Virus record (IMG/VR): IMGVR_UViG_3300042539_000668
Coordinates: 4,002-68,001 of that record
Origin: a virus
Strand: one strand, 5' to 3'
Length of the DNA: 64,000 nt
How positions within the stretch are numbered: the first letter of the stretch is position 1; every line of letters starts with the position of its first letter. The notes beneath the pieces are model-generated. The model was not told the DNA's origin and did not search any database. It saw nothing but the letters and a program-made list of their open reading frames with translations. Made by a program: the position numbers and the translations under genes. This document shows, one piece after another, positions 1 through 64,000 of this stretch.

Positions 1-2112
1 TTCAGCCGCTTGCTTGGCAAACTGACGAGCCGCCGCATAGGCATCATCCGGAGTAGAGCGGCCAAGCAACTGCGCTGCCGTGGTCGGGTCAAGCATACCC
101 ATCTGCATAAGCTGCGGGATAAGCTGCTGGTCGGTGATGGTGCGAAGCTGCTGTCCGTCAGGAGCAAGGGAGACCTTTACCCTGAACTGCTCCAGTTGCA
201 TATCCTCCGTTGTGACAAGCGCGGCCATGTCCTCCTCGCCAACCATTTGGCTCAACAGCCAAGGACGCTTTGAGTAGAATTGCTTGCCAGCCTGTGCGTC
301 GAATTGGTGTATCTGCTTGTATAGTTCGGCCACGGCAGCATAGAATGGCTGCTGCATCACACCAGCCTGTTGGAGTTGTAGCTGGAGAGTACCTACAAGC
401 TGTCCTCCCTGCGGGGAGCCATAGTTGCTCTCATACACACCCGTTGCGCTCTCTGCAATAGCCTTGAACTGGGGCAGTGAGCCAAGGAGGTTGTACATAC
501 CGGGGCCGGGGCTTGCGTCCACCTGACCCGAAGCGTTCTGAAGGCCACCAAGCTGTGACGCTGCCACAACGATGGTATCCCCCTCCTTGACCTTCATGTT
601 CAACTCCTCCTCGTCCATGTTGGAGCCATCAATAGCCTCCTTGGCGATGAGTACGGACTTGCCTCCAGCCTTGCGAATCCTCCAAGCAATGTCAGAGGTA
701 ATCTGGTTCATCCAACGCTGCGGGTCACGGGCAGCGGTGAGCGGGGCCACAACGTGACCGCCGAGGTAACGCCATGCCGAGAACTTAATCGGAAACTTGA
801 CAGAATATACGTCATCGGGGTCAGCCTCCTGCAATGGGTACATACCATAGTCAAGCACAAGGTCACCCACAACACCCACATTGGGCAGTCCGCTGTTCAT
901 GGGCGGTTGAGAAGGGCGACCATCGGCAGCGAAGGGAGCGTTCTTGGTATATCCTCCGGGGAGGTACTCCCAAGGAATCATGGAGCAGTAGCGAACTACT
1001 TCAATGGCTCTCTTCTGCTTCTTGGACCGGAGTTCAGACGCAGTCCACGCTTCGGTGTACTGGTTCTTTGGTGGCTCCACCAAGTCCTTGTCAGTGAACT
1101 GCGGCTCTCCGGTGTCGGGGTCTACTTCGTTGATGGTCACATACTGAACCATACCATCCTTCTCCACAAATCCACGCTCCACATACTTCATGTCCTTCCA
1201 ATACATGGTAAAGACACGGGGGCGGGATTGGGGCCAACCAGCGTTGAAGTTGTACCCTCCGGGCAGGATACGCGCCCACTTGTCAAGGGCAAGCACAACG
1301 TCAGCCTTTGGTTGCCAGCGTTCTGCAATGCCCGATACGTTCATCAGTGGGCAGGTGTATACAAACTGCCCGTCAGCAAAGTCAGGTCGCATGGCCGAGG
1401 TGTCCCACCCTACCTCACGAGGCTCACAAATCTCCCACTCAAGGTTGTTGCCGTTGATAAAGCAATGGGCTGCGGCTACGCCTGACAGGGCCATATAAGC
1501 AGCGGTTACGCGCTTGGTGTCCTCTAGCTTGCTACGCTCGGCAATCATATTCATCAGCGAGTTTGCCCCACGGATGATATGATCCTGATAGGTCATGTCG
1601 AATATCTTCTCTGTCTCCTGCATGGAAGGAGAAATCCCCTGCCCCTCAAATGCAGCGGCCATCATTGGCCCTGCACCAGCAGCCTCCGACATCAGCATGG
1701 CCTTGGCAAATGCCTCCTCCCTACGGGTCTGTGCATAGTACTGGGTCACAGCCTCTGCCTTGGCCGAGATTGAGATGTTGTCCACCGCTCCGACCATGCG
1801 GGTCAGCATCGGGGACAGGATGGGAAACTTGAACGGAATACGAGAGGTTTGGGCAGGGCCGTCTCCAAGGAACATACGCACATCCTCCTCCTCACCCCAC
1901 CGCGAGTCGATGGCGTATTCCATATTGGCAGTATAGTTGCCCCTGTAGAACTCAATCCAAGAACCCACCTGACGCGATAGGAAGTAGCGCGTCCACAGAG
2001 CATGATATGACTCACCCTTCTCCCTTTCGGGGGTGGTCATAGTCGGAGGGATCATCGTGGCAATGGGAATCCACGTCCAAAATCCCCTGTTATTTACTGT
2101 GGTGGGTGTCAT
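1..2112 (-). CDS. Portal protein (truncated at window edge)
   Basis: Not in ORF track because it has no stop in the window. ATG at 2112 overlaps the upstream TGA (ATGA). Reads MTPTTVNNRGFWTW...RIPFKFPILSPMLTRMVG and the same frame is still open at position 1 (704 codons if uninterrupted; both ends translated by hand). Position after terminase and the FPIL.P...MVG motif resemble crAss-like/P22-like portals. Confidence 0.75.
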   Translation of the reverse strand, partial: MTPTTVNNRGFWTWIPIATMIPPTMTTPEREKGESYHALWTRYFLSRQVGSWIEFYRGNYTANMEYAIDSRWGEEEDVRMFLGDGPAQTSRIPFKFPILSPMLTRMVGAVDNISISAKAEAVTQYYAQTRREEAFAKAMLMSEAAGAGPMMAAAFEGQGISPSMQETEKIFDMTYQDHIIRGANSLMNMIAERSKLEDTKRVTAAYMALSGVAAAHCFINGNNLEWEICEPREVGWDTSAMRPDFADGQFVYTCPLMNVSGIAERWQPKADVVLALDKWARILPGGYNFNAGWPQSRPRVFTMYWKDMKYVERGFVEKDGMVQYVTINEVDPDTGEPQFTDKDLVEPPKNQYTEAWTASELRSKKQKRAIEVVRYCSMIPWEYLPGGYTKNAPFAADGRPSQPPMNSGLPNVGVVGDLVLDYGMYPLQEADPDDVYSVKFPIKFSAWRYLGGHVVAPLTAARDPQRWMNQITSDIAWRIRKAGGKSVLIAKEAIDGSNMDEEELNMKVKEGDTIVVAASQLGGLQNASGQVDASPGPGMYNLLGSLPQFKAIAESATGVYESNYGSPQGGQLVGTLQLQLQQAGVMQQPFYAAVAELYKQIHQFDAQAGKQFYSKRPWLLSQMVGEEDMAALVTTEDMQLEQFRVKVSLAPDGQQLRTITDQQLIPQLMQMGMLDPTTAAQLLGRSTPDDAYAAARQFAKQAAE

Positions 2113-2696
2113 CGGCGAGATTGTCTAAATGATTTTACCGAGCCATCAAGCTCATCTACAATAGTGTTATCTGATTCTACAACTCCAAATCCCCCTTTTT
2201 CGAGGGTTTTTGAAGTTTCCTCCAATAGCCTCCAAATAGCCGGAGCGCGTTTACTCCAAGACTCTTGCTCCTCAATGTCCATCGTGTTAATGTCCACAGC
2301 AAGCATTGCCTTGCAATTGTCCCGCACTCTTTGCGTGTAAAGATAATTCTCAACCCTAGCCCCTAGGTTGAAGGACTCCATTCTTTTGAATGCAGACTTG
2401 ATATTATCCGGGAATTGCGCCTTAAATTCCTTCAGCTTTGACTCCCTCTGCTGCTCTGTTGGGTATGCAACACGGACACAATGTTCCAACTTTTCAGCAT
2501 CTTCCATGTCGTAGTACGGGGATGCAGAGCATCGGAACCACCACACAAACAAAAGGTCGTGGGTTTTTATGGCTTCCGGACGGAACTCTGCGTACTCTAC
2601 GAGTTCGGGGTACTGGACACGCAAGTCCTTTGCGTTCTTCGGGGCGAAGATGAGATACCTTCGCTCCAGCATCTGTTCAATTATCTGCTCGTTCAT
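2109..2696 (-). CDS. Hypothetical protein between terminase and portal
   Basis: 195-aa ORF translationally coupled (ATGA overlaps) on both sides. Confidence 0.75.
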   Translation of the reverse strand: MNEQIIEQMLERRYLIFAPKNAKDLRVQYPELVEYAEFRPEAIKTHDLLFVWWFRCSASPYYDMEDAEKLEHCVRVAYPTEQQRESKLKEFKAQFPDNIKSAFKRMESFNLGARVENYLYTQRVRDNCKAMLAVDINTMDIEEQESWSKRAPAIWRLLEETSKTLEKGGFGVVESDNTIVDELDGSVKSFRQSRR

Positions 2697-5080
2697 GTGT
2701 ACTTCATTTCCACGCGTTCAGTTGCGTAGTATGGCCTTAATGTCATGGGGTCACGCTTGATGACCCTCTTGGTCTTGTACTGCTTGGTTTCGGCAGAAAC
2801 CTTTACAGGCTTCTTGTTGATACAGCGGGAGCATAGTTCAGCATAGGCCACAGCGTAAACCAAGTCGTCGTTGTAGACGTTCTTGTTCATCGTACCCCAT
2901 ACCACAGACCCGTCTGCCTTGGACTCCACGGAGATGTGCCTCACCTGTGTCCAAAAGTCATAGTACCATATATTGTGTCCGTTCGTCCTGATAAGGTCGG
3001 TTACATCCCCGTAGAGTGACTCTTTTCGACTTCCCTTGCCACCCTTCAGGTCAACGCCATAGATGTGCGTACCGCCCTTGTATTTGGGTAGCAGTTCGTT
3101 GCGAAGCAGCAGCGACTCCCGAAGGTTGAACACCGGGGAACACTTGAAGTCCACATATCTGTGTCCCACGTTGATTTCAACGAGTTCCTTGCAAGCCTTC
3201 TGTCCTTGGTTTCTGTAATACATCCCCATCAGCACCCCCTGCAAGAACAAGTCCGTGGGGAATGTGGTACGGGCGTTCAGCGTACAAGCGACGGTGGGTA
3301 CATACACCTCTTCCCCGTTTTCGATGACGGTACGCGCAGCGCAGTCCCATATAGCTGATGAATAGCGCGAGAAACCTCCGTCATTCTGAATGGGGTCAGT
3401 TCCTTGGAAGTAACGATAGGCGTAGGAGTTGTCCGGCTCCAAGAACATCTTGACCGGAGCCTCGATGTCGTCGAATGCTGACGGAACCCAGCGAGATCCC
3501 TTGATAGGGTGCGCGTAGAGGCTCCCCTCCGGTAACTTGACCGACTCGTCCCACACCGGGACAAACTTGCCGGGGATTGGCTGGAACCCCTTCTTGTGAC
3601 ACTCATTTATTATCCTGTTCTGCTGTTTTACGATTATCTCCATAGGAACCAGCGTCTTGTGGCTGGTCATAAAAGCATCGTCCGGCTTGCTTGGGTAGTG
3701 GGCGCAGAACAATGACAATCGCTCTGTGGCCGAAAGACCTTTTGTCTCCTCGGTCTGTCCACGCAAGTACTTGGACTTCTGCTTGTTGTAGAACTCACGG
3801 GTCATACCCGGTCGGCAAGTCCAGTCCATGAAGACCGGAACCCATCCCCCCGTGTCCTCACCTCCCTCCCAAGCCGCAAGCAGCGACTTAAAGTCATTCT
3901 CGAAAGCACCCTGCCCTGTGTTGTTGGAAGAGCCAGTACCCCATGCAAACGCTTGACGGACAAGTTCAAAGCGACCTTTCGCCTTATTGAACTGGTACAT
4001 CGTGGGGTCGATTTCGCTTTTGATTGTCTGATATGTGGGTATGTTTTGTGCCTCATCAAACAATGACCACGTTGGTGTACGTCCATTGACGGTCATGCTA
4101 TCCTCTGCCGACAGAAGTCGGAACTCCGAGATGTCCCTACCCTTCTGTGCCTTGGTATCTCCGGGGTCAAAGTCCATAATTGCACTCTCCGAGGAGAACC
4201 CCTTGCTCACGTCCACCTCACCAATCATCCAATGTGGCAAGTGCTGGAAGGTGGACTGGAACTTATCCCTGAATAGAGTCTTACCCGTCCCGTCCTTTTT
4301 ATGCACCATGAACACTCCGCTGAACGAAGAGCGGACAACGCTTTCCAATGCAGCCATTGCCATCATGGTGGATGTAATAGCAGCCTGACGGCCCTTGACA
4401 AGGTCAAAGCTGTTTCCCCTGTCCACAAGGAAGCACAGCAGGGCTTGCGGGGCAGATGCTTCATATGGGCGACGGCCACCGATGAACCCATCCTCCTTGA
4501 TGGAGACGTACTTGTTCATCCCGTACAGCTTGTTATCGGCTATACGAGCCAGTTCCCTGCGCTTGTATTCGTACCTCTCTACGGGGTCAATATCCGCTAA
4601 TGTTCGTTTGTCATCCAGCCATCTCTTCGCCTGTTCTATGTATAGATAGAATGGCTCGTAAGCGATGATGGAGTCAAACCTTGGGATGTGGCTGTTGATG
4701 AACTTGCGAAACTCCTGATCATAGTCTTCAGGGCTGTCGGGCTTCCAACTAGCCTTCTCTATTTCAACATCCTTCCACTTTTCAATCCATGAATTGGGAA
4801 TCTTGCTGTAATAAGACTCACCCTCAAGTTTGTCGCCAGCCCTAGGCCCTTCTGTTATTGTGGGGACATCATACAGCCATAGGTGACACTCTCCAAGGTC
4901 GGGGATGTCCGTTTCTTCTGACTTGAATGACTTCTGTTCCTTATGCTGGGCAACAAGTTCCTCTGAAAAGCCAGCCGACCTGACCTCCTGCTTGTGCTGC
5001 TGGGAGATGGATATTCCCTCCGAACTGAGCTTTAGAAGGAGTTCGGCGGTATGCTCTTGTATGGACTTCCTTGTGTCGAT
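2693..5080 (-). CDS. terL: Terminase large subunit (track start 4519; frame extends to an ATC at 5080)
   Basis: Walker A-like KGRQAAIT, Walker B LFDEAQ, GTGS coupling motif, nuclease GTDP and DDLV. Frame is open 187 codons upstream of the first ATG. Confidence 0.88.
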   Translation of the reverse strand: MDTRKSIQEHTAELLLKLSSEGISISQQHKQEVRSAGFSEELVAQHKEQKSFKSEETDIPDLGECHLWLYDVPTITEGPRAGDKLEGESYYSKIPNSWIEKWKDVEIEKASWKPDSPEDYDQEFRKFINSHIPRFDSIIAYEPFYLYIEQAKRWLDDKRTLADIDPVERYEYKRRELARIADNKLYGMNKYVSIKEDGFIGGRRPYEASAPQALLCFLVDRGNSFDLVKGRQAAITSTMMAMAALESVVRSSFSGVFMVHKKDGTGKTLFRDKFQSTFQHLPHWMIGEVDVSKGFSSESAIMDFDPGDTKAQKGRDISEFRLLSAEDSMTVNGRTPTWSLFDEAQNIPTYQTIKSEIDPTMYQFNKAKGRFELVRQAFAWGTGSSNNTGQGAFENDFKSLLAAWEGGEDTGGWVPVFMDWTCRPGMTREFYNKQKSKYLRGQTEETKGLSATERLSLFCAHYPSKPDDAFMTSHKTLVPMEIIVKQQNRIINECHKKGFQPIPGKFVPVWDESVKLPEGSLYAHPIKGSRWVPSAFDDIEAPVKMFLEPDNSYAYRYFQGTDPIQNDGGFSRYSSAIWDCAARTVIENGEEVYVPTVACTLNARTTFPTDLFLQGVLMGMYYRNQGQKACKELVEINVGHRYVDFKCSPVFNLRESLLLRNELLPKYKGGTHIYGVDLKGGKGSRKESLYGDVTDLIRTNGHNIWYYDFWTQVRHISVESKADGSVVWGTMNKNVYNDDLVYAVAYAELCSRCINKKPVKVSAETKQYKTKRVIKRDPMTLRPYYATERVEMKYT

Positions 5081-5085
5081 AGGTG

Positions 5086-5093
5086 CAAATTTA
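5086..5093 (-). promoter_or_regulatory. Bacteroidota -7 promoter element TAAATTTG for terL
   Basis: Matches TAnnTTTG; 5-nt gap to the ATC at 5080. Confidence 0.6.
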
Positions 5094-5126
5094 GATACAA
5101 AGTATTGAGCATCAACATATTGTTGC

Positions 5127-5134
5127 TATATTTG
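5127..5134 (+). promoter_or_regulatory. -7 promoter TATATTTG (divergent from the terL promoter)
   Basis: TAnnTTTG followed 4 nt later by ATG 5139 of a 35-aa ORF (MDTTSVSF...). Confidence 0.6.
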
Positions 5135-5223
5135 CTCTATGGATACCACCAGCGTTTCATTCGACGGGTTTGCACAAGAACTTCTTGAAGAATGTGGTGG
5201 TGTGATTGTAATCTACTACACAG

Positions 5224-5688
5224 ATGCCAGCACCGTATCGCTTTGATGTAAACGTGGGCAATGGAGACATTGAGTTTGTCAATGTTGTTAGCGCCGAAAC
5301 CGAATACCTCATCAACCTGTATACGGTTGTGGATGTTACGGCCCAAGTAAAGCAAGTCAGGGTGTACGGTCTTGCGGATGGGGACGTACCTTGGTACCCA
5401 ACCTACGGCGGAAACCCTTGGGCCAGTGTTGCAAACGATGCAACCATGCTGCAAGACAATTGGCCTGACCCCGCATCAACATTTTCAGGTGGGTTTGGAC
5501 CAACTGCTGATACTCAAATAGCTGGAAAATCTCCAGCGCAACAATACTTTGTCCGCTTGCATCTAAACGACCAGCGTTTTATGGATATTCCAATGGGCAA
5601 GGTAGCCAACCAAGCAACTTGGACTAATGATGCTCTCGGAGCATCCGCCTGCATTGTGGACATTCGCACAGCCATTAAGATGCCTTAA
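5224..5688 (+). CDS. Hypothetical, probably virion-associated protein
   Basis: 154 aa; its C-terminal motif is shared with the N-terminus of the 8714-10345 fibre protein. Confidence 0.7.
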   Translation: MPAPYRFDVNVGNGDIEFVNVVSAETEYLINLYTVVDVTAQVKQVRVYGLADGDVPWYPTYGGNPWASVANDATMLQDNWPDPASTFSGGFGPTADTQIAGKSPAQQYFVRLHLNDQRFMDIPMGKVANQATWTNDALGASACIVDIRTAIKMP

Positions 5689-5860
5689 AGTCAATCTGAC
5701 TCATAAGTTCCATAAGGACGTTAATACCTCCTTGAACTTCAGCAACCCTCATGTAATCCATGGGGGTTGTTCGTTCTTGGTTATTGACGATGTCTGTCCA
5801 CTGCTCGTTGAGCTTGTCCAGCTTCGTCAAGATAAGTGCTTTAATTGCTTCGTTTTTCAT
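5675..5860 (-). CDS. Small hypothetical protein (leaderless)
   Basis: TATATTTG (5873-5866), 5-nt gap, then ATG MKNEAIK... Confidence 0.65.
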   Translation of the reverse strand: MKNEAIKALILTKLDKLNEQWTDIVNNQERTTPMDYMRVAEVQGGINVLMELMSQIDFKAS

Positions 5861-5962
5861 GGATACAAATATAGCAACACCTGTGCTTGGTAGAAAAATT
5901 TGCATACCGAATACATAACTCCCTGATAATCAGTTATATTTGCATCATAAACCTCAACTACA

Positions 5963-6451
5963 ATGATCATTCAGTTCAACGACGTGAATGGCGAAGTGGT
6001 AAACACCAACTTCGTTACTCCCCAGCTTATGGCAACGGTAGGCCCGTTCTCCAAGCTGATCACCTACCCCACCTACAATGTTCCGGGTGACTACAGCTAC
6101 AGCGGGCCGTACTATGGCAACACCACTCCCGGTGTAAATCGCAATCCGGGGAACCCCTTGGACAATCCCAATGCTCCCGTTGGTCGAACCGAGCCTGTGG
6201 AAGGTCAACTGACTACTGCTTACTTTGTGGAGGATGTCCTCACTCCTTTTGGCCCCACTGGCAGCTATCTGTTCCCGCTGGGTCAGGGTGGTTCCTACAT
6301 TGGCTTCTACAGCCCAACGGGTGTGCTGTACACCAAGTTTAAGATGGATGACGCTGCCGCTGCTTCGACTGGCATTGCCACCATTGCTGCATCTCTCGGT
6401 GCTGGCGACCCATATCTGCTGCTTTTGAGCGACGGTACCGTTGGTCCCTAA
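5963..6451 (+). CDS. Hypothetical, probably structural protein
   Basis: 162 aa, G/P/T/Y-rich, preceded by TATATTTG at ~5935 and followed by a terminator. Confidence 0.75.
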   Translation: MIIQFNDVNGEVVNTNFVTPQLMATVGPFSKLITYPTYNVPGDYSYSGPYYGNTTPGVNRNPGNPLDNPNAPVGRTEPVEGQLTTAYFVEDVLTPFGPTGSYLFPLGQGGSYIGFYSPTGVLYTKFKMDDAAAASTGIATIAASLGAGDPYLLLLSDGTVGP

Positions 6452-6471
6452 TACTCTTTATGCCTATGTAG

Positions 6472-6497
6472 AAAGCCCCCTTTATTGGGGGCTTTTT
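6472..6497 (+). terminator. Rho-independent terminator (possibly bidirectional)
   Basis: AAAGCCCCC-TTTATT-GGGGGCTTT followed by a T-run. Confidence 0.8.
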
Positions 6498-6517
6498 GCT
6501 TTTAGTAGATTTGCTCT

Positions 6518-6781
6518 ATGAAACAAGCGTTCCCTGACCTTCGTAACCCCGAACCAAGCAGAGGTGTTGTAGACAGAACAAATGTTACAATCCAAGACCT
6601 TGTGACAGCTATTGTCGAGGTGGACAAGGCAATCACACGATTTGAGTCACAGGCGGACTCTAGGTTCGGTATGCTGGCCAACAGAAGGATAGATGCGCTC
6701 ATCCACGTCTGTGAAAACCTCAAGCGTCGTATCAACGACACTCGCAGGATGCTCAACTCGGAGGATGATACGGAGTATTGA
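6518..6781 (+). CDS. Hypothetical coiled-coil protein (leaderless)
   Basis: TAGATTTG 6506-6513, 4-nt gap, ATG. Confidence 0.7.
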   Translation: MKQAFPDLRNPEPSRGVVDRTNVTIQDLVTAIVEVDKAITRFESQADSRFGMLANRRIDALIHVCENLKRRINDTRRMLNSEDDTEY

Positions 6782-6965
6782 TGCCCAAGGTGTCGTTCCT
6801 GCTTAACACCACTTGGTTGGTGTCGAAGAACTTCACCTGTCCATCCTCCAGCCCTACCATAAACACGCTGTTAGCCTGTGGCCCGTAGTCTATCATGCAG
6901 ATGACTATTCCATCTCCAAGTTCTGTGGAGACCCATAGTATCTGCTTGAACTCGTGGACTATCAA
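6753..6965 (-). CDS. Hypothetical protein
   Basis: 70 aa, coupled to the upstream gene. Confidence 0.7.
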   Translation of the reverse strand: MIVHEFKQILWVSTELGDGIVICMIDYGPQANSVFMVGLEDGQVKFFDTNQVVLSRNDTLGINTPYHPPS

Positions 6966-7264
6966 GGTTCAACTACTAGCTTTGGTTCTTCTGCCACCTC
7001 GGCTTCGGGGGCAGAGGCTTCTGCCTCGTCCACCATCTTGTTGATGGCTTCGACCACTTCGGAGAACACCTGTGGGTGGTTCATAGCCATGTGGGCAATG
7101 ACGTTCTTCACCATCTGTTCGCTGTAGTGGCCGGACATCTTCACCCCTCCCTCCACATCACCGCTGTACATCATAAAGAGTTCAAGGGTGTGCTTCTTGC
7201 AGTGCTTGTGCAACTGGTCGGCGAGGAGGGATAGCTTGCTTCTGTTCTGCTTGTCTGTGGGCAT
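6962..7264 (-). CDS. Hypothetical protein
   Basis: 100 aa, in operon. Confidence 0.7.
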   Translation of the reverse strand: MPTDKQNRSKLSLLADQLHKHCKKHTLELFMMYSGDVEGGVKMSGHYSEQMVKNVIAHMAMNHPQVFSEVVEAINKMVDEAEASAPEAEVAEEPKLVVEP

Positions 7265-7266
7265 GG

Positions 7267-7590
7267 TCAGTCTTTTTTCTTGTTTTGGTATCGGGCCAGC
7301 ATCCGGCGACCTTTGGCAACGGCAGATGCCTTGTCACCATAGTGGCCCCACGCCTCCAAAGATAGCTTCAGACGGGTCTTCTCGCCATCCTTCATCAGGG
7401 GGCCAGCGGCACTGCCCATCCTTACCAAGAAGGAGCCTTTGCGACGCATCTGTTCGGGGGACGATGGTGCGCCCTTGACAGGAGCCTTCAGGTTGCTCCC
7501 GGTCTCCTTGTTGTACTTGGCGCGGCCAGCGGCGGAGAGACCGCCCTTGGGGTTCTTGTGTTCCTTGCGGAGGTTTACTTGCTTGGACAT
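7267..7590 (-). CDS. Basic phage protein (DUF6321-like)
   Basis: KNPKGGLSAAGRAKYN...NLKAPV...RRKGSF.VRM...RL.LSL.AW, a pattern common in aquatic phages. Confidence 0.65.
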   Translation of the reverse strand: MSKQVNLRKEHKNPKGGLSAAGRAKYNKETGSNLKAPVKGAPSSPEQMRRKGSFLVRMGSAAGPLMKDGEKTRLKLSLEAWGHYGDKASAVAKGRRMLARYQNKKKD

Positions 7591-7593
7591 CTC

Positions 7594-7770
7594 TTATGGC
7601 TTTGTAAATGTTTCGGTTAATGGGTCGTATATGTCTCCTATGGCGCGGTCTTCGTCCTCGTCAGGAACAAGAAGGTCATACGCGCCGGGGTAGACGTAGT
7701 CAGGCTCGTTGACCAAATCTAGTACAATAATGTTCTGTACTATGTTATTGCGAATTACGCAGACTCTCAT
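7594..7770 (-). CDS. Small protein downstream of the Gly-rich fibre (possible fibre chaperone)
   Basis: 58 aa MRVCVIRNNIVQNIIV...AIGDIYDPLTETFTKP; below the track cutoff; coupled to the upstream stop. Confidence 0.65.
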   Translation of the reverse strand: MRVCVIRNNIVQNIIVLDLVNEPDYVYPGAYDLLVPDEDEDRAIGDIYDPLTETFTKP

Positions 7771-8717
7771 TGTGCAAATACTTCATAGACAATTAAAAAC
7801 CCATTGCCTCCAGCACCACCAGCACCGCGTGTGCCTGTACCTGTTCCGCCACCACCACCGCCGCCAGCAGCGCGACCACCATTAGCACCTGCTCCTCCAT
7901 TTGTTGCACCGCTAACTCCACCTCCACCACCACCACCTGTTCCAAGGCCAATAGTTGTTGTCACGGGCAAACCAAGAAATGGCGTGACATATATATCGCT
8001 CACCCCTGCGGTGCCATTACCACCACCAGCAGCGCCACCTGCACCGCCATTGGTCAACGTACTGTTGTTGTATGCCCCGCCGCCATCACCTCCTTTCAAG
8101 CCGCCCGGAAGAGTGTTGATGTATCCTCCTCCACCTCCACCACCTGCACCACCTGCTGGGCTGTTTGTTGCCGACCCGTTGGCTATGATAAAGCTGTGAA
8201 TGATAGCATTTCCAGCATATGGCGTCACTAATGAATTTTCCGTTTCGCGTCTACCTCTGCCACCCGGAGCGCCGGTAACGCTTTCCGCTCCGACTGGTGT
8301 ACATAGCAAAGCACTACCGCCAACGGCTTGCGTTGGAGCTATAGTGCTACCCGCAGCTCCGCCATCACCGCCTTTTGCCTCAACGTGCAGTCCGAATAGT
8401 GTGGCTCCTCCTGCGCCACCAGCACCAATAGCAGGACCAGCAGCACCTGCTCCGATGGCATAGGTCTCTGTCGTGCCAAGAGATGCCTCCGGTATCCACA
8501 CGCGCACAGTAGCACCTCCGCCACCACCGCTGCCACCAGATGCTACACTGCTGTTGCGAAGGCCAGCACCACCACTACCACCACCACCAGCAGCGAACAC
8601 CCAGACACCTTTGAACGATGAATGCGTAGGCTTGCTCCACGTTCCGCCCGTGGTGTACTCGCGCAGCACATTGGCCGGGCTGCCAATCTTGGGGATGGCA
8701 AAAGAACCTACGCTCAT
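7767..8717 (-). CDS. Glycine-rich tail fibre/adhesin-like protein
   Basis: T.GGTW.KP...GGGGSGG...GG.GF.IVYE architecture of phage glycine-rich domains. Confidence 0.75.
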   Translation of the reverse strand: MSVGSFAIPKIGSPANVLREYTTGGTWSKPTHSSFKGVWVFAAGGGGSGGAGLRNSSVASGGSGGGGGATVRVWIPEASLGTTETYAIGAGAAGPAIGAGGAGGATLFGLHVEAKGGDGGAAGSTIAPTQAVGGSALLCTPVGAESVTGAPGGRGRRETENSLVTPYAGNAIIHSFIIANGSATNSPAGGAGGGGGGGYINTLPGGLKGGDGGGAYNNSTLTNGGAGGAAGGGNGTAGVSDIYVTPFLGLPVTTTIGLGTGGGGGGGVSGATNGGAGANGGRAAGGGGGGGTGTGTRGAGGAGGNGFLIVYEVFAQ

Positions 8718-10345
8718 AGGTTGCTAATGTTAATTGTAACGCCAATGTTTGCAGTGGGAAGGTTTTGAGCATACACCTTCACACTCCCTGCTGCGCTGTC
8801 AGTCCTTGGTAGTATTCCAGCGGCTATAACAGTAGCTATATCGGCGTTGTTTGGGATAACGTCCACAATGGATGCTGCTGTAATGTTGGCGTTGGCCAAG
8901 TCCTGCTCGTATAGTCCGCTGACAAGCGACCATCCTGCGGTGGTAAGCGTCAGTGAGCCAACTTGAAGTATCTTCTTGCTTACGTCAAGAGCGGTTCGTG
9001 CGTTGGCAGGGGTCAGGTTCTCCCAAACGCTGCTTACCGCGTTCCAGTACAGGCCACAGGTATTGGTGGCGGGGGTTGTGATACGAACGTCATGCAACTC
9101 CTCAAGTTCAAATCCATTGAGGGGGTCTACATAGATAATACCAGCACCTCCAGCCTTCTTGATGCAGTAGCCGATACGCACCATGTGATCGGGGGCTTGG
9201 GGCTTGACGTTTGTTATGCCTCCCGGAGTGGTGGGGGATAAGTACAGAACATCGCCCTCGTTGAAGGAGTTTGTGTTGATGCTCCTGATTAGGCCGCGTG
9301 TGATGACATAACCACTTGCGTTGTTGCCTATTGTTTCGGCCACAAGTCCGATCGTCTCTGCGCTGTTGGGGTCTCCATCCGCCTGTGCGTATGCTATCTT
9401 CAGCCTTGTTCCGCTGGAGCCGTTAACCCTGACCACCTGACCTTTGGTAAAAGAGCCTCCGGTGTCGTTGTAGCACAGGACGTGCAGGTCTGTTCCCATC
9501 AGAGCAGTTACGTTACCGCCTGACAGACCAGCAGCAGGTGACCCTTCGGTGCTGTCCCATATCATGCGACCAGCAGCAGGTGCGCTCGTCGGTGTGGTGT
9601 CGAAATCAATTGCGTCCACCTGACCCAGCTTCCCGTTGTCGTCAAGCAGTACGGTGCTGTTCTGTATCAGCTTGCCTGTGGTCAGGTTGTAACGGGCAAT
9701 GGCTTCATCGGTCGCGGAAGCCGGGCCTACCACATTACCAATTCCAGTTCCTGACGTTGCTGAAGTAACGTGGCCTTTTGCGTCCACGACAACCGTTGCG
9801 TTGGTATATGTACCGGCCACAACCCCCGAGTTGTTGTGGGAGATGACCGGGTTTGCACCGCTTGTTGCCGCAATAGGAGCCGTGGCGGTGACGGATGCAA
9901 CCCCTCCACCCGTTCCATTGGTTGCTGCGGTCACCCTTCCCTTTGAGTCAACGGTGATGTTGGAATTGGTATAGCTCCCTGCAATAACAGATGTGTTTGC
10001 AAGTGTAGCCAATGCAGAACCTGAACCGGGGCCAGCGGTGACATCACCAGTTAGTTCAGTTATCCCACTAAATGGGACAGTGCCAGCTATGGCAGATATG
10101 TCCCTGACAGCCTCCGCAGCACCTTCAAAGGTGTTCTTCCACAGCCTTTGGTTGGTTACGCTGTCAAGTGGAATAGAGAACGTGTTAGAGTAGATGTCTG
10201 TAACATATACCGTGTATATGCCACCAACCAAGTTGACATTGGTAACAAACTCTTGGTATACGCGACGGATGTCAGGCCCGGAAATAGTAACGATGTTCCC
10301 AGCGTTCTCTATCGTAACCTTGTTGCTATCTACATATACCTTCAT
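8714..10345 (-). CDS. Tail/head fibre-like structural protein
   Basis: 543 aa; two AG.YTN..(I/V).VD.KG.VT.A..GT repeats and a GQVV...IGLV...GDVLYLS...PGG.T domain. Confidence 0.75.
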   Translation of the reverse strand: MKVYVDSNKVTIENAGNIVTISGPDIRRVYQEFVTNVNLVGGIYTVYVTDIYSNTFSIPLDSVTNQRLWKNTFEGAAEAVRDISAIAGTVPFSGITELTGDVTAGPGSGSALATLANTSVIAGSYTNSNITVDSKGRVTAATNGTGGGVASVTATAPIAATSGANPVISHNNSGVVAGTYTNATVVVDAKGHVTSATSGTGIGNVVGPASATDEAIARYNLTTGKLIQNSTVLLDDNGKLGQVDAIDFDTTPTSAPAAGRMIWDSTEGSPAAGLSGGNVTALMGTDLHVLCYNDTGGSFTKGQVVRVNGSSGTRLKIAYAQADGDPNSAETIGLVAETIGNNASGYVITRGLIRSINTNSFNEGDVLYLSPTTPGGITNVKPQAPDHMVRIGYCIKKAGGAGIIYVDPLNGFELEELHDVRITTPATNTCGLYWNAVSSVWENLTPANARTALDVSKKILQVGSLTLTTAGWSLVSGLYEQDLANANITAASIVDVIPNNADIATVIAAGILPRTDSAAGSVKVYAQNLPTANIGVTINISNL

Positions 10346-10592
10346 GTGTCAGTTTTTGCAGTAGTACCACCACATATCAAGAGCCATAAAGGTTACAAAT
10401 ATAACGTCGTCTTCCACCATATGAAGAGAGGACAGGGTTGTTAACTGGGGTACAAGCAAAACCCGTTCGTAGTTCTCTTACGACTCTAATCCCCTGACTC
10501 TCAAGGACAAATGTATGCCATATTGGGTGATTAAATGGGTGTGTTTTCTTTTTTTGCGCGATATTGGTACAAATTGTTTGTATCTTTGGATT

Positions 10593-10919
10593 ATGGAACA
10601 CACACACACATCTATTGAAGAGAGGATTGAGTCGATTGAGAATCGAATTGACCAACTCAACCATTTCGTTGAACAATATCTTGGGCCACTGACAGCGAAG
10701 TTGGAGAAACTCGCAGAGAGTTCAGAAGACCACGAGAGAAACCTCAAGGTCATCGTACAAGACGTTCAGATAGCCAAGGAGATGTTGAGCGAGAACGACA
10801 GGGACTTCGCTGACATCTACAAAAAACTTGCTACAATGGCACAGGTCAAGAACGACCTCGACGCTGGTCGTGCAGTAATCGTCCACGATGCAGAGGTGGT
10901 CGATGACAGCAACAATTGA
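10593..10919 (+). CDS. Coiled-coil hypothetical protein (leaderless)
   Basis: TATCTTTG 10581-10588, 4-nt gap, ATG. Confidence 0.7.
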   Translation: MEHTHTSIEERIESIENRIDQLNHFVEQYLGPLTAKLEKLAESSEDHERNLKVIVQDVQIAKEMLSENDRDFADIYKKLATMAQVKNDLDAGRAVIVHDAEVVDDSNN

Positions 10920-10998
10920 CAAGTACGTTTGTATCTGAAACGTGCTGATATTAGCACGTTACGAAGACAAAAACTCTCCCCTCATGGGGAGAAATCAG

Positions 10999-11360
10999 TT
11001 TTGCTTTATTTTGCTTTCGTTTTGCTTTTATTTTGCTTTTGCAAAAACGTGAAACCCTTGATAGAGTAGGGCTAGAGCATGACAATAGTATAAAAGCAAA
11101 ACACAAAACTTACTCAAGAAACAAGATCACGAAAAAGCAAAAAAGCATTTTGCTTTCGTTTTGCTTTTATTTTGCTTTTTTTAGACGCGTCTAAATCGCC
11201 CACAGCCCTTGATAGAGTAGGGCCACAAAGAATCCCCGCCGGGACGATTTTGCTTTTCGGCCACGACAGTATTCTCTTACTAATACTCTATATAGTAATA
11301 TATATATACTATACTAGTAAGATAGTACTAGATACTTACTTAATAAGAAAGATAGAGTAA
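10999..11360. repeat. Iteron-like array plus AT-rich element (putative replication origin)
   Basis: About 10 copies of TTTTGCTTT/AAAGCAAAA, an 18-nt direct repeat CCCTTGATAGAGTAGGGC (11055, 11206), then an AT-rich stretch at 11270-11360. Confidence 0.65.
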
Positions 11361-11409
11361 ACGTGCGCGAGGCAAAACTTTTCAGTCAACGCACACCCCG
11401 CGAAAAACA

Positions 11410-11619
11410 TCACCCCCTTGTGGCCAAAAGCCTCGCCCTCTTCTTCCGATGAGGATAGAACCCAATGTCATACCTCATCAGATTCAGATAAGCCTTCTGT
11501 AGTGGCCCAAGAAAGCTCTCCTCCAACTCCCTCACCTCCTGTGGACTACAACCCAACTCACTGGCCACCTCCTCCACAGTGTACAAACTCTCCCTCCTGC
11601 GTGTCAATCTGTTTTCCAT
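11410..11619 (-). CDS. Xre-like HTH protein (leaderless)
   Basis: LTRRRESLYTVEEVASELGCSPQEVRELE; TAACTTTG promoter 5 nt upstream. Confidence 0.65.
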   Translation of the reverse strand: MENRLTRRRESLYTVEEVASELGCSPQEVRELEESFLGPLQKAYLNLMRYDIGFYPHRKKRARLLATRG

Positions 11620-12013
11620 AAGTGCAAAGTTATGCGAAGGACACAAAACCCAATCCCTTGCATAGTGGCAAAAACGCCATAATTAAAAATCTTCGTTTTA
11701 AGCCCCTATCCCTACCCCAAATGACCCCTACCCTCAACCAATAGGAGAAAGTCGCTTAAAACGAAAATAAACAGCCAAAGAAAGGGTACCTTAAACATTC
11801 CACACCACCGCAAACCTCATGTGACCAAACAATCGTGGCCCACGGGACCAAAGAATCGTGGCCCACGGGACTGACCATAATCCAAGCCCCCCCCACCCCC
11901 ATTCTGCGGAGAAGTCACTGATACCCAGCCAGTTGCAGGGCAGAAAAGGGGACCCAAAGGTAAGACCCACCACAATGTGATCCGGCCCAGCACGGGAGGC
12001 ACCCTACCTGTTC

Positions 12014-12195
12014 CCCACCGCCACCCACCACCACCACCACGTAGTGTGATGCACCTACCACCACCACCACCAGATGGGAGGGTGCAAGGGGCAGGGTGCA
12101 GGGTGAAGGGTGCAGGTGCAGGGTGAAGGAGGGAAGAGGGAGGGTGAAGGAGGGAAGAGGGAGGGAGGGAGGAGAACAGAGGGAGGGAGGGAGGT
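12014..12195. repeat. Low-complexity (CCA)n tract followed by a polypurine GGG-tract array
   Basis: ccaccaccacc runs, then repeated GGGTGCA/GGGTGAA/GGGAGGGA units. Confidence 0.8.
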
Positions 12196-12452
12196 TGTGT
12201 GTGGTGGAGGAGGACCACCTTCACCTCCTCCTGCCCCTCTATCTGATCACCTGCCGGGTCCGTACCCGCACGTTCATACCTTGTTCCAGATCACAAGGCA
12301 GATGGGCGGGAAAATTGGCACTTTGCCTTAGAGCCACGCGGGATGCAGAGCGTTTGGATGGGTTGGGGTCGTTTGGGTGGGTTCCGAGGGGTACTTTTGG
12401 GTGCTGAACACGCTCTGCGGCCCTACAGAACCGCGACTTCCTGAAATTTTCC

Positions 12453-12622
12453 CCAGTGTTGGCGCGGGTTTCAGAGGGTCGGGGGTCAAAAGTGGGTCTT
12501 CACCCCCGTTTTGGCGATGGCAACTTTCCAGTGTTGGCGCGGGTTTGATGCCCATTTGGAACGTGTTTACTGGGCTGCATGATTTTAACATTTGGCACTT
12601 TTCCCAGTGCTGACGCGGGTTT
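12453..12622. repeat. Three spaced direct repeats CCAGTGYTGRCGCGGGTTT
   Basis: Copies at 12453, 12528 and 12604 (75-76 bp period). Confidence 0.8.
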
Positions 12623-12694
12623 CAGAGGGGTTGACAAAATTATTTTTCATCTGGGTATTGCCAGTTCGATTTGGCATCGTACACTTGCATCGTC

Positions 12695-13315
12695 AACGGC
12701 GGACGACACCGCCAGCCACAGGCCCCGAAGGGCGCACAACGTGTGGGACACCTGACATACTGATCCCCAGCAATAGCAGTATCGTTGGCCCCCCACGCGC
12801 TTCACCTTACGGGTGGAGTCGCCCTTCCGAATGGACGGCGGTCAAGCGTGTAGTGAGGAGGCGGACCTTAGCGACGACGATACGAGAATGCGGGTGGATG
12901 TTGGCCTTGGGAACCCTTGGCAACGTCCCCGCAGTCATGGCGAAAGCCCGATTGCTGCCTGCCAAGGCTCGGTTAGGAGTCTGGTACTGCGCTGGAAGGC
13001 GCGGTAGGTGAGGTTCGGGGGTAAAGGCAGCGCAACTAATGTGCGCTGAATTGTGCGATGAATATAGCGAAGAGACATTGGCAGCAATGCATCAGGGGAG
13101 GGCACTCCCCGCGCCAAGGACGCTCGGAGAGAGCGGCAATGCAAAGCGGTCAGTGATCAGTGATGGACATAGGTCGAGCGAGGCGGTGAATGCCCTGCCA
13201 TGATGGCCTCCAAAACTGCGCGATGAAAGAGTAGACGCACAAGCCAATACAGCGTGGAGGCACCAACCGAATCGGTGGTGGTGCGGTGAGGGGTTCGACT
13301 CCCTTCCCACGCTCT
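12695..13315 (+). ncRNA. Candidate large structured non-coding RNA ending in a tRNA-like domain
   Basis: No credible ORF; >12 hairpins, long-range helices, upstream TTG-N19-TACACTTG promoter-like element. Confidence 0.6.
13251..13313 (+). ncRNA. Minimal tRNA-like element 1
   Basis: AGCGTGG/CCACGCT stem plus 6-bp T-stem with TTCGACT loop. Confidence 0.6.
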
Positions 13316-13335
13316 GTTAGTGAATAATCACTAAC
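13316..13335. promoter_or_regulatory. Palindrome GTTAGTGA-ATAA-TCACTAAC (copy 1 of 5)
   Basis: Other copies at 13792, 14265, 15682 and 17311. Confidence 0.7.
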
Positions 13336-13358
13336 GTAACCAACCAACATTCAATACC

Positions 13359-13802
13359 ATGAACAACGTAGTGAAATCCGCCCAGACCGCCATCCGCAAC
13401 GCCGCCATCGAAGCAGCGGCCACAATCATCGCCGTCAAGGGCAAGTTGGCTCTTGTCATCCGCGAACAAGTGGAGATCCTTGAAGCAGAAGGGCTTCCGA
13501 AGAAGGAAATTGCAACGATCGTGCGCGAAGCATTGGAAGGCACGATCAAGCGAAATACCGTCAACGCCGCCCTCGCCAAGATGGGCATCCGCACCCGTGG
13601 AAAGCGCAGCGATGCAGGGCATCTGAAGAACGCCGACCGCCTGCTGAAGGAGTGCATGGAGCCAAAGAAGGCCCGCGCCAAGAAGGACGAGGAGGAGGGC
13701 GAAGAACAGGGCATGACCGCCGAAGAACTCGCGGAACTGCTCGCCTCCCTCGACCGCGCAGTGGTCGCTACTGCCCTGAAATTGGCAGGGATTAGTGAAT
13801 AA
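13359..13802 (+). CDS. First early gene, possible HTH DNA-binding protein
   Basis: GLPKKEIATIVREAL.GTIKRNTVNAALAKMG..TRGKRSDAG. Confidence 0.7.
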   Translation: MNNVVKSAQTAIRNAAIEAAATIIAVKGKLALVIREQVEILEAEGLPKKEIATIVREALEGTIKRNTVNAALAKMGIRTRGKRSDAGHLKNADRLLKECMEPKKARAKKDEEEGEEQGMTAEELAELLASLDRAVVATALKLAGISE

Positions 13803-13814
13803 TCACTAACGCAC

Positions 13815-13857
13815 AAGGTGGATGGTCGAAGGTGGGGTTCGATTCCCCACCCACCTT
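13815..13857 (+). ncRNA. Minimal tRNA-like element 2
   Basis: AAGGTGG/CCACCTT plus GTGGGG-TTCGATT-CCCCAC. Confidence 0.6.
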
Positions 13858-13886
13858 CAAACTCTCTAAACACAAACCTTACGACC

Positions 13887-14210
13887 ATGACAAAGCACGA
13901 AGAACTCGCAGCGTTCAACGCATTCATCAAAAGCCTGCCGCAGAACACATACCTGCGCCCGTGGCTCGCCTCCATCATGCCGGAAATCGAGCGCGAACTG
14001 CGCTGCGACATTTTCCCCGAACACACTCCCGCATCGTGGGCCGAGGCCGTGCGAAAGCAAGCGCAGGAAGAGTCGCAGCGCATCACGAACGCAGCGCATC
14101 GAGAGGCTGCGGTCATCCTTGATAATGCGCGGATGAAGGAGGAAGAGGTGGCGCAGAAGCGCCTCAAACTCCACAACGAACTGCTCCGCATGGCCAAGGG
14201 GCTGTATTGA
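13887..14210 (+). CDS. Early hypothetical protein
   Basis: 107 aa after an A/C-rich leader; helical C-terminus. Confidence 0.75.
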   Translation: MTKHEELAAFNAFIKSLPQNTYLRPWLASIMPEIERELRCDIFPEHTPASWAEAVRKQAQEESQRITNAAHREAAVILDNARMKEEEVAQKRLKLHNELLRMAKGLY

Positions 14211-14216
14211 CAAGTC

Positions 14217-14262
14217 AGGGGGCGATGGTCGCCCAGCACGGGTTCGATTCCCGTGGCCCCCT
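14217..14262 (+). ncRNA. Minimal tRNA-like element 3
   Basis: AGGGGGC/GCCCCCT plus CACGGG-TTCGATT-CCCGTG. Confidence 0.6.
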
Positions 14263-14303
14263 CTGTTAGTGAATAATCACTAACGCTAACCCAACCCAAC
14301 ATC

Positions 14304-14561
14304 ATGCAGACCGTTATCACCGCCAAGTACCGTGGACGTGCAGCCGATGGCAGCACCATCCGCAAGGGAGACCAGATCATCTACGACCGCACCACGCGCA
14401 CCGTGGTGAGCGCATCGCCGATAAAGGTGCGCGAGTTCCTCGACCGCCAGCACGATAGCTACGTGAGCCACGTCTTCAACTTCGGCGATGGCCGCGAATA
14501 CTACCGCAACAAGCGTGGACGCTGCGAAGATGCACCCTGCTGCGGCTGCTGCACCATCTAA
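14304..14561 (+). CDS. Early protein with C-terminal GRCEDAPCCGCC motif
   Basis: 85 aa with a Cys cluster at the C-terminus. Confidence 0.8.
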   Translation: MQTVITAKYRGRAADGSTIRKGDQIIYDRTTRTVVSASPIKVREFLDRQHDSYVSHVFNFGDGREYYRNKRGRCEDAPCCGCCTI

Positions 14562-14574
14562 CCTCAACACGACC

Positions 14575-14754
14575 ATGCTTACCAACATCTCCACCCGATA
14601 CTGGGCAGACCCCGCAGAGGCAGAGGCAGTAGCCGCCGATGCCAACGCAAACGACAACTGGACCTATGTGGCGGTCCACGACCCCAAGGGTACCGGGTAC
14701 TCCTACATCAAGGTGTACGACGAAAAAGGCCACTATGTCGGCACAATGTTCTAA
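14575..14754 (+). CDS. Early hypothetical protein
   Basis: 59 aa, bracketed by exact 21-nt direct repeats. Confidence 0.7.
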   Translation: MLTNISTRYWADPAEAEAVAADANANDNWTYVAVHDPKGTGYSYIKVYDEKGHYVGTMF

Positions 14755-14767
14755 CCTCAACACGACC

Positions 14768-14911
14768 ATGAACACCGAACGAATCGTCACCATGACCGAA
14801 CGAGTCATCGTACCCCTTGGCATCACCCTCGGCATCGCCCTTGCCATCGTATCGGCGTGGAAACTCACGCTGATTGCATTCGACGCTATTAACGCCCTCA
14901 ACTCCCTCTGA
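14768..14911 (+). CDS. Small membrane protein
   Basis: 47 aa with one hydrophobic helix. Confidence 0.65.
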   Translation: MNTERIVTMTERVIVPLGITLGIALAIVSAWKLTLIAFDAINALNSL

Positions 14912-14915
14912 ACCG

Positions 14916-15296
14916 ATGAAAATCCCCACCCCTCCCTACGACCTGACCGCGCCCGAACTCGCAGCGTGGCAGGAATACTACGCAATCGGCCACCGCAACG
15001 GCCACGGCATCGCTTGCCACAACGTCCCCCGCGTGGGGGACAAGATAGACCCAAGCGTGGACTACTGGGGTCTCGGCCCCAATGTCACCTTGGACAACGC
15101 CAAGGACTATCATCAGGCACTCTGCTATGCAGCAGAGGCCAACGCACGGGACTATTCGCCCTTCGAGTTCACCGCCAAGGAACTCAACGGGGAGACCCGA
15201 CTCCCTGCCGAAACGGCGTGGGATGCCTATGATTCAGGCGTGGCTGACGCAATCGGCCACGACCTCTCCTCCTACACCGACGAGGACTACCTCTAA
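14916..15296 (+). CDS. Early hypothetical protein
   Basis: 126 aa, C-ending codon bias typical of this region. Confidence 0.75.
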   Translation: MKIPTPPYDLTAPELAAWQEYYAIGHRNGHGIACHNVPRVGDKIDPSVDYWGLGPNVTLDNAKDYHQALCYAAEANARDYSPFEFTAKELNGETRLPAETAWDAYDSGVADAIGHDLSSYTDEDYL

Positions 15297-15302
15297 CATC
15301 AA

Positions 15303-15328
15303 ACGGGGGCCGCGCATCCATCACGCGG
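15303..15328 (+). other. Intergenic RNA-like motif ACGGGGG-stem-CATCC-N4-stem (copy 1 of 3)
   Basis: Other copies at 15707-15732 and 17917-17942, the last with compensatory stem changes. Confidence 0.6.
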
Positions 15329-15358
15329 ACAAACTCAACACTCAACACCCTCTGAACC

Positions 15359-15685
15359 ATGACAGTTCGCGAAATTGAACAGCAAGTGTTTCACCGAATC
15401 ATCACCGAAGCGACCGCCCACGGGTGGGAACTGCATTCCATCTATGATGGGATGGACGAATGGGTCTGCTACAGCCCTGAACACGCTTGGGAAGAGGCCA
15501 CGCAATTTGACGAGGCAACCATCCGTTTCCGCAAGCCCGGCGAACGAGGAAACAAGTGGCAGTACGCCGGAGTATTCGTTGTGTTCGGCAACAGCGGTGA
15601 CGATTTGATCACCAACTACCATGTGTCGCTGGACGCACCTATGGAGGCTGTTGACCAATGGATTGACAACACCTTCCAACCTTAG
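15359..15685 (+). CDS. Early hypothetical protein
   Basis: 108 aa. Confidence 0.75.
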   Translation: MTVREIEQQVFHRIITEATAHGWELHSIYDGMDEWVCYSPEHAWEEATQFDEATIRFRKPGERGNKWQYAGVFVVFGNSGDDLITNYHVSLDAPMEAVDQWIDNTFQP

Positions 15686-15754
15686 TGACTAATCACTAAC
15701 GATAACACGGGGGCCGCGCATCCTTCACGCGGGCAACTCAACATCAACACGACC

Positions 15755-15919
15755 ATGAAGTACCTGTTCCTCGCCCTCGCCCTGCTCATCGCCGCACCCA
15801 CCATCACCGCCAACGATGGCCCCGGCAAGAAACGCCGCTCCACCTACGGGGTTCGCAAGCAGCCCAAGAAGACCTCCTGCCGCAAGGCCAAGCGCATCCT
15901 CAACCGCCGCCATCGGTAA
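15755..15919 (+). CDS. Small exported cationic peptide
   Basis: 54 aa: signal peptide MKYLFLALALLIAAP, then a K/R-rich tail; below the track cutoff. Confidence 0.65.
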   Translation: MKYLFLALALLIAAPTITANDGPGKKRRSTYGVRKQPKKTSCRKAKRILNRRHR

Positions 15920-15982
15920 CATTTGGCAGTCTCATTTTGATTCCTACCTTTGACCCGTTCAACAACCAAACCCCAACAGACA

Positions 15983-16375
15983 ATGGACAAGCAGACCTAC
16001 ATCCTCATCGGACGCACCAACCCCTACCAAGCCCAGCGCAAGGGATGGGGCAAGCACACTCTGATTGCCGCCAACTACTACACCCTCACCCCTGAACAGG
16101 CCAGTGACCTGCTCATGTCGTACTGCTGCGCCGAGAGCGACAGCCACGTCTACAGCGACGATGACACCGCCGTGCTTTCCGGCGACGAGGTCATCTTCTC
16201 CAAGGGCGATATGGCCTACAGCGACGATGGCATCTCATGGTGGATGGTGGCGGCACAAGACCTCGACCACGCCGAAGCCAAGGCTGCTCTGCGCTACGGC
16301 CTGCCCACCTATATGGCCGAGGAGATCTACGCCAAGCACGCAGACCTCCGCCCTGAACCTGCCATCGAAGACTAA
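15983..16375 (+). CDS. Early hypothetical protein
   Basis: 130 aa; TACCTTTG promoter at ~15945. Confidence 0.75.
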   Translation: MDKQTYILIGRTNPYQAQRKGWGKHTLIAANYYTLTPEQASDLLMSYCCAESDSHVYSDDDTAVLSGDEVIFSKGDMAYSDDGISWWMVAAQDLDHAEAKAALRYGLPTYMAEEIYAKHADLRPEPAIED

Positions 16376-16384
16376 CATCCACCA

Positions 16385-16414
16385 GCCCCCGGCCATACGG
16401 GTCGGGGGCATAAC
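16385..16414 (+). other. Conserved intergenic hairpin GCCCCCGGC..GYYGGGGGC-ATAAC (copy 1 of 3)
   Basis: Other copies at 18857-18885 and 20125-20154. Confidence 0.7.
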
Positions 16415-16427
16415 AACCCCAGCACCC

Positions 16428-16799
16428 ATGAACTACAGCGCCATCTACTCCGAAGCAGCAGCAGCAGCCAACGCAGCCGAACGTGCTTGCACCCCGACCC
16501 CGATGGTGGTCGGCACTCCCTCCACCCCTTGGGGTGGCAGCATCGACCGCTCCAAGCCCACCTACTATGTGGCCGATGGCCCCTGCGGGTATGCTTGGGT
16601 CAGGATGAAGGGCAACACGCCCTTCGCCCGGTGGTGCAAGCAGCAGCGCATCACCCGCCCTGCCTACCCTACAGGGGTGAGCATCTACCCCAGCACCATG
16701 ACTCAGTCGCTGGAACGCAAGGAAGCGTGGTGCAACGCGTTCGTGGAGGTGCTGAAGAAGCACGGCATTGACGCATACGTTGACTCGCGCCTCGACTAA
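16428..16799 (+). CDS. Conserved phage hypothetical protein
   Basis: GPCGYAWV...QSLERKEA..AF..VL...GI.AY..SRLD pattern. Confidence 0.75.
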   Translation: MNYSAIYSEAAAAANAAERACTPTPMVVGTPSTPWGGSIDRSKPTYYVADGPCGYAWVRMKGNTPFARWCKQQRITRPAYPTGVSIYPSTMTQSLERKEAWCNAFVEVLKKHGIDAYVDSRLD

Positions 16800-16861
16800 C
16801 CGCCTGACGATGGCCCCGTGGCAGGGGCCGAAACCCTGCACCAGCAGGGTCGCGGAAGCCA
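16800..16861 (+). ncRNA. Type I hammerhead ribozyme
   Basis: ccgc-CUGACGA-U-ggcccc(guggca)ggggcc-GAAA-cccugc(acca)gcaggg-UC-gcgg; predicted cleavage after C16851. Confidence 0.85.
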
Positions 16862-16886
16862 AACCACCCGCACTAACACAAGTAGC

Positions 16887-17306
16887 ATGAACGCTCAACA
16901 GAAAGACCGTGACCTCGCCCAGCGCATCTTCGGCCCCATCGTTGCCAACGTAGACCAGTGCGACCGCATCGCCCGCACCCTGCGCCGGGCGCAGATGACC
17001 CTGCACCGCTGGGACGAAATGCTCTGCGGCACGGAATCAGGTAGCATCGAAGAAGCCGTTGGCCCTGATGGCCTGACATACTACATCTACCGCCCTGCCG
17101 GGTGGATGACCTCGGCTGGATGGGTGCAGCCCAAGGGTAGGCCCATTGCAGACCGCCGCAGCGGTGCCATCAAGCGGGTCATCATGGCCTGCTGGCAAAC
17201 GAACCTGCACTACTACCACCAGCCCGACCCGCGTGGATGCTCCCTCTATGTGAGCAGCACCCCGCTCAATGCCGAGAACTACACCAACGGAACCCCCTGC
17301 ATCTAA
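16887..17306 (+). CDS. Early hypothetical protein
   Basis: 139 aa with a QPDPRGCSLY motif. Confidence 0.75.
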   Translation: MNAQQKDRDLAQRIFGPIVANVDQCDRIARTLRRAQMTLHRWDEMLCGTESGSIEEAVGPDGLTYYIYRPAGWMTSAGWVQPKGRPIADRRSGAIKRVIMACWQTNLHYYHQPDPRGCSLYVSSTPLNAENYTNGTPCI

Positions 17307-17349
17307 CCCCTTAGCGAACAATCACTAACCCTCAACACCCCCAACACCC

Positions 17350-17565
17350 ATGGTAACTTTTGGAAACGCACCACGCTCAGACTTTGAAGAACTGCTGCAA
17401 GAACGCGCCAAGATGCGCGATGCCCTGCAAGCCGTATGGAACAGCAACAGGCTTAACAAGACCATGCTGCTGGGCGATGTAGGCCTTGCCCCCGATGGCA
17501 AGGTCACGGGCAAGTACCTCGACCCCCTGACCCAACAGGTTTACGAAACTCTCAACTCTCTCTAA
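17350..17565 (+). CDS. Early hypothetical protein
   Basis: 71 aa. Confidence 0.7.
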   Translation: MVTFGNAPRSDFEELLQERAKMRDALQAVWNSNRLNKTMLLGDVGLAPDGKVTGKYLDPLTQQVYETLNSL

Positions 17566-17576
17566 CACCCAACACC

Positions 17577-17858
17577 ATGATCAAGCTTCAGAAGGAAGTT
17601 GGCCTTGTCACGCCAACCATCAACATCAACGGGAGCGATGCCCGTGACCTGATGGATGCCCTCGACAATGCGATGCTCGCTCTGCACGATGCGTCCAAGT
17701 CATTGAGCAAATGCTCACCTCATGGCCGTGACTACTATTTGCAGGGGCCGGATGCGATCGGCCATGCCATCCGCCAGCACGTCAGTCGTATGCAGAGACT
17801 CGCTGACATTAGCACCGAGTTGATGACCATCTCTCTTTGCATTGCCGACCAGCGGTAA
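17577..17858 (+). CDS. Early hypothetical protein
   Basis: 93 aa with PTININGS and PHGRDYY motifs. Confidence 0.75.
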   Translation: MIKLQKEVGLVTPTININGSDARDLMDALDNAMLALHDASKSLSKCSPHGRDYYLQGPDAIGHAIRQHVSRMQRLADISTELMTISLCIADQR

Positions 17859-17963
17859 TTGTTGATAACTTTCTCTTGATAGGTACAAACCACTTTGTAC
17901 CTTTGCAACTCAACCAACGGGGGGAGCGCATCCGCAACGCTCAACACTAACACCTGTAGTACC

Positions 17964-18848
17964 ATGACAACTTTCGAGCAGACCTTCGCACTTTTGGAGA
18001 AGACCGGACTGAACTGGACCGTCAACAAGTTGCCCCTGTACGGGCCTGACGGGCAGCAGACCAGCAGCTACGGCATCTTTAGGAACGAGACCAACCAGCA
18101 CCTCGGCACGGTAGGCCCGCGCTATGTCCCCTTGCAGAACCACGAACTCGCCGAGACCATCATCGATGCCTGCGAAGGGGTCGGGATTCAGGCGACAAAG
18201 GGTGGCGTGTTCAACGATGGCCGCAAGGTCTACCTTCAGGCCGCCCTGCCTGACGTGGTCATCGACCGCTCTCCGCTGAAGCGTTTCATCACGGGCATCA
18301 ACTCGCATGATGGCTCCACCGCCATAGCGTTCGGCAGCACGAACACCAACATCATCTGCATGAACACGTTCCATATGGCGTACAAGGACGGGGCGATGAC
18401 GAAGTACCGCCACGGGGCCAGCGCGTTGGAGCGCATCAAGACCGCGATGATGCAGATCAAGGCCACGATGGCTGGTGACCAGTTGCTGATGGACAACTTC
18501 TCACGCATGGCCGATGCCAAGTTGACCGAGGAGGCAACGCAGGCCATCCTGACCACCATCTTCAAGCGCGGGTTCGGCCTCGACCCCAAGGACGAGTTGT
18601 CCACCCGGCGCAGGAACCAGCTGATCGGCCTCAACAACTCCATCGAGCGGGAGTTGGCTGACCAAGGTGCCACCCTGTGGGGGCTGTTCAACGGCATCAC
18701 CCGCTACACCAACCACGTTGCCGCTCCCAGCGGGCAGAAGGATGAGTACGTCATGGACGGCGCGGGGTACGACCTCAACCTCGTCGGGTTCGACGCGATC
18801 ATGGCGTGGGTCGAGAAGAACACCGCCAAGCAGTACGTCTTCGCCTAA
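17964..18848 (+). CDS. DUF932 (TIGR03299-like) family protein
   Basis: GLNWTV, LGTVG.RY.PLQN, NSHDGS, ICMNT, RH, TLWGLFNG.T.Y..H motifs. Confidence 0.85.
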   Translation: MTTFEQTFALLEKTGLNWTVNKLPLYGPDGQQTSSYGIFRNETNQHLGTVGPRYVPLQNHELAETIIDACEGVGIQATKGGVFNDGRKVYLQAALPDVVIDRSPLKRFITGINSHDGSTAIAFGSTNTNIICMNTFHMAYKDGAMTKYRHGASALERIKTAMMQIKATMAGDQLLMDNFSRMADAKLTEEATQAILTTIFKRGFGLDPKDELSTRRRNQLIGLNNSIERELADQGATLWGLFNGITRYTNHVAAPSGQKDEYVMDGAGYDLNLVGFDAIMAWVEKNTAKQYVFA

Positions 18849-18896
18849 CACTAACCGCCCCCGGCAATAGGGCCGGGGGCATAACACTCAAGAACG

Positions 18897-19181
18897 ATGG
18901 AACACACAACACAAGCCATGAGAGCAGCACTTGAGATTGCTGCAACCGTCAGCCCCAATGTCTGCCGATGGGTTGTTCGCCAAGGTCGCAACACAGCGGG
19001 AACCCCATGCTTCCCCGAACTGACCACGGAGAGCCACATTAACGCAGAACTGGCGCAGAAGATTCAAGAAATCTGCGATAGGTACGAGTGCCGATACTCT
19101 GCCATGCCCGTGCAGATTGGCACAACCTTCACCGGTAAGCCCTTCTTGGGCATCACTTACACGATTGTCAATCTTAAGTAA
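18897..19181 (+). CDS. Early hypothetical protein
   Basis: 94 aa. Confidence 0.7.
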   Translation: MEHTTQAMRAALEIAATVSPNVCRWVVRQGRNTAGTPCFPELTTESHINAELAQKIQEICDRYECRYSAMPVQIGTTFTGKPFLGITYTIVNLK

Positions 19182-19193
19182 CACCCAACACCC

Positions 19194-19469
19194 ATGAACA
19201 GCAACGACAACTTTGATGCCCTTTGGGACAATTTCCGCACCGCTGTGGCCGAGGCTCGCACCCCAGTTACTGTGCATCAACCACCCACCGTGCTGACCTT
19301 GCGGACCAAGAAAGGCCCATCCGCAAGCAGCGACTACCACCACGAAACCTCCATTGAAGTCTGCAAGGACTCGATTATGATGGTTCGCGGCGGTGCGCTG
19401 ATGCGGTGCCATCTCAGCCGCGAAGAAGCCCTGCAACTTGCCGCCAACCTCGTAGCCATTCACTCCTAA
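19194..19469 (+). CDS. Early hypothetical protein
   Basis: 91 aa. Confidence 0.7.
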   Translation: MNSNDNFDALWDNFRTAVAEARTPVTVHQPPTVLTLRTKKGPSASSDYHHETSIEVCKDSIMMVRGGALMRCHLSREEALQLAANLVAIHS

Positions 19470-19481
19470 CACCTAACACCC

Positions 19482-19691
19482 ATGTCCAACCACATCAACA
19501 TCAAGCAGCGGCATGGTCTGCCGACCAGCATCAGCGTTACCACCTACAGCCACCGCGATGACCAAGCGATGATGCACGTCAGTTCTATGCACTTCAGCGC
19601 GTTCTGCCACGACCTGACCGCTGAAAACCTGCGCGAACTTGCCGCCATCTGCATTGCCACCGCCGATAAACTTGAAACCCCAGCACAATGA
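19482..19691 (+). CDS. Early hypothetical protein
   Basis: 69 aa. Confidence 0.7.
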   Translation: MSNHINIKQRHGLPTSISVTTYSHRDDQAMMHVSSMHFSAFCHDLTAENLRELAAICIATADKLETPAQ

Positions 19692-20116
19692 GAACCATCA
19701 CATCCATCGCCATCCTGCTCACCACGATGGCACAAGCACAGGTGACCAACGTCCTGACCGACCTCGGCAAGAGCCACAGCCCTGACATCAACACCGATGC
19801 GTGGTACGTGCAGGGTAAATCTGCCATCCTGCTCAAGAGTTCCACACCAGTAGGCGTGATGCAGACCGTGAACGAATGGGTTGACATCATGGTGGCCGTG
19901 GAGAACAACTACCAGCACATCAAGCAGGTCAAGAAAGAAGTACTGCTCCCCTCCTACTGCGATGGCATCAAGGACTATGGTTGCGTCAGCACAGCCCTGC
20001 GGGCAGAGAGCGCACAGATACTCGTGCGTGACGTGTTCACAACTGGTCAAGACACCATGACACTCGTCCTCAAGATGGGTAAGGATTACAGCAGCGTGAC
20101 CTTGGTAGGATGGTAA
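19688..20116 (+). CDS. Exported hypothetical protein
   Basis: Signal peptide MRTITSIAILLTTMAQA-Q (Bacteroidota-style Gln after the cleavage site). Confidence 0.7.
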   Translation: MRTITSIAILLTTMAQAQVTNVLTDLGKSHSPDINTDAWYVQGKSAILLKSSTPVGVMQTVNEWVDIMVAVENNYQHIKQVKKEVLLPSYCDGIKDYGCVSTALRAESAQILVRDVFTTGQDTMTLVLKMGKDYSSVTLVGW

Positions 20117-20164
20117 CACTAACAGCCCCCGGCCATATGGGCTGGGGGCATAACATCAACACCC

Positions 20165-20659
20165 ATGAACAAGCAAGAAGCACTCGACATACTTGAGCCT
20201 CTCAAGTGGTCACCCAACAAAATAGGTACTGCGTTCGACAGCGCCGAGAACTTCATCGGAGAACACGCAGAGGGGTACATCATCATGGCCCAGCACCGCG
20301 ACAGCGACAGCCTGTCCCGTAGCAACTGGGAGGTGGCTGTGAAGATGTTCCCCGATGCAAAGGTGGTGCGCTACCGCCATTGGCTGGTGGGCTGGACAGA
20401 GCAACTGCTCCTGTCCCTCGATGCATCCGAAGAGGAACTGATCAGGGCAGCGCAGATGCGCGAAGACCTCGATGACTACCCCGTGTTGGATGAACAGCAT
20501 TGGAGCGAACTGGAGTACAGCGATGCGTGGGAGTATTGGGAGAGCCTGTCCCTGCGTGAGCGCATCGAACTCTGCTCCCACCACCGCGTGTCCATCTTCG
20601 CCGCCCGCCGGGATGAACTCCCCGAAACACCCACCGGAGAACTCTGCACCTACAACTAA
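20165..20659 (+). CDS. Conserved phage hypothetical protein
   Basis: HRDSD.LSRSNW...HWLVGWTE...L.DYPVLDE pattern. Confidence 0.75.
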   Translation: MNKQEALDILEPLKWSPNKIGTAFDSAENFIGEHAEGYIIMAQHRDSDSLSRSNWEVAVKMFPDAKVVRYRHWLVGWTEQLLLSLDASEEELIRAAQMREDLDDYPVLDEQHWSELEYSDAWEYWESLSLRERIELCSHHRVSIFAARRDELPETPTGELCTYN

Positions 20660-20709
20660 TGTTGAAAAATCGTGCAAGCAAATGAGCAGCAGCATCTATA
20701 TTTGCCCCC

Positions 20710-20992
20710 ACGTTCTTTCAGACATAGCGGTTTCCCTGACCACCGCGCCCGAACATTCAGGCAAGATAAAAGGTCAGCACACCGGAGCGTCCAACGTCAT
20801 AAACCCCTGCGCTGTCCTACCAGCCGACAACAGGGTGCCCATGCTCGTGAGAGTTCACAGCACGTTGGTCAGGCATCACAGGGCGATGCAGTCTCAAGGG
20901 TGGATGGTGGTTTTGCCACCTGCAACCTATAAAGGCCAAGTTTGCGAAAGCAAGACCCCCACGGAATACATGGGCATAGGGCTGGGTGTGTC
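20710..20992 (+). ncRNA. Candidate structured ncRNA / 5' leader
   Basis: Follows TATATTTG (~20697); nested long-range helices and tetraloop hairpins; no phage-like ORF. Confidence 0.5.
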
Positions 20993-21014
20993 AAATAACC
21001 AAACTCAACAGACA

Positions 21015-21239
21015 ATGAACATCACCAACGACCAACCGAAGTACTATCGTGACGGGTACAACGACCAAGACAACAGCTACACCGAGTACCTTGAATGGAG
21101 GTATCTCAAGCAGAGCTGGGTCATGGAGCGCATCGCCATGCTGGCAATGCAGATGACCGAGCCGGGTATCTCCGAGCGCAGCAAGCAACTTGGTAGCGCC
21201 CGCATAGGGATGATGCTCTATGCGATGGAGAACTATTAG
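21015..21239 (+). CDS. Hypothetical protein
   Basis: 74 aa from the ATG after an A/C-rich leader. Confidence 0.65.
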   Translation: MNITNDQPKYYRDGYNDQDNSYTEYLEWRYLKQSWVMERIAMLAMQMTEPGISERSKQLGSARIGMMLYAMENY

Positions 21240-21265
21240 TGCCAACTTGTTCTATCTTTGGCCCC

Positions 21266-21499
21266 ATGCCAAAGACATACAGACCAGACCTAATACTCCG
21301 AGTGAACAAACTACGCCATGGCATCGAGCCTCAACCGTTCGCTGCTCTTGCCATAGCGATGCCATCACTAAAGGAACTCGCACCGAAATGCAGACGCATC
21401 CTCTGTCGTAAGGTGTACCCCGGTGATGTCCCACTAATCGAGCGAATGGAACAAGCAAAACTCAAACTGGATGAACTACAAAATGATGTGGCGCGATAA
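21266..21499 (+). CDS. Hypothetical, possible DNA-binding protein (leaderless; first gene of the replication operon)
   Basis: TATCTTTG 21253-21260, 5-nt gap, ATG. Confidence 0.65.
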   Translation: MPKTYRPDLILRVNKLRHGIEPQPFAALAIAMPSLKELAPKCRRILCRKVYPGDVPLIERMEQAKLKLDELQNDVAR

Positions 21500-21665
21500 G
21501 CGCAACCCTTCTTCATGGGGAGAGGGCAGGAGCGTGTCAAATGAAGACACAGCGTTCAAAATCTGCAAGAAGAACAACGAACTCTTCCCCGAATACGAAC
21601 ACTGGTACGAAGTACAAACAACTAAAAACCGCAAAGACAATGGCACGAGGGAGCAACAACAATGA
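21483..21665 (+). CDS. Hypothetical protein
   Basis: 60 aa overlapping both neighbours. Confidence 0.55.
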   Translation: MMWRDKRNPSSWGEGRSVSNEDTAFKICKKNNELFPEYEHWYEVQTTKNRKDNGTREQQQ

Positions 21666-22290
21666 AGGGAGCGCAGTATACCTGCGTATCGCCGATGGTA
21701 TGATTGTGGAACAAGTGGAGCAGGGTACTGCTGGTGCAGTTGCCCGTACCACCAAGCCCACCGATGAACACCCCAACGGACGCACCGTATGGGAACGCCG
21801 TGATCAGTATGTGGAGGGCATGATCATCTCAATGTTCCGTAAGGAGCGGGAGTACAAGGGCGAGAAGATCAACAGCCTTGCCATCCGCCTGAAGGATGTC
21901 GATGAAGTGTACCAACTGGAACTCAACGAAGGGAACCGCTACTGGTCTTCGTTCATGCTCCGCCTGCCCAACCTCGACCTTGGCCGTAGTGTGCGCTTCG
22001 CACCCTATGACTTCACCGACAAGGAAGGCCGCAGGGTGGTGGGCATGAACCTGCTGCAAGGTCTGTCCAAGGTGCAGCCCAAGTGGACGAAGGATGCCCC
22101 CGGTGACCTTCCCCAAGGCCGCAAGGTGCGCGTCAACGGCAAGGACGTGTGGGACTTTGAAGACCGCGACAAGCACCTGCTGGCGGTCATGCAGAAGATC
22201 GCTGACAAGATGCGCTCCGCTGATACGGCCATCGAAGGGGCCAAGCATGAGCCTGTCCTTGCCAGCGACGAAGACGATTTACCCTTCTGA
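21640..22290 (+). CDS. ssb: Single-stranded DNA-binding protein
   Basis: 216 aa, beta-rich, acidic tail SDEDDLPF. Confidence 0.7.
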   Translation: MARGSNNNEGSAVYLRIADGMIVEQVEQGTAGAVARTTKPTDEHPNGRTVWERRDQYVEGMIISMFRKEREYKGEKINSLAIRLKDVDEVYQLELNEGNRYWSSFMLRLPNLDLGRSVRFAPYDFTDKEGRRVVGMNLLQGLSKVQPKWTKDAPGDLPQGRKVRVNGKDVWDFEDRDKHLLAVMQKIADKMRSADTAIEGAKHEPVLASDEDDLPF

Positions 22291-22511
22291 TGCTGTTAAA
22301 GGTTACCCGCGTCGAGGTAATTGATGAGCATGGACGTAGCGTTGTGTGCCACGCCGACGAAGGCTCTGTTGGGCTTGAGTTGGCTGGCAACACGCTGTCC
22401 ATTACGCTCACGCGAACTAAATTCAAAACAAGCAACAATGAACATAGAATGGTGGAAACTGAGCAAGAGGGCCAAAAGTGTCCTGCTCAATCGCGGAATC
22501 ACGACCGTTGA
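22290..22511 (+). CDS. Hypothetical protein
   Basis: KVTRVEVIDEHGRS; coupled to ssb. Confidence 0.55.
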   Translation: MLLKVTRVEVIDEHGRSVVCHADEGSVGLELAGNTLSITLTRTKFKTSNNEHRMVETEQEGQKCPAQSRNHDR

Positions 22512-22794
22512 ACAGCTCAAGGCAATGAGCGCAGATGACTTCAAGAAAATTGAAGGACTTGGGAAGATTACGCAGCACGACATCGAAGACTACTTGAGCG
22601 AATTGTCAGAGACTGAGCAGCCCAAGCAAGACCTGACCCAGCTGCGTGACCACTTCGCAGGGCTGGCGATGTCAATCGCAATGCATCAAGCACTGGGAAC
22701 TATAACCGACGAAGAATCTGCGAGTGCAATGGAATTGGTTCCAAAACTTGCATATGCAATGGCCGATGCCATGCTTAAAGCGCGAAGCAAATGA
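22438..22794 (+). CDS. RNA polymerase alpha-CTD-like domain protein
   Basis: LSKRAKSVLLNRGITTVEQL..MS.DDFKKIEGLGK...DI, followed by a LRDHFAG.AM...AY.MADAMLKAR domain. Confidence 0.75.
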   Translation: MNIEWWKLSKRAKSVLLNRGITTVEQLKAMSADDFKKIEGLGKITQHDIEDYLSELSETEQPKQDLTQLRDHFAGLAMSIAMHQALGTITDEESASAMELVPKLAYAMADAMLKARSK

Positions 22795-23195
22795 ACATCA
22801 AGCAGACCATACAAGACATAGCCCTGACCGTGCAGAACGGGACGGCGAACCCCGCTGAAACCTACGCCCTGCTCTACGGCATCAGCAAGACCGTGGAGGA
22901 GTGCATGAGCATGATCAAAGAGTCGGCAATCGAAGAGGTTGCCAAGTACGGCAAGGAAGGGGTGACCCACTTCGGGTTGACCCTGAACACCAAGAGTGCG
23001 GGTGGCCGCTGGAACTACAAGAGCGTGGAGGTTCACAACGAACTCACCAAGAAACTCAAGGCAGTAGAGGAACTGGCGCAGACCGCCTACCGCACGGGAG
23101 GTGGCATCGCCGACTCTGACGGCCAGCTCATCCAGCCAGCCATGTATATGCCCGGAAGTGACACCATCGTTTGCACAAAAGCCAAGCACCCATGA
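22791..23195 (+). CDS. Hypothetical protein
   Basis: 134 aa, in operon. Confidence 0.75.
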   Translation: MNIKQTIQDIALTVQNGTANPAETYALLYGISKTVEECMSMIKESAIEEVAKYGKEGVTHFGLTLNTKSAGGRWNYKSVEVHNELTKKLKAVEELAQTAYRTGGGIADSDGQLIQPAMYMPGSDTIVCTKAKHP

Positions 23196-23440
23196 ACACC
23201 GAAGTAACCATTGAAACGTCCGTACCCCTGCCCCAGCGCAAGACGCGCACGGTAGCCCTGAACCCATACTGGGCCGCGTTGACGAAACTCAACGTGGGCG
23301 ATAGTTTTCTCATCCCCATCAAGAGCAGCTTGCAGAACACCATGTCGCAGGTGAGCAGGGCCAAGGGGAAGTACTGCCCCGACATGAAACTTTCATACGC
23401 AACAGAGGGCAATCAGATGCGGGTATGGAGAAAAGCCTGA
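23192..23440 (+). CDS. Small DNA-binding-like protein
   Basis: IE.SVPLP...Y....L.VGDSF.....RVWR pattern. Confidence 0.65.
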   Translation: MNTEVTIETSVPLPQRKTRTVALNPYWAALTKLNVGDSFLIPIKSSLQNTMSQVSRAKGKYCPDMKLSYATEGNQMRVWRKA

Positions 23441-23850
23441 CGATACGCAAGGAACTGGACAGGCTGATTGCAGAGACTCGCCGGGAACTACCTCCCGGCG
23501 ATCTCGTCCAGTTGCAGACCAACATCAGCGCACTGAAGTACACGCTTTCTACCTACCTTACAATGGCGGAGAAAAAAATGCTCCTCGCCAAGGAAGAGTA
23601 CGAAGTGCATACGCTCAAGGGCAGGCTGCTGCGTCAGGCCAAGGATGGCAAGATGTCTACAGCCCGCGCATCTGATGAGGTGGAGAGCGAAGATGTAACC
23701 AGCCAACTCCGCCTCAACCACATCGATGCCAAGGTTGAGTACTCTGCCCTAAAGAACCGCATCGACGCAGCGAAGGATGTCCTCGTTGCGATGTCGATGA
23801 GGATTAAAGGATTGGAACAAGAACAACGTGAATCACACCTACACACATGA
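23425..23850 (+). CDS. Coiled-coil protein (UvsY-like, tentative)
   Basis: 141 aa all-helical protein in the recombination/replication module. Confidence 0.5.
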   Translation: MEKSLTIRKELDRLIAETRRELPPGDLVQLQTNISALKYTLSTYLTMAEKKMLLAKEEYEVHTLKGRLLRQAKDGKMSTARASDEVESEDVTSQLRLNHIDAKVEYSALKNRIDAAKDVLVAMSMRIKGLEQEQRESHLHT

Positions 23851-23980
23851 GAGAAGCAGTCGTTCTTAACAGGATCAAGATTGGGGAGCGCATCCCCAAG
23901 CCAGCCATCAGGGTGAAGACAACCACCCCTGAAGGGTGGAACCCAAGCGACATCAAGTCTTACGCTCAAGCAGCAATGGC

Positions 23981-24445
23981 ATGGAGAAACAGATAACATA
24001 CGATGATGTGTACGATGCCGTACAGCAGGCGGCTGAACGATGCGGCATCACATACGACCTGACCGCGTTTCGTGGCAAGAGCCAAACGTATCCACTGGTG
24101 TCGGTTCGCAACAGCGTGGCGTTCATCCTGCGCTCAATGAACTGGCCGCTGTGCGCCGTAGGGAAAATCCTTGATCGCGACCACTCAACGATCATCTACT
24201 ACTGCCGTACCTACCCGGCGAAGGTAGAGACCGACCCAATGGTCAGCGCCATCTACACCAACTCCTGTGAGATACTGGGCATACCGCTCACGCTGAAGAC
24301 CTGCACACGGGTCAATAGCCCTGCCATCTACACCAAGAACAAGCCGAGGAAGAAGCCCGTGGATGAGGGCAGCTACATCACCCCGGTGAATTACACCGCG
24401 CAGGAGAGGAAGAAAATGAAAAGGGCATTGCGCTGCAAGTACTGA
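23981..24445 (+). CDS. DnaA domain IV (Bac_DnaA_C)-like HTH protein
   Basis: R..VAFILR....L..VGKILDRDHSTIIY motif. Confidence 0.75.
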   Translation: MEKQITYDDVYDAVQQAAERCGITYDLTAFRGKSQTYPLVSVRNSVAFILRSMNWPLCAVGKILDRDHSTIIYYCRTYPAKVETDPMVSAIYTNSCEILGIPLTLKTCTRVNSPAIYTKNKPRKKPVDEGSYITPVNYTAQERKKMKRALRCKY

Positions 24446-24446
24446 C

Positions 24447-24986
24447 ATGAAACTGGATGCCAAGTTCTATGTGCAGACAGCACATCTGTCACCCCATGAC
24501 CTTGGCGTACTGGTGAGGCTTATCATTGCTGGGCCGGGTGGGGATAACATCCCCACTCATCTCATCCCAATGCTTCAGAAGGTGTCCGAACTTTCCCGCA
24601 TCCGTAGTGCCGCAGGGAAGAAAGGAGGGAGACCAAAAAAGCAAAAGGAAAGCAAAAGGAAAGCAAAACCAGTACAGGTTGAAATCACCCCATCTGAAAC
24701 GCTCAAGGAGACCATCGTGTGGCCCCCTTGGGCAGGGCCAAAGGTCAAGCAGATGTGGGAGGACTTCAAGCAGCACAAGGCCGAGACCCATGGCAAAAAG
24801 TACAAGTCAATCAAGACCGAACAGAAGGCCATCAACCTACTCGCCCGTTACTTCAACAACGGGAAGACCTGCTACAGCGCACTTGAAACAGCCATCGCCC
24901 GTGGATGGATGTTCCCTGTGGACCCAAAAGAGTACAAGTACAGCGAAGAACAGCAACAGGTGATATTCACACCGGATGAAAATTGA
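24447..24986 (+). CDS. Replication initiator (DUF1376/YdaU-like N-terminus)
   Basis: T.HLS....GV.VRL, RS.AGKKGGRPKK, C-terminal W.DF..H(K)...I.RGW; lies directly upstream of DnaB; contains AAAGCAAAA repeats. Confidence 0.65.
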   Translation: MKLDAKFYVQTAHLSPHDLGVLVRLIIAGPGGDNIPTHLIPMLQKVSELSRIRSAAGKKGGRPKKQKESKRKAKPVQVEITPSETLKETIVWPPWAGPKVKQMWEDFKQHKAETHGKKYKSIKTEQKAINLLARYFNNGKTCYSALETAIARGWMFPVDPKEYKYSEEQQQVIFTPDEN

Positions 24987-26274
24987 CACGCGATCATACG
25001 AACTCGCTGCCCTGAAAGCCATCTTCAACAAGGAAGATGCACGTTCTCTCATATCGTTAGCCACCATCCACCACTTCTCATGCGATGACCTTCGTGAGGT
25101 GTTCCGCTCCTTCCAGCGGCTGCACTTCCAAGGTGCTGCCATCAGCACAGACCTTATCGTCATGGACTTGGTGGCAGGGGCAACGATGTCAATGCAGCAG
25201 AGCAAGGATGTGGTGGCATCCATCGAAGCCATGCCAGCACCGGAGAACCTGCAATACTTGGTGCAGGGTATAGGCAAGATACAAGCGCAGAACAAGCTGG
25301 GTGACCTCGTGGAGTTCCTGCAAACGCCCGATGCAGTACGCAACGGGCTTGCAGGGGCGATGACCAAGATTAACGACTTCGTCATTAGCCAGCACTCAAC
25401 GTCCTCGCGAAAGACCGAGTCCCTGACCGATGCCCTTGCCCGCGCCCTTGGCCGCACAGAACCAGCCAAGGTGTGGGCGCCGGGGTTGGGCAAGTTGGAT
25501 GACTACTGGAAGATTCGCAAGGGTTCCTACACAGTGATAGGTGGTGATTCAGGTAGCGGCAAGACTGCGCTGCTGGTAAACATGATGCTCTCCATTGCCC
25601 GTCAGGACACGCACGTTGGCGTTATCTCCATTGAGATGACCACCGACGAACTGACCTACCGTGCGGCTGCTGTGGAGGCTGGCGTAGACCACTCACGCAT
25701 CGAAGATGGGGTCTACAACGAGAGTGAGAGGGCGGCGATAAACAACTCCATGAAGAAGAACGCTGACCTGTACTCCCGCATCCACGTCATCGACCCGGCG
25801 TTCCTTGGTGCTGATGAACTGCACGGCATCTACAATGAACTTGCCACCAAGCACGGGTGTGAGGTCATATTCATCGACTACATCCAGCGCATCAGGAGCA
25901 GGGAGAAGACCGTCAAGAGCAAGATGGACGAGGTGTCCAGCGCCAGCGAAACCATCACCGCTGTGACCAAGGCCACGGGAGTGGCTACCATAGCCCTGTC
26001 GGTGCTGGCCCGTGACCAAGGGACAACGCGCAAGGGTCTTGACCACCTGAAGCATTCGGGGCAGATAGGGCATGACGCACATACTGTGGTCATCATCACC
26101 CCGCAGCAGATCGATGACATCTACGCACCGGAGAAGACCATCATCTGCGAAGCTGTGAAGAACCGCAAGGGTAGGTTCTTCTGCGAACCGCTCACTCTGC
26201 ATGGGCCTACCCAGCGCATCTCCCATGCTGGTTTCAATGCCGTGAAGAGTAAAAGTGCAGATGACCCCTTTTAG
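24976..26274 (+). CDS. dnaB: Replicative DnaB-like helicase
   Basis: GGDSGSGKT, SIEM, IFIDYIQ, LKHSGQIGHDA, KNRKG motifs. Confidence 0.92.
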   Translation: MKIDTRSYELAALKAIFNKEDARSLISLATIHHFSCDDLREVFRSFQRLHFQGAAISTDLIVMDLVAGATMSMQQSKDVVASIEAMPAPENLQYLVQGIGKIQAQNKLGDLVEFLQTPDAVRNGLAGAMTKINDFVISQHSTSSRKTESLTDALARALGRTEPAKVWAPGLGKLDDYWKIRKGSYTVIGGDSGSGKTALLVNMMLSIARQDTHVGVISIEMTTDELTYRAAAVEAGVDHSRIEDGVYNESERAAINNSMKKNADLYSRIHVIDPAFLGADELHGIYNELATKHGCEVIFIDYIQRIRSREKTVKSKMDEVSSASETITAVTKATGVATIALSVLARDQGTTRKGLDHLKHSGQIGHDAHTVVIITPQQIDDIYAPEKTIICEAVKNRKGRFFCEPLTLHGPTQRISHAGFNAVKSKSADDPF

Positions 26275-26300
26275 TATGTAAAAGTTTGTATCTTGCCACC

Positions 26301-26480
26301 ATGTTCAGAGGTGACCCCAACGACGAGGCAAGCATGAGCCAGCTTCTGTTCATTCAGAAGTTGCTCGACCGCAGACTGATTCGGAAGAAGACCGCATCGA
26401 AGATCATTGAGATGCTCTTGGAAGAGCGGGAGCCGGACAACGAATTGAGTAACCTTAAAAACATTCAGCGACCACGATGA
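26301..26480 (+). CDS. Hypothetical protein
   Basis: 59 aa after a TATCTTG promoter-like element. Confidence 0.6.
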   Translation: MFRGDPNDEASMSQLLFIQKLLDRRLIRKKTASKIIEMLLEEREPDNELSNLKNIQRPR

Positions 26481-26695
26481 GCGAACACCTGTGTTTCATG
26501 TGCGGGAACCCCGCGACCAGACGAATGTCACCGGACATGGATATGTTCGGCATCCCACTGTGCATCGACGCAGATTGTCAGCAACTGCTGGCGTTTGCCC
26601 TGTTGAGCGATGAGGGAGAAAAGAAGATTGAAGCCACGATAACACGCTTGAGAAAGGCACGCCACAAAAAAGCCAACAACCCATGGAAATCCTGA
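26477..26695 (+). CDS. Zinc-finger-like protein
   Basis: CFMCG...LC...C. Confidence 0.65.
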   Translation: MSEHLCFMCGNPATRRMSPDMDMFGIPLCIDADCQQLLAFALLSDEGEKKIEATITRLRKARHKKANNPWKS

Positions 26696-26859
26696 TCAAG
26701 GTCATTCTCACTTGCGTGGCAGTAATGACCTGCCTCGTCTTCTTCCTGCAATGCCTGAACATGGCTATCGTCCTCTACAAGGGTAGGGGAGACGCAAGGA
26801 TTTCCATCCCCAACGCCATCATTGCCGTAGTAACCCTTTACGTCCTGACCCTGCTATGA
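26683..26859 (+). CDS. Small two-TM membrane protein
   Basis: 58 aa MEILIKVILTCVAV...; below the track cutoff. Confidence 0.6.
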   Translation: MEILIKVILTCVAVMTCLVFFLQCLNMAIVLYKGRGDARISIPNAIIAVVTLYVLTLL

Positions 26860-26896
26860 ATACCTACACCATCGAGCTGACCGAGAATGGGTACAA

Positions 26897-28003
26897 TTGA
26901 CCGAAAACGAGTACAATCCCATGAGCCTGACCAACCCTAACGCAAGGTTCGTCCTCGACCACAAGCAGCGAAAGGCTGACTGCCCCTCCTGTGGCCACAA
27001 GAGGACGTTCAGACTCTACATCGACCGCCACACGGGGGTGCATCTGCCTGAACACGTTGGAGTGTGTGACCGGGAGAACAACTGCGCTTACAGCTACACA
27101 GCAGCCCAATGGCTCAAGGATGGAGGGTCGGTAGAAAACACCGAGCGTGTTCACATCCCATCACCTCCGCCACGCAGGACAGACTGGCGATGCCCCGAAG
27201 AGTTTGTTGCTCATACGCATCAACAGATACGAAACAACTTCCTATTGTGGCTTACACGAACCATTGGCCCCACTAACGTGGAGCGTGAGTACAGGGTGGG
27301 TACGTTCCCCAAGGGGAAGAACTACCCGCAGTACGAAGGGGCGATGGTCTTTTGGCAGATAGGGACCGATGGCAAGGAGAGGAGCGGGAAGGTCATCCAG
27401 TACGACCTGAAGACTGGCAAGAGGGTGAAGGAACTCAAGGCCATGTGGATGCACACGGTGCTGACCAAGCAGAGCATGGATGAACTGGGGTGCGCCCAAG
27501 TGTACTTCGGTACTCATCTGCTGAAGGAAAGGCCATACGACCCCGTGGCCCTCGTGGAGAGCGAGAAGACCGCCATGATATGTTCGTGGTTCTACCCGCA
27601 ATATGTGTGGCTTGCCACAGGTGGGGCCAACATGATCAATGCAGAACGTAGCCAAGTGCTTGCCGGGAGGGATGTTACCCTATTCCCCGACAGCGGGATG
27701 TATCAAGCGTGGCTCAAGGCATCGGAGCCAATAGACATACTGGCGAAGAGTTGCCACGTCAGCGACATCATAGAGTGCATAGGCGCATACGAGGGGGATG
27801 ACATAGCCGACCTCCTTGTCCCCATCAACATCATCGCTCACTTGGGTGTGGACATATTCCCAAGGGTTCAGCAGACCACCGATTCTGTGGTGGAACACAA
27901 GATGACCAACCTTGACAGGTTCATGGCACTCCCCGCTGTTAAGGCCAGCATTGACATATTTGACCTTGACATGGACACCGTAATCATAGGCCCGGCAACA
28001 TGA
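26897..28003 (+). CDS. Zn-finger/TOPRIM primase-like protein (DUF6371 family); start 26897 (TTG) or 26921 (ATG)
   Basis: CPSCG..F..Y...G.CDRE.NC.Y; FWQI...GK...Y...G.R; FG.HLL; VESEKTA; WLATGG; LFPD; DIAD. Confidence 0.85.
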   Translation: MTENEYNPMSLTNPNARFVLDHKQRKADCPSCGHKRTFRLYIDRHTGVHLPEHVGVCDRENNCAYSYTAAQWLKDGGSVENTERVHIPSPPPRRTDWRCPEEFVAHTHQQIRNNFLLWLTRTIGPTNVEREYRVGTFPKGKNYPQYEGAMVFWQIGTDGKERSGKVIQYDLKTGKRVKELKAMWMHTVLTKQSMDELGCAQVYFGTHLLKERPYDPVALVESEKTAMICSWFYPQYVWLATGGANMINAERSQVLAGRDVTLFPDSGMYQAWLKASEPIDILAKSCHVSDIIECIGAYEGDDIADLLVPINIIAHLGVDIFPRVQQTTDSVVEHKMTNLDRFMALPAVKASIDIFDLDMDTVIIGPAT

Positions 28004-28242
28004 AGTACATAACCAACTACCGAGGATATAACATATGGCAAGGCGATGACGGCCATATGGAAGCGTGGAAGTCCAGCGGCATCAACCTTGATGGCGTGTA
28101 CCACGCAACCGATGTAATGCGTAGGGTTCTTGCATCATCGGACATTGAAGGGGCGATAAGAGAAATAGACTCCTTGAAAAAGAAACGTAAGCAAGCAAAA
28201 TACAACCCATACGATGACAAGAACCAAACGAAAATCGAATGA
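28000..28242 (+). CDS. Hypothetical protein
   Basis: 80 aa, coupled to the primase. Confidence 0.65.
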   Translation: MKYITNYRGYNIWQGDDGHMEAWKSSGINLDGVYHATDVMRRVLASSDIEGAIREIDSLKKKRKQAKYNPYDDKNQTKIE

Positions 28243-28468
28243 CTGCGCCTACTGCTACGGACACGGGCTGTATGCAGGGTATTGGGATGTTGGCCTGCGA
28301 AGACCAATGGAGAGCGGGGCATTCAATGCACCCCGACACAAGGGGCAGATGTGCTACCAGTGTGATAGGTGTGGGACACCCGAACAATTTCCCACCGCCC
28401 CTCCTTGTGCTTGCAAATAATTAGTACTTTTGGTTCGTGAGTAGGGATAATTGCGCCAAACAAAGCAA

Positions 28469-28798
28469 ATGAGCAACAAACGAGAGCCGCTATTGAGCGA
28501 TGAAGCTGTGATAGATCAGACTTGGGTTCCAGAATTAGACGGAAAAAATCCGTATTTAGCATACGAGGCTGGAATCAACTCGGCAAAGAGATACTACGAA
28601 CGCCTAATCACCGAAGGCAAGCTGCGGGTGGTGGATGAGGTAGACAATTTTATGTTGCCGTATCCAATAGCAAAAGAAGTCTTCGGTTGCTCAAATTGTC
28701 AGACCGTATTTGATAGACGCACAACGCATTCAAAGCATGGACGCATTAAGGTAATAAAGTTCTGCCCCGGATGCGGTAATTCAATCACGAAGCTATGA
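28469..28798 (+). CDS. Zinc-ribbon protein
   Basis: CSNC...FCPGCG; AT-richer than its neighbours. Confidence 0.7.
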   Translation: MSNKREPLLSDEAVIDQTWVPELDGKNPYLAYEAGINSAKRYYERLITEGKLRVVDEVDNFMLPYPIAKEVFGCSNCQTVFDRRTTHSKHGRIKVIKFCPGCGNSITKL

Positions 28799-29004
28799 AA
28801 GCAAACGAATACCTCATCCTCTCTGACTGCGTGGAGAGGGGTGTAAACGCAGGGTGGCGCAGGGCGTTCAAGCATTGGGATGTCCCTGATAGTGTGAGGA
28901 AGTGGCTGGAAGAACACGAAGACCACATCAAGGACAGCATTGACATAGCTGTCAAAAATGAGATTTGCGAGTACTTCCAGTTTGAAGAACCAAAAGCAGA
29001 ATGA
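28795..29004 (+). CDS. Hypothetical protein
   Basis: 69 aa. Confidence 0.7.
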   Translation: MKANEYLILSDCVERGVNAGWRRAFKHWDVPDSVRKWLEEHEDHIKDSIDIAVKNEICEYFQFEEPKAE

Positions 29005-29243
29005 AGGCCGACACACCAATGACTGACGCAATAATCATTCACCAAGATTCGCGTGGCACAATTGAAGAAGTGCGCTTTGGCAAGGGCGCTATCCGATATT
29101 GCATTGCATGGTCAAATGGTCAAGAAATATGGACAAATGATTTGAAGATGGCACATGACTTACTCAATAGAAAAGAAGGGTCAGAGCAACTTTCTCTTTT
29201 TTCAGAAAGCGCGGAAGAGGGTACGGACACCAACACCGACTAA
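29001..29243 (+). CDS. Hypothetical protein with a QLSLF clamp-binding-like motif
   Basis: 80 aa containing EQLSLF. Confidence 0.55.
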   Translation: MKADTPMTDAIIIHQDSRGTIEEVRFGKGAIRYCIAWSNGQEIWTNDLKMAHDLLNRKEGSEQLSLFSESAEEGTDTNTD

Positions 29244-29256
29244 ACCAAACAAGCAC

Positions 29257-29634
29257 ATGATAACAATTGAAATCCCCCGACTGGCCCCCGGCCTTAATGG
29301 CTCCAAGGGTCTCATCAGAATGCACTTCTCCGAGTACAAGAAGGAGAAGGAGAAGTGGATATGGTGGATGAAGAAAGCTGGCGTTGGGCTGAAGGCTCCC
29401 ATCCCCTGCATGATGGAGTTCAACCGCTACTACTGCAAGCAGCCGATGGACTTGGACAACGTCTACGCCGCCTGTAAGCTACCACTCGATGCCATGCGTG
29501 AAGCTGGAATAATCCCCGATGACAACCCCAACTGCGTCACATCCCTCGTGGTCTTCCAGCACAAGGTCAAGACCATCAAGGACGAGAAGACCGTCATCGT
29601 CATACGAGATGTGGATAGCCTAGGTGCGTGGTGA
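29257..29634 (+). CDS. rusA: RusA-like Holliday junction resolvase
   Basis: P.LN...DLDN....K..LDA....GII.DDN...V motif. Confidence 0.8.
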   Translation: MITIEIPRLAPGLNGSKGLIRMHFSEYKKEKEKWIWWMKKAGVGLKAPIPCMMEFNRYYCKQPMDLDNVYAACKLPLDAMREAGIIPDDNPNCVTSLVVFQHKVKTIKDEKTVIVIRDVDSLGAW

Positions 29635-29645
29635 AATTGAAAACT

Positions 29646-30062
29646 ATGAACACAAGACAAACATCAATTGACGCCTACAGAAACCTTGTTGAAGGTGGGG
29701 TGTTGGCTGAAAAGAATAGTGTAGTGTACAAGCATTTGTTCCACAACGGAGCAACAACGCAAAAGAAAACAGAACGATTCTTTAATGACAGGACATACAC
29801 GCTCAGACCTCGTTTTGCTCAATTAGAAAAGATGGGGTTGATTGAATGTGTTGGAGAGGAAACGTGTGACGAAACGGGGAAAAAAAATATGCTGTGGGAT
29901 GTTACTAATAGAGTTCATCCGTTAGAAACACAGCAAACGTCAGACACTAAAAAAAATAGAGTCCAAAATGCTTTGGATGCCCTACGGCAATTGTACAGAA
30001 CCAAGCACAACGCAACAGATGATGATTGGAAAAACGTGGCTGATTTAATCCGAAGCATATAA
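29646..30062 (+). CDS. Winged-helix-like protein
   Basis: TS..AY...VY..L...TLRPRF.QL.KMGLI...G...C..TG. Confidence 0.7.
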   Translation: MNTRQTSIDAYRNLVEGGVLAEKNSVVYKHLFHNGATTQKKTERFFNDRTYTLRPRFAQLEKMGLIECVGEETCDETGKKNMLWDVTNRVHPLETQQTSDTKKNRVQNALDALRQLYRTKHNATDDDWKNVADLIRSI

Positions 30063-30071
30063 CATCGGACA

Positions 30072-30386
30072 ATGGACTACAAGCAATTCAAAAAGCACAT
30101 AGAAGTCTTAAAGAACTTCTACACCGAGCAAAACGAAGCAGCAAATGCCATTGGCAAAGCCCTCAAGATGGACGGATATCTTATGGACTTTGGCTCCGAA
30201 CTGGCAACGGCATACACCAAGATGCTGCAAGAAGCTGTCGGAGATGAAGATGACTGGATAGGCTATTGGCTGTGGGAATGCGACATGGGCAAGAAGAAGA
30301 TGGGATGGAGCAAGGATGGAGTGGACTACGACATGAGGTCTATCCGCAGCCTTTATGACGCAATTCAAATGAACAAGACGAAATGA
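30072..30386 (+). CDS. Hypothetical protein
   Basis: DWIGYWLWECDMGK...LYD pattern. Confidence 0.7.
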   Translation: MDYKQFKKHIEVLKNFYTEQNEAANAIGKALKMDGYLMDFGSELATAYTKMLQEAVGDEDDWIGYWLWECDMGKKKMGWSKDGVDYDMRSIRSLYDAIQMNKTK

Positions 30387-30826
30387 AAAGGACTCCTCTG
30401 AAACGCAAGACACCTCTAAAGTCGAACAAGCTGGTTGACATCATCAAGGGAGATGACCCGGCCATCATAGACAAGTTGAAAGCAAGGGGGCTGGTTAGGA
30501 AAGCCTCCACCCTGTCCACCAAGCGCAAGGCCACAGGAGAGAAGGAAGTGTTCCGCAGGATATGGGAGAGCAGGGACCACAAGTGCCTGACCTGTAGTGC
30601 GTACATCAAAGAAGCCAAGGCCATCAACTTCTCCCATCTGCTACCCAAGGGCAAGTACCCCGAATACAGACTCGATGAGAACAACATAGTCCTGCAATGT
30701 GAGGACTGCCACACCAAGTGGCACTACCACGGGAATATGCTGCGCGAACTCAAGAGATGGAGTACGTTCTTCGCCCGCTACGATGATATGTGGGAGAAGG
30801 CATACCCCGAATCAACTCGCCCATAG
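30383..30826 (+). CDS. HNH/NinG-like nuclease
   Basis: C..C...SHLL.K...P..R....NI...C..CH..WH. Confidence 0.75.
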   Translation: MKRTPLKRKTPLKSNKLVDIIKGDDPAIIDKLKARGLVRKASTLSTKRKATGEKEVFRRIWESRDHKCLTCSAYIKEAKAINFSHLLPKGKYPEYRLDENNIVLQCEDCHTKWHYHGNMLRELKRWSTFFARYDDMWEKAYPESTRP

Positions 30827-32716
30827 TTCCACCCCCTCACACGTCATGTTCAGCGTGTTGTAAGTGGTACCACCAGCACCGAACAACGTGGCCATGCTCA
30901 CAGCAGTGGGCAGTATGATCACAATGTCGGCAGGGGCCACGTTGACATTGAAGCTGCCCACAACGGTGTTCTGATTGCTGGCTAATATGAACTGACGCGT
31001 GGCATTGGTTCGGACGATGCTGTTCAGCCAACGGAAGGCGATGTTCTCCTTGATGACTGCATTCTTCAGCACAATCCTCTTCACCCCCTGAACGGGAGAG
31101 GAGAACGTCTGAATGGTGTTCAGGGCAACACCTCCGGTGAACGCAGTAGAGTACACCTCTCCCACGATACGCCCTGCCTTCCAAGGCTCACTGGCAATGT
31201 TGACACAGCCGGGGAGGGCCACCACGTTCTTGCCCGTGAAGTCAATGGAGTATATCGGGGTCTGACTCGGCGGGGGAGGAGGCGGCGGCGGAGGTGGGGG
31301 CGGAGGAGGCGGAGGGGGCGGAGGAGGGGGGGGTGTGCTTCCCTCACCAGCAGGAGGTGCAATGGTGTAGGCGGGGGTGCCAAGTTCGTTGTTCCACGTC
31401 CCCACGAAAGCCCCGGTGTTGGGGTCAACGGTAAGCGTAGCCAAGCGTCCGGCAGCCATGTTGGTGGAGCCAAGGGCAGGCTGGAAGAACGTGGACACCA
31501 GCGTACCGCCAAGTTCGCTTGTCCAACGGAAGTCCTTTACCCGTGTACGGAAGTATCCGTTCTTGTTGAACTGACCGCTCATGGCATCGTTCAGCCACAG
31601 CTTGCGGTTGAACACATCATGGAGCAGTCCATAGCAGGGGCCGAACAGGTTGAACATATCCACCCGCACCTGACAGCTATTGCTCAACGAACCCGTGTTG
31701 TTGAAGTCCGCGTTGATGCGGAACATACAATGGGGTGCGCCGTTCACAGCAGCGTATTGGATGGTGCCGAAGTGAGCCTGCACCCACCCCTGCGCGTCCA
31801 TCACCATTGTACCCTTGCCGATAGGGCGGTTGGGTGCTGGCCCCGTCTCCACCTTCAGCCACGAGCAGTGGAACGAAGATGAGCCAACCCTGCCATATCC
31901 TTCCTCAACACGGAACACAGCAGGGCATTCGTCGCTCTCCACGCTGTTGAAGACGTGCTGGCCACCACCCTCCAGCCATATAGCACAGAGGTTGTTGTTG
32001 AAAGAAGCAATCTGCCCCACGTTCACATAGGTGCCACGCACGAAGTGGAAGCCAGCGGCTTCAAAGTCATCGGCGAACACGTTGTGGATGAAAGCATTGC
32101 TGCCCATGTCCCACACCTGCACACCGCACCTCTGCTTGGCAGGGTCGTAGACGTTGCTCTCCTTGTCACCGACAAGACGCATATTGAGAAGCTGGAACGC
32201 TTCATTGTATCCGAACAGGTTCTCATCCCCCCAAGTCCCGCTCTGCCAAATGCCATCAGTCATACCACCCTGCCACCGGGGGATGTCGAGGTGCAGGGAT
32301 GTGCTTCCCTGACCGAACGAACCCCCGTAGTCAGCACCGTTGGTGTAGAACTCCGAACTGCCAGCACCCGAATAGATGCCGAACGCAAGGGGCAGCGGGT
32401 AGTTGATCTTGTACCTCCCGGCAGGGATGTTGACGTTGACCCTGCTCTGACAGGTTGCCGTGTATGCAGCAGCGTGGCCACTCCAAATGGCATCGCTCAC
32501 GGCAGCGGTCATGCACGTCAGGTTCATAAACTGACCGATGGTGCGACCGATGGCTTGCCACCTCAACCAAAAGTATTGGAAGGTAGCCTGTGCTTGGGAC
32601 TGACTGAACCCAGCATCTGTCAGGGTCTTGTCACCTACCTTCCAATTGAATGGTGCGCCAGCAGGGGTGGAATACTCCTGAAGGATATTGTAGGTCATTG
32701 CATCGTTTCGCGTCAT
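30812..32716 (-). CDS. Tailspike/beta-helix-like protein with a 22-Pro linker
   Basis: VNIPAGRYKI pectate-lyase-3-like entry motif, beta-helix-like body, poly-Pro, C-terminal beta domain; own TATCTTTG promoter (32741-32734). Confidence 0.65.
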   Translation of the reverse strand: MTRNDAMTYNILQEYSTPAGAPFNWKVGDKTLTDAGFSQSQAQATFQYFWLRWQAIGRTIGQFMNLTCMTAAVSDAIWSGHAAAYTATCQSRVNVNIPAGRYKINYPLPLAFGIYSGAGSSEFYTNGADYGGSFGQGSTSLHLDIPRWQGGMTDGIWQSGTWGDENLFGYNEAFQLLNMRLVGDKESNVYDPAKQRCGVQVWDMGSNAFIHNVFADDFEAAGFHFVRGTYVNVGQIASFNNNLCAIWLEGGGQHVFNSVESDECPAVFRVEEGYGRVGSSSFHCSWLKVETGPAPNRPIGKGTMVMDAQGWVQAHFGTIQYAAVNGAPHCMFRINADFNNTGSLSNSCQVRVDMFNLFGPCYGLLHDVFNRKLWLNDAMSGQFNKNGYFRTRVKDFRWTSELGGTLVSTFFQPALGSTNMAAGRLATLTVDPNTGAFVGTWNNELGTPAYTIAPPAGEGSTPPPPPPPPPPPPPPPPPPPPPPSQTPIYSIDFTGKNVVALPGCVNIASEPWKAGRIVGEVYSTAFTGGVALNTIQTFSSPVQGVKRIVLKNAVIKENIAFRWLNSIVRTNATRQFILASNQNTVVGSFNVNVAPADIVIILPTAVSMATLFGAGGTTYNTLNMTCEGVELWAS

Positions 32717-32766
32717 CTGTCGGGGGATTGCCCCAAAGATAACGCAGAAACCTGTCGTTCAGTTGA

Positions 32767-33261
32767 TTACATCAACTGTGCAATGAAGGTGGCAACAACC
32801 ACCCCTGCCTCCAGCGCGTAGGCAACAGTACCGCAGAGGTGGACGTTGTCCGCCCACTCTGCCCTTGTCCCCTCTTCTTCATCGTGCCTGATGGAAAGGG
32901 TGTAGTTCGCAGCCCACAGGCGGTTGGCAGTCTTGCGCTCCCAAAAGCTGATAGTCCATCCGGGCCACGAAGCAGCAATGATGGCCCAGTCGTACCAGTT
33001 GCTGGGGCTGATGTACCGAGCATCACGACCCCTGCGCTCGTTGAGCCAGTAGCGGAAGAACACGTTGAACAGGCCAGCCATGCCAAATGCCCACCATATC
33101 TTGCCAAAGAACATAAGCCAAAAGGACACCACAAGGGTTCGGAACAGCCACTGCATGATGTGGTCTATCTTCTCCTTGTTCTCAATTTGGTGTGCGTCAT
33201 CCTCGGCGCAGAAGTAAGCGAAAGCGATGACGAAAAGCGAAGAGAAAATTAGTGCAAGCAT
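32767..33261 (-). CDS. Multi-pass membrane protein
   Basis: 164 aa from MLALIFSS; several TM segments. Confidence 0.7.
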   Translation of the reverse strand: MLALIFSSLFVIAFAYFCAEDDAHQIENKEKIDHIMQWLFRTLVVSFWLMFFGKIWWAFGMAGLFNVFFRYWLNERRGRDARYISPSNWYDWAIIAASWPGWTISFWERKTANRLWAANYTLSIRHDEEEGTRAEWADNVHLCGTVAYALEAGVVVATFIAQLM

Positions 33262-33263
33262 CT

Positions 33264-33446
33264 TTATCGTTTTTGAATGAAGTATTGATAAGCCCGTGCC
33301 AACGTGACAAATACAGCAATCCCAGCAAGCCACAGGAACTGATGCCATGTGTAGTCGCTTGTGTAGATCACCCAACCCCAAAAGGGGACAGCAACAAGAA
33401 TGATGCTGTATGTGATGGCAAGCCACCCGTTCAGAAAGTATCTCAT
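33264..33446 (-). CDS. Small two-TM protein
   Basis: 60 aa, hydrophobic. Confidence 0.65.
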   Translation of the reverse strand: MRYFLNGWLAITYSIILVAVPFWGWVIYTSDYTWHQFLWLAGIAVFVTLARAYQYFIQKR

Positions 33447-33883
33447 CGTGCAGAGTTTATGATTCGTTCCGTGGCAATCCCTACAAGCACAAGGGATGCT
33501 GTGATGGTTCCCACCTTACCGACGGTGGCCCACCCGTTCATCCTCCACTTGTCCCTCTTGCATTCCTCAAGGAGGTCGTTCACCTGTTGTAACTCCTCTG
33601 CCATCCTGTTGAACTTGTCCTCGTTCATCTTGATGATGCTCTCCTTTGCCTCCAAAGCCTGACGCAGGGCAAGAGTTTCCTTGCCACGGGCATACGCCTC
33701 TGACTTGTATGTCTCCTTCCAAGAGTCCAAGAACAAGCGATGTGAGGCCATCTTGATGAGGTCTTTGACCGGGACAATGGCGTTGTCCTTGTCAATCAAC
33801 CTCCACCGAGAGTCAATTACTTGGCTCCTGCATAAGGATACTATTGATAGTATCAAGAGAAGCGTTGTGAAGAGTCGTGGCAT
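33443..33883 (-). CDS. Spanin-like protein
   Basis: Signal with Cys (LSIVSLC), coiled coil, C-terminal hydrophobic segment; overlaps the 3' end of the upstream gene. Confidence 0.5.
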   Translation of the reverse strand: MPRLFTTLLLILSIVSLCRSQVIDSRWRLIDKDNAIVPVKDLIKMASHRLFLDSWKETYKSEAYARGKETLALRQALEAKESIIKMNEDKFNRMAEELQQVNDLLEECKRDKWRMNGWATVGKVGTITASLVLVGIATERIINSAR

Positions 33884-34130
33884 ATTCCTTGACTGTTTTT
33901 ATTTTCGTTCGGTTGATGTACACCGTGTCAACCTTTGCCTTGTAGTACGCCGCGCTGTCCTCCCACATGGCTGCTTTTTGCTCCGCCTCAAACAGCTTCT
34001 TCTGATGCTCGTACTCCTCCTTCAGGTTGAACTGCTTGCATCCATAAATTCGGTTGCCAAGGGCAATTCCACCAATAAAAATACAGACGGAAATAACCGC
34101 CACTGCCAAGACTATCAGTCTAGTGTTCAT
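33813..34130 (-). CDS. Inner-membrane spanin-like protein (leaderless)
   Basis: N-terminal TM plus coiled coil; TAACTTTG 5 nt upstream. Confidence 0.5.
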   Translation of the reverse strand: MNTRLIVLAVAVISVCIFIGGIALGNRIYGCKQFNLKEEYEHQKKLFEAEQKAAMWEDSAAYYKAKVDTVYINRTKIKTVKEYATTLHNASLDTINSILMQEPSN

Positions 34131-34369
34131 TTTGACAAAGTTAACAACTTACCTGCGTCAGGGCAGTTTACAAACTCCCTTTTTTGCCTCCCTGTGACCA
34201 CCACCTTGGTGTCCTTTGGGACTAGTGGGAAGTAAGGCTGGTCGTACCTGAAGCAGTAGTCCCTGCGGTCTCCCTTCTCCTCTGTTTCAAGGGAGAATAC
34301 CACCTTCGTTTCCACCCCGTCCACCATTGCAATAAGACGTTCTCCGGGCTTGTACATCTCTTCGGTCAT
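34127..34369 (-). CDS. Hypothetical protein
   Basis: 80 aa. Confidence 0.65.
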   Translation of the reverse strand: MTEEMYKPGERLIAMVDGVETKVVFSLETEEKGDRRDYCFRYDQPYFPLVPKDTKVVVTGRQKREFVNCPDAGKLLTLSK

Positions 34370-34593
34370 TTTATTTTGAAACCTACTGCTGGTCTTCCAT
34401 CGTCAACTGGTGAGTAGGGCATACCAGTTGCGAGTCCGTGACTTTCTTCGGAGGCCAAACCTACGATAGTCCAGTCATTTCTGTTCATCCACCTCTTCTT
34501 CCCCGTGGTCTCAAGAACCGCCTGTTCGATAGCCCTCATAGACCTAACACCCCTGACAAAGATGATCTTGCTCTCCTCAAGTATCTGTATCAT
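34366..34593 (-). CDS. Hypothetical protein
   Basis: 75 aa. Confidence 0.65.
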   Translation of the reverse strand: MIQILEESKIIFVRGVRSMRAIEQAVLETTGKKRWMNRNDWTIVGLASEESHGLATGMPYSPVDDGRPAVGFKIK

Positions 34594-34608
34594 GGCGTAA
34601 CTAATTTA

Positions 34609-35616
34609 CTATCTGACAGCACCGTCCACGATGGTCAAGTTCTCCACCTCAAAGGTATCGTCAGGGTTGATGTAAACAATAGCAAACCCGTGGTTCCATT
34701 GGTTATATGGCAGGTATTCGGGGGATAGTTCCGACAGGCATCCCGTTGACCACCATCCCCTGACTTGGTTGCGGATGGTTCTGTCAAGGTGCGTGGATGT
34801 CCTGTGGAAGTGGCCACACATGGTAGGCTCCCCTGTACGCAGGGATAACCACCTTGCTGGGTTCACACCACCCGCCCCACGATACTCGTCCCCGTGTATG
34901 ATGTTCAGCTTGCCAGCGATGATGTTGGTCTTGTTGGATATGTGCTGAACACCAAACTCCCCAAACCCCATAAGGACTGGGAGTTCAAACTCCTTCATAC
35001 CAAGCAGAAGTTCTGCGTATTTCATCAGGTGTCTCTCCAGCCTATACTCGTGGTTCCCGCTCTTGAAGTAGATGGGGATGTTGGGGAACGCCTTCCTGAA
35101 CATCTTCAGCAGCTTCTTCCCAGCATCTATCTCTCCGGGCCAGTCCACCTTGCGTGGGTCTTTTTGGTGGTCGGAGATGGAGTAGAAGTCCAGCGTATCC
35201 CCGTTGAGCAGTATGGCATCGGGCTTCTCTTTGATTCCATATTCGATGGCCATCTTTAGGGCAACGATGTCGTGGTATGGGACGTGGATGTCTGACAGCA
35301 CCAGCATCTTGCGGATGGACGATGGAACCTTCCAATCCTTCGGCCCCTCCATCCATGATTCAGGCATGAAAGAATGCCACGGGTCTTCCCCTGCCACACC
35401 TTTCTGCCTGCGCGTCCCATAATTGTCAATCCTCGTTGTGACATCCCCTGCGCTCCCTGCATACACCCTGAACATCTTGCGGGTGGTATCTATATTGGGG
35501 AACAGCTTCGGATGCTCCTTCTGCGCCAGTTTTGCCAATGTTAACAGGGGCATATTGGGATTCTCCTTGAGCATTTCCACCACCACCTTCCCTGCAATGC
35601 TTTGTTTTCCTGCCAT
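34609..35616 (-). CDS. Calcineurin-like metallophosphoesterase
   Basis: SDIH, GDTLD, GNHE, HG, GHFH motifs. Confidence 0.9.
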   Translation of the reverse strand: MAGKQSIAGKVVVEMLKENPNMPLLTLAKLAQKEHPKLFPNIDTTRKMFRVYAGSAGDVTTRIDNYGTRRQKGVAGEDPWHSFMPESWMEGPKDWKVPSSIRKMLVLSDIHVPYHDIVALKMAIEYGIKEKPDAILLNGDTLDFYSISDHQKDPRKVDWPGEIDAGKKLLKMFRKAFPNIPIYFKSGNHEYRLERHLMKYAELLLGMKEFELPVLMGFGEFGVQHISNKTNIIAGKLNIIHGDEYRGAGGVNPARWLSLRTGEPTMCGHFHRTSTHLDRTIRNQVRGWWSTGCLSELSPEYLPYNQWNHGFAIVYINPDDTFEVENLTIVDGAVR

Positions 35617-35620
35617 CGTT

Positions 35621-36184
35621 TCAGTGGTTTGTAATCAGTTGCAGCGGCCTAAGATAGGCAATTGCATATTTGCCCGGACAGGCAGTTGCCTTGGTATCCT
35701 TGTGCAGTAATATGTGCTGTATATTAACTTCTGATTCGACCCATTCCAACACCCTTAACACCGCATCTTTCATCTCCGGTGTCATTTCCCTCTCTTCATA
35801 GTTGCCGATCAGCACTATGCCAATGTTCTTTCTGTTGTGTCCAGCACTATGGTAGGATGCGGTTGTAAAGTCATTGAGCAGATATACCTGCCCATCGTGT
35901 CCTATGGCTATGTGGTAGGCTATTGCTGGCCACCCTCGCCCGTTGATGTGGAAGTCGGCCACAGAGCGCAGTGATGCACTAGTGGTGGCCGTGTGGTGGA
36001 ACACGACACCGTTCACATCCTCAATGCTTCTCGTTGGGTATGTCTTCTCCTTGTGGACTGGCAGATGACCACGAAGGTCACGAATTCCTGACCCCGCTAC
36101 AGAACTGACGGTGGTAAGCACAACCGTTGGCCGCAGCAGTAGGCGAACAGCCAAAGACCTTGTCACCGCCACAAGGCTCTTCAT
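35621..36184 (-). CDS. Endolysin, N-acetylmuramoyl-L-alanine amidase (Amidase_2)
   Basis: HHTA, RGW..IAYH, H..G.N..IGI, H.D...TACPG. Confidence 0.9.
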   Translation of the reverse strand: MKSLVAVTRSLAVRLLLRPTVVLTTVSSVAGSGIRDLRGHLPVHKEKTYPTRSIEDVNGVVFHHTATTSASLRSVADFHINGRGWPAIAYHIAIGHDGQVYLLNDFTTASYHSAGHNRKNIGIVLIGNYEEREMTPEMKDAVLRVLEWVESEVNIQHILLHKDTKATACPGKYAIAYLRPLQLITNH

Positions 36185-36315
36185 TTCTGCTTGAAGATGC
36201 GCTGTACGGCTATCGTGGTAAGTTCATACGCAAGCGCAAACACAACGCCAGCCACAGCGGTTAGTATGATGCTCTCCTTGTTCCAAATCCAAAAGTTGAT
36301 GAGTGACTCAATCAT
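36181..36315 (-). CDS. Small membrane protein (holin/antiholin candidate)
   Basis: 44 aa MIESLINFWIW...; one TM; coupled on both sides. Confidence 0.55.
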   Translation of the reverse strand: MIESLINFWIWNKESIILTAVAGVVFALAYELTTIAVQRIFKQK

Positions 36316-36533
36316 TTGCTTTTGTTTTTAGTGTCATAGTACAGCTTTATCAACTTGGCTATGTTGAGAACAAGAATGCTTACACCAACCATCAGCCCAA
36401 CAGACCACTCAACGATGCGGTCAGGAGGGGGGATGAGCATATCCCATCTGAATGTCAGCGCCAAGAATGTCACGCTGGCAATGTTCAGACCAGTGTATTC
36501 AGCAAGCTCTTGGATATGCGCCGTACTCATCAC
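36312..36533 (-). CDS. Holin candidate
   Basis: 73 aa, two TMs, basic C-tail, upstream of the amidase. Confidence 0.6.
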   Translation of the reverse strand: MMSTAHIQELAEYTGLNIASVTFLALTFRWDMLIPPPDRIVEWSVGLMVGVSILVLNIAKLIKLYYDTKNKSK

Positions 36534-38803
36534 AAGGCAGTGTATTCAATGTTACCAGCCGTATCGGTGCTGTTCGTCAGGGCAAGGTTGGTAATCCATG
36601 CCGTGTCAATCGGTGCATTCATCTTGATGCCAATGATTTTGGCATCGTATGGCGTTGCCAATGGGTCTGTGACAATAGATTGAGTTGCGGTGGGTCCAGC
36701 TATGTATATCCCTCCGTATATGCGGGCATCGTCATCTTGAATTTTGATGGCATTCTTGCCCGAACCCTGTGCAATCCAAGTGCAGTCTTGCATATACCCA
36801 GTGGGGCCAACAAGAGGGCCAGCATCTGCATCTGAGTTGATGCAGTAGCATCGAACAAATGTCCCAGTCTTTTTACCATTAGGATGCCCTGCAAAAGAAA
36901 GGTCTTGAGCAGAACAGTTCTCAAAATATCCCGATGCAAATACATCAGGGCCAATAGAACCGACTGACTTGCTTACAAAACTTTGTATGCCAGCCCTGCA
37001 ATTAATAAATGTCCCCGAAGCATCAATCCCGCTGGCATTTCCAGATACCCAGCCGAATGAAGTATCGCCCGCTGTACAATTTTCAAACCTTCCGGAAAGA
37101 ATCACGGATTGACTACCGCCCAATGGCCCCCATCCAAATGACTCATTACCAGCATGACAATTGATATATGTTCCAGCCAGTTCCAAGTCAAATACGTTGC
37201 CTACTCCAGCACCAAAAGACTTATCTCCAGCGGTGCAGTTTGTGAACCTTGCCTCTGGCCTAGTCCTCATATCAAATGAAGCGTCTCCGGCAGTGCAGTT
37301 TTGGTATATCCCATAAGATTGACCAAGTAATTGCCAAGCCCTCCAGCTATTTTCACCAGCTACACAGTTGTGAAACTCTGTTCCATTCTGAAACTCTGCA
37401 ACGCGTCCAAAACTGAATGTCCCAGCCGTGCAGTTATAGAACTTGCCGCTGACAGAGCAAATCGCATCGGAATCATTACTGCTGGCAAAGCTATTGTTGC
37501 CAGCAGAACAGCTTTTGAATACCCCACTTAAAATTGGGCCAATATCTCCCGAAGATGGATTGATGTAACCAAAGCTGTTGTTCCCAGCAGAGCAAAATTC
37601 AAAAACACCATCCAATACAACACCAGTACCAGTTCCAAAGCTGCTGTCACCAGCAATGCAGTTTGAAAATGTTCCGCTTAATTCAACCAAAGAAGAATTG
37701 TTAAAGCTGCTGTTTCCAGCCTTGCAATTGCTGTACGAGCCACGAAGGTCGCTCCCGTAAAAACTAAAATCTTCTGCCACGCAATTGACATATACAGCCT
37801 GTGTAGCAGAGCCTCCAAATGAAGAAGCTCCGGCACGACAGTTGTAAAAATTACCACGGGAATTTCCAAGGTATCCAAATGACCCCCCTGCAACAGAGAT
37901 ACAATCTGTAAATGTTCCGTCTGCGGTATACCCAAGGCCGGAAGCAAATCCACCACCACCAATCTTGCACTGCTCAAACACTCCGCTGGCATTTGCATTT
38001 ACACCAAATCCAGCGCTGTCAGAAGAGCATCGGATAAATGTTCCCGCTGCATCATAATTAACACCGAACCCACTTGCCAAACCTGCTTTGCAATCGGTAA
38101 ACTTTCCCGTTGCATTCCCAAAGAAAATGCTGTAGCTGCCAGCCCATGAACCGGGGTCAGCAATTGAGCATCGGGTATACGTACCAGCATACTCAACGTC
38201 AATTGCCATTACGGGGGAGCTGGCAGGGTCGTCAACCTGAAATAAAATAACATCCTCAAGGATGGTGTTAAAGAACTGACTTTGTGGAGCGTATGCGCTA
38301 TCATCCGTAGATGCTCCAGTAAATCCGTTTCCATCGTTACGCAATGTCAGGTTCTTGTACCGAACATCGTCAGCAGTTTGGGTGATGGTGCCAACAGAAC
38401 TGTTCGTGTTGGACGTGGATGTGATGATGACATCCCCAGCCTGACCAAGGCCAACGAAGTCGATGAACTCCGTGTCCACATCAAGACCCGTTACCCCAAG
38501 GGCATAGGTGCCGGGAGGGAGCAGAAGAGCAAACCGATTGGTCGCACTCAAGCCAGTAAATGTGGCAGCATCAGCATAAGCGTCACGCAGAGCCTGACCA
38601 TTGTCAAGGGGAATGTCAGTGGTTCTGACCACCTTGTAGTTGTAGTTGTCATAGGCCACAAGGTTGGCGAACATCGTGGCGTTCTGTGCAATCTCATTCA
38701 AGTTGTGAACTGCACCAGTAATAGCCCCAACACCATTGGTGTTGATGTTTGTATTGGTGACGGAGTCAATAGCCCCTAAATGGTCGTTGTAGGTAGTTGC
38801 CAT
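36530..38803 (-). CDS. Beta-solenoid repeat structural protein
   Basis: LLLPPGTY entry motif and roughly 18-20 G.F.NC.AG..SF repeats. Confidence 0.75.
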   Translation of the reverse strand: MATTYNDHLGAIDSVTNTNINTNGVGAITGAVHNLNEIAQNATMFANLVAYDNYNYKVVRTTDIPLDNGQALRDAYADAATFTGLSATNRFALLLPPGTYALGVTGLDVDTEFIDFVGLGQAGDVIITSTSNTNSSVGTITQTADDVRYKNLTLRNDGNGFTGASTDDSAYAPQSQFFNTILEDVILFQVDDPASSPVMAIDVEYAGTYTRCSIADPGSWAGSYSIFFGNATGKFTDCKAGLASGFGVNYDAAGTFIRCSSDSAGFGVNANASGVFEQCKIGGGGFASGLGYTADGTFTDCISVAGGSFGYLGNSRGNFYNCRAGASSFGGSATQAVYVNCVAEDFSFYGSDLRGSYSNCKAGNSSFNNSSLVELSGTFSNCIAGDSSFGTGTGVVLDGVFEFCSAGNNSFGYINPSSGDIGPILSGVFKSCSAGNNSFASSNDSDAICSVSGKFYNCTAGTFSFGRVAEFQNGTEFHNCVAGENSWRAWQLLGQSYGIYQNCTAGDASFDMRTRPEARFTNCTAGDKSFGAGVGNVFDLELAGTYINCHAGNESFGWGPLGGSQSVILSGRFENCTAGDTSFGWVSGNASGIDASGTFINCRAGIQSFVSKSVGSIGPDVFASGYFENCSAQDLSFAGHPNGKKTGTFVRCYCINSDADAGPLVGPTGYMQDCTWIAQGSGKNAIKIQDDDARIYGGIYIAGPTATQSIVTDPLATPYDAKIIGIKMNAPIDTAWITNLALTNSTDTAGNIEYTAL

Positions 38804-38805
38804 GG

Positions 38806-39705
38806 TTAGCTGTGATCTGAAGTGTTGTGGTCGTTACAATCGTGGTCTCGTGGGAATGTGCATCCGGGAGGCTCAATTGAGCCGTTCTCGCTTGTCCAAG
38901 AGCAGTCCCCAAGGGTGTATGTGGCCCTCACAGAAGTGAAGGAGAAGCCGCTCAAGTCATAGACCTGCGGGGATGCAAGGTCTGCCTCCGGCCCTTGGAA
39001 CAGCATCACCCATCCTCCGGGGGTAAGAATCTCCACCATCGCAGTGCGGCCAGCAAACTGGGACACCTGCGGGTAGTCGCTTTGGAAGATGTACTGACCC
39101 GGAGCAGCGAAGAAGGTCATGGTGACCGTCGGGTACAGCAGTCCGGGAAGGCCAAAGCCCAGCGTAGTCCACAAATCTCCCGTGTTGGACGCAAGGGTGT
39201 TCTGCCCGTTGACGATGTTGGTTTGGTTCCACCCGCTCCCGTTCCACTCCACGATGGTGTTCACCACCCATCCCGTACCTCCGGTGTCGGTGACCACGAT
39301 GTACTTGTCACCAATGGTCGGCCCCGCTGCTTCGATGGCCACCCTCTCGCTTACATCTACGGCACGGATAACCGTGTAGTCAACCTGCGGTTCGCAAGGG
39401 TCTGTCGGCGGGAAGTCGCTGCTCTCATCCTGTGGAGGACACCCACACTGGTCGCAATAGCAGTCGGCTTTGGCAAAAACCTTTTGTGCAAAACTCAAAT
39501 CAACACATCCTCCATCGCCCTCGGTAGATGTTGGAACCCTGTCGGCAATTGTCTTTGCCCACAGCATATAAAGCCACAAATTCCTGTTGCTGGCACATTT
39601 TTCTCCACCATACTTTAAGCCATTGATGTACTTGCCCATGTACGACATGGCGCAACAGGCATATGTGATACGCCTTTGACCAATGGCTTCGTCAACATCC
39701 TGCAT
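38806..39705 (-). CDS. Cys-rich structural protein
   Basis: 299 aa; CYCDQCGCPP; GD.YIV...W.....VEWNGSGW segment. Confidence 0.75.
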   Translation of the reverse strand: MQDVDEAIGQRRITYACCAMSYMGKYINGLKYGGEKCASNRNLWLYMLWAKTIADRVPTSTEGDGGCVDLSFAQKVFAKADCYCDQCGCPPQDESSDFPPTDPCEPQVDYTVIRAVDVSERVAIEAAGPTIGDKYIVVTDTGGTGWVVNTIVEWNGSGWNQTNIVNGQNTLASNTGDLWTTLGFGLPGLLYPTVTMTFFAAPGQYIFQSDYPQVSQFAGRTAMVEILTPGGWVMLFQGPEADLASPQVYDLSGFSFTSVRATYTLGDCSWTSENGSIEPPGCTFPRDHDCNDHNTSDHS

Positions 39706-40982
39706 TACAGGTTATTTACGAGGTAAGTATTTTCGATAATCATGCGGGTGCCAGCCATGTTCTTGCGAAGCACGAACACGCGTGTTGCACCAGCAGCAAG
39801 GGAAATCGGAGTGGTGATGGCAAGGCCAGCATCCTCCGCCCACAGGCCCGCAGACAGCGTGATGTCGATGGCCGCAGGGTCTACGTTCTCAATCTGCACC
39901 TCCCACACACCGCTATGGGTGAATGAAGCAGAAGTCCACGAAAGGTCGATGTCCTTGTCCGCCTCGATGGCAAACGCCTGATACTGCAAGTCAAGGATGT
40001 ATGTGCCGGGTGCGCTGTGCGTGACAGCCAGCGGGGTGAACCCAACGATGCGAGGTGTGCGGACGGGGACGGTTCCCATGTCACCACCACTTGCCGTGGC
40101 CACCTGCGTAAACGTAGCAGAGAGGTCGAACGGGTTCGTCCACGTCCCTGCGGTCTTGTAGTACACCTCAAGGGTCACGGAGTCAAATGCCCAGTCCCCG
40201 TTCTTGCCAGTGACGCTCGATGGTACGCCGATGGTGGAGAAAATCTGACTCCCTGCGGCAGGGGTCAGGTTCGCAGTCACCACCCAGCTTATCCCATTCC
40301 AGCTATACCCCGTGATAACCGTAGGGTTGGTGGGGCTGTCGGTGTAGATCTTGAATGTTTGGTTGGGGGCAGGGGCAGCAACAGGGATGCTGTTGACCAC
40401 CTCAATGACACCCGGAAGACCTGCCGCACCCGGTGCGCCAGCAGCACCAGCAGCACCAGTGGCACCATCACGACCCGTAGGGGTCACCTGTGAGTTGGTG
40501 CCGTCAGGCAGAATAGTCGTGCCGGGAGCGACGTTGCCAGTGCCACCATCGTTGGTCACCTTCAACACGCTGCCGCTGGACAAAATCTGCCCAACGGTGT
40601 ACTTCCCTCCATTCTTGATGAATACAGGCTCACCAATTGCAGCCCAGTTAAAAGACCCAGCAGTGCCAGTAATGTTCACTGGGTTGCCGACCGCTGGCTG
40701 AACGAACGCTGCCGTCAGGGCAGAGAAAGGTGCTGCACCAGCAGGGCCGGGTGCGCCCGGTGCGCCGCTCGGACCCGTTGCCCCTGCGGGGAGTCCGAAG
40801 TTCAGCGTAAAGTTGGGCGCTGTACCGCTGACGGTAACCGTTGGGGTACTTCCAGCAGTGAGCGGGGTGACACTTGTTTGGATGTCGGGGGCTGGTCCCG
40901 CCGGGCCTTGGTAGCCTCGTGGGCCACGGGGAATGTTAGGGGTATTGCACCCGCAGGGTGAGGAGGAGCATCCGCAGGACAT
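39705..40982 (-). CDS. Collagen-like fibre protein
   Basis: MSCGCSSSPCGC N-terminus and Gly-X-Y triplet runs. Confidence 0.8.
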   Translation of the reverse strand: MSCGCSSSPCGCNTPNIPRGPRGYQGPAGPAPDIQTSVTPLTAGSTPTVTVSGTAPNFTLNFGLPAGATGPSGAPGAPGPAGAAPFSALTAAFVQPAVGNPVNITGTAGSFNWAAIGEPVFIKNGGKYTVGQILSSGSVLKVTNDGGTGNVAPGTTILPDGTNSQVTPTGRDGATGAAGAAGAPGAAGLPGVIEVVNSIPVAAPAPNQTFKIYTDSPTNPTVITGYSWNGISWVVTANLTPAAGSQIFSTIGVPSSVTGKNGDWAFDSVTLEVYYKTAGTWTNPFDLSATFTQVATASGGDMGTVPVRTPRIVGFTPLAVTHSAPGTYILDLQYQAFAIEADKDIDLSWTSASFTHSGVWEVQIENVDPAAIDITLSAGLWAEDAGLAITTPISLAAGATRVFVLRKNMAGTRMIIENTYLVNNL

Positions 40983-41542
40983 CAGCAGCAGTTTTTAACT
41001 CGTGCGTAAAGGTTTGTAATGGCGGTCTGTGCCTTTTCAGCATCGCAGATGCCGCCACATTTGATCGTCAGTAGCTGTGCAAACAGTTCTGTGGGACTCT
41101 CGCACCCCTTCTTGCAGGGACACATGGGGTCATATGATAGCATCTTTTGGTCTACCACAGAGGATACGTCGGCCACGAAGATGCACTCGACATCAGCGTA
41201 GTAGCTAACCCCTGCGATGACCCCCGTTGCCCTCATGTTCCACACACCGCTCACCAGCTTGGTAAGCCCCATCATCTCCTTGGTGATAGTCCAAGTATAG
41301 TAGTCATCAGCGTCCGGAGGAGGGACGCTGGTCTGTAGGTTGAAGGTGTAGTCGGAAGGCCCGTCAACAGGGCTGTTGGGATACCACACCTCAAGCGTGT
41401 AGCTGTCAAATCCCAAGGGGTCTACTACGATGTTGGCAAGGCCATACCCAGTAGGGTTGGTTGTTGCATTGTAGCGACCAGTAGTGTCAACGTAGTTGAA
41501 CTGGTCACACCCCTCACAAACTCTACCTTGTATTTGGAGCAT
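40982..41542 (-). CDS. Structural protein (Cys-rich C-terminus)
   Basis: DTTG.YNAT.NPTGYG motif; TATATTTG promoter 7 nt upstream. Confidence 0.75.
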   Translation of the reverse strand: MLQIQGRVCEGCDQFNYVDTTGRYNATTNPTGYGLANIVVDPLGFDSYTLEVWYPNSPVDGPSDYTFNLQTSVPPPDADDYYTWTITKEMMGLTKLVSGVWNMRATGVIAGVSYYADVECIFVADVSSVVDQKMLSYDPMCPCKKGCESPTELFAQLLTIKCGGICDAEKAQTAITNLYARVKNCC

Positions 41543-41593
41543 GATGTCGCAAATATAAGGGTAATTCCCTGTCGGTCAGAGAGTTGAGCAATA

Positions 41594-44500
41594 CTACTTT
41601 TTACTCCTCTCGTACTTTTCAATCTCCTGCGCCGCTGGCCCCAAGCCTCTTGATTTTATTCTGTCTGACATCTCCTTTGACTTGGCGTTCAAGGAATCTA
41701 TCGTTTTGACAATTTCATCAAGTTTTATTTTCCCTGACTTGTATGTTGAAAACGCCCATTCTGATTGCCCAGCAGCATATCTGTGAGCTTTATTTAGCTC
41801 ATCCTCTACTTGTTGAGCCGCTGCCGAGTTTTTGCCACTTGTCTTTTTTTCTTGCTCTGCCTTTGATATAATGTTTTCGTACTCTTTCAACACTCTATTT
41901 CTGTAAATAGCCTTTGTCAGCAGAGATGACTTGAATTGCTCATCCTTGGTAAGTTCAATCTCTGCGCTTCTTCCAGCAAGTGGCTCCCCTTCACCAAGCA
42001 TCCTTTGAACCTTTTCAATCCGTTGCGCCCTTGGCGTAGCCTCAATAAAAGTATTTGCATACTTCCAGCGCAGATTAACTTCAGGATAGTCATCACTGCG
42101 CTCATCAATGCTGGTGTAGTTCTTCCAAAAGTTCCTGATCGGGTCAATTGATTCAAACGGAAGACCATATTCATCGGTCATTTCATTGGACACAATATGG
42201 TTTAATCCATAGATGCTAGAGAACAAAGCCTTGCTTGTTCCCAAGAATCCCTCCGGCATATACTCACCCTTCTTGGTGGCTCCAGCCATGGAAGCAGCGG
42301 TACTAACCACATCCCTATAGATGGCTGGCTGGGCAATGGCAGCAACAGGACTCATAAACATCCTAGCAAATCCAGCCCCAGCATCATATTTGAACGTAGA
42401 CCACAGGCGAGGGATGGTGGCAAATGATACCTCACCCATTGCAGTTAGGGGAGAGTCGGTAAAGTATTCGTAAAACTCTGCCTTTTTGGGTATTCTTCCA
42501 CGCCCAACTACAGGTTCTGCGTAGAGCTTGTTAACGTCATCAGATATGCGACCAAGCCAAGCAACTGGGATGGTCATGTGTGGAGACAGCCGAACCGATG
42601 TCCAGTCGCTCCACTCGTCATCCTTGCCAAACCTAAAGCGAATGGAGAAGTTTGACCTTCCCTCCATAATTCCTTGGTTCTTGCTCTTGGAGCCACGAGC
42701 ATCAGCAGTAAAGTCAAACACCCTATCGGGGTCCATTTTAATCCTGACCTTTTTACCGAACAGGTCGTAAACATCCTCTGCCTCATCATCGTCATCTGCA
42801 TCCTCCACCTCAAACGTATTTATAAACAAGCCAGCAATTATCATAGTTGACAGCACATTCAATGCAACCCTTCGACCCATTTGCATATTGGCAAACTCCG
42901 GGCTTTGTGCATCGCTTGTTTTGCTTCCCCACTTCCATTCTCCGTTCGCCTTCTTTGCCAAGCCATACTTTGCAGCAGCATAACCAATAATGGGAATGGT
43001 TGACTGAATTTCGCTGACACCTTGGGCCGTGATACGCAAGAAGGGCAGAATGCTAAGGTTGAGAGCAAGTTTGCCAAGCGCAGAAACAAAGCTGTCCCTC
43101 TCACTAATAGCCATTTTTTTGCTGCTCTTGTCCCACACATAACCAAGTACACCATCGGGACGCCACATCATAATCATGTCTGCTGACATCTGATCAACAG
43201 CGTTGGTCATTTCTGCATCCCTCTTTGCCCTCATTATCTCGCTCGTCCTTCGACGCAAGTAATCCCGTGGGATGGAGACGCCGTCCGATTCCATTTGGTC
43301 GATTTCCTCTTGGGCTTCCTTGGCTGCTTCGGTTCTATCCTTCATGGCCACCCCAGCCATCTCATCAATCTTGTTGAACAGCTTCTTGCTAATGAACGGA
43401 GTCCACGCTTCAACAATTGATGGGTCGGCAGTGCCATCCTTCACCATGCCGCGCATCTCATTCTTCAGCTTGATGTAGTCTTGCATTCCCTCCATGTGAG
43501 CGGCAAGGCTGTGGCGAAGAACGGGGTCAATGAATTTCAGAAGAGCAGTAATACGAGTGGCCTGAGCCGATGCAGATGCAAGCAGCATCAAAGCACCCTT
43601 GGTCTTTCCAAGAGCAGTAGGGTCGTTCTTTACCCTGTTCCATTGCTTGAAGAAACCATTCAAAATGTGAACCTCAAACGGGTCTGCGTAGGTGCTTGCG
43701 TTCTCAACGGTCCAACTTGTACCCATTGAGTCGTATGCGCTTTGATTGAACATACCCTTGGAGAACGCAGTTGGCATCTCCTTGAGCATCCTCATCATCC
43801 CATAGATGTTTGCGCCAATGGCCGTGCTTGGGTTTTTGGCGCTCATGGCAATGCTGTTCATTACAGCATTGGGTATACCAGTCAGGACACTACCCACAAA
43901 GGCGTTCTGCAACGTACTGATACCCGAAAGCACGGCGTTGTAGAACCACGACTGGAAGATTATCATCCACTTTACTGCGCTCTTAGGCTCACGGGACACC
44001 TGCTCCAAGTACTGGTTCAGTCGCTTGGCGTACTTCTCACCCATCTCCTTCTGTGCAGGGATGGCGCTCTTGTCATCTATGCGATAGCGAATGCCAGCGA
44101 AGTACTCCATTGCCTTGGCCATGTGTTCAATGGCCTTGCGGTCTTGCGTGGTCAGGTAGTTACCACCAGTAATTGCAGCGAACACAGAGTCAAAGTCGGG
44201 GTCGTTCAGTTTACCAGCCCCGGCAAGTTGCACCAGCTTTGCAACAAGGCTTGCTTTCTTCTTGGGAGACAACTTGTTCTTCGCAAGCAGCTTGTTGATC
44301 GCCTTCAGGTCATTTACCTTCTTCTCAAGAGCAGCAGCTTGTTTCTTGTATGTGTCGCGCTCGGCAGCAATCTTGTCCTTCTGCTTCTTTAGCTTGCCAA
44401 TAAGCCTGTTTTTGTTATTGATTTCTTTGGTAAGGTCAGCAACTTGTTGAGCATAGCTTGCTGCATTTGCAGCGGCAGAAGAGTATAGCTTGTTTACCCC

Positions 44501-47500
44501 TGCAAGAAGTCCATCAAGACGCTTGATTTCATCCTCAAGCTCGGTGATTATCTCATCGTATATCTTGGGGTCTCCAATCAGTTTGCTTGCGCTTACGGGG
44601 GTTGGTGCATCAAGGGGAGTGGATTCTCCAGCGGCAACCTTTGCAGCGTGTATGTCCTCCATCGCGTCATTGACATCCTCCGCAAGGTCAACCACCTCCT
44701 TGATTTCCTTGTTCTCCTCCTTGTCCAAGAACTCCTCAACCTCCTCCTTTGACTGCTGAATGTCATCGGCAATGGTCTTGCCCTTTTCCGAACCCTCTTG
44801 GGACTCCAGCTTGCCCTTGAACTCAAGGTCGATTTTTTGAGCAATGACCAACTGGGCAAACTTCCCATACTGGCTGTAGACTTCATTCAGCGCAGCGTTC
44901 ATCTGACCCATCTGCCTTGCCTTGATGGCCATGTCCATGACCATCTTGGCTCGGAGGTTGGCAATCTCCTTGCGGGCTTTCGCTGACAGCTTCTTGCTTC
45001 CAGCATACATATCCAAAGCAGCGTGAAGTTCGCCATAGGCAACAACACGAGAAACACCATTGGTCACCGACTGGACATCAGCATAGACTGCCTTGGCCCA
45101 CTCTACAGGCGGCAGGTCTGCGTACTTGAAGTAAAGCTCGGCCACATAGTTCCTTCCTTGGTCAATGGCCAAACGGTACTCTTGGTCAGTCTTGTATGCT
45201 TCTTCGTATCCAAAGATGGCATCGCGCTCTTCTGCACGGGCTGGGTCACCTTGGATTTTCTCGAGACGACGACGGGCTACAGTGATGATATTGCGGGTAT
45301 CCTCTGGCGTTGTAGGAGGAAGTTCATCCTCCTTCCGCTCTACTATTTCTCTGCGCCTTGGGTCAAACCTTCCATAGTTGCCCGTTGCGGACTTGATTTG
45401 GGTGGGGCCGAATACGATATAAGAGTCTTGCGGAACTCCGGAGTATTCAACAGCATTCAAATACACTATACCGCCATATCCCTTAGAAGTTATTTCATCG
45501 GCCAATTCGGCCATTGTGGCGGCATCGCTGTCCCAAGAAAGCTCTTCTTTTATCTTCTTGACACTTCCCCAGTTTCCAACGTCCGGCAGGCGCAACAACT
45601 TTCCAGTAGAGATGTAATACGCCCCTATGTTGGCTCCGCTTGCGAAAGCCATTCCGGGATAGGCCCGATCCGCCGCTGCCTTCAATTCGGACAACGCGGA
45701 TAGCTCATCTTTAGTGGGCTTGTATTCATACTCTTCAAGAACGGCGCCGATGCTTTCTCCGCTCTTGATTCTGTCAAGAATTGCAGACTGCTCTTCGTCT
45801 GTCGGCTGCCTCCGCATATCCCTTAAGGTATTTGCATATTCAACAGCCTTTGAACGCGCTTCATAGTATTTATTCTCAAGCCTTATAAACTCCTGCTTAT
45901 CGGATTCTGACATCCTTTCGCCAGTAGTCATCTCAAGGCGCGACTTGGCGGCGTCTATATCCCCAAAATGAAACCCAATGTGCGCTCCTCTTGTTTTTTT
46001 GAATGCCCCAATATCAGCGTGAGTGGCATGGTAAACCACGACAGGTCTGCCTTGTTTGTCTTTTGGCCCCTTGTAAAACCTCCAAAAGTTCCGCACACCC
46101 TCTACCGTAGGATGGATGGGTCGCCCTTCGGAGTTGAACACCGTGCGCTCCTTGCCGTCCACCGTCACGGTCTTGGTGTCGCCGACAGGGGTCTTTGGCT
46201 CTTCAATACCATTGAAGGCTTCATCCTCCTTCCGCTCCATGACCTCGCGGCGTGGCTTTGTTTCCTGCTTTATAAGTTTTCCGCTACTTGATACAATTTC
46301 ATCAAATTTCTCTTTGTTAACCCTATTGTCCTCATACCAAGGTTGAGTTCTGTTAGAACCATTTTCATTCGTGCTAACCTTAAAACTTGATGGAGCGACT
46401 GAGTTCTTGCCCTTTTTCTTCACTTCATTGATCATTTTTGTGTATTGATCAAGAGTGAACTTGTATTGATTTCCCTTTGAGTCAGAATATATTTTATAGC
46501 GATTTCCGTTCTTGTCAATCGCATACTCTGTACCATAAGCATATGAGCCATACTCACCCTCCTTGGCCGAAACATCGGCAAAGGGATTTTTCTGACCCTT
46601 CACCTCATTGAGAAGGGCTTCAAGTGTTTTGTGACTTGCTTCCTGTCCACTATGTGCAACCCAACTTTCCCAATGCCAACGACCGGGAGTTGCTTTAGTT
46701 CCTTCAGGTCGAAGCCCCTCCTTAATTAGCTTATCAAATATTGCCGGGAGTTTTTCTTTCAGCACCGACTCTATTGGCTCATACAACAACAGCCCTCTTA
46801 CTCCAGTTGTCAAATCAGCAAGTCCACTTCCCGGTAATTTGCCACTTACGGCAGTAAGATTGCCATCGCTATCGTCAACAATTTCCTGAACCTTGAGTTG
46901 ATCTTCTTTAGAAGAACCTAGCCACGTGTAGATTTTTTCTTTTTTAGGCTTGCCATTTTTCGTTAATACAGGATTGCCTTCTTTGTCCAGCACGGGCTTT
47001 TCAGAATAATATCCATGCCTTCCAATTCCATCATACAAATTATAGTCACCAAGCCTCCCATCATTAAATGTGTTGTCAATCTGTACCCTGTCAAAAACAG
47101 CTACATCGGGATGGCCTATAACAAGCAACGTGAATGACATTACCTTGTTGTCAATGCCAACGCCTTGACTCATCTTTAGGAACTCTCGGCGAATTTCTTT
47201 GCCTGTCTTCTTTGGGTCACTAAACAAATCGTGAAGTGCCTGCATCCTTGTCTTTCCGTCAGGACCAATTTGAGCCATTTTCGCCATAAACGAACCACCA
47301 AAAGCATTTGCGTTGTGAGTGGTTCCTGCACCCGGCTGGCCAGTACCCTTCTTGATTGTATCAGACACTATTTCATTCCAAGCCTCGGCATCAGCCTTAG
47401 TAAAGGTTCCGTTGACAACCTTGTCAACAAATGGACCAAGCGGTGACACAAGGTCTACAAATGCAGATTCCTGTACATATGGAGAAACGCCCCTTGACAA

Positions 47501-49861
47501 GAATGACCACATCATCAACTTTGCCGTGGTTGACGGAGGAACCTTTCCAGAAGTGTACAACTTTCTAAACTCCTCCCCCATTTCAAATCCATGCTCGGCA
47601 TCAGAAACCTGACCGGGCGAGAGAGTCTTTAACTGATTGTATACCCCATCGCCATTTATCATTTCGATAAACCTAGCGGGGGCCATTGGAACGTCATTTG
47701 TTCCATATGCAATCGCTTGCATACGAAGCCAATTAGTAACACTTTCAGTAGCGTTTTTGGACAATGACAAGACCTTGTCCAAAGCAGAAAGCTGCTTAAC
47801 GGCGTTTTTGTTAGTGGTATTTTGACCAATAACAGCTTTTACGCCAACTTCTTTTTCCTTTGAAATATCTACGGTCTGCCTAAGCCTTTTAACAACGCCA
47901 TGTTTGTTGACATCGTCAAAATACTTTATACGGCGCTCTAGATATTTCCTTTGCTTGTCTGTTGCCCCGAAGGCTTTTTGCCAGTTTTTGGCATTGAACT
48001 CAAATCCTTCTGTTTTGAGCGCAGAGATGTAGGGGGCAAGAACATTATCGACGGCCCCTCGGAATAGATCGGGTCGTCCGGTTCCGCCATCCTCGCGCCC
48101 ATCCGCTCCGCTATCTCCCTGAAGATTTGTGCCCGTGACTTGCTTCCAGTATCCATCTGCGTTGTCTAGTTGACTGTTGGTGCCAAAGATAATAATATCC
48201 GTGAGACCCGATGCTTGCTGAACTTTTTGTACTTGAGCAAGGAAGTCTTGATATTGATCTTCCTCTGACTTTTTTGACTTATCATCAGGGAAAAAGAAGA
48301 ACTTGATGCCGCCGCCGTTAGCCGCCTCACTAGCACCATAGAAGCCCTCCTTCGATGCCAAAGATAAAGCATTCCGAACTTCCTTCCTGCTAATCGTCTT
48401 CCCGTCGGGCCTTCTTATGACCACCGACGGTATGCCAACATTGTCTTTAGCTGATGGCTGATAGGTAACAACCGCCTCTTGCAAAAATGCGAAGCCTAGA
48501 AGATTTGCAAACTTTCTAGCATCATCAAATGATACTTGAGAACCATCTTCAGACAGCGGAGTAATAACAAATGTGTTTTCTATTTCTCCATTCCAAAGAC
48601 CCTGTATGCTGATTTTTGACTTTGTAGATTCCGCTTTAAATCCTGAGATGTTTTCAAGGAAATTAGACGCTGCCGAAGAATTAAGAATCAAATCAACTCT
48701 CTGATGCAGCCTGTCAATGTAAAGCTGACTATTGCCACCTTTTGGATAAGATACAATTGCGCCCTTTTTATCTTGCTCAAGAACAAAACTTTTCCCCGGC
48801 TTGGACGAAACAACAACTGATACCTTTCCAGATTCCGACTTAACTATTTCTTCCTTTGATATTTTGTCCTTTTCCTTCCTTTCCACGGCCTCTCTCATTC
48901 CAGTGGCCTCGGATTCGGCCTTAACCTCCCTAGCAGCGGCTTCTGCAAGCCCTTCCTTCATCTTCCCGCCTACTGCAATTGATTGCCCAAGAGCGTTGAA
49001 GAATGCCCGGACATCAGACTCTTTCTCAACGGGGAATACAAGGCCACCTGTCAGCTTGTTGATGAACTGCTTGATGGCCTCTGCCAGCTTACTCAGTGCG
49101 CTAAGTTCCTTAGCCCCAACCTTTCCATCTGCAAAACGCTTCTCAATACGCGCAGTCATTTCGGCCAAGAACTCTTCAGGCCTTATCTCCTTATTCTCAT
49201 ACTGCTTAACAAACTCATCAAGATACGCAAGGTCTTTTACAGAAGTAGACGGCCTTATAGCTGCAATAAACTTCTTGAACAGCTTTGGGTCTCCGGCAAA
49301 ATACTCCATCAAAGCGACGTGGGCAAGTTCATGCGCCACAGTGCTTAATGACTTGGTGTCCAAGTTGATGTAAATGTCAGCGCCCATGTACTTGCCGTTG
49401 GCATCGTACCGAGGGACAGCAACTCCACCACCAGTATATTCTTTGCCCGAAACATCCTTTGTAATGCGCTGATAGTCAGCTTTACTCTCTGCAACGAAAA
49501 TCCTGTTTCCCTTGCCCGTGTTGGCATCGTATCCTAAATTGTTGTTACTGAGCCATCGAATGCCATTTATAATCCTGCCAATTATCTGAGGCTTGGATAA
49601 TTTATTAGCATTAACTCCATCATGGCGCTCCATGAGATCCTGCATGGCATCAACATCCGAAGCGTCTACAGCACCCTTGGGGACAGCCTGCTCCACCTTC
49701 GCCTTCCCTTCTTCAGTAGCCAAGGTTTCCTTGGCAACTGACGTAAGTTCGGGGATGCGCTCCAGCAGCCCGTCATACATCAGGGCGCGGAACTCGTTAT
49801 GGTTGTAGTCCTTGCCGTTGAAGGTAAAGATGCGGTCCTTGATGTCGCAGGATAGTGCCAT
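41594..49861 (-). CDS. Giant polyvalent, probably ejected, virion protein (2755 aa)
   Basis: HELAH...EEFLAE zincin; GLWNGEIENTF...QEAVV; GIDNKVMSF...AVFDR; VVYHAT...GFHFG...YIVF.P.QIKSA.GN.GRFD; coiled coil; long helical C-terminal region. Confidence 0.8.
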   Translation of the reverse strand: MALSCDIKDRIFTFNGKDYNHNEFRALMYDGLLERIPELTSVAKETLATEEGKAKVEQAVPKGAVDASDVDAMQDLMERHDGVNANKLSKPQIIGRIINGIRWLSNNNLGYDANTGKGNRIFVAESKADYQRITKDVSGKEYTGGGVAVPRYDANGKYMGADIYINLDTKSLSTVAHELAHVALMEYFAGDPKLFKKFIAAIRPSTSVKDLAYLDEFVKQYENKEIRPEEFLAEMTARIEKRFADGKVGAKELSALSKLAEAIKQFINKLTGGLVFPVEKESDVRAFFNALGQSIAVGGKMKEGLAEAAAREVKAESEATGMREAVERKEKDKISKEEIVKSESGKVSVVVSSKPGKSFVLEQDKKGAIVSYPKGGNSQLYIDRLHQRVDLILNSSAASNFLENISGFKAESTKSKISIQGLWNGEIENTFVITPLSEDGSQVSFDDARKFANLLGFAFLQEAVVTYQPSAKDNVGIPSVVIRRPDGKTISRKEVRNALSLASKEGFYGASEAANGGGIKFFFFPDDKSKKSEEDQYQDFLAQVQKVQQASGLTDIIIFGTNSQLDNADGYWKQVTGTNLQGDSGADGREDGGTGRPDLFRGAVDNVLAPYISALKTEGFEFNAKNWQKAFGATDKQRKYLERRIKYFDDVNKHGVVKRLRQTVDISKEKEVGVKAVIGQNTTNKNAVKQLSALDKVLSLSKNATESVTNWLRMQAIAYGTNDVPMAPARFIEMINGDGVYNQLKTLSPGQVSDAEHGFEMGEEFRKLYTSGKVPPSTTAKLMMWSFLSRGVSPYVQESAFVDLVSPLGPFVDKVVNGTFTKADAEAWNEIVSDTIKKGTGQPGAGTTHNANAFGGSFMAKMAQIGPDGKTRMQALHDLFSDPKKTGKEIRREFLKMSQGVGIDNKVMSFTLLVIGHPDVAVFDRVQIDNTFNDGRLGDYNLYDGIGRHGYYSEKPVLDKEGNPVLTKNGKPKKEKIYTWLGSSKEDQLKVQEIVDDSDGNLTAVSGKLPGSGLADLTTGVRGLLLYEPIESVLKEKLPAIFDKLIKEGLRPEGTKATPGRWHWESWVAHSGQEASHKTLEALLNEVKGQKNPFADVSAKEGEYGSYAYGTEYAIDKNGNRYKIYSDSKGNQYKFTLDQYTKMINEVKKKGKNSVAPSSFKVSTNENGSNRTQPWYEDNRVNKEKFDEIVSSSGKLIKQETKPRREVMERKEDEAFNGIEEPKTPVGDTKTVTVDGKERTVFNSEGRPIHPTVEGVRNFWRFYKGPKDKQGRPVVVYHATHADIGAFKKTRGAHIGFHFGDIDAAKSRLEMTTGERMSESDKQEFIRLENKYYEARSKAVEYANTLRDMRRQPTDEEQSAILDRIKSGESIGAVLEEYEYKPTKDELSALSELKAAADRAYPGMAFASGANIGAYYISTGKLLRLPDVGNWGSVKKIKEELSWDSDAATMAELADEITSKGYGGIVYLNAVEYSGVPQDSYIVFGPTQIKSATGNYGRFDPRRREIVERKEDELPPTTPEDTRNIITVARRRLEKIQGDPARAEERDAIFGYEEAYKTDQEYRLAIDQGRNYVAELYFKYADLPPVEWAKAVYADVQSVTNGVSRVVAYGELHAALDMYAGSKKLSAKARKEIANLRAKMVMDMAIKARQMGQMNAALNEVYSQYGKFAQLVIAQKIDLEFKGKLESQEGSEKGKTIADDIQQSKEEVEEFLDKEENKEIKEVVDLAEDVNDAMEDIHAAKVAAGESTPLDAPTPVSASKLIGDPKIYDEIITELEDEIKRLDGLLAGVNKLYSSAAANAASYAQQVADLTKEINNKNRLIGKLKKQKDKIAAERDTYKKQAAALEKKVNDLKAINKLLAKNKLSPKKKASLVAKLVQLAGAGKLNDPDFDSVFAAITGGNYLTTQDRKAIEHMAKAMEYFAGIRYRIDDKSAIPAQKEMGEKYAKRLNQYLEQVSREPKSAVKWMIIFQSWFYNAVLSGISTLQNAFVGSVLTGIPNAVMNSIAMSAKNPSTAIGANIYGMMRMLKEMPTAFSKGMFNQSAYDSMGTSWTVENASTYADPFEVHILNGFFKQWNRVKNDPTALGKTKGALMLLASASAQATRITALLKFIDPVLRHSLAAHMEGMQDYIKLKNEMRGMVKDGTADPSIVEAWTPFISKKLFNKIDEMAGVAMKDRTEAAKEAQEEIDQMESDGVSIPRDYLRRRTSEIMRAKRDAEMTNAVDQMSADMIMMWRPDGVLGYVWDKSSKKMAISERDSFVSALGKLALNLSILPFLRITAQGVSEIQSTIPIIGYAAAKYGLAKKANGEWKWGSKTSDAQSPEFANMQMGRRVALNVLSTMIIAGLFINTFEVEDADDDDEAEDVYDLFGKKVRIKMDPDRVFDFTADARGSKSKNQGIMEGRSNFSIRFRFGKDDEWSDWTSVRLSPHMTIPVAWLGRISDDVNKLYAEPVVGRGRIPKKAEFYEYFTDSPLTAMGEVSFATIPRLWSTFKYDAGAGFARMFMSPVAAIAQPAIYRDVVSTAASMAGATKKGEYMPEGFLGTSKALFSSIYGLNHIVSNEMTDEYGLPFESIDPIRNFWKNYTSIDERSDDYPEVNLRWKYANTFIEATPRAQRIEKVQRMLGEGEPLAGRSAEIELTKDEQFKSSLLTKAIYRNRVLKEYENIISKAEQEKKTSGKNSAAAQQVEDELNKAHRYAAGQSEWAFSTYKSGKIKLDEIVKTIDSLNAKSKEMSDRIKSRGLGPAAQEIEKYERSKK

Positions 49862-50367
49862 TACTTGAATTTCTCTTGTTGCCAGTAGTAAAGTGCAAAG
49901 CTATTCACGTCAGCAGCGATGGTCTGAAGTTCGTTGAGCATATCGCTGTACTCAATCACGCTCTCATTCTGACCAAGACGCAGCGGGGTGAGGAAATCGA
50001 ACACACACAGGTCAAGGTTGAACATCTCCTTGGATGTCTCCTCGTATGCTTCGTACAGGGCGTACTCAAGGTCATATGCTTGCTCGACCACGTCGATAAG
50101 GCCACGATATTCCTTGTCAGGCTGTTCGATGGCAGGGAGTTCAAAGAAGACATTCCAGTCTGTGATGTACTTCTCAATCTTCCGAGCGTGGTCGTGTTCG
50201 TTCTCCGCTTCTTTCTTGAAGAACTTGGCGATTGCTTCGTACCCCTGCCCCTGACACCAGTTGGCCACAGCAGTGTAGAAGTACATGGCATCGTACTCAT
50301 CCTTGAGGCGCTCAAGGAGTTTAGATACGACCAGCTTATCGAGTGTTTTGGGGGCTTTTACGGGCAT
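49861..50367 (-). CDS. ftnA: Ferritin (non-heme FtnA-like)
   Basis: E..A.YFY.A.A.WC...GY...A.FF...A.NE..HA.K...Y..D; E and Q.E ferroxidase-region residues. Confidence 0.85.
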   Translation of the reverse strand: MPVKAPKTLDKLVVSKLLERLKDEYDAMYFYTAVANWCQGQGYEAIAKFFKKEAENEHDHARKIEKYITDWNVFFELPAIEQPDKEYRGLIDVVEQAYDLEYALYEAYEETSKEMFNLDLCVFDFLTPLRLGQNESVIEYSDMLNELQTIAADVNSFALYYWQQEKFK

Positions 50368-53300
50368 CGTACTTTAAGTTTACCTGCTTTCTCTAAGTCA
50401 TTTACAGCTTTGTCAAAGTTAGCATCTACTTCGGCAAGTCGAGCATCCTCCGCAAGCATTTTCTTCTTTGCACTCTCGCCGCTCTTTTTGGTTTTTTCGT
50501 GACGGCTAGATTCTTTGTCCTCTGCCTTGGACAGGTCTTTCATCTTCTTCAAGGTCTCTGCCTTGGGGGCAGCAATGGCTTCAGTAGTGGCAGCAGGGGC
50601 GGTGGGCTTGGTCATTGCAAGCTGCTCTCTCGCGGCTTGTTTGATTTCGGCCCCTGATGCGACCACTATATAAGACTCTTTGGTTGGCGTTTTTATCTTG
50701 GTTTCCTTCCCGACAGGTATTCCAAGAATAGACTTTCTTGTGGATATTTCAACACCACCACTTTTTATGGACTTGGCCTTAGAGCGAAGCGCCTCTGGAA
50801 TTTCATCAAGTGACTGATATGTCAGCGTTACAATCTGATTATCGTCAAGTGATTCAATTTCTTGAGGAAGTGCTGGGGCAGGAGCAGTCTCTGTAGTTGG
50901 AGCAGGGGCAGCAGGGGTGGGTTGGGTGGTTGTAGGTCTTCCTGAAACAATTGCCGAAACAGTTTTATCTCCAACTTGGTCAAGCAAAAATGTACGATGA
51001 TGACCATCTTTCAAATGATATGTTCCATCCGGAAGATAGGTAGCCTTTATGGGATTTAGTTTATTGAACTCTCGAAGTTTTTGCTGTGCTTCTTTATTGG
51101 CCTTAAAAGCATCAACCATTTCTCTCATTGTAGCATTATCGGGAATTTGCATTCCTGCTACATTTATCAATACGTCTCTTACCTGTGATTCAGTAACGCC
51201 CTGCGTCCCGATTGACCCATTCGGTCGGCGCACATTTGAAATGTCAAAATCCTCAATTTCTTCAACAGGGGCTACTTCTGCTTGCGCCCCGCCCTCTTGG
51301 GTAGCTTGAGTCCCTTCGACGCTCGGTCGAACTCCTCCACCCCCTTCTTCCCTAACGCCTTCTGTCCTGCTGGGCTGTGCGCCCACTTCCGCTGTTGTTG
51401 GCTCTTGTACGGCATCTGTTGTTGGTGTTACTGGTTTCTTTTCAGTTGAGATACGCGCAAGCTCTTGGTCAATAGCTTTGATTCTATCGCCCACCAGCGC
51501 AGGGTCTTTTTTCTTTAGCTGTGCCTTCTCCGTGAGCAGGTCAAATGCCTTTCTAGTTGCAGCAACCGATAAATCATCAGGGATTTGATTTGACACCTCC
51601 TTGGCCACACGAAGGTCTTCCATGGCCTTGTCGTAATCGGAGCGGCTTATTTTCCCCTTTTCAAGTGCAGCAGATGCCGTAGCTTCAAACTCATCCTGCA
51701 AGCTACCATCTCCAACAATTTTCTTGAATACTTCAAATTGCCTGTCATTCAATCTTTGACGAGCGCCAATAGAAGTGACAGCGGTCATTGATCCGCTGAT
51801 TATGTTACCAACTATACCGCCAACCAAAAAGTTGTCTACTAAACCATCCCCAAACTCCCTAAATGATTCTGCATTATTAAATAACAAGTCGGCCCTATCC
51901 CCGAATTCGCTACGCTTATAATTTTCATAAATTGACTTTACCGCCTCTTCTTGAGTATAGTCAATCATTTCTTCGGTTCCCTCAATAAGATAGCCTTGCG
52001 TCAGCTTGGATGTCATGTTCGCAACATAACTCTTGGTCTCTGCGTCAATAATTCTGCGTATTTGACCAGCAGTCATATTTGGCGCAAACTTTCTAGCAGC
52101 CTTAAAGAATATGTCATTGACAATTGGCATTTTTCCGCCAAGTGCCCTGAGTCCCGCTGTAGAAAGACCTGCGCTAACAGCAGATACACCAATCCTAATC
52201 GCCTCCTTCTCTGCTTCGGGAACTTGGTCCCAAAGCTCTCCCTGCATCTCCTGACCCATTTGGTCATAGGAGCCAGCGAAGAAGGTTGCCATCATTGCAG
52301 GAGACCCACCTACCGCAGAAGCAGCCAATGCTGGAACCATGTCTGCGGTTGCATACAATCCCTGATAAAGAAGATTCTTTTGCCTGTCAGCCTCAATAAA
52401 TTCAGGAGTTACAAATTGCTTTATTTTAGAAATTTCTACAGGAGCAATTCGCAATTTGCTTATTGCTGTTTTTTTATCTTCTTCATATTTTTTTATTTGT
52501 TCTTCTGAAATAAGGCCGAAATCGGCCATAACTTTAATAGGGTCTGGAATAATTTTGTCTTGAAATTCAGTAATGCCAGCCATAGCACTACCCATTGCTT
52601 GAGTTATAGAATATGTCAGACCAGCAACTGTATTGCCCTTTTGCGACTTAATTTCCTTATCACGCCTTGCGGTCATAAGCTCATCCATTTGAGCCTTTTC
52701 CGCAAAATCATTCATAATATCTGCGTTTATCTTTAGCTTTTCATATTCTTTTTTAACTTTCTCATTGGCTTGAGCTATAGTATTCTTGTATGATTGCTCA
52801 TCTAGCAAACCTTGAGACCTAGCAAAATTGGCTTGATTTATTTTGTCGGTATATCCTTTTTCAATTGAAGTATTGTACGCATCAAAGAATTGCCTCATTC
52901 TATTGAATTGCTGTACAGATGCCTCATTTGCTTTCTTTCGCTCCTCTACTCCTTTTGCGTCAAGATTGGCGTAATTCTTCTCGTAATAGTTATACTCTGC
53001 TCTTTCCTTTTCGGGGAGCAGCTTTGGCTGTGCGAGACTTGGAAGCTGTTGCGTTGTTTCTGTTCCGAGTGGCTTTGGTGCGATTGCCGCTCTCAAGTCC
53101 ATCGGCTCTTGAGATGGAGCAACCGATGGAGAAGGTGTATCCAAAGGCTGTGATAGACGCGCCGAACGAAGACCGGGGGAGTATGCCTCCAGTTCGCTCA
53201 TTCCCTCCCCAGCAGGTGGCGGCTGCTGGGGCTGGGCAAAAGGGACTCGCGCCTTTGTAGGGTCTCCCACTTCGGGGATTTCCGGGGTCTCTTGGATTGA

Positions 53301-53558
53301 CTCGCGGAACTCCTCCATTACATCTCCCTGCTGCCTACGCGCAGCGCGTTCCTGATCATCCCTCTGTGCAGCGGTTGGTTGCTGACTACTGCTAGAAGGA
53401 AGTGGAATCCCTATGTTCTCTGCTGTAATGTTATACTTCTTGAAGTCATCAATCGTTGCCAAACCTTGCTTGATTGCAAACTGAGCAATGCGTTTTTTAG
53501 TCATGTCCTTTGGGACACCTGCTAAAACTTTTCCATTTGGAAGTATTACGTCGGGCAT
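50358..53558 (-). CDS. Large ejection/internal virion protein with a ParB-like domain
   Basis: 1066 aa; Gly/Ala hydrophobic helices; NPI......Y.L.DGHHR near the C-terminus. Confidence 0.7.
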   Translation of the reverse strand: MPDVILPNGKVLAGVPKDMTKKRIAQFAIKQGLATIDDFKKYNITAENIGIPLPSSSSQQPTAAQRDDQERAARRQQGDVMEEFRESIQETPEIPEVGDPTKARVPFAQPQQPPPAGEGMSELEAYSPGLRSARLSQPLDTPSPSVAPSQEPMDLRAAIAPKPLGTETTQQLPSLAQPKLLPEKERAEYNYYEKNYANLDAKGVEERKKANEASVQQFNRMRQFFDAYNTSIEKGYTDKINQANFARSQGLLDEQSYKNTIAQANEKVKKEYEKLKINADIMNDFAEKAQMDELMTARRDKEIKSQKGNTVAGLTYSITQAMGSAMAGITEFQDKIIPDPIKVMADFGLISEEQIKKYEEDKKTAISKLRIAPVEISKIKQFVTPEFIEADRQKNLLYQGLYATADMVPALAASAVGGSPAMMATFFAGSYDQMGQEMQGELWDQVPEAEKEAIRIGVSAVSAGLSTAGLRALGGKMPIVNDIFFKAARKFAPNMTAGQIRRIIDAETKSYVANMTSKLTQGYLIEGTEEMIDYTQEEAVKSIYENYKRSEFGDRADLLFNNAESFREFGDGLVDNFLVGGIVGNIISGSMTAVTSIGARQRLNDRQFEVFKKIVGDGSLQDEFEATASAALEKGKISRSDYDKAMEDLRVAKEVSNQIPDDLSVAATRKAFDLLTEKAQLKKKDPALVGDRIKAIDQELARISTEKKPVTPTTDAVQEPTTAEVGAQPSRTEGVREEGGGGVRPSVEGTQATQEGGAQAEVAPVEEIEDFDISNVRRPNGSIGTQGVTESQVRDVLINVAGMQIPDNATMREMVDAFKANKEAQQKLREFNKLNPIKATYLPDGTYHLKDGHHRTFLLDQVGDKTVSAIVSGRPTTTQPTPAAPAPTTETAPAPALPQEIESLDDNQIVTLTYQSLDEIPEALRSKAKSIKSGGVEISTRKSILGIPVGKETKIKTPTKESYIVVASGAEIKQAAREQLAMTKPTAPAATTEAIAAPKAETLKKMKDLSKAEDKESSRHEKTKKSGESAKKKMLAEDARLAEVDANFDKAVNDLEKAGKLKVRCP

Positions 53559-53573
53559 TGTGCTTTTTGTTTT

Positions 53574-55952
53574 TTAATCAGGAAACTCGTCAAATGAAGA
53601 CGATGACGCTCCAATTTTATTTTCAATCATTCTGTTTAGTTCAGAACGCGAAACTCCCAAGAAATTTGCTATTTCTCCCTCATTTCCAGCTACTGGAATA
53701 ATCTCATCTCTTAACCTTTCAAAATTTGAGTATGTTTCTGTGTTTTCATTATAGTCCCCTACTTCCGCCGGACTCCAAGAAATCAAATTTCCTTTTGCAT
53801 CAATACCCTTCACACCCGGCTCTTTGGAGTTTTTCCCGCGAACATACAACCGCCCTTTTGCATCCCTAAAGACGTGAGTTGGCACAATGTATTTGCCGTT
53901 AATATATTGTGGTTTCAATGGTCTTCCTTCTCCTGACGTTGTTCCTCCAATGCTGATTTCTTCTACATATCGGGGGATGTCATTGCCTTGAGCATCTTTT
54001 GCGTAACCCGTTGGTATTACAGCACCAGCCTTCTGTGCAAGAGTCATCCAATAATTTTTCTGACCGGGCTTCATCAATGGTTCAAGGGCCGCTGGCTTTT
54101 GATACCCATACCTATATTTTGACGTTTCCTCATCGCCGCCTCCTCGATTACCACCACCGCCACTGCTGCCCCTATAGGTATCAACAGCGGTGACATCCAT
54201 GTTGTACCTGTTCCTGAGCATATTCTCCAAGAACTGACGGTTGTCGGCAACTTTTTCTTCCAGCGTGTTGCCCTTGCCATAGCCCATGTCAATGGCCATG
54301 TCCCTTGCATACTGGTCAATCTGACCCCTGAAGGTATCCAAGTGGCCCTTGTTGACGAACATATATCTACCCTTGTCGTCAATGCTGTATGTTCCGGGTA
54401 TTGGCCTTCCGTTCGCGTCCACTCCACCAATGGCAAGCCTTTCAGCAAACTCCTTGACGGCAGGGACAACTTCATTCTTAAAGTAAGTATGACGGCTTAT
54501 CAGTGAGTCAAACTGAGTCATGTCATTGATCAGCTTGTTGAAGTCACCTCCCTCTCCTGCTGTTGCCGACCTAAAGCCACCAAGTCCGTTGACAATATCC
54601 TTGGCCAAAGCTCTCATTTCCGGAGTTCCGTACTCAAGTGTTCCCTTTGCAGATTCCTGCATGAACTTGACAGCGGTGTCGAACATCCTTTCGCCATTGG
54701 CTCCCAACGCCTCCAAGTCTGCATTCTTCTGCCTCCACTTGGCGCGTAGTTCGGGGTTGGACATTACAAGCCTGTGGGCCTTGCTGATGTTACCACCAGT
54801 GTACGCATCGGCCACAGACTGAATGAACCCGTCCTGCTCCTTCCTGACGATTTGGTTGAAGTTCTGCTGGTAGGGAGTAGCCGTCTTGATGGGCTTGTAC
54901 AACTCCTCCATGAAAGCCTGACGCTTCTTGTCATGCTCTACCTGTCGGTTGTTCAGAATGGTCGCCGCCTTGCTGATGGCCCCCATGGGCAGACGACCGG
55001 GTGTGGCCACATATTCAGTCCCCGTGCTGTACTGGCCTATCAAGGGACCAGTGTTGGCGTAGAAGTCCTCTTGGGTGAACGCCTGTGTCTCCCCCGGTGC
55101 AGACCAACTGCCACCACCACCGCGCTGACGGGGTACTCGATCTTGCTGCTGGCCGGGAGCCGGTTTGGTCGGTGTGCCTACACCTTGGCTACCAGTTACT
55201 ATACTCCCTGCTCCCCCGCTTTGTGAAGCCGCCCCTTGCAATACAGCATTGGCTATGTTGCTCCCACCTGCAAGTGGCTGCATACCGCCAGCAGAAGGTG
55301 ATACGCCGGGTACTCTAGGCTGCATCGGACTAGCAACCATATCCGCTCTTTGAATACCAAGGTCTTGATCTTTGGGCCTTAAATTAGAACCAATTATGTC
55401 ATCAAACTCGCCCCTTGTAGCAGCGGGTATATTATATCTTGCCGTTCTCCCATCACCAAATCGTACATCCCAATCAAAGTTTTGCCCGCCTGCTGACATT
55501 GGCGGTGGCTTTCTTTCGGCAACAACTTCATATTCGGGCAACGTATTGCCCGCTCCTATATTAGATGTTCCATAAAGTTCTTCTACGCTTTTGGCTGGCG
55601 CACCTACCAACTGATTATTTGATATGTTTCTTGCAGTAAAAACAGTTTCACCATCTTGGTCAACTTGTTCTACATACGTTCCTGCCGGAAGCTTTTTCTC
55701 ATCATAATTTGGTTGATAAGCTTCTGTTTCGGAATACCTTTGCGCTTTTGCCCAAGCTGCATTTTCATCTATGCTCCCTCCTCCATATTTTTTGCCACTC
55801 TTGTCCTTCCAAACATATACGTCTTGCCCAGCTGCATTTTTTTCTTTGTATTGAAATAATACAGTCCCATCTCTAAGTTGTTTTGATGGGGGGTCGCCAC
55901 CACCTTCTCCTTGAGATGCAAGGCGGTCTAGTTCTTCAATGTAGTTTATCAT
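53574..55952 (-). CDS. Internal virion/ejection protein
   Basis: 792 aa with low-complexity G/Q linkers; lies between the tail and giant genes. Confidence 0.65.
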   Translation of the reverse strand: MINYIEELDRLASQGEGGGDPPSKQLRDGTVLFQYKEKNAAGQDVYVWKDKSGKKYGGGSIDENAAWAKAQRYSETEAYQPNYDEKKLPAGTYVEQVDQDGETVFTARNISNNQLVGAPAKSVEELYGTSNIGAGNTLPEYEVVAERKPPPMSAGGQNFDWDVRFGDGRTARYNIPAATRGEFDDIIGSNLRPKDQDLGIQRADMVASPMQPRVPGVSPSAGGMQPLAGGSNIANAVLQGAASQSGGAGSIVTGSQGVGTPTKPAPGQQQDRVPRQRGGGGSWSAPGETQAFTQEDFYANTGPLIGQYSTGTEYVATPGRLPMGAISKAATILNNRQVEHDKKRQAFMEELYKPIKTATPYQQNFNQIVRKEQDGFIQSVADAYTGGNISKAHRLVMSNPELRAKWRQKNADLEALGANGERMFDTAVKFMQESAKGTLEYGTPEMRALAKDIVNGLGGFRSATAGEGGDFNKLINDMTQFDSLISRHTYFKNEVVPAVKEFAERLAIGGVDANGRPIPGTYSIDDKGRYMFVNKGHLDTFRGQIDQYARDMAIDMGYGKGNTLEEKVADNRQFLENMLRNRYNMDVTAVDTYRGSSGGGGNRGGGDEETSKYRYGYQKPAALEPLMKPGQKNYWMTLAQKAGAVIPTGYAKDAQGNDIPRYVEEISIGGTTSGEGRPLKPQYINGKYIVPTHVFRDAKGRLYVRGKNSKEPGVKGIDAKGNLISWSPAEVGDYNENTETYSNFERLRDEIIPVAGNEGEIANFLGVSRSELNRMIENKIGASSSSFDEFPD

Positions 55953-55961
55953 AGCTTAAAT

Positions 55962-56786
55962 TTAAGTAGGCATTTGAATTGCGCTTGGAGCAATAAATGG
56001 CTCTGACTTCATATTCATTTGATATTGCGAGAATCCATAAGAAGGGGCAGTATATTGAGATGGCTGTCCCATCCAGTACGAAGCAGTTCCGGGCGACCCA
56101 ATACCTGACACCTCCTTACCGGGATTAATTGGATTTATTAAATTATTTGACTTTGTGCCTTGATTCAGCTTTGAAGTGTCAATGTTCTCGTTGTACTTGG
56201 GAATCATCGTAGAACCCTGCGCCAACGCACCGATGGCAGCAGAGGTAGCATCCTGTGCGCCCTCACGCATAGCGACAGCCTTCAACTGTGCGTAGTTGCG
56301 ACGCTTCATCTGAAGGTCGTAGATGCGGCTCTGAATGTTGTCAATCAGACCGCCTTGGTACATCATCATCCTGTCAGCCTGCTGACCAGCCTGTGCAGCT
56401 ACGTTGCCCATCCCTACATTGTACCCCTGCTGGGCGCGGAGAAGGCCACTGACAGTAGATGCCCCACCACCCATCCGAGCAATGTTGGTCTGCGTCTGAC
56501 CAAGACCCTGCGCCAACCCACGACGAGCCATGGCAGATGTGGGGTCTGTACCCATACGCATACCGCGCTCAAGCTGACGGACACGGTTCAGATAAGCGTA
56601 TTGTTCGGGACTTACAGGCTGTAAGTTCTTGTCAAGGCGATCATATTCAGCCTCAAGTTTCTTGGCATCGCTTGAACGCTTGATTGCTTGAATGCCGCTG
56701 GCAAGGGCGCCAGCCCCCATCATGCCAATGCCAACCCAAGGGTTGATACCCGCAAATCCAGCTACTGCACTTGCTGCGTCTGCCAT
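55962..56786 (-). CDS. Small ejection (pilot-like) protein
   Basis: N-terminal Gly/Ala hydrophobic helix, A/Q/G-rich; directly after the tail stabiliser, as in podoviruses. Confidence 0.6.
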   Translation of the reverse strand: MADAASAVAGFAGINPWVGIGMMGAGALASGIQAIKRSSDAKKLEAEYDRLDKNLQPVSPEQYAYLNRVRQLERGMRMGTDPTSAMARRGLAQGLGQTQTNIARMGGGASTVSGLLRAQQGYNVGMGNVAAQAGQQADRMMMYQGGLIDNIQSRIYDLQMKRRNYAQLKAVAMREGAQDATSAAIGALAQGSTMIPKYNENIDTSKLNQGTKSNNLINPINPGKEVSGIGSPGTASYWMGQPSQYTAPSYGFSQYQMNMKSEPFIAPSAIQMPT

Positions 56787-56787
56787 C

Positions 56788-59700
56788 TTACTTTATAGGT
56801 TTGAGTTGCCCGCTAATTGAAATAGCCGACTTGTCTTGGTCAGTATTCCAGATCAAACGGAGGTAAAAATAACGCTTTTGTGGGAGTTTCCTACTCGCAT
56901 CATAAGTTGCAAGGGTTCTGCTTGCCCATCCTTCCCATCCGTCGTACTCCTTAACCCACAACGGGGAGCCGTTGGTTACAGCATCCATGCGGGACATGAC
57001 CACAAAATCGGGGTCAAGGATTTCAATGGCATCAGGCTTTGACCCCGTAACCCTCCAGCGCAGGAACTCCTTGAATGTATCAAATGGCAGATTTTGGTCG
57101 CCCACCATCGGAACGGTGATGGATGCCTCCCTATTGTTGTTAGAGATAGTCCACCCTTGGTCAAGCAAGTAGGTTTCAAGCACATCCCCGTTGCTCCTGT
57201 GGCCGTAGACATCGTTGGCCACCTGCGTATACCCGTCGAAATCGTATGTGTACAGCCCGTTCCAAGAGTTGGTTTCGGGGTTGAACACCACCAGCCTTCT
57301 GTTCTCCCTGCCGTTCTCGTCAACTATGCCATTGAATGACATCCACGCCTCGTTGTATTTGGCGTTGTAGAAGCCGTTAGTGCCGGGGACATAGCCACGG
57401 GGATAGTTGCGGATGATGGGAAGCATATACGCAAGGAACTTCTCTCGGCCAATGTCGATGATGTTGTCGCCCACCATCCGATACAAGCTGTTTCTGTTGG
57501 CCCAAAAGAAGTTGTCCGCGTATCCATCACCCGTGGGAGCGTAGCCCTTGACGAACGCCTGCCACATCTGATCAGGAATGCCGATGTTGCGGGACAGCCA
57601 CATCTCCTGACCCCAGTAGTTCTCAATGGCTTGGGTGGAGATTTCCTCGCCCGATGCACCCGTAAGCACGTTCTTGCTGGTGAGGATACGAGCCACCCCA
57701 TTGTCAGTCCATGCGTAGATGTTTCGGCCACCACCAGCAAGCGCAGAGGCGATGGTCTTGATTTCCCCGTTCTCTTCGCTGATGGTCTTCAGCGTGAGTT
57801 CGGTGAACGTCCGTAGGCTTGGAACATCCTGCACAAGCTGGTTGAACTCGGCAGATGCTATGAGTCCCGTGGGGAAGTAGAACTTCTCCTCAAATGTCCC
57901 CCCTGAACTTACAAACGGAACGCCAAACCCAGTGATGGGAGCCTGCTGAATGTAATTTGGATTTACATCTGAATTTAACAGAAATCCACCATATGAAGAA
58001 GCGGCTACGGTGTTTACGTTTACGCCAGCTACGGGATCATATTGATAAAGATTAGTGCTTACTTCATTCCCCAAATATGCACTCCATTTCAACAAGTATC
58101 CAATTCTAGGCCATTCATATGGGCCTTGAGTTCCAGCACTAGCTTGATATCTTCTTATTGCTGACCTTTGCTCTGCATCCCAATAAACCACCCATTGCCT
58201 TTTTGCGCTCTGCCCAAATGTTTGGGTGTCCATAGTTATATTATTAGGACCGGGGGCTATATTTGGTACATTATATTGATTTTGTTTGCCCCATACTCGA
58301 TATGGCATAGGAAGGCCATCCAATGCAAATGATTGGTTAATTGATTCTGTAGAAAAGAACGGAATGGTTTGTGTAATTACAGTAGTTCCTTCAAATTCGG
58401 GTGGCTGCGCGTTAAAACTCCTATTGTAATATGCGTTCAAAGATGGGGATACCGTACAATCGCCACCGAAGAACTTGATTGGCTCGTTGTTATCATACTT
58501 TACAAGTATTCTGCTTCCATTTGAAGGCATTGGAAGACCGTTCTCAACAGGGAATTCAGAGTCTGCATTGGCCCACCAGCGCCCAAACTCAACCGTACCG
58601 CTCCGGTATTTCTCTCCAGTTGATAGCCACTCGTTGCCAAAAACAAAGCTGTATACACCATAGATGGGAAATGGCCACCCCGGCAACTGATACTCTCCCG
58701 TGGTGTTCAATGCTGCTATGATTGCAGCTTGGTTGTTATTGGCCCAACCGTTGTCTGTTACGCATAGCCATGGGCGGACTGCCTGACCGTCATCAACCCA
58801 AACATATCTGTTTGCTGCTGGGTCGCCCACAGGAAGAACAAGACTTGCGCCGTTGCAGTATACGTCACCCCTCCTCTCATTTAGCAATGGGAACTGCTGC
58901 CATTCATTTTCCAATTGAATTGCAGAAGGGGTTACGCCAATGCAACTCTCCACCTTAATATGATACCCTGTCTCAATGTATTTATCTACCTGATCATCGG
59001 GAATGGTAGCGTCTTCTTGGATGATGTTTACCACATACCAAGGTTCGTGAAAATCTCTTGTGGCGGCAGAATTTGCGCTTTCGTTCGGGTTAGAATTAAG
59101 ACTAGTTGCAGCATAAACACTCTCTGTTAATACTACTCGATATCCACCGTCGCTATTTGTATTTACGTCTTGTATATTAAAAACTTTATTTCCACCTCCA
59201 AAGGTGTTCCACAATCCAACTCCATTAATATCTCTCCATGCGCCATATCCAACATAATTAAATTCTCCTATTCCATTTCCATACGCATCTATGGTAAGGC
59301 CATTATTTACTTGATTGCCATTGTCCCATTGTATTCCAGCATAAGAAAGAAAATCAGCCGCCCCTGATTGAAAAGGACCATCAATAAGTACTTGCGTTGT
59401 TGCTCCTGAATACTGCTCTGTATAAAACCCCAAAGGAGAAACAAGCTGTATTTTGAATAATGCTGGATTGCTTGTAAATGAATCAATTATTGACTGATCA
59501 ACAATGTTATTGTTGAAGTCTGGAATCATTACCTCTAACCAATTTGGTGTTTTTTCGTAATTATTGCCAATAAATGGAGTATTGCCTGATTGAGCCATGC
59601 TCCAGCAAGCAATTCCTTGAGCCACAACCCTTTTTGCTGGCTCTGTACGCATTACAGAAATTACAGATGTATTGCTTGGTATTTTTTCAATACCTTCAAT

Positions 59701-61569
59701 CGCAGCACCTAACGCATAATGACGAGGCGCCCATACGTTTCCCTGAATTTGAATAGGGTCTACAGGATTGCTAATAAAAAATGGAGTGGGATTAAATTCA
59801 GTGCTTTGAACTAAAGCATTTGCATATGCAACATTATTTGGAGATATAGAAAGCCTTGATTCGTTGTTTATATTGCTATCGCTATTAGATGTTATTGGGT
59901 TAATTGGCCCATATGGATTAAAAGTTGAGTTGGCAAATTCGTTTCTGTTAATAAAACTATATCCCTGCCATGGTCCGAAACCGGGGAAAGACTTAGCAAC
60001 ACTGCCCTGCGAAAATGCTTCAAATGTAGGGTAGACAGAATTAGCTGTCCCTCCACTAATATCAGTCCCTGCCTGTACCCTACTCCTTGGGTCTACTGCA
60101 TCATATCCATCGCTGTATGCAAAACTTCGACCCGCCCTTCTGTCCCTGCGGTTTGGAAACAAATACCCGTCATTTGTTGCTTCAGAAGTTCCGAGGGGGA
60201 CTTCCTTTACAAAGCTCTGCTCGGCATACTGGTTCCAAAACATAACACCAATGCCATACCTCTCCCCGCGCATAAAGCTCTTGAGATAGGTGTTGTTCAC
60301 CGGGTCAGAGTAGCCATCGTTCCAATAGTAATACTGGCCATCGTATTCCCTTGGGTTTGCGCCATTTGCATTCCCATCACCACGATACCTAGTCGCAACT
60401 CCCTGTGTAACTGGAAAGATGACCTTGCCCTCTCGTTCAATAAATTCAACATCCTGCACAACCTTGGGGAAGGTCTCAAAGTTGGCATATGTCAAACGGC
60501 GGTCAGAATACTCTACTGTCTTTGGTTTGTTGACAGCAATTACCTTGATGTTTTCCTCCTCGTCTGTAATTGTAACTGGCTCATCTACTGCGTCAGAGGG
60601 GTCAACAAATGTCTCAATTGAGTTTTGGTTGGGCTGTATCTGAATGCTTTTTACAACCTCTACCTGACCAACACTTATTGCTTCATTCCATCTCTTTCTG
60701 ACAATCTCAACCTCTTGAAATCCATATACGTTGTCTACCCTAAACTTGATTTCAATACCATACGAACTATCTTGCCCTGCCTGCCCTCCAATAGTTGTAG
60801 CACCGGGATAGTGAGACTGAACCCATTGCAACGTAGGCGCTTGTTTTAAGGCCACTGCAATCATCGGAGTCCAAGGGCCAATGTTGGTGCGGTCTCCCTG
60901 CGGGGTAACGTAGCGCAGAGCGTATTGATATTGCCCAACCTTGAGACCCTGTCCAATATCAGGATTGCCAGTATGAATGGGAAACTCCGGGGTGTTGAAC
61001 AACCCTACGGAGTTTTGGCCAATGCTATATCCAGCAAAGAATAGGTCAGTTCCAATTGAATTTAGCAATAACTGCACGTCCCAATACAATGGGGGAGAGT
61101 TGTGGTCGGCAGGATATACAACACCCTTACCCTTTACTACCCCATTGCTGTCTTGGTTGGCTGCAATGCTCGTCCCGTAGAAGTCGTCCACGACAGCAAT
61201 CTGCAAGGGGCGGTCGTAGACATATGGGATGTTTCTGCTTTCAGCCACAACGACACCGTCAATCCTGACAACTGGCACGTTGCTGTTCGTAACAAAGTTA
61301 AAATCTGAACTTGCCCAAAACTCTACCAGCTTGTTGCTACAGGTGCAGCTACCTATCAGCACATATCCCGTTCCTATCGGGGCTGATGGATATTGTATCT
61401 GCTCACCCTTTACTGCCTCTGCACCCCCTGCGTTACCCGTGATGGAGCCGGGGCGCACATTGACAGCCTCCCTTGCAGTTCCATCGGGCATAAGTTCGGG
61501 GAGAACGTCAGTGTTGACGCCCCTGTTGAGCAACCTACGCAACCAAGGGAAATGGAAAAGTTTTGGCAT
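56788..61569 (-). CDS. Tail stabilisation/nozzle (muzzle)-like protein
   Basis: 1593 aa; RG.NTD......G..R.A.N.R N-terminus, G.YQY..RY, SFMRGERY.IG motifs typical of crAss-like tail stabilisation proteins. Confidence 0.7.
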   Translation of the reverse strand: MPKLFHFPWLRRLLNRGVNTDVLPELMPDGTAREAVNVRPGSITGNAGGAEAVKGEQIQYPSAPIGTGYVLIGSCTCSNKLVEFWASSDFNFVTNSNVPVVRIDGVVVAESRNIPYVYDRPLQIAVVDDFYGTSIAANQDSNGVVKGKGVVYPADHNSPPLYWDVQLLLNSIGTDLFFAGYSIGQNSVGLFNTPEFPIHTGNPDIGQGLKVGQYQYALRYVTPQGDRTNIGPWTPMIAVALKQAPTLQWVQSHYPGATTIGGQAGQDSSYGIEIKFRVDNVYGFQEVEIVRKRWNEAISVGQVEVVKSIQIQPNQNSIETFVDPSDAVDEPVTITDEEENIKVIAVNKPKTVEYSDRRLTYANFETFPKVVQDVEFIEREGKVIFPVTQGVATRYRGDGNANGANPREYDGQYYYWNDGYSDPVNNTYLKSFMRGERYGIGVMFWNQYAEQSFVKEVPLGTSEATNDGYLFPNRRDRRAGRSFAYSDGYDAVDPRSRVQAGTDISGGTANSVYPTFEAFSQGSVAKSFPGFGPWQGYSFINRNEFANSTFNPYGPINPITSNSDSNINNESRLSISPNNVAYANALVQSTEFNPTPFFISNPVDPIQIQGNVWAPRHYALGAAIEGIEKIPSNTSVISVMRTEPAKRVVAQGIACWSMAQSGNTPFIGNNYEKTPNWLEVMIPDFNNNIVDQSIIDSFTSNPALFKIQLVSPLGFYTEQYSGATTQVLIDGPFQSGAADFLSYAGIQWDNGNQVNNGLTIDAYGNGIGEFNYVGYGAWRDINGVGLWNTFGGGNKVFNIQDVNTNSDGGYRVVLTESVYAATSLNSNPNESANSAATRDFHEPWYVVNIIQEDATIPDDQVDKYIETGYHIKVESCIGVTPSAIQLENEWQQFPLLNERRGDVYCNGASLVLPVGDPAANRYVWVDDGQAVRPWLCVTDNGWANNNQAAIIAALNTTGEYQLPGWPFPIYGVYSFVFGNEWLSTGEKYRSGTVEFGRWWANADSEFPVENGLPMPSNGSRILVKYDNNEPIKFFGGDCTVSPSLNAYYNRSFNAQPPEFEGTTVITQTIPFFSTESINQSFALDGLPMPYRVWGKQNQYNVPNIAPGPNNITMDTQTFGQSAKRQWVVYWDAEQRSAIRRYQASAGTQGPYEWPRIGYLLKWSAYLGNEVSTNLYQYDPVAGVNVNTVAASSYGGFLLNSDVNPNYIQQAPITGFGVPFVSSGGTFEEKFYFPTGLIASAEFNQLVQDVPSLRTFTELTLKTISEENGEIKTIASALAGGGRNIYAWTDNGVARILTSKNVLTGASGEEISTQAIENYWGQEMWLSRNIGIPDQMWQAFVKGYAPTGDGYADNFFWANRNSLYRMVGDNIIDIGREKFLAYMLPIIRNYPRGYVPGTNGFYNAKYNEAWMSFNGIVDENGRENRRLVVFNPETNSWNGLYTYDFDGYTQVANDVYGHRSNGDVLETYLLDQGWTISNNNREASITVPMVGDQNLPFDTFKEFLRWRVTGSKPDAIEILDPDFVVMSRMDAVTNGSPLWVKEYDGWEGWASRTLATYDASRKLPQKRYFYLRLIWNTDQDKSAISISGQLKPIK

Positions 61570-61572
61570 GGC

Positions 61573-62322
61573 TTATGGGAAGTGGCCAAGACGATAGGTG
61601 TACGCAGTGTTGTCGTAGCGACCCTTCTTGTCCAAACGCTTGTATCGGCCAATGGCAGTCCACCAAGAACCCGTGGGTGTTTTCAATTCCCCCTCCTTTC
61701 GTGCAATGACACGGGCAAGGAACTGCGGGTCTTCGCGCTCCATGGCCAAGGCAGCGCGGTGGATGACAAAGTCTGTGATGGCCTCACGGCACCAGTGCGG
61801 GATGCGGAAGTCCTCTCCAAAGCACTCCATACCCAGTCCCGTGTAGGCGATGTGTATCTTCTCGTACTTCTTGCACGAGGGGGCCATATAGAGCTTACCG
61901 CCCCTTAAACCAGCGAAGTAGATGTTTGGCGGGGGAGCCTCGCTCCACTTGAGCGACCACTGCATCTCGTCCATGTTCCTCCCCTTGTTGTTGGCGATGT
62001 AGCCATCCCCACCTTGGTGCCACATATTGGGCTTGATGAACAGAATCGTCGATGTCTGAATGTTGCACTCGCTCCCGCTGAACAGATAAATCCCGTCCGT
62101 CTCCGTCAAGTCCTGCGGGAGTTCCAGCACCAAGTTGTTCGGTATCTCCGATTGCCATGTTTTCTTGTAGAAGTTCGTGTAGGAGTTCATCTCCGTCAGG
62201 CCACGCTGACAGGCGGAGACATAGAAGGGCTTGCCAAGACGGCCAAACTCCGGGTCGCGCAACTCTTGGGCAGCGGCGGTGATGATCTCACCCATGTCAA
62301 ATGTCGCGTTCCCAAGTGGCAT
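61573..62322 (-). CDS. Tail ring/tubular protein
   Basis: 249 aa; LP.D, I.Y.G...IP...EAI..F; directly upstream of the stabiliser. Confidence 0.6.
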   Translation of the reverse strand: MPLGNATFDMGEIITAAAQELRDPEFGRLGKPFYVSACQRGLTEMNSYTNFYKKTWQSEIPNNLVLELPQDLTETDGIYLFSGSECNIQTSTILFIKPNMWHQGGDGYIANNKGRNMDEMQWSLKWSEAPPPNIYFAGLRGGKLYMAPSCKKYEKIHIAYTGLGMECFGEDFRIPHWCREAITDFVIHRAALAMEREDPQFLARVIARKEGELKTPTGSWWTAIGRYKRLDKKGRYDNTAYTYRLGHFP

Positions 62323-62960
62323 TAGTTGTCAATTTGAATTGGATTGTTCATCGACATCTGACGCTCGGTGCGAACAATCTGATTAGGCTCAAAGTCCCTA
62401 CCATTTGCCCCATAGTAAGGAGAATGCTTACCATGGTGCCTCAAAGATAGTTTGGCGCAGGCAAGTGCGGCCTCGGATTTGGTGGCATGATATCCGCCAT
62501 GGATGTAGTTTCCATTTGCCCTAACCGCAACCTTCCATTTTCCGAGCTTGTTCGAGTATGTTACACCCTTAAAGCCGGATGTATTGTTCTTTGGGGCCAT
62601 CCTATTCCACTGGTTTGTGGAGTTATTAGACAGCCTCAAATTTTCAATCCTGTTGTCTGTTGGATTCATGTTGATGTGGTCGATAAATGCACCATCATCA
62701 ATATAGCCATGTGCCATTATCCAAACAATCCTGTGCTCAAGATAGGGCCAGCCATCAATGCTGATATATCGAGAGGACACCTGCCCCCTTTGGCCAACAG
62801 AAGCACGTCCTGCCCTTTTTCCAGCACGGACAGTATTGAACCGCTTAGCGTCTTTGTATCCTTCCGGAGCCTCTTTCCATGTAAGGTGACCGGTATCTGG
62901 ATTGTATGACAGACGACTGTGCAAGTACTCGTAAGATGGATACTGCCTGTGCTTGCTCAT
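62322..62960 (-). mobile_element. Free-standing HNH-AP2 homing endonuclease
   Basis: L.Y.P.TG...W, HR..W...G...IDHIN....DNRIENLR...N..N, NTSGFKGV......KW AP2-like domain. Confidence 0.9.
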
Positions 62961-63721
62961 GTGTCTAGCTGGATTGGATTATTCAAAGACATGAGCCGCT
63001 CAGTTCTTACCGTCTCTCCCGGTTCAAGATGACGTCCATCGTTCTTCAGACGCTCCTGCGGAACTTGGATGGCCCAACGCTCAAGGTCAATGACCATCTG
63101 CTTGAGAGGCATGAGCAAGTGTTCGGGAACATCAATGGGAGCGTCAGGGTCAATCTCCGTAAAGTCCGTAGCAGCATACAAGCCGACAAGCAGATGCTTT
63201 ACATCCTCCGATACCCCGAACAGATATACCCTGTCCTTGTAAGTTTCCCCTATCTTGGCCTTTGCACGGGCAAAGTATGGGCGGTTGGCCTGTGGGCGCT
63301 GGTATGCGCTCTGATAGAAGGTGTAAATAGATGCCAGCGACGCTCCCGTGAACGGGGTCAGGGCCAAGGCAGGGGGACATCCAAAGGGTATCTCGTTGCG
63401 TAGGTAACGAACGAAACTAACCCCTCCGTCGTGGGCAAGGGAGTAGATGCTCGTGGGAAGGTCGAAGAAGCTGGCGTCAAAGTCGGTCAGCACATCGTCG
63501 GCCACATCATTGTGCGTGATGGGGACAATGAACGTGGAGAGCATATCGCTGTTCTTGCGATAATCTCCAATCTCCTTGGACTTCTGTAGCTGCTGTGCCT
63601 TCAGCTTGTCTACAGCCAACTTGACATTGTACATCACCGCCTCCCTGTTGCGTAGGCGGTCATCATGGGTGTACCCCATGGTCACCATGATCTCGTCAGT
63701 AACTTGATCGTAGGTAAGCAT
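62957..63721 (-). CDS. Tail ring/adaptor-like structural protein (leaderless)
   Basis: 254 aa; TATCTTTG 5 nt upstream; ends ...P.HL....KQMV...P....NDG. Confidence 0.6.
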   Translation of the reverse strand: MLTYDQVTDEIMVTMGYTHDDRLRNREAVMYNVKLAVDKLKAQQLQKSKEIGDYRKNSDMLSTFIVPITHNDVADDVLTDFDASFFDLPTSIYSLAHDGGVSFVRYLRNEIPFGCPPALALTPFTGASLASIYTFYQSAYQRPQANRPYFARAKAKIGETYKDRVYLFGVSEDVKHLLVGLYAATDFTEIDPDAPIDVPEHLLMPLKQMVIDLERWAIQVPQERLKNDGRHLEPGETVRTERLMSLNNPIQLDT

Positions 63722-63735
63722 TACTACAAAGATAC

Positions 63736-64000
63736 TCAGTTAGTAGCCAACTGGAACAACTCTTGAGCGTCTCTTTGTGCGTTTACTTGAAGATTCGTGC
63801 CATCTCCCTGCTTCCAAGCAATGTACTGCAAGGCCCAATCTGCCAACGTGCGCTTCATGCTCTGCGGGAACGGGATGTCAACAGTGTTAAAGTTCGTCCC
63901 CGTAAGTTCGGTGGGGTTGGCCAAATAACTAATTCCAACAAGTGAGCTTTTGGTCACGCTCTTTGGCAGAACGCGAAGTTCTCCAAGCCCGCTACCATAA
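63736..64000 (-). CDS. Structural (ring-like) protein, 5' part outside the window
   Basis: Frame is open to the window edge; YL..P......P...L...AL motif. Confidence 0.55.
   Translation of the reverse strand, partial: YGSGLGELRVLPKSVTKSSLVGISYLANPTELTGTNFNTVDIPFPQSMKRTLADWALQYIAWKQGDGTNLQVNAQRDAQELFQLATN

Follow-up and report, generated by a model that had tools for sequence, protein, structure and literature searches.

A predicted type I hammerhead ribozyme of a phage and prophage subclass, placed at a stop codon in a lake phage operon

The DNA analysed here, which we call the window, is a stretch of 64,000 nucleotides from a 68-kb virus record whose genome recurs in lake-water metagenomes (24 runs are listed, RNA runs not being among them). 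From its sequence, the source looks like a divergent crAss-like lake phage. Between about 13.3 and 29 kb the plus strand carries a block of many small ORFs together with a DUF932 protein and a DnaB-like helicase, and it is in this block that the element of interest lies, between two genes. The upstream gene (about 16413-16799, +) matches phrog_22149 (E 4.6e-6), and tblastn with its protein gives three weak Roseobacter phage matches. The downstream gene (16887-17306, +) encodes a protein of 139 aa without known family, for which tblastn finds no match and the protein atlas no usable one. Pfam and PHROGs searches of the neighbour proteins return phrog_22149 and DUF932/phrog_1221 only, the helicase is the sole PHROGs match among the large ORFs, and blastn of 15900-17900 against GenBank phages gives no match. 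Nothing in the analysis supports the label “early” that the original prediction attached to the two flanking genes; for the helicase-containing block as a whole, the term is plausible. The minus strand has a block that encodes very large proteins, among them one at 56788-61569 in which a crAss-virus muzzle domain is recognized (PF25731, E 2.3e-16) and another, of 2755 aa, encoded at 41594-49861 and featuring an ART-PolyVal domain.

Read directly, positions 16799-16868 (+) spell out a complete type I hammerhead. The TAA stop codon of the upstream gene occupies 16797-16799, and its final A16799 is position 1 of the family model described below, an unpaired outer stem I position. The 5' strand of stem I, CCGC (16800-16803), leads into the catalytic core residues C3 to A9, CUGACGA (16804-16810), and these are followed by an extra U (16811) between A9 and G10.1. 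Stem II then pairs GGCCCC with GGGGCC over 6 bp (16812-16817 with 16824-16829), with G10.1-C11.1 at its base, around loop II, GUGGCA (16818-16823), in which UGGC (16819-16822) forms the 5' strand of a pseudoknot. After the core residues G12, A13 and A14 (GAA, 16830-16832) comes stem III, in which ACCCUGC pairs with GCAGGGU over 7 bp, A15.1-U16.1 plus six more (16833-16839 with 16844-16850), the two strands within 16833-16850 being joined by loop III, ACCA. C16851 is C17, and the cut is predicted 3' of it from the hammerhead consensus. The 3' strand of stem I, GCGG (16852-16855), is followed by A16856, which lies opposite A16799, by a spacer, A16857, and by GCCA (16858-16861), complementary to the UGGC of loop II and identified by covariation as the 3' strand of the pseudoknot. 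The downstream gene's leader is 35 nt long and CA-rich, and its remaining part (16862-16886) contains no Shine-Dalgarno sequence; start codons in the window generally stand behind CA-rich leaders that lack one. Neither a sigma-70-like promoter nor a terminator was found beside the ribozyme, and no T-run follows it.

The combination of CUGACGA and GAA fits the conserved hammerhead core C3 U4 G5 A6 N7 G8 A9 ... G12 A13 A14, and the C, U, G, A, G and A columns of the first segment are invariant in the alignment of 62 hammerheads (A1) introduced below. Three helices of 4, 6 and 7 bp surround this core, with G10.1-C11.1 and A15.1-U16.1 as closing pairs, and the 16 stem pairs besides A15.1-U16.1 are all Watson-Crick. 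U16850 is followed by C16851, so that position 17 at the predicted cleavage site is H (not G). Stem I is open at the 5' and 3' ends and loops close stems II and III, which is the type I topology. The minimum free energy (MFE) fold of 16790-16870 reproduces this three-way junction exactly (-32.2 kcal/mol, z -2.2). The reverse strand gives a comparably good fold, without the hammerhead core. When 201 nt of context are folded, the stem I pairing gives way to other pairings and stems II and III stay.

The original prediction had described a type I hammerhead with a full core, an extra U16811 ahead of stem II, a start directly at the upstream stop codon and a cut after C16851 that would leave a 35-nt leader before the ATG at 16887. 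Rereading the sequence bears out each of these statements, and every coordinate then given is correct. It had also called the stems perfect, which is true of them as they were drawn and needs qualification in light of the family: stem I there has five positions, the outermost of which is C-G or U-A and is unpaired in only 4 of 110 rows, and in the window this position is an A-A mismatch (A16799/A16856) that keeps the spacing of the family.

Such an arrangement is not readily obtained by chance. A descriptor scan of both strands of the 68,001-bp genome returns the ribozyme site and one loose 170-nt match with stems of 4, 3 and 4 bp. Among 300 dinucleotide-preserving shuffles of the genome there is no match with stems of at least 4, 6 and 7 bp, and a single one at 4, 4 and 5 bp. 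The Rfam hammerhead models, proposed originally as a check, yield nothing: there are no matches in the whole window at gathering score, none in the 261 nt of 16700-16960 at E values up to 10, and, when E values up to 5 are allowed in the 8.6 kb of 13000-21600, just two, isrO (22 bits) and tRNA-Sec (21.1 bits), both away from the ribozyme. The type I and type III hammerhead models (RF00163 and RF00008, respectively) describe the same ribozyme class and do not match the window. We do not count this blank against the ribozyme, because the same models miss evident relatives. Eight related viral loci with about 30 evident hammerheads give no Rfam match, and a permissive search of one locus with seven evident type I hammerheads (L063) gives just three hammerhead matches, all sub-threshold, namely two to RAGATH-1-hammerhead (34.8 and 28.6 bits, with a gathering score of 56.3) and one to Hammerhead_3 (20.3 bits). 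In the way they were run, the Rfam models are blind to the hammerhead subclass of the window.

Relatives were sought with an exact 17-base pattern (the core with its U, and the stem II/GAAAC junction), which is found in at least 119 viral contigs of IMG/VR. Because chance alone is expected to produce matches to such a pattern at about the observed rate, each matching locus was checked individually. Of the 120 loci examined with a descriptor, 70 proved to contain complete type I hammerheads, 104 in total, including seven in L063 and four each in L054 and L120. Sixty-two hammerheads, the window's included, make up alignment A1, from which the covariance model R1 was built. A search of loci L002-L101 with R1 gave 113 matches, all from other viral contigs and none from the window, and these form alignment A2 (110 distinct rows) and model R2; a minor circularity lies in the fact that the A2 rows were gathered with R1, whose training rows included the window. 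With filters off, R2 gives the window site 69.4 bits (E 1.7e-18) against 13.0 bits for the runner-up in the 64-kb window, and R1 gives 72.2 against 11.9 bits for the next best. Neither model, filters off, finds further hammerheads in the window, and the genome thus has a single copy where many relatives have 2-9 per locus. The same pattern occurs in at least 120 stretches of bacterial genomes, of which 80 (L121-L200) were searched with R2; among these listed loci, family members are present in only 7 (20 matches), mostly Clostridia and Bacillota assemblies, one of them with nine copies in 8 kb. Since so few of the 80 pattern-matching bacterial loci score, R2 is not keyed on the search pattern.

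The covariation seen across this family provides a test of the proposed structure. Over the 110 distinct rows of A2, 89.6% of cells are paired, as opposed to 64.9% in shuffled alignments, and 22 of 23 pairs have changed on both sides; 0 of 500 shuffles reach these values. Sliding the partners by 1-3 columns lowers the pairing to 31-40%. Stem I is paired in 98.2% of cells, with changes on both sides at 5 of 5 pairs, and stems II and III are paired in 96.4% and 89.9%, respectively. These figures are favoured by the fact that stems I to III belonged to the model used for aligning; the pseudoknot was absent from that model. Its helix is paired in 69.1% of A2 cells, a figure lowered by the difference in register between members with loops of 6 nt and those with loops of 7 nt, and all five of its pairs have changed on both sides. 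In a register-free test, a pseudoknot of at least 4 bp starting no more than 2 bases from stem I is available to 59 of 103 distinct members; with loop and tail partners permuted (n=1000), the proportion is 26% (maximum 36%), and a looser variant of the test gives the same answer. The helix occurs as 35 different sequences, for example UGACU/AGUCA, UAGCU/AGCUA, GGGA/UCCC and GUAGGAC/GUCCUGC, the UGGC/GCCA type of the window being the commonest with 11 members. All three stems and the pseudoknot thus covary in the family, and for the pseudoknot the support is independent of the model. What had been noticed originally as a pairing possibility between loop II and the tail of one sequence is now backed by covariation across relatives.

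The members share a stem I of five positions, a CUGANGA core with one extra nucleotide, a GC-rich stem II, a GAAAC stem III, and a loop II whose partner in the 3' tail lies one or two nucleotides past stem I. Judged by these traits, the subclass to which the window hammerhead would belong is a large one, carried by phages and prophages. C17 is C in 110 of 113 A2 rows. The extra nucleotide after A9 was counted only in the 32 co-resident members that the pattern had not selected, the pattern itself having required the extra U, and it is present in 23 of them (12 U and 11 G) and missing from nine. Five otherwise regular A2 members (L014:860-928, L014:1784-1852, L035:8524-8594, L049:2316-2385 and L054:8736-8802) have a variant core in which position 4 is C (CCGAUGA or CCGAAGA for CUGAUGA).

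Insertions at this point of the core have precedent. The CChMVd (+) hammerhead features an extra A between A9 and G10.1 that slows trans-cleavage moderately; C or G in its place is strongly detrimental, and with U instead of the A the rate rose 3-4 fold (De la Pena and Flores 2001, as cited in PMC3705267). Penelope-like-element hammerheads, too, are described with an inserted nucleotide between A9 and 10.1 (PMC4209133). The window element resembles these in where its single inserted nucleotide stands within the core. As presented in these sources, however, CChMVd and the Penelope-like elements provide ribozymes of a viroid and of eukaryotic retroelements, with other topologies and tertiary contacts, and unlike in those systems the insertion in the phage subclass is nearly fixed as U, and sometimes G. 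The RAGATH-1 or PK hammerhead (RF03152; crystal structure, PMC11300833) has in common with the window element a hammerhead core and a pseudoknot made by the helix II loop. According to the structural account, its helix II is about one pair long and the helix II loop has its pairing partner in the loop of an additional hairpin upstream (PMC11300833), whereas the window has a stem II of 6 bp and a loop that pairs with a single-stranded 3' tail. An upstream hairpin of the RAGATH-1 type is absent, the coding end of the previous gene being found there, and RF03152 has no match in the window; going by the published description, the element falls outside RAGATH-1.

The same locus can be followed in related phages. 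Relatives of the upstream protein occur at 18 metagenome loci, and R2 with filters off finds a hammerhead in the four closest (95-96% protein identity). In two of these, L362 and L363, none of the 70 ribozyme nucleotides differ, as against 34 of 386 positions of the upstream gene in both and 66 and 68, respectively, of 420 positions of the downstream gene. In the third, L364, the ribozyme is free of substitutions and differs only in loop III, where 2 nt are inserted; 39 of 386 positions differ in the upstream gene, and just 80 positions are alignable in the downstream one. The fourth, L361, has three substitutions in the ribozyme, two of them G-to-A changes in stem III (16847 and 16848) for which the opposite strand shows no compensation, and differs at 24 of 386 upstream and 26 of 420 downstream positions. 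In L361 (1961-2275), moreover, 297 nt that carry an additional small ORF are inserted between the hammerhead and the ortholog of the downstream gene. The same R2 search finds no hammerhead in this slot of the other fourteen orthologous loci, 13 of which have at least 140 nt of sequence downstream. At 64% identity, L365 has a slot without the ribozyme, and one sees there instead three short tandem repeats and a GC hairpin (about 1900-1928) of the same type as those behind three other stop codons of the window. In L001, where the upstream gene has a relative at 38% identity, that relative is not followed by a hammerhead. In another ortholog-bearing locus, L376, an apparent type II hammerhead with the C4 variant is seen one gene downstream of the ortholog (about 2263-2325). 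The related viral loci, with the exception of L001 and L029, do not share the flanking genes.

Contigs from four lake-water DNA runs were also compared with 16000-17800, and those of runs X3 and X4 are used here as evidence. One contig from run X3 crosses the ribozyme without a difference, and one from run X4 (16334-17299) is missing 24 nt from 16835 onward, a deletion that takes away the predicted cut site together with stem III and the GCGG strand of stem I. Because none of 70 positions differ in L362 and L363, as compared to 9-16% in the flanking genes, selection acts on the whole element, core and tail. Purifying selection is thus clear for part of the population, and in other parts the element is dispensable or lost.

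The position of the window hammerhead relative to coding sequence is characteristic of its family. Among family members, 83 of 114 start between -15 and +5 nt from the stop codon of an ORF on the same strand, in comparison with 14 of 114 when opposite-strand ORFs are taken and 53 of 570 when positions are drawn at random. In 25 members, the UGA of the core is itself the upstream stop codon, and across the family the median distance from the model end to the next start is 19.5 nt. Since most members abut a stop codon and in these 25 the core UGA is that codon, a terminating ribosome would unfold the ribozyme, and this would allow a coupling of translation and cutting. We considered whether the placement might amount to proof of such coupling and rejected it as proof, because short phage spacers and a leader requirement could yield an equal asymmetry. 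After the cut, CCGC at 16868-16871 could pair with GCGG at 16852-16855 and give the 3' product a 5' hairpin. Such hairpins of at least 4 bp are available in 74% of the family, against 57% in a swap control (maximum 64%) and 61% with reversed tails; among the 51 stems other than GCGG the count is 33, where the control averages 26.1 and reaches 35 at most. We consider this excess too small for a 5' hairpin to be claimed.

Other structured elements lie behind stop codons of the same operon. A motif of about 27 nt, ACGGGGG-NNGCG-CAUCC-N4-8-CGCNN, occurs at 15298-15332, 15702-15736 and 17912-17946 (+), a few bases behind three stop codons, and its stem covaries between the copies. A 15-base pattern for it finds at least 120 loci in IMG/VR; among the matches listed, the 3' arm is exactly complementary in 115 of 126, with 11 arm sequences. 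It has no Rfam match, at gathering score in the window or at E up to 5 in 13000-21600. GC-rich hairpins of 9-10 bp followed by AUAACA stand right behind stops at 16385-16409, 18857-18881 and 20125-20149 (+), with z values from -4.2 to -4.8. A 21-nt near-perfect hairpin or palindrome, TTAGTGA-ATAA-TCACTAA, is present in five copies between plus-strand ORFs (13317-13337, 13792-13812, 14266-14286, 15682-15702 and 17311-17331, +), one of them overlapping a TAG stop; a hairpin in the RNA, an operator and a phage-polymerase promoter are all conceivable functions. Three tRNA-like folds, at about 13251-13313, 13817-13866 and 14198-14263 (+), consist of an acceptor-like stem and a T-arm with a GGUUCGAnUCC loop (z -3 to -4.6), and each adjoins a copy of the 21-nt hairpin. 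ARAGORN finds no tRNA in the window, and at these folds Rfam offers only the tRNA-Sec match of 21.1 bits (14196-14262); they are possible RNase P/Z processing signals.

The slots behind stops in this operon thus hold four kinds of element, these being the ribozyme, the 27-nt hairpin or knot (three), the GC hairpins (three) and the tRNA-like minihelices with their 21-nt hairpin. A tentative reading, which we hold to be somewhat improbable, is that the hammerhead is an interchangeable gene-end module of a phage-operon punctuation system, with a protected upstream 3' end as its main job and not the preparation of the downstream message. The GC hairpin that occupies the ribozyme's slot in L365 speaks for such interchange, and the placement of 83 of 114 family members at a stop codon fits the same reading. 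That the main client of the ribozyme might be the 3' end of the upstream cistron is suggested by L361, in which the ribozyme stays at the upstream stop despite the insertion.

Taken by its sequence, fold, family membership, covariation and conservation, the element is a genuine hammerhead. We consider it highly probable that 16799-16868 (+) is a functional type I hammerhead of the phage and prophage subclass whose predicted cleavage splits a polycistronic message. The cleavage itself, the nature of the RNA ends and any effect on expression we infer from what is known of the family, chemically and biologically. The element would be transcribed within the plus-strand polycistronic message and fold co-transcriptionally, the pseudoknot docking stems I and II in parallel. 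Transesterification would then cut the RNA after C16851, and because only 4 + 4 base pairs join the products, these should part after the cut. The upstream cistron would end a few bases past its stop codon in a compact ribozyme fold with a 2',3'-cyclic phosphate, and the downstream cistron would begin with a 5'-OH and an unstructured, CA-rich leader of 35 nt. The predicted cleavage would most likely cut one long message into separate pieces, and the two resulting messages could differ in stability and translation.

One might instead regard the window element as a decaying or weakened copy, with an active ancestor, inefficient cutting in the present lineage and at most a stable hairpin pair left at the gene end. 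The A-A mismatch at the base of a 4-bp stem I could be read in this way, as could the 24-nt deletion and the two uncompensated stem III changes (L361) among close relatives and the single copy here versus 2-9 per locus in many relatives; in the work reported in PMC3088659, moreover, altered stem lengths around the pseudoknot lower activity by orders of magnitude. We judge decay to be unlikely, as the core bases, G10.1-C11.1, A15.1-U16.1, C17 and the pseudoknot are all intact, the mismatch preserves the family spacing, and the element is free of differences in L362 and L363 amid flanking genes that have diverged by 9-16%. Still less probable, in our estimation quite improbable, is a gene-end structure that works independently of cleavage, in which two GC-rich hairpins serve as a 3' stabiliser, pause site or terminator and the core is incidental. 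Plain GC hairpins do stand behind other stops of the block (those at 16385, 18857 and 20125), and the 64%-identity ortholog has one in the very slot. Such a structure, however, leaves unexplained the 13 invariant unpaired core bases, C17 and a pseudoknot that covaries over 110 distinct sequences, and as a terminator it would lack a T-run, the terminator scan listing nothing at this position.

A chance resemblance in GC-rich DNA must also be weighed, as very many windows were read, such that a few chance motifs are to be expected, and Rfam is blank at the site. Against it stand the 300 shuffles without an equal, the 16 Watson-Crick pairs beyond A15.1-U16.1, the score of 69.4 bits with the family model, the conservation in relatives, and an intergenic site and sense strand that are typical of the family. 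We regard chance as refuted for practical purposes. The preferred reading of the element, then, is that of a functional, message-splitting hammerhead, and it is from this reading that we turn to what is known of such ribozymes in phages.

Perreault et al. (2011; PMC3088659) report pseudoknots in all three hammerhead topologies and in about 40% of hammerheads, supported by mutation and rescue. Several of the prophage hammerheads they describe flank genes of varying identity, and phage and prophage hammerheads cleave polycistronic transcripts of about 2 kb in vitro and in E. coli (PMC3088659). As far as that account goes, the window shares with those ribozymes the core, the three-stem junction and the open stem I, the covarying pairing of the stem II loop with sequence attached to stem I, and the intergenic position in a phage operon with inconstant neighbour genes. 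It differs in having one copy and not a cluster, and in its host, an uncultured lake phage with crAss-like proteins and not a prophage. For the exact subclass, with its extra U, CCCGC stem I and A-spacer tail, the comparison is with the text of PMC3088659. An extra nucleotide after A9 and pseudoknotted, gene-flanking phage hammerheads are both already in the literature (PMC3088659, PMC3705267, PMC4209133), and both are traits of the family.

The single element adds little in itself, hammerheads that punctuate phage operons having been known since 2011. It belongs, on the reading preferred here, to an abundant subclass, marked by the extra nucleotide, the CCCGC-type stem I and the pseudoknot between loop II and the tail, that goes unseen by the Rfam models as run, and annotation pipelines will therefore miss its members. 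The purpose of hammerheads in phage operons is still described as open (PMC6765202). The strict placement of family members at the upstream stop codon is a testable hint at function. The locus described here, moreover, amounts to a natural allelic set, comprising an intact ribozyme, an insertion in the loop only, two stem III mismatches, a 24-nt deletion and a replacement by a hairpin, and such a set is well suited to asking what the ribozyme may be worth to the phage.

Follow-up and report, generated by a model that had tools for sequence, protein, structure and literature searches.

The window analysed here, a 64,000-nt stretch of an uncultured viral genome (positions 4,002 to 68,001 of IMG/VR record IMGVR_UViG_3300042539_000668), carries a gene for a 2755-aa protein in which enzyme-like domains are separated by three copies of a short charged peptide. 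This raises the question of what the repeated peptide is for: does it mark sites at which the protein is cut and, if so, by which enzyme, or does it only join domains? In the current view, phages deliver anti-host and anti-defence enzymes together with their DNA largely by way of polyvalent proteins. Self-processing of such proteins by a zincin domain has already been proposed (Iyer, Burroughs, Anand, de Souza and Aravind, 2017, J Bacteriol; PMC5512222). Whether and where polyvalent proteins are cut has been a proposal since 2017, and a defined tag makes it directly testable.

Genomic context and probable virion association

The 2755-aa chain combines a zincin-like domain, a helix-hairpin-helix (HhH-GPD) fold and an ART-PolyVal domain, that is, several unrelated enzymatic domains, as is the rule for polyvalent proteins. 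Its ART-PolyVal hub domain scores above the gathering threshold, and the architecture is variable between relatives. The homologues (n=93) range from 1645 to 4536 aa, and relatives contain LPD22, 23, 37 and 38, InPase, SLT and DUF7178 domains in varying orders. A tblastn search of GenBank phages with the whole protein returned no close relative and two weak partial matches.

The gene sits between a muzzle-like tail gene and the tail-fibre and lysis genes (Table 1). The last base of the adjacent ferritin-like gene is the first base of the ATG of the polyvalent gene, and the ferritin-like protein shares 89–100% amino acid identity across five related loci. The portal protein matches a P22-type model. 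The muzzle match is confined to the N-terminal 364 of 1593 aa, so membership of the Crassvirales is not established. The best explanation is that the source is an uncultured podovirus-like phage and that the protein is an ejection-type cargo polyvalent protein. Its gene position and its resemblance to internal and structural proteins of other phages indicate that it is probably carried in the virion, and the same features suggest that it may be injected into the host.

Table 1. Features of the polyvalent protein locus, in window coordinates (aa, residues of the 2755-aa protein)
Feature	Position (nt)	Strand	Remarks
Polyvalent cargo-type protein gene	41594..49861	minus	2755 aa plus stop; open, ATG start
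Conserved N-terminal head, aa 1-56 (MALSC...FRALMYDGLLE)	49694..49861	minus	
Zincin-like metallopeptidase domain, about aa 60-300	48962..49684	minus	
Junction tag 1, MREAVERKEKD, aa 322-332	48866..48898	minus	146 aa after H177
Module B1, aa 333-650	47912..48865	minus	GC 0.441; common to P0008-P0018 and others
Module B2, aa 651-1203	46253..47911	minus	Beta-rich insert aa 947-1010, extra C-terminal beta domain
Ogg2-like HhH-GPD glycosylase fold, aa 733-1077	46631..47665	minus	K906, D924
Junction tag 2, RREVMERKEDE, aa 1204-1214	46220..46252	minus	GC step located here
Module C, aa 1215-1502	45356..46219	minus	Conserved small lead-in domain aa 1215-1267, then ART-PolyVal with insert
Junction tag 3, RREIVERKEDE, aa 1503-1513	45323..45355	minus	
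Module D carrier, aa 1514-2755, ~1240 aa	41597..45322	minus	Conserved C-terminal
Ferritin-like gene, 168 aa	49861..50367	minus	PF00210, E 7e-20; upstream of polyvalent gene
Muzzle-like tail protein, 1593 aa	56788..61569	minus	PF25731 crAss_MUZ, E 2.3e-16, 59.6 bits vs cut-off 27

A repeated tag at three joints

An earlier note on this DNA had described an RE.xERKE repeat in three copies, and all three are found exactly where it placed them, with their RE..ERKE cores at positions 48872–48895, 46226–46249 and 45329–45352. The tags at the three joints follow the consensus [KP][RK]RRE[AVI][VM]ERKE[DE] over 8–11 residues. From the composition of the protein, 0.0003 copies of RE..ERKE are expected by chance, and even a single copy appeared in only 6 of 20000 shuffles. 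When all of the 68,001-bp record is translated in six frames, the looser pattern E..ER[KR]E is confined to this ORF. A chance repeat was rejected on the basis of these expectations and of the restriction to one ORF.

Tags 2 and 3 have 18 identical nucleotides in common. Tag copies differ at synonymous sites, with four Arg codons in use and with AGC vs TCC for Ser and TTG vs CTA for Leu. Since the codons vary between copies, conservation is at the level of the peptide, on which selection appears to act. A conserved DNA-level recombination signal was demoted to a side effect for the same reason, the codons varying freely among copies. In the AF2 model, the region around tag 1 has a pLDDT below 50 over aa 293–325 and 341–345, with block means of 40–50 in the stretch between them; a low-confidence helix is predicted at the tag, which lies outside the active site.

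Domains between the tags

The N-terminal zincin peptidase claimed in the earlier note has the expected hallmarks. The HELAH motif (aa 177–181, nt 49319–49333) supplies H177, E178 and H181, E230 is the candidate third zinc ligand, and none of these four residues varies in any of the 157 aligned sequences. In the AF2 model, HELAH falls in helix 173–190 and E230 in helix 228–244, with a core pLDDT of about 80–94 and three strands (119–124, 146–152 and 158–166) ahead of the HExxH helix. Fold searches with this model gave matches in the noise range, both in Foldseek (best E 0.058, with neurolysin, lethal factor, PPEP-1 and YbeY listed) and in VIA (anthrax LF N-domain, Z 5.7 over 147 aa). Six matches at E of at most 0.001 were obtained in BFVD, where the neighbours include proteins annotated as “structural protein” in Flavobacterium phage elemoC and as “Internal protein D” in Bordetella phage BB8. 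Position 124 is His in 74 of 96 relatives and Ala in the 2755-aa protein. No Pfam family covers the domain, either here or in 18 relatives. The zincin core alone matches 68 Flavobacterium “elemo” podophage records among GenBank phages, at 24.7% identity; the 3694-aa elemo structural protein has an HEIFH motif and contains neither SK[SA]Q (see below) nor a clear repeated tag. The elemo phages thus share the zincin clade of the window protein but not its tag.

Between tags 1 and 2 lie two blocks. The first, B1, is unassigned, and the label “SAM-lyase-like” that had been attached to it found no support: there is no Pfam match, and a profile of aa 331–650 retrieved from PDB sequences only an uninformative match to ribosomal L21e (E 0.013). 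The HhH-glycosylase-like assignment of the second, B2, fared better, and its model (AF2 pLDDT 89.3) is predicted to adopt an Ogg2-type fold. In VIA this model matches 3n0u_A (Z 15.9, rmsd 3.0, 207 of 209 residues aligned), and every entry at ranks 2–22 belongs either to HhH-GPD or to the related queuine-salvage fold. Foldseek against Ogg2 chains gave probabilities of 0.91–1.0 and TM scores by target of 0.54–0.72 at E values of about 0.09–0.43. The candidate catalytic pair K906 and D924, 18 residues apart, is invariant in 27 of 27 members. A B2 profile against PDB sequences gave E values of 0.065 (MjOgg) and 0.21, and K906 and D924 align with the Lys and Asp of MjOgg chains 3fhf and 3knt, which we take to be the catalytic K129 and D147. 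The fold, the helix-hairpin-helix and the Lys-Asp spacing match those of the Ogg2-family 8-oxoguanine DNA glycosylase/lyases (Tm1821, 3n0u; MjOgg, 3knt and 3fhf). Differences are an identity of only 11–14% and the setting of the domain, which forms part of a 550-aa module that also has a beta-rich insert and an extra beta domain at its C-terminal end. The Pfam family PF22175 (Ogg-HhH) is matched by 3 of 27 B2 members (best E 0.2), and a search of the protein atlas gave a weak DUF7178 lead alone. An injected Ogg2-like glycosylase would be an unexplored kind of phage effector.

Module C bears out the ART-like claim, with a match to PF18760 (ART-PolyVal) of 36.7 bits against a cut-off of 31.2 (E 8.8e-9) at aa 1407–1499 (nt 45365–45643, profile positions 48–140). 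The match is split into two stretches, which indicates an insert in the ART domain. Blocks of this module are common to many polyvalent proteins.

The carrier, module D, contains a coiled coil at about aa 1750–1866 (nt 44264–44614) and, by hydropathy, two hydrophobic segments (aa 2257–2277, nt 43031–43093; aa 2329–2350, nt 42812–42877) followed by an acidic run. It is 89% identical to the corresponding part of P0002, 61% to those of P0003–7 and 33% to those of P0019–21. Searches against PDB sequences gave coiled-coil matches only, and a single-sequence scan of viral contigs with this module found nothing. An LPD38 assignment suggested by the protein atlas (score 0.93) was rejected at an hhalign probability of 0.6%. 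Neither the Ogg2-like glycosylase module nor the 1240-aa carrier matches a Pfam family.

Module boundaries and exchange

That the tags delimit modules, and that modules are exchanged at them, is borne out by the coincidence of homology blocks, DNA mosaic breakpoints and a drop in GC content. Among the 93 homologues, 98 of 227 interior BLASTP block endpoints, which are not independent of one another, lie within 20 aa of a tag, where 5% would be expected if they were uniform. The architectures of the homologues differ rather than being invariant. At the DNA level, 93.5% identity to L007 stops at aa 335 and 97% identity resumes from aa 1204, identity to L003 is 92.7% from aa 1523 onward, and the homology block of P0002 begins at aa 1509. 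The N-terminal head (aa 1–56) shares 95% nucleotide identity with L003, whereas the following zincin is only 38–39% identical, and it retains 71–78% amino acid identity among otherwise divergent proteins. Boundaries without a tag are found at aa ~650, aa 1260–1300 and aa 1405–1484.

The middle block is AT-richer, as the earlier note had it. GC contents are 0.494 (module A), 0.441 (B1), 0.430 (B2), 0.504 (C) and 0.487 (D) against 0.515 for the genome, and the GC3 values are 0.55, 0.41, 0.40, 0.54 and 0.55, respectively. The tags show how whole enzyme modules are swapped in at the joints, as in the case of the Ogg2-like block with its foreign base composition, and they offer a rule for splitting giant proteins into functional units.

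Lineage-specific tags and a family-wide motif

The ERKE tag is found in all six full-length proteins with a HELAH zincin (P0003, P0004, P0005, L005, L007 and P0001 itself; L005 is identical to L002, and P0007 is a fragment of L005), in one to four copies each, at other positions and with other adjoining modules. The HELAH fragment P0105 and the partial locus L008 carry it as well. In L007, two tags are merely 49 aa apart. Relatives with different zincin variants carry a different repeated tag at the same joints: I[TV]LKESIE in L003 (3 copies), EES.LRES[KR]E in L004/P0002 (2 copies), [IT]LKSS[KD] in P0006 (3 copies), SKAQEI in L009/P0020 (2 copies) and SEMR.DE in P0056 (3 copies). No repeated tag was found at the threshold used in P0019, P0095, P0098, P0050 and P0057. 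In five related loci (L003, L004, L005, L007 and L009/L010), the lineage's own tag is confined to the big ORF. The carrier genes of L003 and L004 are 93% and 88% identical to that of the window, yet both the zincin and the tag differ. The same module can also follow different tags: the AFNGIEEPKTP module stands behind RREVMERKEDE here and behind SEMRSDE, QEMRADE or VSMKDE in P0056, P0050 and P0057. In 7 of 13 carriers with a zincin outside this clade, a motif of the [IM]R[FY]S[KP] type stands ahead of module B. Within the close family, tag and zincin could also vary together if the whole N-terminal 1500 aa is inherited as one block.

A wider pattern emerges from the motif SK[SA]Q, for which the counts below come from related sequences and so do not represent independent events. 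Proteins of the zincin clade of at least 1200 aa (n=153) contain 192 copies against 14.6 in shuffles, with at least two copies in 55 proteins, whereas related polyvalent proteins without the clade (n=82) contain 3 against 8.0 expected, and none has two or more. The motif is absent from much of the clade, any copy being present in only 77 of 153 proteins. Relative to HExxH, 165 copies lie downstream and 5 upstream, where 58.7 upstream would be expected. The first copy follows HExxH by 135–217 aa in 24 of 55 proteins, often by ~140 aa; tag 1 of the window protein does so by 146 aa. Block endpoints near SK[SA]Q are enriched 3.6-fold (2215 of 18016 against 614 expected). Judging from these sequence patterns, the ERKE tag is the form that a junction motif common to the family takes in one lineage, which we present as new.

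Possible processing of the protein

We consider the chances about even that the protein is cut at the tags by its own zincin; here we infer the cleavage itself, the enzyme responsible, its timing and the targets of the effectors. If so, the tags would pinpoint where the self-processing that Iyer et al. (2017) proposed takes place. The conserved head (56 aa) and carrier (1240 aa) would frame an exchangeable set consisting of the zincin-like peptidase, the B1 block fused to the Ogg2-like DNA glycosylase, and the ADP-ribosyltransferase. The zincin would recognise and cut the tags, the first site following immediately on the peptidase, an arrangement also seen in viral polyproteins. Products of about 322, 870, 290 and 1240 aa would be released, whether inside the capsid or once the protein has been ejected into the host. 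We propose that tags change together with the peptidase lineage because a single peptidase has to suit every joint of its protein, and that recombination breakpoints pile up at the joints because only swaps there leave working products. Counted in favour of this reading are the non-random and gene-restricted tag, its peptide-level conservation, the breakpoints at tags, the lineage versions, the tie of SK[SA]Q to the zincin clade and its polarity, the invariant zincin hallmarks, the lack of a detectable prohead protease and the virion context. Counted against it are the weak zincin fold matches, the lack of a Pfam family, Ala at position 124, the location of tag 1 outside the modelled active site, the tagless boundaries at aa ~650, ~1260 and ~1484, the members without a repeated tag or without SK[SA]Q, the alternative of block inheritance for the co-variation, the relatedness of the counted sequences, and the uncleaved transfer of N4 vRNAP, ArdC and TraC1 (see below). 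The sequences gave no sign of a cleavage product, a neo-terminus or a split gene, and the short proteins that match module A or D alone are contig fragments or ambiguous.

The tags could instead be cut by another protease, either a phage capsid-maturation enzyme or one of the host, with the zincin serving as an effector against host proteins or peptidoglycan. We hold this to be improbable. The three closest tag versions do fit a hydrophobic-x-Glu pattern (VME, IVE, AVE, LKE, LRE), which is the shape of maturation sites of the T4-gp21 and phiKZ-gp175 type. Some MPTases may indeed be effectors according to the accessible text of Iyer et al. (PMC5512222), and the phi24B metallopeptidase has been proposed to degrade peptidoglycan (bioRxiv 10.64898/2026.04.10.717836). 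However, no prohead or maturation protease is found by Pfam or PHROGs among the 70 ORFs tested, and the tag is missing from every other ORF of the genome, including the capsid, scaffold-position and portal genes. The family-wide SK[SA]Q motif moreover lacks Glu, is tied to the zincin clade, and is placed asymmetrically and at a recurrent distance behind HExxH.

A different possibility, which seems to us unlikely yet deserving of serious weight, is that the tags stay uncut and act as conserved inter-domain spacers, whether for a non-protease reader, independent folding, tail threading or packaging, and as safe crossover points. The ERKE version is charged and helix-prone, with a helix predicted at low confidence, breakpoints fall at the tags, 18 nucleotides are identical between copies 2 and 3, and the closely spaced pair in L007 resembles an emptied slot. 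N4 vRNAP, ArdC and TraC1 also carry zincin-like domains and yet are transferred uncleaved, as stated in the accessible text of Iyer et al. (PMC5512222). A passive spacer, however, needs no 8-residue sequence that is identical at every joint and changes in step between lineages; the SK[SA]Q and LKESIE versions are not charged helices; the synonymous differences between copies imply that DNA identity is not the thing kept; and polarity relative to the zincin is left unexplained. It is very hard to credit that the tags are internal translation starts from which modules are also made separately. The RKE[DE] codons do form a Shine-Dalgarno-like AAGGAGG in 9 of 11 ERKE copies, but 10 of 11 have no in-frame ATG, GTG or TTG at a usable distance, and the other tag versions, judged by eye, lack an AAGGAGG-like string.

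Extending self-cleavage by the zincin to the whole family, we tentatively suggest, with somewhat less than even confidence, that phage polyvalent proteins are polyproteins with a “junction code”. Each zincin clade would read its own tag, and RRExxERKE would be the local version of hydrophobic-x-S-K-[SA]-Q, with the first site directly after the peptidase and further sites ahead of every cargo module. The tags would co-evolve with the peptidase and would also serve as slots for the exchange of effector cassettes between phages and even between neighbouring cargo genes. Under such a code, sequence alone would be enough to predict, in thousands of uncultured phages, where effectors begin and end and which processing products arise.

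Comparison with known systems

Among the internal head proteins that are packaged and injected, T4 Alt is an ADP-ribosyltransferase that travels in the capsid and enters the host with the DNA; the prohead protease makes a single cut in it, at a capsid-targeting sequence. The window protein also has an ADP-ribosyltransferase domain but, unlike the single-enzyme Alt, it combines several enzymes on one chain with a built-in peptidase. In crAss001, we take gp44 to be the muzzle, so that the cargo proteins gp45–gp50 would be numbered directly after it. As with this crassvirus cargo, large genes lie among the virion genes near the muzzle, the muzzle-like gene (PF25731) of the window standing upstream of a similar run of large genes. 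The crAss001 cargo proteins are large, were detected by mass spectrometry and are described as residing in the capsid and tail until they are ejected (Bayfield et al., 2023; PMC10172136). No homology between them and the 2755-aa protein was detected.

With the polyvalent proteins of Iyer et al. (2017), the window protein shares its nature as a giant multi-enzyme phage protein, the zincin-like HExxH, ART-PolyVal, a rapid turnover of modules and predicted delivery with DNA. In contrast, the accessible text of that study (PMC5512222) gives no cleavage site or junction motif and does not use the word “linker”, whereas a defined, lineage-specific tag is here tied to, and polar with respect to, a zincin clade. 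In openly accessible main texts, no published junction or cleavage motif for polyvalent proteins was found, including in PMC5512222, PMC7824862, PMC10172136 and the phi24B preprint. That preprint describes gp47, a 2811-aa podophage polyvalent protein (LPD5, LPD1, LPD38, MuF-C metallopeptidase) that is abundant in virions by mass spectrometry and is proposed to be an ejection protein, and its accessible text reports no processing of gp47 (bioRxiv 10.64898/2026.04.10.717836). The window protein resembles gp47 as a giant podovirus polyvalent protein with a metallopeptidase, and it too is probably present in virions. In BFVD, the zincin model also has a weak structural match to a MuF-C protein, that of phage phi191 (E 0.0027). 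The window protein differs from gp47 in that a search of the phage collection gave no sequence match and that module D is not LPD38.

The polyvalent gene and its modules

The source virus record, of 68,001 bp and rated about 99% complete (the window covers bases 4002–68001), carries a long minus-strand ORF of 2755 open codons encoding the polyvalent protein P0001. The three copies of a junction peptide, RE..ERKE (the ERKE tag), to which the earlier note had drawn attention are all present in it. Composition predicts 0.0003 copies of RE..ERKE, and only 6 of 20,000 shuffles of the protein contained at least one. When the complete record is translated in all six frames, E..ER[KR]E is confined to this ORF. 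Tags 2 and 3 encode ERKEDE with the same 18 nt (GAGCGGAAGGAGGATGAA).

Features of the polyvalent gene, its modules and its neighbourhood
Feature	Position	Strand	Size (aa)	Remarks
Portal, P22-type		−		same block; family match
HNH_3 endonuclease gene	62322–62960	−		inserted among virion genes
Muzzle-like protein		−	1593	first 364 residues match crassvirus muzzle model PF25731, 59.6 bits
Three genes between muzzle-like and ferritin-like genes			274, 792, 1066	without family; 1066-aa gene at 50358–53558 (−)
Ferritin-like gene (PF00210)	49861–50367	−	168	last base is first base of polyvalent gene's ATG
Polyvalent gene	41594–49861	−	2755
First 56 polyvalent codons	49694–49861	−	56	end of conserved DNA block
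Module A	aa 1 to about 320			common to P0002–P0007, P0019, P0020, P0050, P0056, P0057
Tag 1	aa 322–332
Module B	aa about 343–1194			without counterpart in closest relatives; sub-boundary near aa 650
Tag 2	aa 1204–1214			RE..ERKE core 46226–46249
Module C	aa 1206–1506			small lead-in domain and ART-PolyVal (PF18760), 36.7 bits (cut-off 31.2)
Tag 3	aa 1503–1513			RE..ERKE core 45329–45352
Module D	aa 1509–2755			89% identity to P0002, 61% to P0003–7, 33% to P0019–21
Genes beyond, in order				186-aa gene; collagen-like tail-fibre gene (39705–40982, −); two further unknown genes; amidase; metallophosphoesterase

Module blocks were defined by BLASTP against 93 homologues. Module A is predicted to be zincin-like: H177, E178, H181 and E230 are invariant in an alignment of 157 sequences, and its AF2 model (aa 1–345; pLDDT 70.6, core 80–94) places three strands ahead of the HExxH helix. 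No Pfam family covering this domain was found. At least 150 proteins match it at E ≤ 0.001 among 1.84 billion representatives, and most of the best 150 are 2000–4900 aa long with the matching core internal. Against solved structures, Foldseek matches were weak (best E 0.058), with several zincins listed, and a VIA alignment of 147 residues with the N-domain of anthrax lethal factor reached Z 5.7, within the noise range. Six predicted viral structures matched at E ≤ 0.001, among them proteins of Flavobacterium phage elemoC (annotated “structural protein”) and Bordetella phage BB8 (“Internal protein D”), and a MuF-C-domain protein matched at E 0.0027. A related zincin core (24.7% identity, E 2e-4; HEIFH at aa 1543) occurs in a 3694-aa “structural protein” (NC_062743.1, 49920–61004) of the cultured Flavobacterium “elemo” podophages (68 records), which are a possible laboratory model. 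SK[SA]Q and ERKE tags are absent from the elemo protein.

Module B shares 51–57% identity with an internal stretch of otherwise unrelated polyvalent proteins (P0008–P0018). Its second part, B2 (aa 651–1203), folds confidently (pLDDT 89.3, pTM 0.86), and residues 733–1077 superpose on the Thermotoga maritima Ogg2 glycosylase (Z 15.9, rmsd 3.0 Å, 207 of 209 residues aligned). All 21 entries ranked below it belong either to the HhH-GPD group or to the related queuine-salvage fold. Foldseek returned the same Ogg2 chains with probability 0.91–1.0 and TM by target 0.54–0.72, but E of about 0.09–0.43. In a B2 sequence profile of 27 homologues, the best PDB matches are M. jannaschii Ogg chains (E 0.065 and 0.21), whose Lys and Asp align with K906 and D924, two residues 18 positions apart and invariant in all 27. 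The profile search of PDB sequences gave no informative match for B1 (aa 333–650), leaving the label “SAM-lyase-like”, previously applied to part of the middle block, unsupported. Module D contains a coiled coil at about aa 1750–1866 and hydrophobic segments at aa 2257–2277 and 2329–2350 followed by an acidic run, with no detectable relation to LPD38.

Tags as recombination boundaries

The polyvalent gene is a mosaic at the DNA level. Identity to the related locus L007 is 93.5% over aa 1–335, 97% over aa 1204–1260 and 88% over aa 1484–1519, and identity to locus L003 is 95% over aa 1–56 and 92.7% for everything beyond aa 1523, so that three breakpoints lie 0–12 residues from the three tags; further breakpoints are at aa 56–61, 1260 and 1484. 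Among 227 interior BLASTP block endpoints, which are not independent of each other, 98 have a tag no more than 20 aa away (5% expected), and endpoint clusters without a tag occur at about aa 650 and 1275–1325. The low GC (0.43–0.44) and GC3 (0.40–0.41) of module B, compared with GC3 of 0.54–0.55 in A, C and D, identify it as a relatively recent acquisition that tags 1 and 2 delimit. The large ORF of L007 has two ERKE tags only 49 aa apart (aa 323 and 372; nt about 7020–7210) with no domain between them, resembling a slot emptied of its module.

Lineage-specific and family-wide versions of the tag

All six full-length relatives with the HELAH zincin carry [KP][RK]RRE[AVI][VM]ERKE in one to four copies beside different modules, and it is present in the HELAH fragment P0105 and in the partial locus L008. 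Relatives with other zincin variants have other isolated repeats: I[TV]LKESIE (L003, three copies), EES.LRES[KR]E (L004/P0002, two), [IT]LKSS[KD] (P0006, three), SKAQEI (L009, L010 and P0020, two) and SEMR.DE (P0056, three). Shuffled P0001 gave 0.3 such pairs on average, and at the threshold used no repeated tag was found in P0019, P0095, P0098, P0050 or P0057. The carrier genes of L003 and L004 are 93% and 88% identical to that of the window, yet their zincins (38–39% amino acid identity) and tags differ. One module can stand behind different tags: AFNGIEEPKTP is preceded by RREVMERKEDE in the window and by SEMRSDE, QEMRADE or VSMKDE in P0056, P0050 and P0057. Tag copies vary at synonymous sites (four Arg codons, Ser AGC versus TCC, Leu TTG versus CTA), which indicates that the peptide is what is conserved.

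Family-wide, the ERKE tag aligns by position (hydrophobic, V/M, E=S, R=K, K=S, E=Q) with SK[SA]Q, whose context is [IVLFP]-[KVT]-S-K-[SA]-Q-[LVIK]. In proteins of at least 1200 aa, SK[SA]Q occurs 192 times in 153 members of the zincin clade (14.6 in shuffles), with at least one copy in 77 and two or more in 55, whereas 82 related polyvalent proteins without the clade have three copies (8.0 expected) and never two. Homology-block endpoints are enriched 3.6-fold at distances of up to 15 aa from SK[SA]Q (2215 of 18,016; 614 expected). As the sequences are related, these counts describe a strong pattern and should not be read as a tally of independent events.

An [IM]R[FY]S[KP]-type motif precedes module B in 7 of 13 carriers with a zincin outside this clade. 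Polyvalent proteins without the clade (P0040, P0047, P0059, P0062, P0090, P0093, P0051 and P0013) repeat another junction motif behind ART domains, ...QIKSAxGNxGxFDPxNPDIR[FY]S[RK] or FSKK; at the equivalent place, after SATGNYGRFDP, the window has RRREIVERKE.

Possible roles of the tags

The tags could be the places where a polyprotein carrying its own protease is cleaved, here in cis by the zincin. This reading is suggested by a tag that is kept at joints, changes in step between lineages and is tied to one peptidase clade. Tags also begin directly behind the peptidase and hardly ever precede it: relative to HExxH, 165 SK[SA]Q motifs are downstream and 5 upstream (58.7 expected upstream) in the 55 proteins that have at least two. 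The first motif lies 135–217 aa behind HExxH in 24 of these 55; for tag 1 of the window, the distance from H177 is 146 aa. Self-processing of polyvalent proteins has been proposed, in a text whose consulted portions give no cleavage site and lack the word “linker” (Iyer et al., 2017; PMC5512222). No published junction motif was found in the openly accessible articles covered. In the AF2 model, however, tag 1 is a low-confidence helix not placed in the active site, no split genes were found among short proteins matching module A or D, and the 2017 text reports that N4 vRNAP, ArdC and TraC1 are transferred without being cut (PMC5512222); cis-cleavage, the likeliest of the readings, is therefore put at about even odds.

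Such uncut proteins, and the breakpoints at tags, would also suit uncleaved conserved spacers or crossover points, a role made rather unlikely by tags that change in step between lineages. Cutting by another protease appears improbable; Pfam and PHROGs searches of 70 ORFs revealed no capsid-maturation protease. The 18-nt stretch of tags 2 and 3 includes a perfect Shine-Dalgarno-like AAGGAGG, and AAGGAG is present in 9 of 11 ERKE copies from three loci. In 10 of 11 copies no usable in-frame start lies downstream of this string, and internal starts are given very little credence.

Genomic neighbourhood

The polyvalent gene sits in an extended run of virion genes on the minus strand, the order of which is conserved in five related loci. 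The muzzle of crAss001 is gp44, so that its cargo genes gp45–gp50 would directly follow the muzzle gene. The proteins gp45–gp50 are the cargo proteins detected in crAss001 virions (PMC10172136). The ferritin-like gene is 89–100% identical in all five related loci, whereas the polyvalent gene varies, and a conserved DNA block extends from it through the first 56 polyvalent codons (95% nucleotide identity to L003); the arrangement may represent a packaging signal or a coupling of the two genes. The adjacent 1066-aa gene is also mosaic among relatives, and its aa 694–776 and 897–982 are homologous to a stretch within the L009 polyvalent ORF (L009 nt 1944–2423), so modules seem to move between both adjacent cargo-type genes. 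Two HNH_3 genes, one in the window and one in L011 (586–1161, −), are probably homing endonucleases; one has an AP2-like domain. The collagen-repeat tail-fibre-like gene has a GC of about 0.60 (genome mean 0.515); just ahead of it, GC falls to 0.43 where the polyvalent gene ends.
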